Assembly (NCBI RefSeq): GCF_963676685.1
Contig: NC_092345.1
Coordinates: forward strand, 19,282,001 to 19,346,000
Direction of reading: 5' to 3'
DNA length: 64,000 bases
Origin: Mytilus edulis
Taxonomy: Eukaryota
Made by a program: the position numbers and the translations under genes. The notes beneath the pieces are model-generated. The model worked only from the letters and a program-made list of their open reading frames with translations, ran no database searches and was not told the origin of the DNA. Shown here one piece after another: positions 1 to 64,000 of this stretch. Each line of letters begins with the position of its first letter. Positions within the stretch are counted from its first letter, which is position 1.

Positions 1-889
1 GTGGAAATTTCGAGTGCACATAATTTACACGTACGCTTTTTCTTGCCTCATTCTAAGTATTAAATCAATTGTTACAGTACTATATTAACAGAGACATATA
101 TGTCTCTGATATTAATTAAGCGAATGCTTTCGGCGGCCGTAGCAAAGAAGCCTATGAACACCAAGACCTACGGATACATATAGCTGTCCTTGTTTACGTG
201 CAGAAACGGATTTTCGTTTTTCAATAAATCGTTATACTATTTTAACTATGATGGAATTACAATTAGACATTTTTTGACTGCAGATAAAATGCCTCAAACT
301 ATCTCTTGGTCATGGATATGAGTGTTTTACTCCTTTTATTCAGTCACGTTGTTCCGCGGGAAGGATGCGAAACTAAAGCAATGGTGGTACTTCAGAACAT
401 GTTATAATCAAGACAATCTAGAAATAAAACCAAATCATGCAAATAGAAAGATATCAACACTTTTTTTAAATGTATATTGACCTAGAAAATGAGGAAGAAA
501 AAGATAAATAAGTCACCTAAAGGATATTTTTATTTGAGTGTTATCAAGATGATATTTTCCTTTTTCTTAATTTCATTTCCTTTGTACACTGAACGAAACC
601 AGTTTTAAAATGTTTAATAATAAATATATTTTGAAGTGTTCATTATAATTTCATTTCCTCATGATAATATTTGAGAGAATACAGTTTTATGGTAATTATT
701 TTTTCTCACTTTTTCGAATATCGATAGAAGCATATATTATTTTTGCGTTCATTCTTAAACTTGTATAAATATCAACGAAGCGTAAAACACTATTCATAAG
801 TTATCTCCTATATTAAACATTGATTTTTTTTTGTATAAAAGAAGATATGGTATGATTGCCAATTATAGACAACTCTTCACAAGAAACCA

Positions 890-1689
890 ATTGCGCCACA
901 ACTTAATTGCGCCAATACTTCTTTTGCGCCAATACTTCTTTTGCGCCAACTAATTTTCAAAACTATAGGTATCATTTGCGCCAATAAAATAATCATCTAA
1001 TTGCGCCATTTTTATTTATTTTTATGTATATATAAGAACTATATATAGATTGACTTCACTCCTCCTTCCATCCGGGACTGGGACCGGCAATTTTACTCCA
1101 CCAAGCCTGACCAAGACGAAATCTACACGATAATCATACTGTTTTATGCATTCTATTTTCGAAATTTAGATAAATGGTGGTAATAAAGACTTTGACATGT
1201 ATAGTATAAAGTTGTTTGAAATATTTTGGACAACATTTAAAGGTACCATCAGCAAAATAAAAATCATCTTTTTTAAATCTTTCTTTTCTAAATTGTCTTC
1301 TTCAATTTTGAAGAGCTCAGAATTCAACGTATATTTGTTCCACCTAACAGAAGTTCCACATGTTCCAGTGGAAACTTTATTATAAACAATGTCATAATAC
1401 CTTTACCTGTTGGAACAAATATTCTATACTATTTATTCCGTTAGGAACATCTACTATTATATTTATTCCTGTGGAAATAATATTCCAGAATAGTTTTTCC
1501 ATTTGGAACTTATATTATGATGGAACTTCTATTCCGTGACACATGTATGCTATAGGTAAAAAATATTTACAGGTAAATGTGGCGCTATTTCATTTCATTA
1601 ACTGGCGCAATTAATACCATCAAAATTAAAGATAGTGGCGCAATTAATACCTTTTCAAAACTGCAATTGGCGCAAATTGATTCTGCCCT
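890..1689. mobile_element. Foldback-type MITE with TTGCGCCA/TGGCGCAA subterminal repeats, inserted in a short interspersed repeat
   Basis: 6 ttgcgcca copies at 891-1008 and inverted tggcgc(a/t) copies at 1580-1675. The host repeat is split between 838-890 and 1690-1760. A ggaac-repeat element end (…attccgtgaca) lies inside. Confidence 0.65.
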
Positions 1690-2487
1690 TGACACAGACA
1701 TTAACAACTGTAGGTAGCCGTACGGCCTTCTACAATGAGCAAAGCCCATATCGCAGTTAGATGATTGCTACAATAAGGGATCTTGAGCATTATGTGTATT
1801 TAATTTGGTAAAAAAATAATGTCTTAAATTATCCGACATAAGATTTATTTCCTGTATTGGACTGTTTCACTAGCTTACATTTTCTCATCTCACAATATTA
1901 TTTCGCTGTAGTGTAAACATTTGATATACGGTTTACCGAGGCTCAGTCAGTTAAACATATTTTTGCAGCTGACTACATGGTATACCAGTTTGTGGAAGAA
2001 CTTCAATGTATTTGATTCATCTTGCAAATTGTATTTAATTTATAAAATTAACAATTGTAGCTTAAAGAAATTCAATTGATTATGCATGTGTTTCCACAAA
2101 GCCATAAAATATTATCACCGAATGCGAGTAACACGATTGATGCCACTATAGGAGCTGAAAGTGTTAACCTTTCCAAAGACCTTCATTATTTTGATTTTGC
2201 ATTTGTTTTCAATGTTCGTTTTGTGGTATTTTCAACGTCTGTTGTTTCTTATCACCCGTTATAACAGCACAATCTGGTGAAACTGGGACTGCTGACACTT
2301 TCGTAATCACTGGCGTTCATTCACATGCAAGTTTTATTTTACTCAATCTTAAGTTTTCTTCGTAGTACATTGTGGAATATTCTTTCGACTTTTCGTCGGT
2401 ATTTAGAGTCGAGTTTATTTTTATTTTCTTCGACTTATGTACCATCTTTTCCTAACGCTGTTCAAAGCTGTTGTCTGCGTTGTATTC

Positions 2488-3420
2488 CCAAGACAAGACA
2501 AGACAAGACAATTTATTACAACTTAGGCACACTTATGGTGCTACAAGAGGATAACAATTATACATTAAAAATTACATACATACTTATACATTTACAAGAA
2601 AGTCACACAATAGATTAATAATTGATATCATACAATAAAACTGAAATATATATCCCTTCATTTCTGATCCACTCATAAGTTATTGTTAGTGGCTTGAATC
2701 TTCTACATCTATCAAATGTTTAGCTCCCGCTTATAGTGCCTCCTATTAAAAAATGTCTCATAATTACCAGGCGATTGTTGCTTATACTTTTATTTGATTG
2801 GTTAATAAGTATTCTGCGATGATTGCAAATACATTTAATAAATACATTTCTTGGACATCTGCACGTAAAAATTACTATCAGAAACACAACTTGACAAACA
2901 AGGGTATAGTAGCATAACACAATAGCAACTCTTTGTCGGAAGTTTATAAGGGCAAAAGTTCACAAAGCAGTTTCAAATAACTTGATCAGATGTTAGACAC
3001 CACCGGACCATCATTGACATATTTATTATATACAACTTGTACAGAGATATAATAGCACTATAGAAAAGGTGGTAAATAATGTTTAAGTGTTCAAACAGTC
3101 ACCTGATTGAATAAATCAATAACATTTGATCACCATAATAGAAAAATAAGTGCGATGAACAGCAAGTCTCATTTATCATTTAAATTATAGTAACCCCAAA
3201 CAATACACCTGCTGTATATAGTTGTTTTGAGAATTCCATCGATGCTATACAATGTAAAATTAGCCCAATAAACATGTTTTATCATATACATTATATAAGA
3301 ATTTTTAAATGGTATATATATATTGAAAGACATGCTATTATCACTGCACAGTTCGCATGAGGGTTTGCCCTGTCTCACTTTATGTAGCTGTTTGTGTCGA
3401 ATAAAGCAAGTTTTATTCCT
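2488..3420 (-). mobile_element. Possible old LINE 3' remnant
   Basis: On the minus strand AATAAA is followed by a (TCTTG)4 tail at 2488-2517, with a CxxC-containing minus-strand fragment (PSCELCSD) upstream. No clear RT motif. Confidence 0.3.
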
Positions 3421-5640
3421 GATATTTTGCACAATGAGTATTAAAAAGTATGTGTCACAAAAAGTATAACTTAGATACGTGTGTGCATCTTCTTGTATTC
3501 GGGCTTTTCCGTTTCCGTATTTTGTATTGAAGTCTAATCGGAAGTCAGAAGCTAGAAACACATGATCGTTTATTGTTTTTGTTTGAATGTTTCTTAATGA
3601 ATATATTGTTCATTTTAATTTTGTATTTATTTCTAGCTTTATGATAGTTTCTCTGTATACCGCCATCTTAGACTGTACAAAAGCAGTACATAATCGGTCT
3701 AGTTCCTTGCCTTAATCTGCAAATTTTGGGACATATTTGCAATTTATGTTATGGGAATGTTTATTTGTAAAAATAAAAATAAGTGATATAAACAGAACCC
3801 AAAAGGTTTAAAGTCATAAGAAACCTCAAATTAAGTACTAAATGGATAGTTTGCATTATACAACTTATGTACATATACTTTTTTTCTGAGGAAAGTTCTT
3901 TAATTTGTCCACATTTAGAAAAAGTTTACTTATTTTTAATTGCTTGCTTCCAGGAAGCAATTCGCCGACATATTTTCCGTATGCATAGTGACCTGAGCGT
4001 AACCCTCCTCGTAAAAATCCGGTGATCGCAATACGCATGAATCTGTCATTAAAATAAACAATTATCTGATTGTACATGTTAAACACGTGCTCAATACCCA
4101 TGCTTTTTGTTATTTGTTTACTATAAGGTGACAATCGGTAAACTTCGGCTTCAAAACACGGCATTTAATGAGCAGCCATATTTGTTAAATCATTGCAGAC
4201 AGAGAGAGAAAAAAATTGACGATTATACGATATATTTGCGTAACAAATGATAAAATCGTGCACAGAGGACTAAGTTTATGATATAAACATGCATTGGTTC
4301 AAGAATTGGATAAACATTATTTTTCACCACTCACTGGTTTCATATGACTTATAAATACCGAATGTTTGTGTATTTTAGAATCAATTTTTCAACTGAACCA
4401 TTTAAGGGGAGATAACTCTTTAAGTGATTTGATAATACTGAGATGAAAGGGAAATTATCATTCTCTAGTTGTAGCAACAAAATAAGTTCGATGACACCGT
4501 TTTTATTTTTTTAAAACTTATTATAAAACCTATCTTCTCATATTTTATTTTAAAATTCTATCTTATAGATTTCTTTTTATTCATAAAAAAAAAGTGTTTT
4601 TCATGTTTTTCATGAACAATCGATGCAAATTTTGGCAATTTTTCGCACTTTTCTCGCTTGCAGTGGCGGTTCCAGGGTTCCAGAGGGGGGCGTAGAGGGC
4701 GTACGCCTCCCCCCCCCCCCCCCCCCGTTTTGCTTGAACTTTTTTTTTTAAATGATTAATCAGACTAGACTTCGTGAACTTTGCCATTTCCCGTGTATTT
4801 AATTCTTATGCGTTAATTCTTTACTTATAAAGATATTTTTCGCTTGTATTTACTGATTATGTCAAAGTCATGTGGTTCGCCATGGTATCGTCAAGAATTT
4901 CAATAACGGCCGGGAAACAGACTAAGTTGACCAGTGCGTCAAAAAAACGTCACTCCGTCATTTTGAAATTCAAATTACAGTAACACATTGCTGAGTATGA
5001 CAACCACGATACCTTCAAAGCGACACAGGATTAAGCAAGAACGTAGTGACTTCACAATTCAACCAAACAGAAAGTAACACTCTATTACACTCTCAAGAAA
5101 AAAAAATCCATAGCAATGTTATTTACCTACGAAAATATGTTTTCCCCAAACGCCCTAGCCTTTTTCAAAATAACATGATAGCTGAATAATGATCCCCAGT
5201 CAGTATAAGCTGTAGATAGATTTAAAATCTAAGGTACGAACCATTTGCTTTGAGGAGGCAGTCTAAGTGGGTATTTGAGAGGAAAAAAATCTGACTGATT
5301 TTTGCATTGAATAAAAAATCTGGTCGTATCTGGATTGAAAACAATCATCTTGTCCACTTTTTTGCTATTAGAAACTAAAATTTCCAACAGAATTATTTAG
5401 CATTACATGAACATGATGAATAAAACACGGGCGTATTTTATTTAGGCCGTGGTATGCATGTCTGACCAGAATGTCTGTTTCGCCGAACTGATATATTGAA
5501 TACTTTTTTCAAGACCAGACTGCAACCTGACTGCTGAGTGTGGCCTTTATGTCTCCATTTGTCGACCGTCATTAATAAATTCGTTGTCACTTCAGACTCA
5601 TTCGTAGCCTTTGGTTGATTTGGAATCCCTCACCTCCCTT

Positions 5641-5672
<32 letters not shown>

Positions 5673-8600
5673 TGAAACATATCAACCTAATATTTGGATA
5701 AAAATTGCTTGTTTGACTTTTTTAACTCGTGTCGGTCGCTAGGTCGGTCGTATTGTAAATTTCATCGATTAGCCCGGCGTATTTCTTGTTGTGAGGTTAT
5801 GCTAACTAAACATACAACAAACGAGAATTTTCTATGTCTATTTTTTACTGACAAGTCCCACATCAAATATATCAGTACATAGCTTTGGATCTATACTATC
5901 ATTTTATGATAGACAATCAATAGGGAGAATACAGCATAAAAAAATATCCAAACCTTACACTTTACAGCAACTATAGAATACACATGCCCCATGCCAGAAA
6001 CAGTTTTAAAAGTGCATTTTACACTTATTTTATGTTTTTTAGCCAAAAAAAGGTTCCAAAAATTTGTCGCCTCGCTCCGCTCGTCAATCTTTAAAAACTT
6101 CGCCCCACCTTTTCAAATTCCTGGATCCTGGCTCTTGGCTTGAATGATAGAACGGTGACACATACTTTTTATTACATATTTGAAAAAAGCATGGTACTAT
6201 CTTCATTTTGGCAAAGTAAAAAAAATCCTATCAGAGGAAATCTATACCGATGATTCATCTGAACTCTAAAGCTACGGAATATTATGTAAATTTCACGTTT
6301 TATCAATCCTGCCTGTGGTCGAAACGGTTTAAGATAATTCATTTCCGCTCTAAAATCAGAAAGCAAAGGGCTCTTTTGGGAAAATGTTAAATCCGATTCA
6401 ACTTTGCATTTAAAAAGACTGTCATGGTGTTACCTTCATTAGCCGACTATACAGTATAAGTTTTAATCATTGTTGAAGGCCGTACGGTTGACCTCCTCTT
6501 ATACATCTACTTCATTTGAACTTGGGTGGACATTTGTCTCATTGACAATCCGGCATATATCGATGAAATTTCCATTTTCGAATACTGTTTTTACTTTATT
6601 TACGAACCAATATATACAAATCACATGCACATTGATTTCAACGAACTGTCAAAAATACCAAAATTATCATAATAAGATACATGATTGTATGATATCGATA
6701 CGAGGATATATCAATAACAAAGACGTTAGTGTACGAGATAAATTATCAGTACTAGTTTAAAAAATGTGTCCGGGCGGACACAAATTGCTAGTATAAAATG
6801 ATAACAAGAACTTTTATAACATTGGATTTTTTCTTAATTCAAATATTTCATATTTTTAATGTTTACTTATTTTAAAAAGAATTCGATTTTAGAATAATAA
6901 AAATTGCACTAAATAATCATGCAAAAATCGCCATGACCAATATTTTCTGGAAAAGTAAGTAGCTGGAAATGTATTTGACTAGCTATGGACTTATTTTACT
7001 ACTAAAATCTAACATGAGACTTATTTTTTAAGTAAATTTTTTGTCATGGACTTGATTTCCTAGGAAATAAAGACAGACAGGGAGACAAATTCGACTGTTT
7101 CATAAACTCCTTCGGTTTTGGAATTGTTATCAAACTTTGCTAAAGGCATGAGATTAAAAATGGAACCGAAACTTTGTCTGCTTAAATTGTATGTTTTTTT
7201 TTACAATCCGTTAAATGTTGATAAAGTCAGGAATGATGCCTTTAATGACCTTTGATGGATGCAAATGAATCATTGCAACAACAAAAAATGTAATAATAAA
7301 ATACTTTTTTATTCAGTTTTCTTAATTTTTAATATATATACTTAATTTTGTCATTTCTTTTTTTAAAAGATATGTTTTGTTTTTTTTAATTACTTATTTT
7401 GATTTTTTTATGATGTGAAATATACATTTTTAACATTTTACTATGTTTTTCAATTTGTATTTGTTAAATAGATATATATTTGTATATATAGTGTCTCATA
7501 AGCCTTTCTATGCTGGTTATTTGTCTTATTTTATTATTGTGCAATGTATATTATATAATCTGTATAACAATCTGTAGACAAGTATGTGACACTTTAAAAT
7601 AAAATAAATTATTATTATTATTTATTTATAAAACAGTTGTAGATGAGCCACGATGACGTTTCCAATTAATCTGGCGAGTTAATAATTACCATACACCGTA
7701 TTTATCAACAAGCATAATTTTTATAATTATCGATTGCAATGTAATAGATCGCACCGTTAATAATCAATTTTACACACCTTTAAATACATGTATTATTTGC
7801 GAAAATATTTTTTGAGTTGTCTACCTTTGGTCATTATCATCCGAAGTTACTTCCTTGTACACAACACTATTATATGGTAAAATTAATTTTAGAAATTGTT
7901 GATGTTATACTTGAAAATTAATGTAATTGCACGCTTAACAAGCATTTTACAGTCTTTAGAAGTAAGAATCCACATAGCTTCACTGCACCGCGAGTGTTAA
8001 ATCATTTTTTATAAAGAATGCAGTTTGTGTAAATTATAAATCACAGGTAAATATAGCAATAAGTTTTGTTTCAACATGAATATGCATGGGTCAAAGATCA
8101 TAGATAAAATGTTCAAGATGATATTATCGTGTTTTCATTTTTAAGATTATGCATGAGATCATTTTTGACGACACTATATTGAGCTATATTTGCTCTGCAA
8201 ATTTACAAAATTGGTAAGTAAATATAAATGTAAATTCAGGGGAGATAAATCTGGCATGGCACTTCCAAGAACTCGTACAAACACTGAATAAAAAATAACT
8301 CGGTTATCTTGAAGAAATAGTTAATTTTAGAAGAGTTTGTGTTACATTTTCAAACATATGTTCATTTCTTTGCTATAAAACTATTTATAACAGAAAAAAA
8401 TTAACACAAAAGGAGATAATAAGATAAATTTAAAAATGTTCTATTAAAGATCATTAAACATCCTGCTTTGTTCTAGTTCAACACACTAAGATTGATTTTT
8501 ACGGGCTAATTACAAGGTAAGACATTAATGTGCCAACTACCGGACCTATAATTCTAATTCCTAGTCGACCATACCGCAAGTCTTTGCTGTTAATTCTTAA

Positions 8601-9321
8601 TGCCATGTGCTTAACAGAGAAGCATCTATTACCAATATTCAAATCTTTCAGTTTGGTTTCAACCGTTTGGGCCGGTTTAATCCTCGTGGCGAACACGCTA
8701 CCATAGTCTACCATGAGACCACTGATTTGGGGGTAAATGAGTCTTATATAGATCATGTGGCATAATGCCGGTTCAATACTTGTCAGTGTTAAAATTCAAA
8801 ACGTATTGTATTGTTCTTGTTGGTTATTTTCCGGTTTCTTTCGCATTATTACTTCTCCATATCTGTTTCTGCTTTTACTGCTTTTATTTCAGTTTTCAAT
8901 ATTGTGTCTTGATGTTATCCAGGATAAAATCACGTGAAATTGTTATTTGATTGTCTGTTGTTCAAATCCCAGTCGCCGATGTTACAAGCAAATCCAGGAA
9001 AGTCATCAATAATTTATCGAGTTACGCCAACCTGCAAGCATCTTAGCCTTCGTTACAATGGTAAGAAGGGACTTACTCGAATGTATCAATAATTCCAACC
9101 TACAATATATTAAATACAGTAAAGACAATTTTATTTTATTTTTTATAGATAAATTTCCAATCCCACATTAACATTTATTATTTTTTTTTTGATTTCGGAA
9201 GAATGTTTAAAGGGGGACTATCGATATTGAACAGACCAAAACTATAACGTGTATAAACGGGGTTATTTGATTAACTTCCTGTTTTAAACTGAATGCTAAA
9301 TTTGGATCATTGATTTAGAAT

Positions 9322-9489
9322 AAAAGAGGGACGAAAGATACCAAAGGGACAGTCAAACTCATAAATCTAAAACAAACTGACAACGCCATGGCTAAAAATG
9401 AAAAAGACAAACAGAAAAACAATAGTACACATGACACAACATAGAAAACTAAAGAATAAACAACACGAACCCCACCAAAAACTAGGGTG
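9322..9489 (-). mobile_element. Solo inverted copy of the Penelope-like element 3' tail
   Basis: Near-exact reverse complement of ~18980-19144 (aaaagagggacgaaagatacc...cacgaaccccaccaaaaactagg). Confidence 0.85.
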
Positions 9490-9824
9490 CATTTCCGATT
9501 TTTAAAAAAAAATAGGAAATTAAAATGAAATGAAATAATGTACAGAAATTTAAAACTAAAATCATCTTCACATATATATATATATATAAAGTATTTGAAA
9601 ATTCATTAATAAACTTATTAAAGAAATGATGAGGTTATAAACCTAAAAAGACAACAATTATAGACAAAGCTGAACAATGAATCAAAGCATTGTATGCAGG
9701 GATTTATTCCTTAATTTAGAATAATTTCAAAATTTTGTAATGTAACAAATTTTTATTACACAATGTCTTTATTTTCTTGCAAGTACCTCACCGAAATACT
9801 GCATGGCTAATGTGCTGATAATTA

Positions 9825-10847
9825 GAGATTTACGGAAAGTCTCGGATCCGACCGTTGACTACGATTCTGACATCGAAAATTACAGGGGTCGTCTCAAAAA
9901 CGATTTACAAAAAAGATAAACATATCCTGCTTCCTGTTGTAAACATTTTCCTGAAATATTTTTTGTTAAGAAATCGGTTATATGCCACCTGGTTTTCGCA
10001 GATGATGTCCATCAGCAGTCGCTTTTTGGCTAGATGTTCTGCAGCTTGTCAAGGACTCATTTACACAATATACTGGGAGACCCCACAAACTATCACAGAA
10101 GAATCGGGTCATGTTGTACATTATGTGGCTTCGGTCGTATCCATCATAACATGTTCTCGCGTTAATTTATGTAAGTGATGCTCCACAGTACAAGCAGAAA
10201 TTGCGTGCATGCCAATATTTCAAAGTGCCTTGGAGTCGTTTGTGTCACGTTGTGGCCGGCTTTCAACGAATGGAGAGGAAAACGAGGTATTTGGCCTAAA
10301 CTCCCTGGTGCCGTAGGTGCAATCGGCGTCACTTCAGTAGAGATATACAGGCTACAAATTGAGCCACAAGAACTATATTATTCCGGTCACCAAAATGATG
10401 CGCAGCAGTGTAGGATGAGGAGACAAATTGGAGTCATTGCACCGCTGAATTTTCCAGAACACTATGTGCTGTTGGGAGATAAAATCTGTCCTAATCGGCA
10501 TCCCGTAATTACGCCTTTTACGAGACAACAAATTGCTTGAAAACCAGATCACCAGAAACGCTAGAGCAGAATATAGAATTTTTGTTGAATATGCCATGGG
10601 TGACCTTAAAAATTATAAAGTGATGAGTACTTTGTGGAGGCACACAAGACAAAAACTCAGTCTGAATGTGGAGACTTGTGCAGGATTTGTTAACAGACTT
10701 TAAATAATTCAATATTTGTGTAAAATCTTGTTATTTTTTTCTTGAAAAACTTATTATTTAGAATTTTTTCTATTTTGAGATGACCCCTATCAATTTACCT
10801 GTCAGAGTCGGTGTCAACAGTCGGATCCGAGACTTTCCGTAAATCTC
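9825..10847. mobile_element. Non-autonomous DNA transposon, ~75-bp imperfect TIRs, TA flanks
   Basis: Left gagatttacggaaagtctcggatccgaccgttgac matches the reverse complement of right gtcaacagtcggatccgagactttccgtaaatctc (1 mismatch in 35). TA at 9823-9824 and 10848-10849. Confidence 0.9.
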
Positions 10848-11787
10848 TATTAGGACTAACGGATTTAAAGTCCATCAGCAGAGCAATAGACCCAGTGGTA
10901 GTATAGTATTAACGGCAACAATATATCCGCCCGGGGTGTTTGTTAAGTTATGTTCAAGGTCAAAATATTTAAAATTGGGGGAAAAAATGAGGAGCTTATA
11001 AATCTAAAAGAACAAATTGTATAGGCAAAGCTGGGCATGAATTACAGCTCTGCATGATAACTTTTTCAAGCGATACCCAATTGCGACTCGTTATAAAACT
11101 TATAAATATCGGCAGCTGTTCCTCCGACAAGATTTCATGCCGGATATCAAATAGTAGAACATGACAGCATGAGTTAAAGTTAACATTAGTATGCAGACTG
11201 CCGTGGGCATTTTATTTATCCTGCTCTAATCGGAAGACGATCACAATTACCGTCAAATATACTTTCTTCAAGGTTGTTTCATTGTAATTTGATATAATTT
11301 AGTAAAAAATCTTGACTAACTAGGGATAAAATGGCAAAAGTTAAGCCTCCTGACATTTTTGAAATATCTGTCAAGTTAAATTTTGTATGGTCTAAATAAA
11401 GTTTAGCGATCAACTTTGATTCATATCCGTAAATGGAAATATCCCGTTATAATTTTCGCACATCTGAAATAAATAAAGACTATGGTACATTCAGCATTCA
11501 TTTAGTCAAGACATACGGTCAATCTGATTATCCCGACTTTGGAAACAGTAACATGTTTTTGTATTGGGTTTTGAGTTGTTTGTTTTATTATGATTTTTGT
11601 TAGAATCCTATACATTTTATATACTGCATGCCTTTAATCATTTACAAAAGAATTCGCTATTGGTTCATCCTTTGCACCTTTTGGGGGCTACGTTCTCTAT
11701 TATTTATTTTAAAAAATATCGTCTGCTTTTATTTTTACAGAATGTTTTTGGATTAGTTTGAATTGTATTCAAAAAAGCTTCACCACA

Positions 11788-13581
11788 ATGGCCGAGGGAG
11801 ATGACACGAAGGACAAAAAGAAAAACAGTTTTTCGTCTACTCTTCGAAATTTGGCCGACATGGGTTTAAGTGGCGAAATGGCTGATCTTGAAGTGATTGT
11901 GGAAGGCAAAGCTTTTCCGTGTCACAGGTTAATACTATCAGCAGTTTCTCCACATTTTCGAGCAATGTTCAATTCAGGAATGGTCGAAGCTCAGAAGGGT
12001 CGACTAGAGCTACCTGACATAACAAAGGAGGTTTTTGAGATCATGCGAACATTTATTTATACTGGAAATGTTGAAGTGGACAAAATCACAGAGGACAACA
12101 TCGTTGACCTTCTTCAAGCGTCTGCGCTTTATGAATTACAGGATATGCAAGACGAGTGTGAAAAAGTTCTTGGAAAAGAAATCGGCAATGAGAATTGTTT
12201 ACCTTTATTTAAAATGTCACGAATGTACAATTGTAAGATATTATTTGACAAGTGCAGACCGTTTATTATGGAAGGATTTAATGGTTTGTGGAAAGCTGAT
12301 GAATTTACTACCCTTCACATAGAAGATCTTGAAAGTATTGTTCGCGATGACGAGTTAGTCCCAGTTGATGAGGAGCAAATTTGTGAAGCTATCCTTATGT
12401 GGATAAAAAAGGACCCACAGGAAAGAAAGCAATTTATCAGTAGATTGTTTCGACATGTTCGTTTTGTCAATATAAGTCCGGAGTATTTAATCAAAGAGTT
12501 ATATAGCGAAGATCTTTTAACGAAAGACCCTGAGTGCAAAAGATTTCTGGATGAGGCTCGAGATTTTCATTTGCTTCCGGCAAGACAGCACGAGTATACA
12601 ACCGAAAGATTTCACCTTCGGGACAGTGATGATTACGAGGAGGTGATTCTAATTTTAACAGAATTCGACATGGAACGCTCAGGGTCATTTTATCAAGATG
12701 GAAAATGTCTGTGGGCTTTTAGCTTACAACAGAGTCGATGGTTCACATTATCACCCGTTCCACATCCACTAAACCCAGGGTTACATGTTGGTATGGTATC
12801 GTACAGAACAGATGTATTCATTACAGGTGGTAATGAAACGAAAACCTCGAAAAACATTATAAGATACGATTCCGAAAAGAACGAGTTTACGCCAATTCCA
12901 GAGGCAGTGTTGAAAAAGGGTCGATTTAACCATATGATGGTTGCGGTCCGAGAATCTTTATTTGTCATGGGGGGTAAAATCGAAAAGGCAAGGAAGGATG
13001 GCACATATCAAGTTGTTCCGACTATTGAGGAGCTACCAGTTCATGGAAAAAGGTGGCGGGTAATTGGGGAACTGAAAACAGCAGTACATTCCGCAAGCAC
13101 AGTTGTTGTTGGTGAAAAGGTTTTTGTTTTTGGTGGAATACTAGAAGACGGATCTAACCATAATCGTGTGCAAGTTTTTAATGTCCGTCTTCGTGAAACT
13201 GAAAATGTTTGCGACATTGACAAAAGTATGACTCAACCATTTAAAGTCATCCACTTTAATGGAAAGGTTGTTATATTCACGGCTAAAGGGGAAATGCACG
13301 ATTTTGATCCTTGTGGGATGAAATTCAAATTGATGAAACAAATAAAATCGACGTATCTACCAATAGCAGCTGTTTCACATTATAGGGGGTGCATCATACT
13401 TCTAACCGGGAAACCCGACAACCCGAATTGTTATAATAAAATGTACAGGATGGACGTTAGTGTAAACCCATATAGAATGGATATCATTACGCCTAAATCA
13501 AGCATCAAGCCAAAGCCAATTCATTCATGTCAGAGGGGGAGGGTTAACAAACAATTCATGTACCATACCTATTTTCAATAA
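11788..13581 (+). CDS. BTB/POZ-BACK-Kelch repeat protein (kelch-like, KLHL24-type family; putative CUL3 substrate adaptor), 597 aa, single coding exon
   Basis: Uninterrupted ORF. BTB motif DLEVIVEGKAFPCHRLILSAVSPHFRAMF; BACK region (EEQICEAILMWIKKDPQERK...LFRHVRF); kelch GG motifs VFITGG, LFVMGG, VFVFGG plus degenerate blades. First in-frame ATG is 11788 (ACAATGG context); the ORF track start at 11758 is a TTG. An acceptor ttttatttttacag ending at 11740 indicates a 5'UTR intron. Confidence 0.93.
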   Translation: MAEGDDTKDKKKNSFSSTLRNLADMGLSGEMADLEVIVEGKAFPCHRLILSAVSPHFRAMFNSGMVEAQKGRLELPDITKEVFEIMRTFIYTGNVEVDKITEDNIVDLLQASALYELQDMQDECEKVLGKEIGNENCLPLFKMSRMYNCKILFDKCRPFIMEGFNGLWKADEFTTLHIEDLESIVRDDELVPVDEEQICEAILMWIKKDPQERKQFISRLFRHVRFVNISPEYLIKELYSEDLLTKDPECKRFLDEARDFHLLPARQHEYTTERFHLRDSDDYEEVILILTEFDMERSGSFYQDGKCLWAFSLQQSRWFTLSPVPHPLNPGLHVGMVSYRTDVFITGGNETKTSKNIIRYDSEKNEFTPIPEAVLKKGRFNHMMVAVRESLFVMGGKIEKARKDGTYQVVPTIEELPVHGKRWRVIGELKTAVHSASTVVVGEKVFVFGGILEDGSNHNRVQVFNVRLRETENVCDIDKSMTQPFKVIHFNGKVVIFTAKGEMHDFDPCGMKFKLMKQIKSTYLPIAAVSHYRGCIILLTGKPDNPNCYNKMYRMDVSVNPYRMDIITPKSSIKPKPIHSCQRGRVNKQFMYHTYFQ

Positions 13582-13869
13582 GCGGAAACGTGTATTTGTG
13601 TGTGAAACAGTGATTTTTTTATAGACAAAAAAAAAATGATTTTAGTAAAAGATTGTTTATAATATATTGTTTTTCACAGTTAAACTGTAACTATTAAAGT
13701 TTGTAAATACAATTTTTTTTAGTAAAGCTTTGATTTTTTAAGTTTCAGCTGTATGAAGTTCCATCAGTAAAATCCCCTATAAAGGTCTTCACATGTAAGT
13801 AAATGCGATATCTATGTCATGTCTTGATACACAACGGCGTAACCAGGAGTATAGAAATAATATCAACAT

Positions 13870-13968
13870 TGACCACTATGGAATAACCGTTTCACACATG
13901 ATGTCGGATATGTTCCTTGTGTCGTAAATACAATCTACTTACCTTTTCACTACGAATGTGACCTACTG
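13870..13968 (+). mobile_element. Short fragment of the same Penelope-like element
   Basis: Matches 18548-18612 joined to 18850-18885, i.e. the empty site without the MITE. Confidence 0.7.
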
Positions 13969-13975
13969 GACACTT

Positions 13976-14897
13976 TTTTTAGCTTACCTGACCTGAAAGG
14001 TCAAGTGAGTTTTTCTCATCACTTGGTGTCCGTCGTCCTGCGTCCGTAAACTTTTACAAAAATCTTCTCTGAAACTAATGGGTCAAATTTAACCAAACTT
14101 GGCCACAATCATCCTTGGGGTATCTAGTTTAAAAATTGTGTCCGATGACCTGGCCATCAAACCAAGATGGCCCCCATGGCTAAAAATAGAACACAGGGGT
14201 AAAATGTATATTTTGGCTTATATCTTTAAAACCAAAGCATTTAGAGCAAATCTGACACAGATAAAATTGTTGATCAGGTCAAGAATTATCTGCCCTGGAA
14301 TTTTCAGACGAATTGGACCACCCGTTGTTGGGTTGCTGCCCCTGAATACGTAATTTTAAGGAAATTTTGCAGTTTTTGGTTATCTTGAATACTATTATAG
14401 ATAGAGATAAACTGTAAACAGCAATAATGTTCAGCAAAATAAGACCTACAAATAAGTCAACATGACCAAAATGGTCAGTCAACCCCTTAAGGAGTTATTG
14501 CCCTTTATAGTCAATTTTAACAACTTTTTCGTCATTTTTTGTAAATTGTACAAAAATCTTCTTCTCTGAAACTACCGGGCCAAATTTAAACTAACTTGGC
14601 CACAATCATAATTGTGGTATATAGTTTTAAAAATGTGTCCGATGACCCCACCTACCAAACAAAATGGCCGACATGGCTAAAATTAGAACATAGTGGTAAA
14701 AAAAATATCTTTGAAACTAAGACATTTAGGGCAAATCTTTCCATCAGAATAAGATCTATCCCCTCACAAATTTTCAGATGAATCCAACGACGGGTTGTTG
14801 GGTTGCTGCCCTAAAATTGGTAATTTTAATGAAATTTTGCAGTTTTTATACGACCGCAAAAATTTTAATTTTTTGGTCGTATATTGCTATCACGTTG

Positions 14898-14938
<41 letters not shown>

Positions 14939-17278
14939 CGAATACTTTTAGTTTTCGCACTCTAACTTTAGTAAAAGTGAATAGAAATCAATGAAATTTT
15001 AACACAAGGTTTATGACCACAAAAGGAAGGTTGGGATTGATTTTGGGAGTTTTTGTCCCAATATTTTAGGAATTAGGGGCCGCCAAAAAGGGCCCAAATA
15101 AGCATTTTCTTGGTTTTCGCACTATAACTTTAGTTTAAGTGAATAGAAATCTATGAAATTTTGACACAAGGTTTATGACCACAAAAGGACGGTTGGGATT
15201 GATTTTGGGAGTTTTGGTTCTAACAGTTTAGGAATTAAGGGCCAAAAAAGGGCCCAAATAAGCATTATTCTTGGTTTTCGCACAATAACTTTAGTATAAG
15301 TAAATAGAAATCAATGAAATTTAAACACAAGGTTTATGACCATAAAAGGAAGGTTGGGTTTGATTTTGGGAGTTTTGGTCCCAACAGTTTAGGAATAAGG
15401 CGCCCAAAGGGTCCAAAATTGAACTTTGTGTGATTTCATTAAAAATTGAATAATTGGGGTTCTTTGATATGCCGAATCTAACTATGTATGTATATTCTTA
15501 ATTTTTGGTCCCGTTTTCAAATTGGTCTACATTAAGGTCAAAAGGGTCCAAAATTAAACTTAGTTTGATTTTAACAAAAATTGAATCTTTGGGGTTCTTT
15601 GATATGCTGAATTTAAAAATGTACTTAGATTTTTAATTATTGGCCTAGTTTTCAAGTTGGTCCAAATGGGGGTCCAAAATTAAACTTTGTTTGATTTCAT
15701 CAAAAATTGAATAAATGGGTTCTTTGATATGCCAAATCTAACTGTGTATGTAGATTCTTAATTTTTGGTCCAGTTTTCAAATTGGTCTACATTAAGGACC
15801 AAAGGGTACAAAATTAAACTAAGTTTGATTTTAACAAAAATTAAATTCTTGGGCTTATTTGATATGCTTTATCTAAACATGTACTTTGATTTCAAGTTGG
15901 TCCAAATCAGGATTCCATATCAAGTATTGTGCAATAGCAAGAAATTTTCAATTGCACAGTATTGCACAATAGCAAGAAATATCTAATTGCACAATATTGT
16001 GCAATAGCAATTAATTTTCAATTGGAGTTATCTTTCTTTGTATAGAATAGTAGTTGATAATATATGTTGGAAATTTGCCAGACATGACTATGATGTCATT
16101 TTCTATTTTTATTTGCCAATAACTTTATGTAAATAACTTCATTGGAAATTTGCCAATATAAAATGTTGCTGATGAAGCTTTTTTTCCTTATCTTATCTAA
16201 AATGTTTTTAGATAATGTATGTTGGACATTTGCCAGACATGACTATGATGTCATTTTCTATTTTTATTTGCCAATAACTTTATGTAAATAACTTCATTGG
16301 AAATTTGCCAATATTAAATGTTGCTGATGAAGTTTTTTTTATTGTTTTATACAATAAACAATGTATATTCACTTTTACTACCAACCAATCTTTACCATTC
16401 AGTGATAACAAGCACTTTATTTTACATTTTAATATTTTATGATGTATTTAAAAGAGTAGTTATTGTTGCAAACTCCATTAGAAATTTGAATTGATATCAG
16501 TTTTGGAAAAAGGGAAACGGGGATGTGAAAAAAGGGGGGGTGTAAATTTTTCTCATTTCAGATTTCATAAATAAAAAGAAAATTTCTTCAAACATTTTTT
16601 TAGAGGATTAATATTCAACAGCATAGTGAATTGCTCAAAGGCAAAAAAAAAATTTAAGTTCATTAGACCACATTCATTCTGTGTCAGAAACCTATGCTGT
16701 GTCAACTATTTAATTTTAGATTTAAATAAGTTTGAAGAAGAAATCTTTAATTGATTTGTAAAATCTTGACATTTGTTTTGTGTAAAAAAAAACATGTAAT
16801 GTCAAAAATTTGATCACAATCCAAATTCAGAGCTGTATCACGCTTGAATGTTTTGTCCATACTTGCCCCAACTGTTCAGGGTTCGACCTCTGCGGTCGTA
16901 TAAAGCTGCGCCCTGCGGAGCACCTGGTTTGTTATTATCTTGAATACTATTATAGATAGAGATAAACTGTAAACAGCATTAATGTTCAGCAAAGTAAGAT
17001 CTACAAATAAGTTAACATGACCAAAATTGTCAGAGAACCCCTTAAGGAGTTAATGTCTTTTATAGTCAATATTGAACAACTTTTCGTCATTTTTTGTAAC
17101 TTGTACAAAAATCTTCTTTTCTAAAACTGGGCCAAATTTAACCAAACTTGGCCACAATCATTACTAGGGTATCTATTTAAAAAAAAGTGTCTAATGACCC
17201 CGCCTACCAACCAAGATGGCCGTTATCAGTAAATACAGTAACAGGTGAGCGACACAGGCTCTTGAGAGCCTCTAGTTT
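13976..17278 (+). mobile_element. Helentron-associated interspersed element (HINE/DINE-1-like), family A, host of a nested HINE
   Basis: 5' ttttagcttacctg sub-TIR with nearby IR (gtgag) and GTC microsatellite; internal repeats; 3' caggtgagcga sub-TIR followed by hairpin aggctc-ttga-gagcct; T-rich flanks. Confidence 0.8.
14843..16929 (+). mobile_element. HINE family B carrying ~160-bp and ~130-bp internal tandem repeats, nested in HINE A
   Basis: 5' tttatacgaccgca, IR tggtcgtata, ~13 GTC triplets, tandem cores, 3' tgcggtcgtataaa plus hairpin gctgcgccctgcggagc. The host sequence gaaattttgcagttttt|gttat..cttgaatactat is seen uninterrupted at 14361-14400. Confidence 0.85.
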
Positions 17279-17663
17279 ATTAGATCTATCAGATACCTAC
17301 CATCCTATTGCCGATACTTTGAATTTTTGATATCTTTATCAAACTTATTTTTTGTCATTTTATTTATATTTATATATCTTTGCCCGAAGGGCAGTGCGAG
17401 CCCTTGTAATAACGTTCCGTTCGTCGCCCGTTAAATTTTCCTTAAAAATCTTCTCTGATTGAAACCAAAGTTTTTTTCATATTTTATTGGATGTCAACTA
17501 CAAAGTTTGTTAAATTTTAGACATCTGTCCACCTGTTCTAAAATGATCATCAGGACAAAAAAGAATCAAATATTTGAGGAAAATCTAATAACTTGTTTTG
17601 GATTATTTGCACCTGATATATCGATTCTCCCCCATTCTGTAGTACTATTGGTGGGGTTCGTGT

Positions 17664-19144
17664 TACACAAGTATTCCACACTCCAAACTAAAAGAAAAAT
17701 TGAAAGAGTTGGTATTGCTTTGCTTCATAAAAAATAATGGCCAACGTAGATACAAGTATCTCGTCTTAGGGAGGGATAAATCCTACTTTGTAAAGAATCA
17801 CTCTGATTCAAACAAAAAATTCTCTGGAACTGATATTATCAAGATGCTTGATTCCTTGATTGACAACATATTTGTTACGTTCGGAAGACGTGTTTTTCAA
17901 CAGACTGTCGGCATTCCAATGGGAACAAATTGTGCCCCTCTACTTGCCGACTTGTTTCTTTATTATAATGAGGCTGACTTCATGCAGGAACTTCTTAGGA
18001 AGAAAGATAAAAAGTTAGCGATATCCTTTAACTCTACTTTCCTCTATATAGATAATGTTCTTTCACTAAATAATTCAAAATTTGCTGACTATGTGGAATG
18101 CATCTATCCCATCGAACTAGAGAAAAATAAAATTGAGAATGGAAATGGGGAATGTGTCAAAGAGACAACAACCCGACCAAATAAAAAACAACAGCAGAGG
18201 GTCACCAACAAAAAGGATACTACAGATACAGTTAAGTCGGCCTCATTTCTTGACTTACATCTAGAAATTGACAATGAGGGTCGGTTGAAAACAAAACTTT
18301 ATGACAAAAGAGATGATTTCAGCTTTCCAATTGTGAACTTTTAATTTCTAAGTAGCAACATTCCAGCAGCACCTGCATACTGGGTATATATATCCCAATT
18401 GATACGATATTCCCGTGCTTGCATTTTACTATCAGGATTTTCTTTATATAGGGTTGCTGCTCACAAGGAAGCTATTAAACCAAGAGTTCCAAATGGTGAA
18501 GTTGAAATCATCCCTTCGTAAATTTTACGGACGCCATCACGAGTTGGTTGACCGTTATGGAATAACCGTTTCACAAATGATATCGGATATGTTCGAATTC
18601 CTTACGTCGTAAGGGAGCTACCATTTGATTTTTATGGGGGGAGGGCAAGGATGAAATATGAACAAAATAGGCAGGACAGGAGTTTTGAGTAAAAAAAAAA
18701 GTCAGGATGACAATTTGTGTAAAAAAAGTAAGGATAAACTAGTAAAAAACGAGGCAGGACCGAATAGAGTAACAAATAAAAAGGCAGGACAGAGATTACA
18801 ACTAAAAAAAAAGCAGGACAAAATAAAAAATCAAATGGTAGCTCCCTTACTATAATCCCCTTCCCTTTCACGAATGTGACCTACAGAATTTACCGGATTT
18901 GTTATCACATAACAAGTACACGACGGGTGCCACATGTGGAGCAGGATCTGTTTACCCTTCCGGAGCACCTGAGATCATCCCTAGTTTTTGGTGGGGTTCG
19001 TGTTGTTTATTCTTTAGTTTTCTATGTTGTGTCATGTGTACTATTGTTTGTCTGTTTGTCTTTTTCATTTTTAGCCATGGCGTTGTTAGTTTATTTTCGA
19101 TTTATGAGTTTGACTGTCCCTTTTGTATCTTTCGTCCCTCTTTT
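17664..19144 (+). mobile_element. 5'-truncated Penelope-like retroelement relic (RT C-half plus 3' tail) with two nested insertions
   Basis: YTSIPHSKL...QTVGIPMGTNCAPLLADLFL...YIDN (YIDD mutated)...SASFLDL...KLYDKRDDFSFPIVNF*...AYWVYISQLIRY; premature stop at 18342-18344. A 17-bp piece of the tail (18988-19004) recurs at the 5' junction (17648-17664). Confidence 0.85.
18613..18846. mobile_element. MITE (PIF/Harbinger Tourist-like) nested in the Penelope-like relic
   Basis: TIRs gggagctaccatttgatttt / aaaatcaaatggtagctccc; flanks TAA and TTA; internal gcaggac repeats. Confidence 0.85.
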
Positions 19145-20639
19145 GGCTGGTATAGTGAAAATTAGAATAGGTTAAAAGTGTAAAAGGCAAAAGGATCCGT
19201 CAGTCCAGCTCTGAAATTTTGATTTTACTGGGTTTTTTTTTGTAGTTTTGATTGTTATCTAAAAACTATAAGTTGATGGTCCGATCTAGGTTAAATATGT
19301 AAATTGCAGAAATGGTTAGCAATATAAAAAAAGTAACTAGGTATGTGCATTTAAAAGTAATAATTGGCGTTTTTTTTTACACATAGTGAGCGATACAAGC
19401 ACTGGGGTACCTTTTGACTCGAGTATTACTGAACAGAATGACTTCAGATTTAGTTCAACAGCTTGTATAACATAAGGTAGCAATAAACAGTTAGGGAAAA
19501 AAATAAAATGTTCCCTCATAAATTTTACCATCCCCCTTGCGAAGTACTTCTTAATGTGCTGGCGAAATCCCTGGTTACTAACTGCTCACCAGCATTTCGA
19601 CAAATAATGTCTCCTGCTCCAGGACAAAAATATATTGGAATATCCAAGATATAATACAAATGTAACGTGTGACCACATTTCGGATACAATAGATTGGATT
19701 GCGAGAGGCTGTATGCTTAGCACAACAACGCATGCGTTATTGTTAAACCTTTAATTTGCGAAGACTTTGTAATTACTTTAACGGCAATACAATTCGAATA
19801 TACATGTTCATGTTTAAGATCGTTTAGGATTACAGACATTGTAACACATAGGCAATCTATTGATGAAACACAAAAAAAGCCTTTGGAGACTATCTACTCA
19901 ATGAAAGACTCCGAGTGTTGTATGTTAATTGGTAGTGGACAACAGAACAAAGAAATTACTTTCAATAAATGAATATCAGGAACACATATATTTTAATGAA
20001 GAACTAGATATTGAAAATGCCCCCTTTTTTCTGCTGTGCCATATGCATGAGTAAAGTTTCACATATTTCATATTTGACAAACAGTGATGTTGGCACACAA
20101 CTTGAAATTGTAACGCTGTTTATAAGACATAAATGATAACCCGTCTGACCATAGGAAATTATAGATTTTAACACTATGTATGAAGATGTAAAAGTAGGAG
20201 GAGATAGCCGGACAAACCATGCATGATCTTTATATGCAGCTGGTTAAAATCCAACTACCCGTCATTTTCAGAACATTTGAAGAAAAAAAATCAAAAGAAG
20301 AAAACGCAAAATTATATAAAAACCGGTCTACAGCAATTATTATTACAGTCAAACCTGGGTAAACCGGACCCTGAATAAACAAAATTCCTCTCTATTCCGG
20401 TCAAAAATTAGGGTCTCAATATTTTTACATGTAGAAACAAATGAAGCCAAAATGATTTTTGACGGCGGTAGGAAAAAAGGGGGGAAGGAAACAATTCGAT
20501 ACGAGTTGAAGACCAGCGGAAAGGAAATAATCAGCGGAACATCTGAACAGTATAAAAATAATGAATACATCAAACTATAAAGAACTCTTGTTGGAAATTA
20601 AAAAACCTGAAACGAACCAAATATAAACAGCATGCAGTA

Positions 20640-22100
20640 ACTGTCATTTCCTAGATTTAAATATTTCAGTTTCACACGGGAAACTACACACACAAAAATT
20701 ACGACAGAATGTACGTCGTATTCCGTCGTCTGTCATCGTCTGTCCAATACTATTTCAAAAATCATCGCCTCTGAAACTACTGGGCCAAATTCCTTAAAAC
20801 TTTTTACTAAATGAATCCTTAGGGTTTTATAAATTGTTTCCGAAGATTTGATCCCTCGATAAACATTGCCGCCGTGGCTAAAAAAAGAACATAGGGGTCA
20901 AATGCAGTTTTTGGCTTTTTGGCTTATATCACACAAATTGTTCATCAAGTTTGCTAACATTCAAAAATATTCTCCTCTGAAACTGTTGTGCCTAAACCTT
21001 CTTAAGTTTAAATGAATGTTCCTTTGGGAATCTAGTCTTTTAATTATATCCGATTTTTGTATTCATCAACAAACGTTGCCGCCATGGCTAAAAATAGAAC
21101 ATAGGGGTCGAATACAGTTTTTGGCTTATATCTTAGAAACTATTTAGCATTTAGAGCAAATATGACATGGGGTTTTGATGTTTAAAATCTCAAGATCTAT
21201 CGGCCCTAAAATTTTCAGACAAACCAAACAACCCATTAGTGCTACGTTCCTTTGTGTGTTAATATGAGTTTTTAGTGGGTGCGGGTGTATATTTGTATAT
21301 TGCGCATTATCCATCCTACTATGTAGGAGGCGCCGATCTAGAACGGCGATTCATAACTGTAGAAAGAAAGCTGCCACCAAATTGGTTATTTTGAGGAAAT
21401 TTTGCTGTTTTTGGTTATTATCTTAATATTATTAAAGATAAAGATAAACTGTAAACAGCAAAACTGTTCAGCAAAGTAAGATCTACAAAACATAGACACT
21501 ATAATATGGCTCAAATGGAACATATCATGGAGAAAACGCATTTATTTGCTTTTAAAGAAAATATGACAGATACAATGAACATTTAAATGGCATTTTTAAG
21601 CCACTCATTAATATATATTGAAAAGCAAAAATAATCATTGATGAAAGATTTAAACAAAAAAATAACAGGTGAGCGATTCAGGCTCTTAAGAGCCTGTTGT
21701 TTATTTTCTTTTTTTGCCGGAACATTGATGTTCCTTTGCCACAGCGAAAGGTGTTTATAAATACATACTCGAAAAGACGTTCCCTCTGTAGTGACGTTTT
21801 GCATTTCATTGAATGTAATCCAGCTATTTTCGTTACTTAACTATACTTACTTCTTCCATAGATACAGATATTTGTTTTGGAATTTTGACTGTACCTTTAG
21901 GAAACATTTTTCAAAAGGGCTAGCACATCCTAATTTTTACGGTGATATTGTTTACCGAGCCCGCAAATTAAGATACGATCCGGGTAAACGTATCGATATT
22001 TTAAATAAACTTATTCTAAAAGGTTACCAATTCAAGATTTTGAATATTATTTTTATCATTAAACATATTGGTTTTGTTGTCAATGAACAAAACACACTTT
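20640..22100 (+). mobile_element. Degraded Penelope-like RT C-terminal fragment (different family) interrupted by a HINE
   Basis: CHFLDLNISVSHGKLH..KIYDR at ~20640-20710, and after the HINE HPNFYGDIVYRARK...LNKLILKGY (21791-22102 ORF). Confidence 0.55.
20714..21702 (+). mobile_element. Degraded HINE family A copy
   Basis: GTC/GTCT microsatellite start; cores shared with 13976-17278 (gccatggctaaaaatagaacatagggg, gataaactgtaaacagc); 3' caggtgagcgattcaggctcttaagagcct hairpin. Confidence 0.75.
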
Positions 22101-25100
22101 AAGGTACATTAACGGTCCTGTAATCAGGTGACACATAGTTTTGTGTTGCAAAAGATCTTGTTTTTCTCCGACTGACGTCTTTGCATACAATCCATTGGAT
22201 GTTGGGTTTGAACTGGTTGATAGTTTAGTCTTGCATAGGTGTAAACCGATATTATATATTTATTATTTCCTTCCATGCCCTTTCTTATCATATCTTATTA
22301 TAAAATTCGTTTACTCCCATGCTCGTCCAAAATAACCTTTTCTCGTATTCCAAAATTTGATTCGTTCGGATATTTTTTGTTTGTTTAAGTATTTTAAAAA
22401 TTTAATAACACAACTTACATTGTAATTTAACCCAAATTGTTAACAGTATGCATTGTTCAATCAATGCATTGTTCAATCAAATTATGCATTGAAACAATCA
22501 ATAAAAACTTTTGCACGGATGAGTACATGATCTAACACATACCAAAAGACTTCAATGCATACGACTTTGACTAAATATAATGTTATTTTAATGAACACTT
22601 AAGTGAATATTTTGATGCGTACGGGCACTGGTATACTATGAATTCATTCCCAATAATAATAAAACAAACCACTGAACGAAATAAAAACAACAAAAAGAAA
22701 TAACAGATGCCTTGAGTTCGGCAGTTTGAACATGAATCTAAGTTATTCCTCTTTGTATACTGAAGTAAGACTCATCAGGTATTATATAAAGCGAACGTGC
22801 AATAAAATATGGACGCAAATTATGATATACTGTTTATAATGTTAGTAAAATTTGTGTTAATTATTTGTTTACTATTTTCAACAGTGCCTGTACATGGAGT
22901 AGTGGCCTGCTGCAAGGAAAATTGTCTGTCCCTATCCAATACACCCTCATTTTTCAGTGGCAGTCCAAATTTTCACGGCCATCATTCCAGTCGTCCTTCT
23001 ATTACATGCTCGACCTATCTATTGTATGAATTGTTAATTTGATCTCGTCCCAAATACATGAAGTATTTGCCACTGGACTTTGAGCAATTAAGTATCAAGA
23101 TAAATGTATATGGAGTACTAGTATACATAAGCCGGTACGATACACTAGAGTTTGCGTTTCTTATCATGTTTCTCTTGAAAAAAGGTTTGCTGCTGGCAAA
23201 GAATCGATTAAATTAACGGTCTCAAATGGTGAAGCTGAAATCATCTCATTAAAAGCATTATGTCGTATCTATAATAATTAATTTACATATAGCCTACATC
23301 TTGTATTAGTATCATGGTATGGGTTCATTATGTTTCAGGTTAGAAAAGTTAATAAACTCGAACAGTTACAATTGAAGATGGAAGTTATCAAATAAACTTT
23401 AACAACGCAGTCTGTTGGAGGGACATATTAGATAATTTGCATACGGATTACAAAGAAAATAAAAGTAGGTGGTTAATGTATGTGTGTTAACAGAACAAAA
23501 GCGACCACACAACACACTCTTTGATTTTTCGTCATCTCTTAGTAAACAGTTGAGTCCAAATACAAAACAGGGAGACTGACCATTTGGTTGTAGATTTCTT
23601 TCTGACTTCTGGTGGATAACAACAAAACAAAGGATGTCCTTGCTTTTTGTGTTTTTTTGTTTGTTTTGCTTTTACTGATTTTGCGTCATGGGTGAATATC
23701 CCATATCCTTTCTCCTTATTTTTAAATTATTGTATATTATTGAATGAACAAAACATTGTGAACAAGGGCGTCGTCGTCTTCGGTCTGGGTAATATTATCT
23801 GAATTGTTGTTTGTGTGTGTGTGTGTGTGTTTGTTTGTTTTTTTTTATATATTTTTTACTTGCTCCTATATCATTTCTTCTTTTTTTAATGAGATTTCAA
23901 CTCCAGTTTGGCCAAATGGTCAATGATAGCTTCTTGAGTTACACAGATTACCATGTGAATTTGATAATATTTGTTTTGCAAATTACGTTCATATCGTTAG
24001 GTACGGTAAAACAAAACATACAGTACAACACAGTTTTAACAATAAAGTCAAGAATTACATGTATAAACATTGAACAAGCACATAAAGGTTGTAGTTGTGG
24101 AAAGATATGCAAGAATGAGAACGGACTCAAGATTCATCGCAAAAAGATGGGCTGTTCAGGGGCACAAATTCTTGAACGATGCAAAGGGCCACCTGATGAA
24201 ATGAACCAGAAAACACAACACAGTGTTCAACACCTCCATGTTTAAGAGGAGGAAGTCACAGAAGAAGACGATGTTCATGACAAGTTAGGAATTAATCTTA
24301 ACAGTCAACAGGAAGGAGAGAAAAATCAATGGAAAGAAGAAGACCAACCAACACCACGAATTAAGTGACCAACAGCAGCTTGTAAGAAAGAATGGATTAA
24401 GTTTGATGAGGAAGCATCAAAACTGTTACATTCAGCATTAACAGGAGGTATAGACAGAAAGATAAAGTGCTACAAGAAAGCAGCGCTATATGAACGAGAG
24501 GCATTAAAAGAGCTAAGATGTCAACAGGAGAGAATACAAACGCTGAAGAGAGCAGATAACTTAAGAAAGAACCGAAGGAAAAGAGCTCTCAATTTACATC
24601 TTTGTAAAGAAACTTCTTGTATATAAAAGATCAGGCCAGTATGATTGTCCAAGAGAAGAGGTTGAACATTATATGAGAGACACTCACAGCGATCAAGACA
24701 GAGAAAGAGATCTAGGAGACCGACCCAGATTGATAAAACCAGATGAAACAACAGTAGAGTTTTTAAATATGTCAGAACCAAAACTTCATGAAGTGATGTC
24801 AACTTTTAAAAAAGCGAGAGCAGCATCAGCACCAGGACCAAACGTTATTCCATACAGAGTTTATAAGAACTGTCCATTCCTCGCAAACCAACTATAGAGA
24901 CTTATCAAAGTAATATTGATAAGAAATCGGTTACCAAATGAGTGGTTTTATTTCAAAGGAGGGAGAGTCTAAAGAGCTGAAACAGTTTAGAACCATATCA
25001 CTTTTCAACGTTGAGAGAAAGATTTGTGTATCAATCTTCGCAAAACGGGTTTCAACCTATATGCTTGAGAACAACTATATTGACACCTCAGTTCAGAAAG

Positions 25101-26095
25101 GTGGGGTACCAGGAGTAACAGGGTACCTCAAACATACAAACATTTTAAAAAAGATTTTCAAGGAAGCCAAAGAGAACAAAGATGATTCGAATGACCTGTG
25201 GTTAGACCTGGCAAACGCTTACGGAAGCAAACCACACAAGCTAGAAGACTTAACCCAGAAGAAATACCACATCCCTGGTAAGGTTAAAGAAATGCTTCAG
25301 CACTATTTCAACAACTTTATAATGAAGTTAACAGTTGCAGACTACATAACAGCACGGCAAAGTCTATAAGTCGGCATTTTTATAGGATGCACCATATCCG
25401 TAGTCTTATTCTCAGCAGCAATGAATATGCTACCAAAATCAGCAGAAAAGATAAGCAGGTGACCAGTAATGTCATCTGGGGTCAGTCACTACCAACAAGA
25501 GCATTCATGGATGACATGAAAATAACAGCAATGTCAGTCCTGGAAGGTAAGTGGATGCTACAAGATCGGTGTGAGCTTGTAGACTTGACACGCATAAGGT
25601 TCTTGAAAGCCTTCAAAGTGAAGGAGTCTGATATTGAAGAAAAGAAAGTGCAGAACAGAAAAATCAGAATTGGAGGAGATATCATTCCAACAAGCATAGG
25701 AAAACCAGTCAAAAACTTGGGCAAGTGGTTTAGAGACAGCGAAAGTATATATGAGATGGTACAACAGGCAGGAAAGTGGATGGACATTATTGACAAGTCT
25801 GGTTTACCTGTAAGTGCAAGGCATGGTGCATATCAGTATAGAAAATTTTAGAGAGGATTTGCAACAGACATTTACGCAAATGGCTTAGGGTTCCAAAGAG
25901 AATTAGCAGCATTGGTTTGTACAGTTCAGTACAAAACTTCAACAACTACTGTCTTCTATTAAAGAAGAGTTGAAAGTCACCAAAACCAGACAAGTTAAAA
26001 ATCCTTTCACGGATTTGGCTATACTTTTTGGACCTTTTGGATTAAAGCTCTTCATCTTTTATATAAGCTTCGGATTTCAAATATGTTGGCTACGA

Positions 26096-26139
26096 GCATC
26101 ACTGAAGAGACATATATTGTCGAAATGCGCCTCTGGTGC
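26096..26139 (+). ncRNA. Type I hammerhead ribozyme motif, copy 1
   Basis: GCATCA-CTGAAGA-GACA-TATAT-TGTC-GAAA-TGCGCC-TC-TGGTGC: stem I GCAUCA/UGGUGC, CUGANGA core, stem II GACA/UGUC, GAAA, short stem III, UC cleavage site. Confidence 0.85.
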
Positions 26140-26437
26140 AGGAAAATTGGTACCGTTAATGTTATTCCTACCACTGGGTAGATGCCTCTGCTGGTGGACT
26201 GTTAGTCCCCGACGGTATCACCACCTCAGTAGCCAGTACTTCGATACTGGCATGAAAATGCGGATTTTTTGTATTATCAAAATTTGCTGTTACAAAACGT
26301 TAGAAACTATTATAAATTAAGGAATGTATCTCCCTCATGCAAAGCTCTGATTCGTTTCACGGATTTGGCTTTACTTTGTGGACCTTTTGGATCATAGCTC
26401 TTCATCTTTTATATAAGCTTTGGATTTCAAATATTTA

Positions 26438-26475
26438 CTGAAGAGACATGTATTGTCGAAATGCGCATCTGGTGC
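26438..26475 (+). ncRNA. Type I hammerhead ribozyme motif, copy 2 (5' strand of stem I deleted)
   Basis: CTGAAGA-GACA-TGTAT-TGTC-GAAA-TGCGCA-TC-TGGTGC with palindromic stem III TGCGCA. The upstream GCATC is lost in a ~14-bp deletion relative to copy 1. Confidence 0.75.
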
Positions 26476-29400
26476 AGGAAAATTGGTACCGTTAATTTTA
26501 TTATGATGTTAAGAGACAGTAAAGATGACAAGGTGAAAGAAGCACATGTTGATGTAAGGACAGGACGGAAATGGGTGGCCAAGAGAGCTGTTGAAGATGC
26601 AGAGAGTCATTTAAGACATGGAGACCAGGTGGGAGTGGTAACATCAGGTAGTTTTATTTTGGGTAACATTCAGCAACCATTGTGGCAGTCAGCAGATGCA
26701 AGACACAGAAGGGAACTTGTTGAGCAAAAGGTTCGTCGTGGGGAAGAAGAAAATCGTAAAGAATGAGCCGTTTGTATGAAACAACAAGGGCAATATATGA
26801 AATGGGAGATAGCAATACCAAGAAAGATCAATTGGCATAAGATGTGGAGAATAGACGGGTAGATGATAAGCTTACTACTTAGATCAGTGTACGACGTACT
26901 ACCAACACGCACAAATCTTACAATGTGGAAACTGATTACAGACCCTATAGTTGTAAGTTGTACGGCAAGCCGGCAAATTTAGAACACATTTAGTCGTCTT
27001 GCATAACATATCTAAAGGATGGAAGATATATATGTCGGCATGACCAATGCCTTCGAGAAATAGCATCAGCAAATCACTGGGAGATGCAAACCAACGTTAG
27101 GAAAAAGACCACCTTCCAAAAGTGGTTCATAACAACAACCCTCCGACCAGACATTGTGCTGTGGTCCAGAATCAGCAGACATATCATTCTTGTAGAGCTA
27201 ACAGTATCATGGGAAACAAGACTGGAAAAGCTCATGAGAGAAAGCTTGTGAAGTACCAGTAATTGGTAACAGATAATCAGACAAGAGTTGGAGGATATGG
27301 TATTTTTCAGTAGAGGTAGACTGTAGAGGCTTTGTTTCACAAACATTCTGGAGGGCCTTGGGGTCCCTATGACTAACTGGCCCAGTAAAGAAGAAGCTTG
27401 GATGGAAAAGTTGGGAGACAGGCAGAGGAAGCTTCTGGTTGGGTATGGAGGAAGAGAGAAGAGCAGTTGAAGAGCTAGCTTTTTCCTGGCTGAGCTTGAT
27501 AAACTCAGTCGGCGCATCCCCTGCGTAGACAGCGCCGAAAATGTCGAGCTAGGAGAGGGGATCCACCTGATGATGGAACTAGCTGAGCAGTGGAAACACT
27601 GTATTTAAGGTTTAACTTAATGCAAATTGCTAAAATAATTCTTATAATAACACTTAATTTTGAAGTTGTCTTGTGTAAAAACATTCAGTTTGCATTTTAT
27701 CTTTGCATAGATATTTTAAAATGCTCTGTTGATATGTAGAAAGGAAAAGACAACGGAATTGTATTCGGCAGGCTGATGACCACAAAAATATCATCAACTA
27801 TTTTTTTTCTTTCTTGTCGACAACAGTCAAGCTGAATGTGTAAAGCAGAGAGAAATTCTCAAATGCATTTTCTTGATAATTTACATTTTCTATCTTAATA
27901 TTGATCCCCTTTTCGACCTTTATTTTTAATGTAACTTATATAAGAAATAAACTCCAAATTGTGTTTCAGACAAATTCATGCATTGCTGGGAAATTAGGAA
28001 GAGAAATTAAACCTTTTTCGACAATTTTGTTTTATTAATATACATCTTCATTGTACATGAAGCTTGTCTATTTTGAAACGCGACCATCTACGTGTCTTTT
28101 TTTTTTGCACGAAAACGTGTAACAAAACTTGGCATATATGTCTGGTTAGATTATAGAAATATTGTCGAGATAGATTTCTATTTCATGCATTTGTAAAACA
28201 CTGACAAGCTTAGGTATATTAAAAAACTTGATTGATAAGTGTAGTTCTCTGGAGCAAGGGAGACCTGTTTGAAATGTTACAAATGATGTAAAGACCCAAG
28301 GTTACCTACATTTCTTTAGCATGTTCGAATTGTTTATGTCTGAGACGGCAAACAAAATTGAATCTTACAGCATCTAGATATGATATAAAATGCAGTTTTT
28401 GCAAAATATAAAATAAAATAAAACGTGAGTCGTCTAGACAAAAACGTGTGTGGAATCTTTATCAGCTGTTTTAACTAGAAACTGCTGGATCAGCATATTT
28501 AACCACTAACATGTCTTATGAGAAAAAGACGTAAATTATCAAAATTTTAATAGAATTTTATAATAGAATTGTTAATAAGAGAGCAAATGCATTTTATTTT
28601 TCATGTGTATTCGCATAATTGTTTGCATTTGACTACCATGTTTATTTGGTCATTGCCATTTATTGTAAATATTGTCTTATTGTCTCTATACAGAAATATA
28701 GCCAAAATAACCATCTTCGAAAGCGATGTGTAATGGAATTGAAAAGTGCATGTTTTAATTATAGTCTAGTTATGACCTGAAAGGTAAAAAAAACTTTAGA
28801 AAAGTCAATTGTGATTTCCTGATGCTTTGAATCACAGATGATATCCTGTTTTAAAACAGTAAACCCAGGCTAATTGCATAATTTAAAAAAAAACTTTATT
28901 AGTAAATGTTTCGAAAATGAATAGTCTATACTAATCTATAATAGGACGTTCTTTCACATGATGAATTTTGCAGTATCTCAATTTTGGGTACCCATTATGT
29001 TACCCGATATTCCAAAGGTAGACTTTTGTAAACAAACAAGTACACAGAGTTCAGAGTGCTACCCTATACGATAACATGCAATTCAGTAAATGTGGTACTG
29101 GCATATCCATATTTCGAAATTCAAATACATATATAAATAAGGAGATGAAGTATACTAGTATATGTATATTTTTTTTTTAATTTCAAATGACTTTGATTCG
29201 GTTGTGTAAAACATGCAATTAAGGATGAGTATGCCATCTTGTAAATGGGATACAATCTTGATTATATAGAGATGACACGTGCAGGCCAACAAAAAGCTCG
29301 GGCAGTACCCGGACATATAGTAAGAGAAGGTTTTAATAAAGTATATGCATATAAAACATATTAAACGAATAGTTACAAACGTTCAAAGTCTTGGTAAAAA

Positions 29401-30436
29401 CATAAATCTGGAAAATATTATAGATAATCGGTGCTGTCTCAAAACACACATTAATTTGCTTGGCCTAAGTCCATTTTCTCACAGACAAAAGGCGTTACAC
29501 ATGTGGGAGTAATCATTCAAAAAAGCTACATGATGTCAGCTTCACAAAGAGACATAAATTAATTTCTTACTATTTTTTAAGAGGCAATCGCTACATTTTA
29601 TGTACAAACACTCTGCTCGTAAAATAGTGCTGTGTATAGTCTAAATTTAACAGAGGGGTTCAATGCAGGTATTATTTGCACGTTACGCGTGCGAGAAGAG
29701 AAAAGTAGAGGATAACACTCATGTTTAAATAAACGTTCTCCTTTTCTTTGATTATAAATCAAGTAAAACGTGTTAATTATTAAAGCAAGAAACTAATAGT
29801 TCTGTAGTTTTGCTGAATTTTTGTATGTTTTTTCTCTCTCTCTTGATATCGACGAGGCTATTATTTTTAGTAAACGATCTTTCAATGCATATAAGATTTT
29901 TATTTCAGTAAATCAAAGAAGGACTCGGGGGATAGTTTTGTTTATTTGGCCAGACAAAACTTTTTAAAATCAAATATTAAGTTCTTAATCTGAGTGTTAC
30001 TAATTTTTTTTTCAAAATCAATAAGTCTTTGGTAGATTAAAATGTAATAAAAGTCTTTTGTTTGTTGAGTTGGGTTGCTGTCATGTCGACGTGTCGTCTT
30101 CGTCCTTTTTATTCCTATTCTTAAATTTGCGCCAAAATGCTTGAAAATGTATGTTGAAATAATTAAGTTATCAATTATCTTTATGATAGATCATTGTGTT
30201 TGACAGCATTCTTCTTTTCTATGTTGTAGCAATTTTACTTTCACACACGTCTTCAAAATTCAGCGACCCTTGTATTTTTGGGTCAATAAGCAGGCATTAA
30301 AGTTGTAAGAGTATGTCTGATAAATTTGTATATCAAATTACGCCTTTACGTTTTTTTTTGTGCAAGAATAAATCGTCTGCTTCTATGAAAAATTCAACAT
30401 CTGAGGTCAGCAACTTCACTGCCAACAACCGCATTG

Positions 30437-30470
30437 ATTGGTTGTTTCTGGAGCAGCAGGATAATTAAAG
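30437..30470 (+). promoter_or_regulatory. Candidate collagen proximal promoter (inverted CCAAT box and TATA-like element)
   Basis: ATTGG at 30437-30441 and ATAATTAAAG at 30461-30470, about 220-250 bp upstream of the ATG. TSS is not known. Confidence 0.3.
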
Positions 30471-30688
30471 TTTAGAATGATACCACAGTAGTAAACGCGG
30501 CTAAGAGGCTGCTCAACTCGGCTACCATTTTACAACGGCCTAGGAATCCTGTGTTCCAATATACTTTATTGGAGCACGGCTCTTCCTAGTTACATTGGAG
30601 CCGGGGTTCCTGGCTCATACATTCCTATAGATCTCAATTTTTCCTATTCCAACCTGAATGAGGTAGAATAGAGGCTATAGACGTTAAA

Positions 30689-33600
30689 ATGAAGTTTGGA
30701 TCAGTTCGATGGAAGAACTGTCTAGCACCAATATTGCTATTTGTAGTGCTAGTACAATCTCAGGAAGGTATAGTGCATTTTTATACTTATATTTTATATA
30801 CTTTGCATGCAATGTATTGAATTCAATCTTTCTATTTTCCATGCATGCACGAAACTTGTTTTCGATTGAAGACTGTATACTTTTAAATAAGCCCATGTTT
30901 TGATCAAGTTATTGTTTGTATTTTAGCAAGTGTTCATTTATACTTTAAATGTATGTCTAGATACTAAAAGTGCATTAATGGGTTTTTGTTTCCTTCCGGA
31001 TAAAATCGCCTGTGAAACGCCCTAAGGTTCAATAGTGTCCTTATCTTTTATGGATCCGCCTCTGTTCAACCTATAATCCCGAAAAATGTCTGTTATTCGA
31101 TGTATAATAATTCATTAACAAATCTATTTAAAAAATAGAATGATTATAAAAGTCCATTGTTTAAAAACATTGCATTTTGCATTCCAAGATTTGTAAGAAA
31201 CAAAAGGAAAAGTAGAAAAGATAACGCCCTTTGATCAGAGCTACTATGTATACAGTCAGCGATGTTTAATGCACATGACTTAAAACAATGCTCTAAGCAA
31301 AGTTTTTCTAGTGCGCTAGAATTGCCACGTAAACATGTCTATGTGGCAGCCTACAAGACGTGTTCGGCAATAATCAACACACACCATTATCGGTAATTGG
31401 TACAGCAGATACAACTCGAATCTGTGTTCTCGATTGCTATTGAAAACCGATTTTGCTACGGTACGTTAGAAATAAGAGCTGTGTTCCCGATTGCTGTTAA
31501 AACAATTGATTTTGGTATCGATACGATAGATACGAACGGATTTGTGTTCGCTATCAAATCCATCGATTTTGCTATCGGTACGGTAAATGCTATAGGATTT
31601 GTGTTCCCGGTTGATATCAAAACAATTGTTTTGGCTATCGTGCACAGCAGGTTATTGTCTGCGTTTTCGGAAAAAAATGTTTAAAATATTGACCTTTGTT
31701 CTACCAAAAAACGTTCATATCAAAGCTATGCTGTGATAAGTACGGCCAGAGTAAGATTGCAAAACTAATCTGCAAAATTGAATTATACAAACATATTTCA
31801 CTAAAATGTTTACAGATTTTGGCAGTATAAAACATTGTAAAAGTCACAATATTTGTAATTGGAAATTGGTGAATAAAAATTTGTCATTAGACATAATATT
31901 ATCTTAATAATATTAATCTATATATATTACATGCATACAAGCACTTCTCCTAACTTTTTACTCCCCCCCCCCCCCCCAAACCGCAACCGCGTTGCGAAGA
32001 CCTAGAAACACAGGACGTCCGTCCGTCTGTTAAGTCTTGCTAGCGCCATCACGTGTAAAATTATTGCCAGAGTTTTAAGTAACTTATATCATAGGTTAAT
32101 ATCAGCAATGTTTTAGGCAAGTTCGAAAATTAGTACCGATCATTAATTTTTAAAAGAGATCCCCTTTGAAACAATAATTATATGAAAATAACATCTTTTG
32201 TGTTTTCATTTCACAATTCTCGTTAGATTTTCATGAAACTTATAACATAGGTTTATATAACAATGCTTTGGACGAGTTAGAAAATCTAATCCGGTTAACA
32301 ATTTTTTTTTTAAAGTTGTGCCATTTGGAAACAAAATTGCATTGTTTATGTTGGAAGCTCTCTCGTGTTGACAATTTTTGCCAGAATTTCATGACACTTA
32401 AATCATATGATTATATTAGCAATTTTTCTTTGACAAGTTAGAACATCAATAATTTCTTAATGAGTTATGCCCCTTTGCAATATCAATTATATGAAAAATT
32501 GCCTTATGAGCGCTTTTGAATATAATTCTTTGTCACACTTTAATGAAATTTTGATCATAAGTTTATATCATTAATGTCTTTGACGAGTTAGAAAATCAGT
32601 GCCGATCACACATTTTTAAAAGAGAAAATAGAAGTATTGAATATATAGAAAAGTGCATTGTCAGCATTCTCGTGTGTACAATTACTGCCAGAATTTTATG
32701 AAACATATATCATAGGTTTACATCAACAATGTCTTCAACAATTTGAGAAATAAGTGCTGATCAAATAGTTTTTACGAGTTATGCCCCTTGGAAATATTTA
32801 TTAAAATGGAAATAAAATCACATTGCATTCGCTCTGAATCCTTCATTTCTTGAAGACATTATTACAAAGTTTAAAAGTTGTTTATTGCCCTTGTACCTTG
32901 GGTAGATTTTGCAACGTGGAGGATATTTGAACTTTGTCTTTTTTATACTTATACAATTATTTGTTTCATATTTGAGCAAATTTTAGAATATATAATTAAA
33001 TTAGACAGATATTAAAGAGACTTAAATGCATACTCATTTTGTAAACTTTATTTTGGATGAAAATCGTAGAACTAAGTAAAGCCAATTTATTTGATTATGT
33101 AATGTGTGCTTTCCAAATAAAGATGAATGCTAACTCACCATTATTATAAAAAAAATAATAATAATGGATCATTACTGATGTACCGGTAGCTTTAAAGATA
33201 TTTTAACGGGAGCTACAAAATTTTTTAATAATTTAACAGTAAGCTACAAAAATATTTTAGTAAGTTACAAAGAAATTTTGATAGAGAGCTTCAAAGAAAT
33301 TGTAATAGGGAGATACAAAAATATTTCAAAAGTAAACTACAAAAATATTTTAAAAGTGAGCGTCAAAGATATTTTAAAAGTGACAATCAAAAATATTTAT
33401 ATATTTAGACACAAAGATATTTTGATTCTGAGTGAGAGATACAACGTACAACAATATTTTAAAAGTGAGCTACCGAGTGAGCTACGAAGGTATTTAATAG
33501 GGAGTTACACAAATATTTTAATAGTGAGCTACAAAGATTAAATGAAGCGACAAAAATATGGCAATAGAGATGCTTCAACGACATTTTAACGACGTTGAGG

Positions 33601-36600
33601 TTGCATGTCCCAGCTGTCTGGTACTATAGGGTTTTTAAATTTTACAATGATTTCTGAAATTGTATGGCTGTATAATTTTCTGTAAAGAAGATTTTCACAC
33701 GATACCCTGCCATCCTAAATGAGCGCACGCATTAGCCGCTTATATACATTTTATTCCGTCGGTGGCTAGAAGAGCTGTGTGGAGTCAGGGTGGGATTGAG
33801 AGAAAAGAGACTGACAATGGCCCGAACAAATATTGAAAATAGAAAAGTGCATACGTACTTGGGGACAGGATTAATTGTTAAGCCCTCCCCCTTTTTTTTT
33901 TATACAAAATATATTGAGTTTTCCTTTTTGAAAATACAATAACTAGTCTTCACGTTTTCTGTGTGATATATTTACATAAATATACTTGAAAATACATGTA
34001 ACAGTTATTACCCATTAGTATTTTATATCAATTCATAGTTAACTTCCAATGGTACATGGTAAAAATAAATTGCCTCAGTGGTGTAGAAAAATAAAGAATA
34101 ATTTTGGAAAATGAAATTTAAGCATTAGGTTATCATACTGTTACAGAAATTAATAATGTACAGAATAAAATAATTTTCATGCCAATGTCACAATTTACAG
34201 AATATTAAAGGGTTATTCTTAAAGATTAAAAAAATGCTCAATTTTTTTTAGAAATGCCCTCATTCAGACTAATAAGTCAAAACAAGTCAAATTTGTTTAA
34301 ATTGCAAAACTCTGGCATAGGCTTATGCACCTTGATCTCAAAATCAAGCTAATCACAAAAAAAAAGTAAATATCAATTAGTCAAGCATTTTAAAATGATT
34401 AAATGAATTGGTTAGACAGCAGCTAATTTTCTAACAGTCTATTTTTTATGCATTTTTATTAATTATAATTATGGAATATACTAATTAGAGATCATAAGCT
34501 AACGGAAAGTTCAGGGGATTATAAACATATTGTATAATTTTAAAGAATCTTGATGAACTTTTCACCAAATCTAAAAACAGCCAGGAAATACACAAAAAAA
34601 CCTAGCATGAGCATTAAAAAACATTTTATAATGAAACCCTTCACCAAAACATAATATCAAGATGATATCCTTGTGCATGATGAGAAAAAAATGGGAATAA
34701 ACTTGAATGATAGTCAATTATATGATTATGTTTAAGAAGTGAAATTGTTAAAACAGCTGCCATGTATGAGTGTCTGGTTGGGGGTCTGTTATTCTGTAAA
34801 CATTTAATATTCACCCCTTTTTTCTCTAATCTTCAAAAAATTAGACCACACATTTCTCTAATCTTCATTTTGTTTGCCCATTATTCTCTAATCTTCATTT
34901 TTTAAGGGCATTATTCTTTAATCATTTAACCCCATCCAAACCCTCATGTAAAAAATGTATATGTAAAGCAAAACATTTGTATGAGTAAGTAAAAGTTTAA
35001 TCAACTACAACCAATACTTTATACAATGCAATGTTTAATTTTACTTCCCACTGTTAAATTAAAGCAATCTTTACCCTTCAGTGCTTACCTTACAAACACT
35101 TTGATAAATTTACATGTAAAACCTAGCTTTTTTAACAATCGTGATAAATTCAATTACCCTACATAATCTTAACCAAATTATATATATCAAACACAGATAA
35201 CCACACATTTGATTTTAATTCACACATGTCTATTCTTTTTATTTCAAAGAAAAACCATGTGTATCAAAAGATGGACAGACCTATCAGTCCGGAGATGAAT
35301 GGATACAGCAACCATGCAAATGGTGTTCGTGTAAGGACGGCAAAATTGATTGTTCTGAATTACTTGATTGTGATCAATATGAAGGTAAAATATTTATATT
35401 TTTGATGAACTTGATGTTGTTTTTTTTATTTTTGGTACATGTATGTGTAAAATAATAAAAATGTATAAATGAATTGAATTGAACGTGAAACAATTTCAGT
35501 TGATTAGGATCAAACTGGAAGAAATTGTCTTGCTTCTTACAAAATAGTTCAATAATTCACAAACTTTTAGAAAAGACAAAAATACCTTTCTTTACTTTTT
35601 TTTTTTAGTATACAATTGAAAACGTTTTGATTGCCTGAATTGTGTAAAGTAATTTAGTTGATAAAAGGGATCCACAAATTTTAATGCTCAACCTAGTACA
35701 CATCTTTGGCAAAACCAGGAAATTAAATATCAACAAAAATACAATTTTTTACTCAATGAGGGGGGGGGGGGGGGGGGGGGTAGGGGGGGTCCTGATCCGG
35801 AAATCCCAGGCTTAAAAACACAAAATCCTGAAATCATGGGTTTAAAAACATGAAAAAAAAAGAATTCCCGGATCCCGAAAGGCTCAATCCTGAAATCCCG
35901 AGCTTAAAAACCCCAGATCCTGAGTCCCGATAAAGGTCCTATTCCCCCTCCTCAATCCTTGATAATTGATACCCACTAAAAAATAAATGAATCCACTGTA
36001 GGCCAAGAATTTTTAAGATTGTACGAGTAAATCTACATTTTTTTTTTAGGATTAACAAATGCTGGAGATGTGAGTATCATATTATTTGTTAATTAAATTT
36101 GCAAGTTTGAATTAATTTATGAGATTTTTACAACCTTATTTAGTTATTAACCGTATTAATTAATATTGTTCTTGGGATCAATGGGGAATTTTGTTGTATC
36201 TTTAATTATTTGCTAATAAATGAGTTTTACCATTGTTAATAATGATAATCATGATTGTGTCAGGTATATTAATATGATTTACACTTCCATTTAAAAAAAA
36301 GTATTTCTTTGTGCTTAACATTAGTATTGATTTAGCGAATGTTTTACTTAATAGAGTTTAGAAAAAGAGGTGAAACCAATTCAATCCCATGAAGCAATAG
36401 AACGGGAAGCTGAGGTAAGTTCATCCGTACTTAAATATTTTGAAAATGCTGTAAACCAACTAATTTATTTTCGCTTCTTTCGCGAGTGAATAAATAACAT
36501 CAATATGTAAAACTTTAATTTTTCCTCATTTAACATTGAAAATTGCCAAATTAAATTGCTGAAAGAAGAACTAGTATGGCTAAACGTGAAATGAAGTATC

Positions 36601-38243
36601 CGCTAAAATAAGTTGGTTTACAGTAATGAGGGGGAGGACAGGGGTAAGGGAGACAGGGAGAAAGGGGGTAGGAGAAAGGAGAGGAAGGCTGGGAGAAAGG
36701 AGAAAAAATAAAATATCTCTCCTTTTAAAAAATGATCTAATATTTCAAGAAAAAATATCTCAAAAGGAGATGTTTTATTCTAATGGGAGAACAGGGAGAA
36801 AGGGGGTAGGAGAAAGGAGAAAGGGGGTGGAAGAAAGGGGGTAGGAGAAAGGAGAAGAGGGGTGGGAGAAGGGAGAAGGGTACCCCTGTCCTCCCCCTCA
36901 GTAATAGGTCTGATGTTTATCAATATACAATTAGATTATAATTTACTTTCATAAACATTTGTAGTTAGGATGGATGTTACATTTTAAAAGGGAAAAATAG
37001 TTGTTTTATTAGATGCTTATATTAAAAAAGTGAATCACATAAAATTAAAAGTTTAAAAAAGTATAGAAATGTTTTGAAAACAACTGTTATAATGTCAACA
37101 CATGTGTCAGAGTACTTAATTCGGACTAGTAAGAATTTGAAATTTTTTGTTTAGACTTTATATAAGAAAAATATAGGAATATTGGTCTTCAGACTTACTT
37201 TTAAAAATTAAGTGCAGACTGCTTTGCTTTTTAATTCAATATAAGAAGTTGGTATGAAAAATGTAATTTATTGATTTCAGGGTTCCTCTGGTATACCTGG
37301 ACGTACTGGAATCGATGGACAAGCTGGACCGATTGTAAGTAGAAATAGTTTGTTTCTATATGACCACATTCCTTTATAAGATTTCATCACGATCAATACA
37401 ATTTATAATATATTCTCTGAATACAATTTAAGCTGAACGTAAAAAATATTTTTATACATTTTTGTATTTATTATATTTTATAAAGTAAAACGATTTCTTT
37501 GCCATATTTTTACTGGTATTGTACTATGGTGTGGATTGTTTTATTCCCTTGATCAGATCTGGTATAGATCCACCATACAAATTGGAGTATTTGATTTGAA
37601 AATAATTTTATGCATAATATTTAAAAAAAACTCTTTTTTTTGTTGGTTGTATAGTTTTATTTACATTCTTCTTATTATTATTATGACATTTATCAATATT
37701 TGAATTATCTAGGGAGACCCTGGACCAGATGGTAACCATGGTATTCCCGGCCCCCCAGGTCCTCCAGGAATCCCACCAATGGTACGTATATTTTGTCAAA
37801 TACATTTACAAATGTAAGTATGATGGACCAAAATAATGAAAAATGATTTAAATTAAGATTTTCAAACTTCAAGCAACCAAAATTTATATTTTTTCACCTG
37901 TATTACCATGCAATACTGTTATATTTGCTGTAAATTTTTGCTTTCTATGAAGACAAAATAAAAAAAAATGAAAGATGATTTAAATTAAGATTTTCAAACT
38001 TTAAAATTATATCTTTTCACCTGTATTACCATGCAGTATTGTTATATTTGATGTAAGTTGGTGCTTTTTTTTTAAATGAATAAAATTTGATACATAAAAA
38101 ACAAAAATTGTCTTAATAAAATAAAATATTTGGCATTGCAGTCAGCAGACCAGGCCTATGCTCGTTATTTCCAACAGACTTATAATCAGGCTTTTAAGGC
38201 AGGAGGAAGAGCTCAAAATGCACCATATCTGCAAGCACATGTT
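30689..38243 (+). CDS. Collagen exons 1-7: signal peptide, short VWC-like module, linker, minor triple helix, N-telopeptide
   Basis: Exon 1 [26 protein letters not shown] (signal peptide). Exon 2 [40 protein letters not shown] (N-half of VWC consensus). 20-nt microexon and 60-nt exon. 13 Gly-X-Y triplets in exons 5-6. Exon 7 [34 protein letters not shown]. Confidence 0.82.
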
Positions 38244-41200
38244 GTAAGTATTGATAAGGATCAAGAGAAATATTTTTCCTTCACTGATAATTTATAACCT
38301 GGAAGTAAACCAGGTGAAATGTTATATTAATTCACCATTTTTCTGGGTTGACCGAAATAAAAAAGATAAACAATCTTTGAATCTTAGTTGTCCTTATATT
38401 AATAAAAGTTGCAGAAATTATTAAACTTCTATATATACTACAGAAGGAAAGATAGAAAGGATGCAAATACAGTCTCATTTTGATAATTAATAAAATGCTT
38501 AAAATGGATGGTGATATTACATTTTTATACGACCGCAAAAATTGGAAAATATTTTGGTTGTATATTGGTATGACGTTGGCGCTGTCGTCCGAAGACATTT
38601 GTTTTTCGCACTATAGCTTTAGTATAAGTAAATAGAAATCTATGAAATTTAAACACAAGGTTTATGACCATAAAAGGAAGGTTTGGATTGATTTTGGGAG
38701 TTTTGGTCCCAACAGTTTAGGAATTAGGGGCCAAAAAAAGGTCCCAAATAAGCATTTTTCTTGGTTTTTGCACAATAACTTTAGTATAAGTAAATAGAAA
38801 TCTATGAAATTTTAACACATGGTTTATGACCACAATAGGAAGGTTGAGATTGATTTTTGGAGTTTTGGTCCCAACAGTTTAGGAATTAGGGGCCAAAAGG
38901 GTCCAAAATTAAACTTTGTTTGATTTCATCAAAAAATTATTTTTGGGGTTCTTTGATATGCCAAATCTTACCGTGTAAAATGTATTTAGATTCTTAATTT
39001 TTGGTCCTGTTTTCAAATTGGTCTACATTAAGGTCCAAAGGGTCCAAAATTAAACTTAGTTTGATTTTAACAAAAATTGTATTCTTGGGGTTCTTTGATA
39101 TGCTGAATCTAAACATGTACTTAGATTTTTTATTATGGGCTCAGTTTTTAAGTTGGTCCAAATCGGGGTCCAAAATTAAACTTTGTTTGATTTCAACAAA
39201 AATTGAATATATGAGGTTCTTCAATATGCTGAATCTAACCAATTGTATTTAGATTTTTAACATTTGGGCCCGGTTATCAAATTGGTCCACATTGAGGTAT
39301 AAAGGGTCTTAAATTGAACATTATTTGATTTCATCAAAAATTTAATTCTTGGGGTTCCGTGATATGCTGAATCTAACCATGTATTTAGATTTTGGATATT
39401 GGACCATAATAGGTAAATGTCCAATTTAAAATTTTTAAGTTATTAAGTTTAAGTTCTTAAACCACATTCATTCTGTGTCAGAAACCTATGTTGTGTCAAC
39501 TATTTAATCATAATCCAAATTCAGAACTGTATCAAGCCCCAACTGTTCAGGGTTCGACCTCTGCGGTCATATAAAGCTGCACCCTGCGGAGCATCTGGTT
39601 TAGTTCTCATATTGAAAACTTCTTCCTCATCAACTTAATTAGCCTCATGACTCTTTTAATAAAAAGAAACAGTTTTTTCCAAGATTTCAACTATTTTATT
39701 CATATGCATTTGATAATTTAAAGGTTTATGTTTAAATCTCCCTACCTTTTACCGGACTTATAGTGCTTGTTTTTCTTTTATTTCAGGGACCAAGTGGCCC
39801 CAGAGGATCCCCAGGACCCCCTGGAACACCAGTAAGTAAAAATAATTTTCACTTTGTCATGAATTGAATGACATGCAATTGCAATTATTTGAAAAAAATA
39901 ATTGCCTTTTATTAACATTCATTTTTAATAAGAGGATGTATTTTGTAAGCTGTTATAACAAACCATAGGAGCAAATATTTAATCAGTTCAAAAACCTTAA
40001 TTGTGAAATTATTTCCCTTTTCCATGTAAGAGAGTAAATTCTTATGTTTTATATAGGGATGGCTTTTTTTTTTAGATACAATAGCAAATATTTTTAAATC
40101 AGTGTGAAAAAATTGATTGTGAAATTATTTCCCTTTCCCTTGTAAGGGGAGTAAATTCTGTCTTTTTTGTTCATCTAGGGACCACAGGGCATGCAGGGTA
40201 TGAGAGGAGAGCCTGGAGACTCTGGACCACCTGTAAGTACATCAAAAAATAGTGTTCTTATAAATTTGTCGTTGTTGAAGCACTAAGGGGTAATGTTAAC
40301 AGCTATTAGTGGAATAAAATATCTGAAGATGAGGGGAACAAAATTCTGTCAAACCTTTTTTGTGAGAAAAAAAAAATGACACATGACAATTTTGCCAAAA
40401 TTTTCTTTGCATTAAACTTTGAAACAGATAAAAATCTTCTACAGGAAGATAGAGATTTAAGAAAATCATTAATTGTAAAGTTAACACCAGAACATTGATA
40501 TTCATGACATTTTACATATAATGTGGTCTTTTCTTTGCTCAGGGATCACCAGGACAAAGAGGAGCCCCAGGACCAAATGGAATTCCAGGCCCAGAGGTTT
40601 GTACAGTATATAAAAAATATTGTATTTTAAAATTCAATTTGCAACATGAAATTTTTTTACTGTAAAATTATATTTTGACCTTCTGTAAAAAAAAGTTTTA
40701 CTTTTTGTTTGTATCAGTTGTTTGTGCAATACACATGTGATGAGGATAGCAGGTATATAAAGCAATATTTTATTCGTTCATTAAATTTCCAGTTTGATCA
40801 TGTTATATTTTTATTCTTTTACAACTTAATTGTGAACCCTTATCAATTGGTGGTATTCTCAAAAGATAAATTATGATAAAAAATACAAGTAAAAACCTTA
40901 CAGATTTGTATTCTGTTTAATGGATGTTTGAAATGTCATGATTAGCTAATTCAAGATACCGTTATATTTTAAGATAGTTAGTGTGGTGTATCTTTTATCA
41001 CCAAAAGAATGGGCAGCGCACTCAGAAAGGAAAAATATATATATATTTCTTATTAATAAGAGTTTCAACTAGTAACAATTTAAGTCCCAAAAAATTTGAA
41101 ATAGACAACATAGAAGTTTTGAAATTAGCATGGGTGTACTCTGCAATGTTTCTGTAATGTTTCATTGAATTCATATTTATGCCCCTGCCGTAGCAGAGAA

Positions 41201-44200
41201 GATTAAGTTTAACCCTTGTCTTTCATGTTGTATATATTTTTTAGGGAGATTCAGGAAGAAATGGAGAGACTGGACCACGGGGCTTACCTGGACCAAAGGT
41301 TTGTTTTATCTATAAAATCTTATTTTAGGGATATTATATTTATGTTTTCTCAGTTCAATCTTAGCACAGAACAAATAAATAAATGAACAAATTGGACCTT
41401 GTATTAAATTTGTAAATTGAATGGTTTTATTGTATTACATTTTTATTATTGAAGAGAACTTAAAGTCTACTCCTGTGATTAAGTTAAAAAAAGCCTTTAA
41501 AAATTTGGTGGGAAATAATTCTCTCTAGATTTTTCATACATTTAACATTGGCGCCTTTTTCCTTTCAATTATGATGAAAAAATAACAAGGATTTTATAAG
41601 ATTTTCTAAGAATACATTTTAAACTATATGTAATCAAATTATGAAAAGAAAAGTAGGGGTTAGTTGGCAAATTTTTTAATTGTACTATTAATTCCGAAAA
41701 TCTGGCAAAAAAAAAAGAAAAAAAGAAAAAAAAGAGGAGCAAACATTCTTAACTGAAAATCAAAATTAACAGTGTGTGCAATACTTTTGTTAAATTTTTT
41801 TTCTTTAAAATGGCACATTTTTTTGGTGCCACGCCAAGATCAATATTTAAGTGCTGTTATTTTTAGATTAATAGAAACACTTATTAAATGTTGATTTTAT
41901 TATTTGCAGGGACCATCAGGAATAAGTGGTATGCCAGGTATGCCCGGAATTAAGGGACATCGAGTAAGTTGACGATATTTTAATATATTATTTGAATATT
42001 TGTAATCTGGAAAGAAGGAATATTGAAAGGTTTAAATCAACTTTAGAAAATGAAACGTCTAAGACCAGAGTTTTCAAGTGAAGGGTCCTCCATACGAAAG
42101 TCCACTGTCTTGTATAAAGCATAAGTTTAAAGAATGTGAGGTGACCTATCATTTTTATTATATTTTTGAACATCCATGTATATCAATATATACTAGAGTT
42201 TTGGCAAAGTATGAATATATTCTATCATTTTTAATTATACTCCTGTACCACTTTAAAATGAATATTGGTTGATCTTATTTGTATACTTTTGTGTGATTGC
42301 ATCTTTTTTTTAATTTTGTGTTTACTATTTGTGTTTATTTTTAATTAAAGGGTTTCAATGGTCCACAAGGTCCTACTGGTGAACAAGGAAGACCTGGTGA
42401 CAAGGTAAGTAATTAGAACAGAAGGTCAGAATGAGGTTTACAGAATAGAGAATAAAGAACAAAATTTGCAGAAGAAATGGCCTAAAAAAATGAAGAATAG
42501 ATAAACAAAAAAAAATAGGGGGGAAAATGGACATAAAAATTTTGAGAAGAGAAAAATTACTGAAAACTATAGACTTCTCAAAATATTAAGATGATCAATT
42601 ATCATTTTTGGTCAATAGCTACTTGACATTATATGACCCAAATATAACTTTAAGCGTAAAGGAATAAAGGAATAAATGTTAGGTTAAGAATAAAATGTTT
42701 ATATAGTATGGTAATTTTTTATCTTGTTCTGTTTCAGGGAAGTCTTGGATCCCCAGGAGCTCATGGACCTAATGGCCCCCAAGGACCACGTGGACTGCAA
42801 GGTGAACGTGGAACTGATGGAGGTTCTGGATCACCAGTAAGTATTTTTTTTTTCATTCAAGTTAGATTGTATTTAGCCTTGTAAATACATGATCTTCTAA
42901 TTGCTGCTTTTTTCCAGAAAATTTTGACATCACAAAATAAATAGATTATGTCACAATGCTCCATGACACGGTTCCTACAAATGACCCTAGGTCAAACCGT
43001 TTAATTCATTCATAAAATCAAAATGGGAATCTCATGTACTAATCCATAATCCAGTATATCAAAACATGATGAAAGTAGAGAGAAAAATATAAATCAAAAA
43101 GGAATTAAAACATGAAAAGATAGATACATCCTTATGCAATCAAATTAACATAAACGTTAAAATTATTATTTATTTTTTAAATTTTAGGGATTACCAGGTG
43201 TTGATGGCCTTGCTGGTGCCCCAGGAGAGTCTGGACCAGTTGGACGATCTGGACCACCTGGTATGCCTGGCATGCCAGGGTCTAAGGTAAAAAAAAATGA
43301 TTTTCATTTTCTTAAAAGGAATTTTGAGAAAACTTTGAAACTGGCCGGAAAACCTGATTGACTCTAAAGTGATTGAATTTTACAGATGAATTTGACTCGA
43401 GGAAAAAAGATATATACTGTAGCATACAGAAATTTTTCTCCGGGGACTACATCAGAAAAAAATTCCAACAACTTTTAAATCTTAAAATTTCAGTTTAAAA
43501 GGGGAGAAAATTTCTTAAAACTTTTGAGATAAAAGGGAAACTTTTAATAGAAATTATTATAATTTAAGGGTGATGCTGGTGCAGGTGGACCAAAAGGAAC
43601 ACAAGGACTTCAAGGTGCTAGGGGAGACTCTGGTATATCTGGACCTCCAGGTGCAGAGGGATTAGCTGGCACTGATGGTTTACTTGGAATGAATGGAGAA
43701 AAAGGTGCTTCTGTAAGTAAACTACTTAGGTTAGAATGAACTTACTTTTCCATTGCATAAATAGGAATTGGAATTAATACAAATTTGTTTTCTGTTGAGG
43801 TATTTTTTTAAAAAGAACTTCACTGAAAAATATGAGTTAATATATAGATTATGTAAAAAAATCTTTAAAAACCAGCAAATTCAAATGCAACATTATTAAT
43901 TTGAAGTAGATTTGATTGAAAACATGATATGCAAACAGCTTGATATTACTTTTAAAGAATTTGAAAAGAATATATATTTTGTATTCATTGTCTGTGTTTT
44001 GTTTAGGGAGACCCCGGACCAGCAGGAGCCCCAGGATATCCTGGACCAAGAGGACCATCTGGCTTAAACGGAAGTCCAGGTTCACTAGGAGCCAAGGGTG
44101 CACCAGTAAGTAGAAAAAGTATAAGCAAGAAAAATGAATGGTGCGAAAGTGTGGCTGCCTTGAAATGTTCAGTTATGTGTCAATAGTTGTACCAAGATGT

Positions 44201-47200
44201 GGTATGAGTGCCAATCAGACAACTCTCCATCCAAGTCACAATTATAAAAGCTAACCATAATTGGTCATTATCGTCAAGGTAGGGCCTTCAACACAGAGCC
44301 TTGGCTCACACCAAACAGCAAGCTATAAAAGGCCCCAAAAATTAGTAATGTAAAACCATTCAAACGGGTCTTCAAGCCAAGTACTAAGTGTTCCAAATTT
44401 AAAATTATAAAAAAAAGAGTTATCTTAAAAATTTAACAATGAAAAACTAATTTGTAATCCAATATGGCTGCTATTTACTATTGGACTGATTGAGTCAATA
44501 TTCAAATATAAATGTACTTAATTAGTAATTTAGTTCCTTGGAATATCTAGTTATCATCAAGAATGTGTTCAAAGATATTTTTTTCTTATCAAAATAGGGT
44601 CAACCAGGAGAGGCTGGATTCAAAGGAGAACGTGGACCAAAGGGTCTACATGGATCATCAGGAAACCGTGGACCACCTGGACCTCCTGGAAATGAAGGAA
44701 AGCGAGGACAAAGAGGAACATTAGGAGAGCCTGGACCATTAGGCCCACCTGGAGAAAGGGTTGGTATATGGGTTGATGACTATTGCTGTTTTATAACATA
44801 ATTTTAAAGGAATTGTCATTTTAACAATGTAAAGCTCTGGAAGAATTCAATATAGCTTAAAAAATGAATGCATGAGAAACATTTCATGCAAACATGTTGG
44901 TTTCATGACTTTAATATTATTATATGTTTGTCCCTTGTAAAAATACTGCTGTTTCTCAAGGTTTAGTGAAGATTTTAAAGAAAGTAAACAATTGAAAATT
45001 ACTTTTAAATTTTATGTAACTGACGTGATAAAAATTTTGTGTATAGGGACAAACTGGACAGAGAGGATATCCTGGTTCTATTGGAGAACCTGGTACCACA
45101 GGAGAAGAGGGAGAGACTGGACCAAGAGGGAGACGAGGAGAATCTGGACCATTGGTAAGTAAAAATATTAGACAGAGAGACAATGACCAATATTAGAAGT
45201 AAGACAACTTCAAAACATTAGATATTGAAGAAACCAGGAAAATGTTGAGACAGGGAGACTAAAAAAAACACCAATGGTAGGTCATCTGGTGCAAAAAGCG
45301 TTAATTTTTCATCCTTTTTCACGACCTGTTAGACAAAGTGATGCTTGTAGATACATCTAGAGTAGATCCAAGTGAACAATAATCCACAAAAAGTGATAAG
45401 GTCATCGTGTAATGAACTGTGATATAAGGTCATTGTGTAATGAACTGTGATATAAAGGTCATCATGTAATGAACTGTGATATAAAGGTCATCGTGTAATG
45501 AACTGTGATATAAAGGTCATTGTGTAATGAACTGTGATATAAAGGTCATCATGTAATGAACTGTGATATAAAGGTCATCGTGTAATGAACTGTGATATAC
45601 TCTGTTGTACTTTGCATAGGTCTTTGCATATGACAATTAATATCAACTTATATAAGAATAACTTTATTTTATGTTTCATCTTTTTGTAACATGTGTAAAG
45701 GATTAACATTGGACCATTAGACAATCGTATATTAGTTCCTGGTTGAATATTGGAGTGATTTTACAGAATATAAGAAATGATTTTATATGCAAATGATTAC
45801 AAGTTTCTTTCCAACTTCAGGGAGAACCAGGTAGACAGGGAAGTCCAGGAGCTAGAGGAGCAAGAGTAAGTTCAAGATTTCATTTCAAAATATAAACTCG
45901 CAATAAGAATTATTTTATTCCTTATTCCTAATTAATTTGAATGCAGAAAGTTATGTTGATATATAAAAGGATGTTTTCTGTTTTGAATTTTTTGATAATT
46001 TTGGCAGATGTTAAATATTAGGTTTTGTACCATTATCAATCCAGTTATTTTAATTAGATATTTTTTTTTATTAAACTTGCAAGAGTATATTATATACGGG
46101 ATGAGATATTTTATAGTACAACTTGTTTGTTCAAATTTATGAAAATGTTTACATTTGAGTTGTTAGTAGGCATAAAGAAATTGAAAAAAAGATTGAAAAT
46201 GATTTTTTATTTTGTAATAATATATTTTAATGACTATTTAGATTTATTAATTAAGGGTAATAATGGTATTAATTTATTTTCATAGGGAGGTAGTGGAGGA
46301 CCCGGATTAGATGGTATGGCTGGCAGACCTGGACCTGCAGTGAGTTTCATATTATTTACACATTTATACATTGAACTGGCAAATAAAAATAAAAATTGAT
46401 ACTGCTTACTATGATTTCTCAATTTAGAAAAAAAAATATGATTTTAAAAATCAAAAAGGCAATAAATGATTTAATGATATAATTGATAAAGTCTGTCTTC
46501 ATATGTTTTTAATGAAACTGATGGTTTTAGTGTGGTAGTATGTTCATGTTGTAAATAACAAAAATATTCATAGAATAGATATTTCACAAGTTTGTAAATC
46601 AATTTTAGGGAGTTACTGGTAATGATGGAAGACCAGGAGAGATGGGAGCCCCTGGCATCCCCGGACCTGCTGGAACACAAGGACCACAGGGAAACCCAGG
46701 CTCAAGGGTATGTACATTTCCAGAAAGAAATAAGATATCTCAGCTTTTTTTTTATGTTAACTCTATAATATTAATAATTTGTACTAAATTAAATACACAT
46801 TTTTCAGTATTGTTAGTAATTTTTGTTTATCAATTTTAACAAAAGTACTATTTCAGATATAATATACTTTAATTCTCCAAATTTTTAAATCAGCTCATTT
46901 TTTTTTTTGGTAAATATACCTGAATACCATACATTTTTTGTACCAAAAGATGGATTAAATCTTAAAAGAATTTCATATTTGTCAGACTCGGGTATAGATT
47001 TATATTTCATTATATAGGGACCTCCAGGACAAGATGGAAACCCAGGAGGCCAGGGTCCACGTGGACCAAATGGAGACAGTGGACCCGCTGGAGAAAGAGG
47101 AAACACTGGACCACCAGGAGCAACTGTATGTTACATATTCTCAAATCTTCTTTCTAAGATTTATTATAACTGAATTTTAATTTTCAAAACGATTATTATT

Positions 47201-50200
47201 GAAGCACCTTAGAAAATATTATTACCTTAAATGAAATGATCCTAAAGAAACTAACAAGTGATAAACATAAGAATGTTATGTTTAAAATACTAACATTAAC
47301 CTTCACCCTGTGCAGTCGAAATAGACTATATTTTTTGTAATTCAAGAATTTTCTTTGTTTAGATTTGGTTTTGTTAGATGAAATAATTAATTGCAAATAC
47401 ATTAAGATGACAATTTTATTTCATTTGCTGTGACTTGGATTTTTTTCAGGGAGAAGCAGGAGGCAGAGGACCTGACGGAAATCCAGGTGCTGCAGGATTT
47501 GTTGTGAGTCCTTTATTTATTAGAGTCAATTTATAATACTTGAGTTCTGAGATACTGTAAATTATATATTTGCTTGAAAACAAATTTTTCTTTTTCTTTT
47601 TTTAATATTTTGATTGAGGTAAAATCAGATACTTTCTTATATTATAGGGAGCTCCAGGTATCCCAGGAGGCAGAGGCGAGCCCGGTAAACCAGGAGAGCC
47701 TGGACCCCCTGGAGAAGCAGGCAACACTGGACGCACAGGAGCTAATGTAAGTATATATTGTTTATGTTTCTGCTCTATGGTCGGGTTGTTGTCTCTTTGA
47801 CACATTCCCCATTTCCATTCTCAATTATATATAATGAAAATGTTTTTGTTATTCACCCTGATTTTAAAAGGATTTTTTTAAGTTATATATCATTAGCAAA
47901 CTGAAATGTTCAGAAAAGAAAAATTTAAAATAACATTACTGACCATACACTTTTGAATTTTGAAACGAAATTCATGAAGAGTTTTCGTTGGACTTGGTTT
48001 GTAAAAATAAGGAATTATGATGAATCAATTAAGTTGAAATTTTTTTATGAACTTGCTTTATTGTACCAATGTATATGCTCTCAATGGTCAAAAAGATTTT
48101 GCAGAAAGGTTTTGTTAAATTTATTTCAAGGGAATAATTTTAATTTTTTTAATTTAGGGAGAGCGAGGAGTTCCTGGTGTGACTGGTGAGCCTGGTACCC
48201 CAGGAGAACCAGGAGCAGCTGGACCAACTGGTGGAGCTGGCAGGGATGGAGAACGAGTAAGTTGTGATTTATAACTATGAGTTGTTATATTCTGAGTTTT
48301 TGTTTGTATGATGATGATAGACTTTCGTTCATGATTTGAGCAGGTATTTCTTAAATAAAAACTTTTCGAGGGATATCATATAGGAGGAAAAAAATAAAGT
48401 ATGTACATGTATAATTCAAGAATAAAATAGGTCAAATAAATTGAGACTCTTAAGTTTGGTTAAAAGATTTTATTTCAATTTGTACATTGTATGAATTTGT
48501 TTGAGGGAAATCATTGCTAACACTGCATGCCAACATCCTCTATCTATTCTTAACAGATCGAATTGTCATATATAGAGTAAAAGTGGAAAGGCTGTGAATT
48601 ATTTTGCCAAATTTAAATAAATTTTGCATTAAAGGGGGCATTATCTCTAAGAGCGTTCGTCTGAAACACTTTAGTATAAAAATATTTTAGTCATTGTTAC
48701 TGATATACATTCTCATATAATGGATAAAAATTCATTATAAGTAAGCTCATGATTTTAGTTGCCATGTCACAGCCCCCATGTGTATTATTTGCTGACTACC
48801 TTAAAAACTATATTTTGTTATCTCTTTTTAGGGACAACCAGGTGATCGAGGAGAGAAGGGAGATGAGGGACCTGAAGGACCAGTGGTAAGTTGTTGTCAT
48901 GGGAACCATAGAGGATTTTCTTGTAAACAGACTGATCAAAACATATTTCTGTGATAATGTTTTTCAAATGAATTATAACATTATTTAAGAAATGTAAAAG
49001 TATCTTTCTGGTCCTCAGACAATATGTGGCTAATGTCAGCAAAAAACTGCCGTAGACATGTATTTATCATCAAACCAAAACATTTATAAGGTGTAAGAAA
49101 ATGCATTGCTAAAATTTAACTGTTTTCAAACTATAGTTAAAAAGCGATAAATTTAAAACGTTTTGTAAAACTTGGAGTTTATACCTCTGTTTTTGTTGGA
49201 ACGTTAGACGTCCTGTAAGCTTGATCGTTTGCCAAATGTAATCACAAGTGAAAATGCTTTGATGATCGTTAAACAAGTTTTTTCAAGTGTATGTTGTAGT
49301 CTGAAAAAACTATTAGCAACTTTATAAAACAAAGAAGGGAAATTTTGCAATAGAAAATTTTCTCCATATTTCAGTTACAAATTAGAAAAAAAAGACACAT
49401 ATTTTTCCAGTTTTTCAGTAGATTGTGTTCTCATGGAGACCCATGGTCTTGTTTGTTTTTATCAATTTTATGTTATTCCATGTCAATATAAAAAAAGATG
49501 TTGTATGATTGCCAATGAGACAGCTCTCCTCAAGAGACCAAATGACACAGAAATTAACAGCTATAGATCCCTGTACGGCCTTTAACAGTGAGCAAAGCCC
49601 ATACCGCAAGTATTTTATCAAATGTATGTGCTATTTTAAATATTTTTAATGTTATGATGTTTTGCTTCAACAGGGTCCCCAAGGAATGAGAGGACCAAGA
49701 GGAGAACGTGGACCTAAAGGAGAAAGCGTAAGTATACTTAAAAAGTACAATTGATCATGAAATTGTTAAAATTAATTTAGAACATGTCTTGTTCATACCC
49801 TTTAAATTTTCTTCAGATAGAAAAATATTTTCATCTTAAAATAACATAAAAAATATTTTGAAGTTTTGACAATGTTAATGTAACAATAGATTACAGGTAT
49901 ATGATTTTTGTCTCATGAAACTTTTAAGGGAGAATCTGGAACCCCAGGAGCAGATGGAAATGAGGGAAAAGTAGGATCTCGAGGACCACCTGGTTCCCCA
50001 GGTCCCCTTGGTATAATGGGAGAGCCTGCTCCAAAAGGACAACCTGGTGATGCTGGTGCACCCGGAGAGAATGGTGCTCGTGGTGCCCCAGGAGAGAGAG
50101 GACAACAAGGAGTAGTGGGAGAAGTAGGCTTGGCAGGACCAGGGGTAAGAATTCACTTGTATGACTTGTAAGGACTACACAGTTGATGTCAAAATAAATC

Positions 50201-53200
50201 ATAGTTGTCTCCTGTTTCAGCCATTTTTTTTGTATAAAAATGTTTTACAAAAAAAAATATTTTTTCATCCAATTAAAGTTGGTACATTGTACTACATTAT
50301 TATATTTTATTGAATTTGTACAAAAATAGGTATGGTACTTACTTCTTTTGTCGTATTTAAGAAGTTGATTTTGTTCTTGGTGTATATATTAATTTTCACG
50401 ATTTTTATATTTGGTTAAATCTGTATTTTTTATTACCTTTAATACACCTTATCGCTAATCCCGGCTGACCCGGTCGCTTGAACTTTTGACGTCAACAACA
50501 ATCACTTTTCCATTGTGGCGTCAGATATTTTGTTTTATGACGTCAAAATTTTACGGGAACCTGTGTGATATCCAGCAATGGCGGACAAATAGCGATAAGG
50601 TGTATAACAATGGTATATCGTCAGAAGAAGAAAACAAGATTGCAAGGGTAATTTTACTGACCAGAAAATCACCAAACTCAGTATGATTTAAAATAATATT
50701 ACATTTTAGGGTATACCTGGATTACCAGGGGCTAAAGGAGGAAGAGGGTTCGCTGGACCTAAAGGAGAACAAGGAGCAACTGGAACTGCAGGACTAGGTG
50801 GACCACCAGGACCAAGTGTAATTAAGTCATAATTAGTAGAAACTCATGTTGATAAGACTGTTTGAACATTGAAGCATAAATATTGATGAAAATACATCTG
50901 TTACTTTTTTGTTGACTCATGTTTAAATGCATAGGGCTTTTTTTTTGTTATCTTATCACTGCAATAAAAAAAAAATCTTAACATCAATTTTAAATTTTGA
51001 TTAAAGAAAGGTTTTGTGGTATTTAAATTGATTTCAGATTATATTATTTTCACCCTTACCGATGTTAACTGCAGATTTTGTAGTGCTTTTTTTTGGCTAT
51101 GATATTTCTTATTTATGAATTATTTATAAGATACATCTTTAACTACAGGGACGTAACGGTCTCAATGGAAGGAAAGGAGTTCGTGGTGACAGAGGAGTAC
51201 AAGGTCTTCCTGGACAACCTGGAGCAACAGGAGGTCTTGGACCACAAGGACAGTCTGGCCCATCTGGTGAAGATGGACCTCCTGGTCCATCCGGAGCTGA
51301 TGGCATAAAAGTAAGACATTTTTAAGATTTCACTTTTGAAACTATATTTGTTTTAAAAACATGAAAATTACTTCCGTTTTTGTTTCTAAATCACTTAATT
51401 CTTTAACTAAAAAAAATATATGATACAATAATGAAATAATGAATTCCAAATCTATGAATTGTTTTCACAATTTTTGAAATGAAAGATACAAATTTGCAGA
51501 AAATACATTCGATATATTATATTAGCAAAAATCAATGTAAGAATTTAGATTATGTATGTTTTTAAACGCAAAAACACATTATATATAACCATGCTAATGA
51601 TTTGTCTTTTTAATTACATTTGTGACATATTAAACAAAATATAGTGTAATAATTTTCTTCCTTCAGGGATCACGAGGAGAGGTTGGTCACATGGGCCGTC
51701 CAGGAGAATCTGGATCACCTGGATTTGCAGGAGAACCTGGATTAAAGGGAGCTAGGGGAGAAGATGGTGAACAAGTAAGTCATATTCTATTTACAGGTCA
51801 ACTGACCCCTCATTTTGAAAACTAGGATTTTGCTGGAGATATTTAAAATTTATTAAAGTTTTGATATAAACTCTTTGCTTGATATTATTCAACACTACTG
51901 ATTTTGATAAAATGTACTGAATTCTTTGCAGCCTATTTAAAAAATGTTTAATTAGTTATATGTTAAAATTAAAGCACAATAATATTCTTAAGAAATTATA
52001 ATTATAATACAGAGCCTTCTATAAACACTGCTATTATTACTCAACTAAATTTATTCTAAATAATGAAATAGTTTTAATGGTATGTAGTCATGACATATAC
52101 ATTGATTACATAGATTTTGCTTTATCATATGAATCTTTGCAAACTCATCTCTGAAATCTGTGTGTTCAGACATTTCTGAGGGTTTTAAATTATATCACTT
52201 TGTTTGGTAACAATATTTGGCCTTTAGATCAGAATGTCAGATAAATAATTTTTTACATTTATATTGTATTTTTAGGGACAAACTGGACCCGTAGGAGCAG
52301 CTGGACCACCAGGTGAAAGTGGACTCCCAGGAGATGGTGGACAACCAGGAGAAAGAGGACCTGCCGGTCCACCAGGACCAGCTGTGAGTCATCCTATAAA
52401 TAAAAGTTTTCTCACTTTTAGTGATACATTCTGAATAATTTAAGATACTTGTAGTCATAAAAGAATACAATATATTTACTCGAGGGTAGGAATGGGGGAC
52501 CCCACATGACTAATGACGGTAAAATATTTGTTGAAGTAGCGTTAAAGATAAACATTTTACTCAGTTTAACACTAACATAGCTACAATGAAATTTTAGGAT
52601 GATGATAAAAAATTAAGGCTTAGTTGACTCTAACTGTAGCCAAAAAAGGATGTTTGAAGTTTGACAATAAAGGGCATTCCTACCCTCTTACTTGTGAGTG
52701 GAGGAATTTGAACATGTGGGTATTTACCTTTTTGATGTTACTGTAATCAAAGGCAAGGGTGACATGTTCTTAGAATTCTGATGATTTGACTCTTAGCAAA
52801 TTTAGAGACTATATGCGTGTCTATTTCCTTCTATTAAGGGAAGTTATTACCTCCCCTGTAACTGTATAGAAGTTTTCTAATACAGGGGAAAATTGGGATT
52901 TATGATGATTAATTGTATACTTAAGTGTTCAAACTTTCAAATAGGTATGTATATGCTTTCATGTCACGAAAATTTGTGTTTTATCCTAAATTTGATATTT
53001 ATCATTATCATTATTTGTCATTATAGGGAATGCAAGGAGAAGCCGGAAGACCTGGACAAGATGGTTCCCCTGGTAAAGCAGGACCACAAGGAGTTACTGG
53101 TAGCCCTGGACCCATAGGAGATGTTGGACATCCAGTAAGTAGACTGGTTTCTAGATATACTATATTAGTCGAGCAAAGAAATAACTTATTTATAAGAAAA

Positions 53201-56200
53201 ACTTTAATTCTATATTCCATATTTTAGCCCTCAAAGTTATTACTTGGAAACAAAGGGGGATTGTTTGAGATGATTAGCTTGACCTAAAATCACCATTTGT
53301 ACAGGTCAATTTATATGTTTCATATTTAGGTTTGCTACTTTCATTTTGTGAATAAATATGAAACTGATATTTTTTCTTTCAAGGGACCCCCTGGACCAGA
53401 TGGTGCACCTGGACTCCAAGGACAATCAGGAGAAAAGGGAGTTGATGGAGATATTGGACCACCAGGAGCTGTTGGACTAATGGGATTCAATGTAAGTATT
53501 CTTATTTTTATATATATTTAAATAATATTTAGAGGACTTGAATTTTAATAAATCAATGGGAAAAGCCTTTGTTTAGCATATCATTATAAAGAATGTGTAA
53601 GTTAAAAAGGATATATTAATTCATTTTTATTGTGTCGATTGACCAAAAAATAAATACTGTTTTTTTAACTTGATTTTGTGATTTTATCAAATACAACATG
53701 AAAGCTAAAGGGAATTTTTGTTATGTTTTGTTAAACTCATATTTCACCTCTACCCACAAAATTGAATGGCCCATGAATAATTATGAATCCAGAATAATTC
53801 ATATTATTCATTGTTTAAAGACTTATTTATACAAGTCATGTTGTACCTGGATTCTGTGAAAGGGCTATAGTATAAAAGATGAATTGAAACTGTTATTAGA
53901 ATTTATTTTATGGTATATATATACTTAATAAAATTAAGATTATTATGATTTTGTTTGTAGGGACCTCCAGGAGGCCCAGGACCCGCTGGACCTGCAGGAC
54001 AACGTGGAGAAAGGGTATGTTATTACATTTTTAACCACAAGAGAGAAAAGTTATAGCTTGATATCAACTCAAGATTTTTAATTTCAGTATAACTATAAAA
54101 GCCATCTGCCTGTTTAGATTTGTTTTTTGTTTTTCATGTTTATTGGGTTATCTAGTAAAATTTTATCTTAATATTGTTGTCAGTTTTATTAATAACATAT
54201 TATTTGACTTTGCTGTAATATTTTTAATGTTGTTTTTTTTAGGGTGAACCTGGACCAAATGGAGCACCAGGTCAATCTGGAACCAGAGGGCCTCCTGTAA
54301 GTAAATTTAAATGCTTGTATTGTTCGTAAATCAATAACCATAACAGGCGGGGACAAAGACAGAGAAAAAACTCCGCTTTTTTGTAACGAATTTAACGATA
54401 AAATGAATTCTGATACATCTGTAAAGTAATAATGTAAACCAACTTTTTTTCAAGAGCAATTTTCCCCCTGACTTTTGTAAGTAGAAAAATAACTTCTATG
54501 TAGATCTTTTCTTACTTAATATAAACAGAAGGAAAAAAATGAGGTAGTTATCATACATTATTTTAATGATACACCAAACAAAAAACAGTGACCTTGGATT
54601 TATTTACACCTATCAACTTTCATTATTCAGCAAAAAGGTTAACAGAAAAGAAGCTAAAAAAAATAGCAAGGAAATATAAATTGTCAAAAAATTCATATTT
54701 GTTTCAATTTTAGGGCCCGCAAGAAAAAGAGTTATTATTTAAACATTGTTTTAATTTTAAGGCCCACAAGGTCCACAAGAAAATGAGTTTATTATTTAAA
54801 CAATGTTTTAATTTTAGGGCCCACAAGGTCCACAAGGAGTCACTGGAGAGAGAGGTGGAAATGGAGAAAATGTAAGTTTTTATCCAATTTCTAGATATGT
54901 TTGATTTTTTTTTTTAATTTCTATTAAAAGATATTTCTATACATTCTTATGAAAGTTTAGAGTGAGCAATTTTTATGAAGAGAAATACATCTTCTTCAAT
55001 ATAAATTCACATTGTGACATTAGTAAGGATACAGAAACAAGCAAAAAGTGCTTATATTAATCTGTCTCCTACTTGTATTAGATTCATATACAATACAAAC
55101 TAGTTTAGAATACTAGTGTAGACTTTGACAATTTTCATTCTCAATTTCATTTTGACAAATATCAATTTATTTTCAAGGAATTCACATAAATTTAGATTGA
55201 ATAGATGACGTATTACTATGTACTTCAACAACAACAAAAAATCAATTTTGAGTTCATTTCATTTCTAAATAAATAAGAGAGCCATATTTGTCCTAATCAA
55301 ACATATGTATTTATGTCATTGTTTTGTACATTTTGCCATTTTGTATTATCTAGGGAGACAAGGGAGACCCTGGACTTCAAGGCATGAATGGATTACCAGG
55401 ACCAGAGGTTAGTTTTTCTATTTCCCGTCAGATAAAAAGAAAAATGGTATCACTCAACTTGTTTTATTGCTACAAGTAAAAAACTATATTGCATTAACAT
55501 TTCTTTATTGCCAGTCGACCAACCAAAATTCTCGATTAATTATTTTCATTTCACTAAAAATGCCAATGAAGAGTGACTGGTCTTACACTGAAGGTACCCT
55601 GATTTGACCAGTAGTCTTGTCAAAATCTTTAAATAAAAAACAACTTGATCTTACTTATTCGCCGTTTCCACTTATGTTATTGAAACAACAGAATTGAAAA
55701 AATACATCGCTAAGACAATATTTAAAAAAAATTACTAAATATGATGTTACTGTTTTAATAGGGACCACCAGGTGAACCAGGATCTAGTGGAGCACAAGGA
55801 CCCCCAGGCCAAAGAGTAAGTAGCTCATCCATTTTATTTTTATTTACTGTTAATGTCTTACTTCGCTCTTTGATACAAATGGAAAATTGCCTTAAAATTA
55901 CTACTCAGTCAATGGATCCAAAATTAAGGACTGAAAATGTTTTTCCTTGAAAATGACTAAATGTTTCATAATCTGTTTTTTTTTTCTCTTTTTTTTTTCT
56001 ATAAATTTATATGGTAAGTGTGTTGTGAATTTGAAATGGAAATTCTGATAATTATTGTTACACATTCTTGTAATTTATCGAGTTAAGTATTAATTAATTT
56101 TATATCTTCGTTATTTTTTCAGGGTCCTGATGGAAGACGTGGAGACCCCGGAACTGATGGAAGCCCAGGACCTTCTGGACCACCAGGACCAACAGTATGT

Positions 56201-59200
56201 CAATTATTTTAATCCTCAAATTTATGTATTTTGATAAAAATCTACATACACCAAAATCTTCTCATAGCATTCACTTCATTATGATTATTTATATAAGTGA
56301 CCTCAGAGGAACTAAGAAGGCTTTTCACAAATGTAATTACACTTATCTTCGAAGAGCACAGATAGTCCAGGAAAGTCACTTTAAACTTTGTAAGATGGAA
56401 GAAGAAATGGATCTCTATATTTTAAAACTGAAAATGTCCAAACAATCTTCCTTTAGTTACATCAAGGTTTCCTTTAAGAAGCCTTTGTCTTCGAAATAAG
56501 TTGTAAGCATATAAATCAAACTAAATATATACAGATATAACAATAGATGGTTGGACTAAAGGTAAAAAAAATTAGCTCTAAGATTTGAAACATAATAAAT
56601 TGGGAAAACGGTCTTTTTATTTTTAGAATCATGTGATTGTGTTTCCATTTCATACAAAGTATCCTCTCATTTTTTCAAGGAGGCTTGTTTAACACACAAA
56701 TGTTTATTTTTAGAATGTTATTTTGTATGTTGCATCATATATTTAGAAATTAACAACTTTTTTTTTAAATTTAGGGTAGACGAGGACCATCAGGTGAAGA
56801 CGGACGCAGGGTATGACATTATACTTTTTCTCCTAATATTTTGAAAAAAGAATGACTCAATTTAGATTAAATATATGTAAATTCCAATTCAATATTTCAA
56901 ACAGTTAGAATGTTACTTTGTTTAGTTTGCATTAAACACAAATTTAAAACACATTTCTGGAGTTTTTTTCCACACCTTACAAAAAATAATTTTTTCAGAA
57001 AAAATTTCAAAATAAAAAAGCAACAATTTGATCAACTCTTCTCTCACCCAGACGCAGATGGTTTAAACGATACAAAAAAATTTAACACCAATTGAAATTG
57101 TGGACCTATCATTTTTTTTTTTTTAACTTTGTGATGATTGTTTCCTTCTTTTTAACCATTAACTTTTGTATTTTGCATAAACATGTATTAAGTTGTTCAT
57201 TTATATAGATTCATTCTTTGTTGTAAAAACAATTGTTTAACTCTTTTATTATATTTTTTTAGGGATCGATGGGAGAAGCCGGTAATCCAGGACCACCTGT
57301 AAGTATGATTCATCTCGCCTTCACTTTGACATTCAAACGTATATCATTTCCCCAATTTCAGAAAATTTTCAATATATATAAATATGATTTTTTTCAGAAA
57401 AAAGTCTTTGCCCAAAATGATGTTGCAATGTTCTCACATTTGAAATTGAAAACAATGTGTCCTTTTGTTTTTACTACTACCGCAGTATTTATAAACAAAG
57501 TTAAAAAATCTTTTAAAAAAGATAAGTTGTGTAACTAATCGTGATGTTAAGCATATGGTACGTTTTTTTAATTTTAGGGTCAACCAGGACGAAACATTTA
57601 TGGTGGTGCAATGACCCAGTGGTTCAGAAACCCAGCACAAGGAAACAAAGGATGGCAAGGAGATGATCCAATTCCAGCAGAAGAGGTATATAAATATAAA
57701 AAAAAGATATGTGACACATTTATTTAGAGGTGTGGCCTATTTGTATGCTTGTTTTAACTCCATATGTAACTGGCATTCATAAAATATCTTCATTTCTTTT
57801 GCTGTTAATTATCAAATTTGAACACATAACCATATTAAATTAATTAATGTGTATATAATGAAATGATGTATTGGCCAAACAATTTTAACAAAACAATTTA
57901 GGCTTAAAAAAATAATTTTTGAAAAACATTTTCTTTGCAGATTGATGCTGATGTTTTCAAAGCATTGGAAGAAGTAACTCTCCAAATTGAGAAGATCAGG
58001 AATCCAACTGGTGCACAAGATTCTCCAGCACGCACCTGTGAAGATCTCAAACACCATAATCCAGATATTGAAGATGGTAAGTGGTATCAGATTCTAATGC
58101 ATTTTGGGTAATATTTTCCAAAAGTGTACACCAAAACTTTTTGATTGGTTTAAAACATCCTAAACAATGGAAATCCATCCAATGACTTTTATGTATTTTC
58201 ATTTTGGTGACATAGTTATTCTGAATCTGAAACAGCGAATTCAGTATCCTATTTATATTAATAGATGTCTGACAGCTGATTTATTATCCTTTAGTTCAGT
58301 TCTATAAATGGTGTGTAAATAACACAGACTTCTTTTCTAAATGACCTTAGTATGTGCAAGGTCATTTTTTATCCCAACATTGTGCAGATTTCTTACCTTA
58401 TCACATGAGTTTTTGTGTGAAACGAAATGAAATAATAGGCTATATCCGAATCCTTTTTTAATGTGACCACTTTGTTTTTACAGGTGAATACTGGATTAAC
58501 CCTAACCTTGGACCGATATATGATGTTATTAAAGTAAGATGTGACTTCAAGAGGAAGAGAACATTTACATGTGTACAACCAGAAGTTAAAGTGGTAAGTA
58601 TTCACTTAAAAAATAATTAATTTGTGTACATTTTAAAAAGCTGTTTATAAAGTTTATTTTTTTAACAACTTCTCATAATTTTATAAAATTGCATGTACTT
58701 ATACATCAAATGTAACAAAAAATTTAGAAAAGTGAACTGTTTTATCAAGGAATTATATCTCTTATGCTAATTTGACACATTTATTCTTAAATTTACAAGT
58801 GTGGACACAGATCAGTGTGGATAGTACTTGTTTGATTAGTGTTGGTATGTTTGACCTTGTTCTTAAATTCATCATTTGACCTTGTTCTTAAATTCATCAT
58901 TTGACCTTGTTCTTAAATTCATCATTTGACTTTTTTTCAGATTGAGAATGTTAAAGTAGAATCAAAAACATCCCACACCTGGCTTTCTGATGTACTAGGA
59001 TCTAAGGTAAATGAACACTATTTCTGCATTGGGAGTAAGGAGGGTCTGGATGAGATTTATAGAAGTGCAAAAATAAAGGCTATTAAATAAAAAAAGAGAG
59101 AAAGAAAACAATCACAAACACAGAAATATGAGACACCACATCCAGATCCTTGTTACTTAACAACAGATCATAAGCCCTAGCTAGAAAGTGATGGTCTTAC

Positions 59201-60447
59201 CTATATATGCAACTTTATATAGATATAGGAAGATGTTCGCAAAACTAGTTTATCACATTATTTAGTAATGCCCATTTGAGTCTTAAGAATGACTATTTAA
59301 TCCCATCCATAAATGTTTAGCCAATTTAAACCCATTTCGCAATTCTCAAATTAACTTGATGTAGTTAAATAAGAAAAACTCAAAGTTTAACATAGTCGCA
59401 ACTTTGATACTTAATTAATTCATGATTTTCTTTACAGTTTAACTATGATCCAAGTGCCTTCATCAAACCACAGATAAAATTCCTTCAGTATCTCCATCAA
59501 AAGGTTAACCAGAAAATTACATATGAATGTAAAAACTCTATTGCCATTGGAAGTGGTGAGAAATCTATCCAACTTTCTGGATTTGATGATACTACAATGT
59601 CTGTCAATGGCAAGAGGAGCATCAGATACAAGGTGGCAGAAGATTCTTGCAAGGTAAAAATATTTGATTTTTGTTATCAGATATTTTAAATTAAAATATC
59701 AATAAATAAAGGCAACAATAGTTTACTGCTTTTCAAAAGTCATAAATTGATTGAGAGAATACAAACTAAAACTGAGGGAAAGTCATCAACTATAAGCGAA
59801 AATCAACAGAACAACCAGAAACACTGAAGTGTGATGTTATAGAATAGAAAAGATAACCATGACGCAAAATTATTACATGCACAGCGCCAAAAAAAAAGCA
59901 AAGATACAGGCATTTTATTGCTGTTTTTCATCTGTTTTATACTCAATTGAGACAGCAACCCAACAAAACATTAGAAGCAGACATCAAGGAAAAAACAATA
60001 TTGGATCATACATGTTTTTCCAAAATGCCAAAATTTCTTCAGTTACAAACAACAAAAGGGTACAGTATGTCTTTAAAAAAAATCTTGCTTATCAGTTTAA
60101 AAAAAACACTTTGAAAATTCAAATAAAGGATATAGCATTTCATAAAAAAAAAGTTTGATCTGTGTGATTAAAACTAACAGTTTAACGTTCTACATTAAAA
60201 ACTTAAAAATTAATTATTGGAGTTGATAGAATGTAAAAGTTATCAAAGTTTACAGTGTATAAAGATGTTATTAATTGTGTTCTATTTTTACCTACAGGTT
60301 AAGAATGGTCAATGGGGAAGAACAGTTCTAGAGATTAATACAAAGAGAACAAAATCCCTACCAGTTATGGATATAGGCGTATATGATGTAGGGGCACCTG
60401 ACCAAGACTTTAAAATTAAACTTGGAGAAGTTTGCTTCTTTAACTAA
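30689..60447 (+). CDS. Fibrillar procollagen alpha chain (clade A / type I-II-like), 49 coding exons, 1442 aa
   Basis: Exons (all GT-AG, frame-consistent, 4329 nt total): 30689-30767, 35250-35384, 36050-36069, 36355-36414, 37281-37334, 37713-37781, 38142-38243, 39787-39831, 40179-40232, 40543-40596, 41245-41298, 41910-41963, 42351-42404, 42738-42836, 43188-43286, 43569-43712, 44007-44105, 44598-44759, 45047-45154, 45821-45865, 46286-46339, 46609-46707, 47018-47125, 47450-47503, 47648-47746, 48158-48256, 48832-48885, 49674-49727, 49929-50144, 50710-50817, 51149-51310, 51667-51774, 52276-52383, 53027-53134, 53384-53491, 53961-54014, 54243-54296, 54818-54871, 55354-55407, 55762-55815, 56123-56194, 56775-56810, 57263-57298, 57578-57685, 57941-58076, 58484-58593, 58941-59006, 59438-59653, 60298-60447. 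Helical exons are phase 0, start with Gly and are multiples of 9 nt. Exons 3-4 are the least certain. Confidence 0.95.
31395..31645. repeat. Degenerate ~45-50-bp tandem repeat
   Basis: Recurrent tgtgttc(c)cgattgctat..aaaac.a.tgattttg.ta.cggtacg. Confidence 0.7.
31955..32810 (+). repeat. HINE-like element with ~150-bp degenerate tandem cores in collagen intron 1
   Basis: gtccgtccgtctgt microsatellite followed by about 5 diverged repeats of aaacttatatcataggtttatatcagcaatg...acgagttagaaaatc. Confidence 0.6.
33185..33540. repeat. Degenerate ~22-bp minisatellite
   Basis: Recurrent (c)aaa(g/a)atattttaa...gtgagcta units. Confidence 0.8.
34768..34945. mobile_element. MITE with GAG termini
   Basis: gagtgtctggttgggg / ccccatccaaaccctc; flanks atgtat / atgtaa. 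Confidence 0.6.
35758..35950. mobile_element. MITE with GAGGGG termini and 6-bp TSD
   Basis: gagggg...ggtaggg / cctattccccctc; ctcaat on both sides; internal aatccc repeats. Confidence 0.75.
36628..36899. mobile_element. MITE with 19-bp perfect TIR and 6-bp TSD
   Basis: gagggggaggacaggggta / tacccctgtcctccccctc; agtaat on both sides; internal ggagaaagg repeats. Confidence 0.88.
38522..39601 (+). mobile_element. Second, shorter HINE family B copy in collagen intron 7
   Basis: Same termini (tttatacgaccgca ... tgcggtcatataaagctgcaccctgcggagcatctggtt) and same core repeats as 14843-16929. Confidence 0.85.
39787..57595 (+). CDS. Collagen main triple-helical domain (exons 8-44), 338 triplets = 1014 aa
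   Basis: Begins [12 protein letters not shown] and ends GQPGRN. Helical exon lengths sum to 3042 nt. GIKGHR cross-link motif at 41946-41963. Confidence 0.96.
44195..44370 (+). repeat. Abundant short interspersed repeat (aagatgtggtatg...gccaatgagacaactctcc...ggccttcaaca...)
   Basis: Related copies at 838-890/1690-1760, 49490-49610, 63120-63160, 63460-63600, and inverted at ~6420-6550 and ~61600-61880. Confidence 0.75.
45393..45599. repeat. Minisatellite, 29-bp unit x7, collagen intron 19
   Basis: Unit aaggtcat(cg/tg/ca)tgtaatgaactgtgatata. Confidence 0.97.
50443..50604. mobile_element. 162-bp MITE in collagen intron 29
   Basis: 15-bp perfect TIR tacaccttatcgcta / tagcgataaggtgta; TAA on both sides (alternatively CAC termini with a TA TSD). 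Confidence 0.82.
52482..52687. mobile_element. MITE with GAGGG termini
   Basis: gagggtaggaatg / cattcctaccctc (13-bp perfect); flanks ttactc / ttactt. Confidence 0.78.
57596..60447 (+). CDS. Collagen C-telopeptide and COLFI C-propeptide (exons 44-49)
   Basis: WQG|DDP BMP1/tolloid-like site; [16 protein letters not shown]; [10 protein letters not shown]; ITYECKNS; WGRTVLE...[27 protein letters not shown]; stop TAA at 60445-60447. Confidence 0.95.
58850..58930. repeat. Tandem repeat, 25-bp unit x3.2, abutting the exon 47 acceptor
   Basis: tttgaccttgttcttaaattcatca starting at 58850, 58875 and 58900. Confidence 0.97.
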
Positions 60448-61061
60448 AATCATTTTACATTTAAGCTTCATATTTTCATAAGCATTTTTTTTATATAATA
60501 GAATTTATCACATTGTGCAATTTTATGGTGCTGTAAAACTATAAATATTTTAGAGACTATTTAAACACATTTAGGACGGAATAGTGTGGATATTTTTATC
60601 AATTAACAATGATTTTTATATGTGCAATATATTTTGTATAATGAATTGTTTTTTGGTATTCGTCCTAAGGAAGGGACCATTCCTTTTATAATTTACACAT
60701 CAGGGAGAATGTAATGTTTGTATGAAGATAGATTTTTCTATCCTATGAGAGTTGCCATGTATATATTTGTTAGTTTTATAATTTTTAGCTGTGAAATTTA
60801 TTGCCGTTAGAAAATCGTAAGATCTGTGGTCTGCCATGATACCACTTTACTAACGACAACAAATTTCTGGTATAATACACCTTATCTGTGATATCATTTG
60901 CCAGACACTGCCATGATTTCAAGACTGTTAACATTTTTTTGTTTTATTTGTATAACATTGAATTTTCTATGCAATATGATTTGATATCTGCTTTTCTCAG
61001 CAATAGCATTTTATATACAGATCTTGTTCAGAAGGTTTATTGTAATTTCAGCTTTCAGAGA

Positions 61062-61072
61062 AATAAAATAAA
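61062..61072 (+). terminator. Candidate polyadenylation signal of the collagen mRNA
   Basis: Overlapping AATAAAATAAA ~615 nt after the stop codon, the first AATAAA I found downstream of it, followed by a T-rich tract. Confidence 0.6.
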
Positions 61073-61884
61073 ACTAAAAGTTAGCACATGTTTGATTTTT
61101 CTTTAGCTATAAACAATCCTTATCTAAGGTATTTGTTAAACTTTTGTCTTGGGTTAAGGTAGGGTTGAGTGCTCACATGTAAGTCAGTCCCACCATATTC
61201 TTTTTGTCCCTATATGGAGTCGGGAGTTTATAGTCAGGTATTTGTCGTTTTTTGCTGCCCATCATAATTGTGTTTTTTTTATAAATATAGACAGCCATTG
61301 CTTTCTTTGTTGAATTGTTTTTAAATTTTGTCATCCAGGACCTTTAAAAACGAGTAGCATAATATACCAAAAAGTAAAATCACAAAAATGCTGAACTCAG
61401 AGGAAAATTCAAATAGTAAAATCCCTAATCAAATGGCAAACTCACATACTGAAACACATCAAATGAATGGATTACAACTGTCATATTCCTGACTTGGTAC
61501 AGGCATTTTCAAACTTTAGTTGAAAATAAAGTGACAACAAAATGGAAACAACCAAAAGACAAACAACAGCAAACAGAACAAAAAATTTCTTATATAGGTA
61601 TGGGTATTGGTTTTGGTCATTGTTGAAGTCCATACAGTAACCAGATGTTTAAATCCTTGTCCCTTTGTCATATTGTCGGTTTGATATTTTCATAATTTTT
61701 AGATTAAAACACACATTTAGTTTTCTCTGTTGTATTGTTTCACAATTTGTTATTCAGGGCCTGTTAAAGCTTACTTTACGGTACATATTTACACATTATT
61801 GGAGATTTTATGGTGATCTGTTGATGTTCACATTCATGCCCTGGATAGAACTGGTCACTTGGCAATCAAACCTCATCTCCTTAT

Positions 61885-62100
61885 TTTAGTCCCCTACAGA
61901 GGATGTTGAAGGGGACTTTAGGTTTGCACTCTGTTTGTCTGTCTGTCCATCCATCAGTTCAGAAAATCAGTTTTCCACACTTTGTTTAGTACTTGGAGAT
62001 ATTGATTTGATGTTTGGTATATAGTTTTATCACGACCAGTTTGTTTAATTTGAATTTTGTTCTGGGCTGATGATTTTGTTCAGAGTTATGATCCTTAGAA
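61885..62100 (+). mobile_element. HINE-type 5' end fragment
   Basis: ttttagtcccct ... aggggact inverted pair followed by a gtct/ccat microsatellite. Confidence 0.55.
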
Positions 62101-62585
62101 AAAAATCAAACTTGTTTTTTCTCATTTGAATTATTTCAGAAGTTGGCCTATTAAAGCATACTATACAGAAAAAATATTGCTCATGGTTGAAGCCTGACCT
62201 GTTGTTATTTTTACTATATCTGGTGCTAAACCTTCATCAGAAATAGTCAAACCCAAACAAATATGAAAAAAAATCTGAAATACATAAGAGCATTATGACC
62301 TGAAGTTACCTAAAAATTAATATAATCAATTTTGACTTGAGGGCTAATAATAATATCAATATTACTCAATCTGTAGGAACAAAATCATTTTAAGTCAGGG
62401 TTTACTAGCACTATGGTCATAAGCAGGGCATACATAAAACATGATAAATAAACTACTTATGACAGCTAAATATTTTCCCCCTAACAGCAATTGGAAATGG
62501 TTTAGAACTTGACCACAAAAGGTTAACCATGACCAATGATCCATAAAATGAGACCATACATTTCATCTCTGCCAAACTGACAAGT

Positions 62586-63413
62586 AGACCTTGGAATGAT
62601 TGTTTACATACTGAAAAAACTTGGGCATAGGACATTTGAGCGAAAAAGAAAAAAGCACATAGGGTCATTTGAGCGCCGACTTCATAGGACATTTGAGCGC
62701 CGGGATATTAACCTTACCTGAGTTTTCAGACAGGACATTTGAGCGAAATTTTCCCTGATAATTTTACACGAATTAAGATTTTTTTTTAAAAGTACTTTTA
62801 GAAGGAGAAGGAACAGAATCTCCGGGATTTGCATTCGAAATACTGCCAGCAGGAAATTACGAGGGATTTTTATGTCAGAAGCCTGGGATATAAGTTCCAA
62901 GCCCGAACAGACTTGTAAATAATGCCGTTGCCGAGTTTTATGTTTTATGACAGTGCTTTGTTTTTAGTGCTTTGTTTACAATTAAAAGATGTTTTAATCT
63001 TTTTGTTGGTAAACTCCTGTTTTATGACTGTGCTTTGTTTTTAGTGCTTTGTTTTTTACAATTAAAATATGTTTTAATCTTTTTGTTGGTAAACTCCTCA
63101 TTTAATGAACTATATTCGTAAGAAAATGTGGTATGATTGCCAATAAGACAATTCTCTATCCAAGACTTGTTTTCGCTCAAATGTCCTACGCTTATTCTTA
63201 TTTTCGCTCAAATGTCCTAAAATTTAGGCGCTCAAATGTCCTATACTTTGGCGCTCAAACGTCCTTTTTTTTTCGCTCAAATGTCCTGTCAATGCGCTCA
63301 AATGTCCATTGCCGAAAAACTTGTCCTTAGACCTTGGAATGATTGTTTACATACTGAAAAAACTTGTCCTTAGACCTTGGAATGATTGTTTACATACTGA
63401 AAAAACTTGTCCT
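62586..63413. repeat. 43-bp tandem repeat x3, first unit split by the MITE
   Basis: agaccttggaatgattgtttacatactgaaaaaacttgtcctt at 62586, 63329 and 63372. Confidence 0.93.
62624..63314. mobile_element. Foldback/MULE-like MITE with subterminal repeats and 8-9-bp TSD
   Basis: ggacatttgagcg repeats at left and cgctcaaatgtcc repeats at right; flanks AAAAACTT(G) at 62615-62623 and 63315-63323; internal ~75-bp duplication. Confidence 0.85.
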
Positions 63414-64000
63414 ATCAATCTAATAAGTAAGAAAATGACAAAAATTATAAACATATTGATATAAGAAGATGAAAAGTGGTATTATTGCCAATGAGGCAAC
63501 CTTCCAACAGAGACAAAATGAAGCAGTTTTAAACAACTATAGGTCACTGTATGACCTTCAACAATGAGGAAAACCAATACTGCATAATGAACAACAAAAG
63601 GTCAAGAGAAAACAAATATTTTTTTAAACATTAGCTGAACCATGAGAAGAATGCCAAAAATAACCAGCCCATGGCAGATGGAACTTCACAACATAAAGCA
63701 TATGCTTAAAAGTTCTGAGATTCCCAGATTCTCTAACTTTTTTAAGACAAATAGTTAAAGTCCTTGGATAAGCATTCCTTTGACTTAAAAAACATTAACA
63801 AAATGACATGTATCCATTTATTTATTCTTATTTACGAATATAATATTATATTTGGTTCTTGCAAATAGAGCAAGCACTTGCACTAGATTGCAGTTGCCAG
63901 TGAAAGTGTGCAACCATCTGGTGGGCAGTTGTCTAATTGGCAATCATACTGCAAGTTTGTACACATTTCTTATTTGTTTTGTTCTGCAATGGAAAATCGT

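Follow-up and report, generated by a model that had tools for sequence, protein, structure and literature searches.

A decayed retrozyme copy in Mytilus edulis and a predicted hairpin that its family has in common with Naiad retroelements

In a window of 64,000 nucleotides from Mytilus edulis (contig NC_092345.1, positions 19,282,001 to 19,346,000), two damaged hammerhead ribozymes lie in a short tandem repeat inside a broken retrotransposon. The locus raises the question of which enzyme wrote such a repeat into the genome, and of whether the two lesions, which could complement each other, have any meaning. The best explanation, which we consider probable, is that the locus is a decayed 1.4-unit hammerhead repeat whose fixed end lies beside a predicted hairpin shared with Naiad elements, and that a Naiad reverse transcriptase (RT) likely wrote it from circular RNA. 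Little hangs on the locus or on the way its lesions complement each other; more can be learned from the family. The following features were distinguished:

17663..19142, plus strand: Naiad N3 copy, 5'-truncated and broken (three pieces, 92-94% identical to N3 in nucleotide sequence)
24565..27500 (bounds approximate), plus strand: host, a heavily broken non-LTR retrotransposon with RT, zinc knuckle and restriction-like endonuclease motifs recognized by eye
25995..26001, plus strand: 5' junction, TTA of the target (25995-25997, present again at the 3' junction) and four A foreign to the family unit
26002..26502, plus strand: retrozyme insertion, 5'-truncated, about 1.44 units of a 350-bp family, with its 3' end at the point that is fixed in the family
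26096..26139, plus strand: hammerhead copy 1, type I, pair 15.2-16.2 of helix III disrupted; the cut site of the family follows 26133
26170..26233, plus strand: predicted Naiad-type leader hairpin, P1 (7 bp), P2 (6 bp) and P3 (4 bp) around an invariant internal loop
26438..26475, plus strand: hammerhead copy 2, core and palindromic helix III (TGCGCA) intact; cut site after 26469
26496..26503, plus strand: fixed 3' end, TTTTATT, 33 nt beyond the cut site

The insertion and its host element

Both hammerhead cores of the 350-bp-period repeat are as originally described, lesions included. In copy 1, stem I is formed by GCATCA (26096-26101) and TGGTGC (26134-26139), with the core at 26102, and stem III reads TGCGCC owing to an A>C change at 26131. 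Copy 2 has lost the 5' strand of stem I to a 14-bp deletion after 26436; the repeat spacing is 350 ahead of this deletion and 336 across it. An active copy would carry two working hammerheads flanking a full monomer; here helix III of copy 1 is broken and stem I of copy 2 is deleted. The hammerheads had been called minimal, a term that does not fit: their form is the canonical invertebrate one, with a 2-bp helix III and a tetraloop, and not that of the dimer-dependent hammerheads of Penelope-like elements (PLEs), in which helix III is absent or a single pair. An Infernal-type search against Rfam, proposed as a check, returned no gathering-level match in the window (best RAGATH-1, E=5).

The element placed at 25998-26500 by the original prediction exists, although its actual span is 26002-26502. 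TTA at 26501-26503 is common to insertion and target, and at the joint of 25994 and 26501 three letters fit both sides; comparison of both junctions with host paralogs revealed no long target-site duplication. The insertion (GC content 0.38) differs from a young array (L060) by 33 substitutions and a 14-bp deletion over 515 nt. Its nesting in a non-LTR retrotransposon was confirmed by the uninterrupted site in 8 of 11 paralogous host loci. The RVT_1 match of the host itself is weak; host paralogs match RVT_1 (E 5e-9) and zf-RVT (E 2e-7).

The repeat family and its ends

The retrozyme assignment, together with the expectation of a multi-copy monomer, was borne out. The exact intact core 19-mer occurs 5,251 times genome-wide (0 for the reversed control), arrays are present on all 14 large contigs, and 40 scored of 2,853 candidates gave 89 matches, most of them near the whole query length with 90-92% identity; a chance resemblance can be dismissed. 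A type I hammerhead in each unit characterizes the family (82 of 100 sampled cores are intact, in a sample biased towards intact cores), and the 350-bp period, the dispersal and the GC content agree with a dispersed, low-GC tandem repeat of 150-450 bp without LTR features. It had also been suggested that such a family might be known from Mytilus: size and copy number fit the published mussel retrozymes, an identity by description only. The non-LTR retrozymes of Mytilus galloprovincialis comprise about 5,000 type I hammerheads in 350-390-bp tandem repeats, with two related hammerhead families and a GC content under 45% (Cervera and de la Pena, 2020; PMC7229834), and our family was likened to their cloned circles (MN642551-76) by size and copy number only. 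In contrast to the present family, no fixed 3' end or partner is reported in the accessible text of that study, and the locus copy is decayed.

Ends were mapped in 60 position-ordered regions of chromosome C1, picked by the intact 19-mer on this one chromosome and including two pairs of local duplicates. The 3' end lies +32 to +37 nt beyond the cut in 55 of 63 elements, and the 5' ends are scattered over the whole unit (1 of 63 at the cut). In reads and contigs from other animals, unlike flanks heap up at 26502-26504. Neither a poly(A) tail nor a long target duplication accompanies the ends, as judged from the elements mapped on C1 and the host-paralog comparison at the locus. Copying reads through the cut site: a 5-nt extension inside the post-cut arm keeps 2,525 of 2,806 matches (0.90), and one across the cut keeps 2,196 of 2,525 (0.87). 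Linear cut monomers were rejected as templates, since matches do not drop at the cut and only the one 5' end is found there.

The family is expressed: three RNA runs from two studies cover it hundreds of reads deep, with nothing from the locus flanks (host flanks at depth 0-1). At 26131 these reads carry the family A (551 of 554, 310 of 311 and 214 of 214), and the animals may lack the 26002-26502 insertion. No heap of RNA ends was seen at the hammerhead cut in the three runs, an absence made uninformative by the library type. The circle junction and the tandem junction are identical in sequence.

A predicted hairpin in common with Naiad elements

Right after the fixed 3' end of the family starts a covarying hairpin of about 65 nt. 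The same element was found in Naiad elements: the N3 family matches the retrozyme unit over 68 nt (85%, E 4e-18), with no other shared segment. Three families (N1-N3) with intact ORFs of 995-1012 aa carry the hairpin between their 3' end point and the ATG, and each encodes in one ORF an N-terminal GIY-YIG, CxC, DKA and a C-terminal RT, the arrangement of published Naiads (Craig et al., 2021; PMC8557442). In N3, Pfam places GIY-YIG at 130-167 (weak, E 0.036) and RVT_1 at 640-849; N1 matches the start of the Naiad_Mgal protein by eye (PMC8557442). Partial tandems and the lack of a canonical hammerhead are further likenesses to Naiads (PMC8557442): no CTGANGA occurs on the sense strand of three units examined, and the genome holds 96 exact end-to-leader junctions of N3. 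The depth of N3 leader RNA is low, too low for reading cut ends. In contrast to our families, no conserved leader hairpin or retrozyme link is described in the accessible text of PMC8557442, which notes non-autonomous partners for the algal Chlamys only.

The hairpin alignment has 95% of cells paired, and 6 of 17 pairs change on both sides, a level reached by none of 500 shuffles; the structure was derived from the same sequences, with two Naiads only (N1, which has a 21-nt insert, was excluded). End positions relative to the hairpin range from -5 to +1 in the retrozyme (mode -2, n=42), from -6 to 0 in N3 (n=20) and from -8 to +1 in N2 (n=15); the N3 mode is -2 in all four RNA runs, and only 4 of 8 N1 ends fall at -4 to +1. 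A second hammerhead family bears the same hairpin 51-53 nt beyond its cut, and the hairpin core stands at the start of 12 Naiad consensuses published for bivalves, hemichordates and a fish. The locus copy matches the N3 leader at 81.5% (E 9e-12) and a Naiad-only HMM at E 8e-12. It is decayed, with changes at 26180, 26213, 26224 and 26226 and a folding z of -1.6 (-2.5 to -5.4 in six other copies).

The leader element was absent from 48 control loci of canonical Penelope elements with a C-terminal endonuclease (257 kb; no match of the Naiad-only HMM at E<=10), drawn from the top 150 of 858 GIY-YIG candidates and including five protein clusters among the long loci. Given so limited a sample, another partner might bear the same element. 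A canonical Penelope partner was rejected, the BLAST matches there being retrozyme fragments outside ORFs that are not common to family copies.

The retrozyme thus has in common with an autonomous family a terminal cis-element, the same fixed 3' end register and 5' truncation, as expected of a Naiad-dependent non-autonomous element. Because the fixed end of the family lies beside a predicted hairpin shared with Naiads, a Naiad RT likely wrote the retrozyme into the genome; the hairpin at 26170-26233 is likely an RT start signal, and the copying of circles likely starts at the adjacent point. We infer protein binding, the start site and the use of circles from scars in the genome.

Two alternatives, each unlikely, are that the hairpin marks common descent or serves some function other than RT start (as a promoter, in translation or as a self-cleaving RNA making the 3' end), and that the same Naiad RT used another template; the second is the likelier and is taken up first below.

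Templates, mobilization and complementing hammerheads

In the proposed route, intact arrays would be transcribed, cut and ligated into 350-nt circles, and a Naiad protein, most likely N3, would bind the hairpin and nick AT-rich DNA. Reverse transcription would begin 0-5 nt 5' of the hairpin, helped by short U/A pairing (a few bases) with the target, and the RT would circle the template until drop-off, leaving arrays of N units plus a fraction. Later decay would have cost the locus copy its two monomeric hammerheads and a portion of the hairpin, making it a dead end in which any cross-copy cleavage is accidental. Self-cleavage and abundant circles are established for mussel retrozymes of like size (PMC7229834), and an internal RT start was shown in vitro for another Penelope-like element, PAc Poseidon of Anolis (Frangieh et al., 2024; PMC11167929). 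PAc likewise begins reverse transcription at an internal RNA position downstream of the hammerhead cut, depends on sequence lying 3' of that position and cuts AT-rich DNA; in contrast to the retrozyme system, PAc is autonomous, has a C-terminal endonuclease and uses two start sites in an AC-rich stem-loop (PMC11167929).

Uncut multimeric transcripts explain the read-through too. A Naiad RT working on uncut linear multimeric RNA, with circles as a by-product, would account for read-through and fixed ends equally well, and unprocessed RNA is the main template of PAc in vitro, with no need of hammerhead cleavage, among templates that were all linear (PMC11167929). We nevertheless regard this as a minority possibility: the published mussel retrozyme RNA is mostly circular (PMC7229834), and the large share of intact cores, in a sample that is biased towards them, speaks against it. 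So do the arrays, of which 5 of 21 contain identical units (13 in L133), whereas 2-20 changes separate the first units of 10 arrays; we read this as one template per array, although homogeneous source arrays could also explain identical units.

Some other function of the hairpin is less probable still. Its position just ahead of the Naiad ATG, a layout that by eye loosely resembles a hammerhead core without helix III, and the lack of an Rfam match naming a function (best E 2.1 for the N3 leader, far under gathering scores) would suit one, but the hairpin is the sole segment common to a Naiad and a non-coding 350-nt unit, and both elements keep their end register relative to it. With a self-cleaving hairpin, moreover, the circle would be opened and no insertion could exceed one unit, yet arrays reach 13 or more.

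More broadly, and with the balance tipped slightly against it, the hairpin of about 65 nt could be a portable start signal for a large Naiad RT branch, the retrozyme a two-part module, and any hairpin-bearing circle might be written likewise. The signal would be conserved from bivalves to hemichordates and a fish; the hammerhead would make the circle, and the borrowed Naiad hairpin would recruit a hammerhead-free enzyme for repeated circling into DNA. So far, the enzyme mobilizing retrozymes in animals has been argued from shared hammerheads and co-occurrence; PLEs were named only as candidates because hammerheads are shared (PMC7229834). The present data indicate one particular intact family (Naiad N3), an RNA element of 65 nt and a position for the start of copying. 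The proposed partner clade has no hammerheads, the reverse of the usual argument, and Naiad transposition would gain, in the hairpin, its first candidate cis-signal. Retrozymes of Xenopus similarly have a terminal sequence in common with PLEs, and use of a PLE enzyme was proposed (Li, Clavereau, Pollet, 2026; 10.64898/2026.07.22.740005); the accessible text of that study differs in its vertebrate focus, with no mollusc among the groups, Naiad in a coral only, and no end mapping or shared structure. A general Penelope link was found in the literature covered and a Naiad-retrozyme link was not; subscription papers, Repbase reports and supplements could hold such.

That the damaged hammerheads complement each other in cis, giving the locus a functional single cut after 26469, is very improbable. 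The predicted geometry is valid (all 16 pairs are standard), and among the three active folds available to the locus the cross fold is the most favorable (6.0 kcal/mol above the ensemble, against 9.1 and 17.2 for the monomer folds); intact arrays likewise favor the cross fold over monomer folds. Two intact arrays, however, give 1.2-3.2 kcal/mol, and with flanks the figure for the cross fold of the locus rises to 11.3; its predicted occupancy is 6e-5, or 1e-8 with flanks, in a model without tertiary contacts. The deletion junction of copy 2 occurs once in the 1.37 Gb genome and the stem III C variant 9 times (5,251 intact), none of the other 8 C-variant loci being followed by a copy with the deletion. 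Joint propagation of both lesions was rejected on these grounds. Double damage is ordinary, since every core is damaged in 3 of 29 multi-core elements, and the lesions look like private decay. No flank-spanning RNA occurs in the three RNA runs, and the host element is dead. The cross-copy fold being valid but predicted to be rare, complementation appears incidental and not, as had been supposed, meaningful. Some cleavage by the locus in vitro is plausible, if somewhat less likely than not; a biological role for cross-copy cleavage is not plausible. In three hammerhead families helix III takes four different sequences, each an 8-nt palindrome (non-palindromic single variants also occur); cleavage as a dimer may therefore be a genuine property of the family. 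The palindromic helix III of dimeric newt, axolotl and Penelope pLTR hammerheads also permits a two-copy active fold, but there it is one pair or absent and dimers are required (PMC7229834, PMC7761336), whereas the mussel monomer construct in the literature needs no second copy in cis for cleavage (kobs ~0.1/min; PMC7229834).

The least credible mobilizer is a LINE, for instance the host, or a Penelope or Neptune element with a hammerhead: canonical PLEs also have type I hammerheads, and Xenopus retrozymes match PLE pLTRs (10.64898/2026.07.22.740005), but the canonical loci sampled in this genome have different hammerheads and no hairpin element, and the poly(A) tail and long target duplication are absent.

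Penelope-like relics had been reported within 4-8 kb as the likely RT source. One was verified as a Naiad (17663-19142, 6.9 kb upstream); the second, at about 21.8-22.1 kb, was seen by eye in translation only and was not recovered by tblastn. Proximity carries no weight, because the enzyme would act in trans, and it was rejected as evidence, N3 3' fragments occurring in many unrelated loci; the verified relic does belong to the likely partner family, N3.

The insertion and its retrozyme family

On re-reading of the sequence, both hammerhead cores, the lesion in each and the position of the cut proved to be as described in the original prediction. The features considered are as follows (window positions):

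9324-9487 (-): 164-nt 3' fragment of a Naiad element of family N3, 100% identical to the intact N3
9588-9787 (-) and 10861-10922 (-): two older retrozyme-related fragments
11713-13581 (+): 622-aa open frame, intact, encoding BTB, BACK and Kelch domains
26002-26502: retrozyme insertion
50045-59689 (+): collagen-like repeats; the exon at 59426-59686 encodes a fibrillar collagen C-terminal domain

The predicted nesting of the insertion in a broken non-LTR retrotransposon also holds, the uninterrupted site being found in 8 of 11 paralogous host loci. A joined, insertion-free form is present in one DNA contig (3 letters fit both sides), which is about 90% alike and so possibly a paralog. A long target-site duplication is absent at the insertion, where the two sides have just TTA in common, with four extra A on the 5' side. 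The insertion is old, because its two copies are separated by 10 substitutions across 151 nt. It is best read as a 1.44-turn product in which both hammerheads, together with part of the hairpin described below, have since been lost. Taken alone, the locus is ordinary.

The repeat had been called a retrozyme, and the copy-number check agrees with this: it is a 350-bp tandem family present on all 14 large contigs of the searched genome, whose intact core 19-mer occurs 5,251 times (exact, genome-wide), and thus is not single-copy. The family is known in kind and fits the mussel retrozymes in the available text of PMC7229834 by its size, copy number and GC content (0.38), and in that a second hammerhead family exists as well; according to that text, one such repeat, cloned from mussel, cleaves at ~0.1/min, and the RNA occurs mainly as circles. 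Among 100 cores in 60 position-ordered regions, 18 carry damage, and no intact core is left in 3 of 29 multi-core elements.

Folding across the two damaged hammerheads

Complementation of the two lesions within a dimer had been proposed. A complete core does result when the 5' half of copy 1 is combined with the 3' half of copy 2, and this cross-copy fold (16 standard pairs) is better than either monomer fold at the locus. A role of this fold at the locus is not supported. In a model without tertiary contacts, the fold is less stable than the ensemble by 6.0 kcal/mol, or by 11.3 when flanks are included; two intact arrays give values of 1.2 and 3.2. The 14-bp deletion junction of copy 2 occurs once in the genome and the stem III variant of copy 1 occurs 9 times, the pairing of lesions being repeated at none of the other 8 loci with this variant. 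Any cross-copy cleavage at the window locus is thus incidental. Three RNA runs give coverage of the repeat only and carry family alleles; the insertion may be absent from the animals sampled. In three hammerhead families of this genome, helix III is palindromic, with four different sequences among them; cleavage as a dimer may therefore be a family trait, which favors the general idea behind the prediction.

A hairpin shared with Naiad elements

The ends of the retrozymes were sampled in 60 regions over intact-core matches, following their order on contig C1 from its start to 24 Mb. In 55 of 63 elements, among which two pairs represent local duplicates, the 3' end lies 32-37 nt past the cut, while the 5' ends are scattered across the whole unit; an identical 3' end was found in reads and contigs from other animals. 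A GIY-YIG search yielded one locus weakly matching the unit just past this fixed end, and the locus is an intact Naiad, i.e., a Penelope-like element without the canonical hammerhead. A protein search distinguished three Naiad families with intact ORFs (N1, N2 and N3), of which N1 matches Naiad_Mgal, a match that points to the genus. In all three, the segment that follows the retrozyme end point sits between the element's own 3' end point and the ATG. The N3 match to the retrozyme unit is 68 nt long, with 85% identity (E 4e-18), the remainder of the unit being without N3 similarity.

This segment contains a predicted hairpin of ~65 nt. Relative to it, ends fall at -5 to +1 for the retrozyme (mode -2; 42 ends), -6 to 0 for N3 (20 ends), -8 to +1 for N2 (15 ends) and, in 4 of 8 cases, -4 to +1 for N1. 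N3 fragments in four RNA runs break off with a mode of -2 (hairpin start at position 1002 of L205, the region carrying N3). An HMM made from the three Naiad leaders only matched the window copy (E 8e-12) and gave 56 matches in the 60 C1 regions; 48 control loci from the GIY-YIG search, 257 kb in all, gave no match with E of 10 or less. The hairpin core 11-mer occurs 15,687 times, compared with 115 for the control.

Folding of six Naiad and retrozyme copies gave one common nested hairpin (z -2.5 to -5.4), decayed to z -1.6 in the window copy. Across 12 sequences, N1 being omitted, 95% of cells are paired and both sides have changed in 6 of 17 pairs, a result reached by 0 of 500 shuffles; the structure was derived from the same 12 sequences on which it was scored, and the covariation is support rather than proof. 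Of 12 matches to the core 10-mer in the PMC8557442 supplement, 11 fall within Naiad leaders, and a second motif brought up one further leader; the 12 consensuses with the element, among at least 54 Naiad rows (exact words, by which variants are missed), include those of an oyster, mussels, a hemichordate and a fish. By eye, the helices covary in these published leaders (ACCGAAC/GTTCGGT in Naiad_CGi, ACCAGGT/ACCTGGT in Naiad-1_Pfla). Rfam gave no match for the hairpin.

Just 3' of the window hairpin, 58 molecules of RNA run X21 end at 26237 (depth 233) and 10 molecules begin at 26247 in each of X21 and X22, there being no listing for X24; these ends may represent a library RT stop, an RNA 5' end or an artefact. 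A second hammerhead family, with helix III ACGCGCGT (regions L011, L012, L098, L109 and L157), has the same Naiad-type hairpin, which lies 51-53 nt beyond the cut of that family. The third family (L129, L152, L154 and L164; helix III ATCCGGAT, ATCTAGAT or ATCTGGAT) has a different 3' sequence, and no hairpin start was seen within 75 nt of its cut in these four regions. Short-helix-III hammerheads, unlike that of the retrozyme, lie near C-terminal-endonuclease Penelope ORFs in L127, L129, L150 and L160.

Template and proposed mechanism

A general Penelope link of retrozymes has already been proposed (PMC7229834 and preprint 10.64898/2026.07.22.740005, in their available text); in the literature searched, no Naiad partner, fixed end or this hairpin was found for retrozymes. 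The family-level mechanism proposed here is a new variation on a known theme, and turns an open question into a testable one.

A cut linear monomer, copied from the fixed end, would give 33 nt. Nested pattern counts fall from 2,806 to 2,525 inside the post-cut arm and from 2,525 to 2,196 across the cut; since there is no such drop at the cut, we infer that the template was a ligated circle or uncut RNA. Identical units were found in 5 of 21 arrays (13 units in one array), whereas between arrays, compared by the first unit in 10 of them, there are 2-20 changes. On these sequence comparisons, repeated copying of one monomer is favored; homogeneous source arrays are another possible origin of the identical units.

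In the mechanism proposed, (i) hammerhead cleavage and host ligation would produce RNA circles, (ii) the circles would present the hairpin to a Naiad protein, (iii) this protein would nick AT-rich DNA, a few bases of which would anneal to the U-rich run, (iv) cDNA would start just 5' of the hairpin, and (v) the enzyme would go round the circular template until it falls off. The internal cDNA start parallels that of PAc, the Poseidon element of Anolis, for which such a start was shown (available text of PMC11167929).

The array of L132 (G000:C9:53972500-53977500) alternates A and B units with a period of 702, units 2 and 4 being identical, with hammerhead GTAA for GAAA; a dimer circle or DNA-level duplication could be its source. 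L131 (G000:C11:20804500-20810000) has a three-unit pattern, in which units 3 and 6 each carry a 3-bp deletion while units 4 and 7 share a change, and its hammerheads are all intact despite this pattern. In L064, the retrozyme array is interrupted where an N2 Naiad 3' end sits on the opposite strand.
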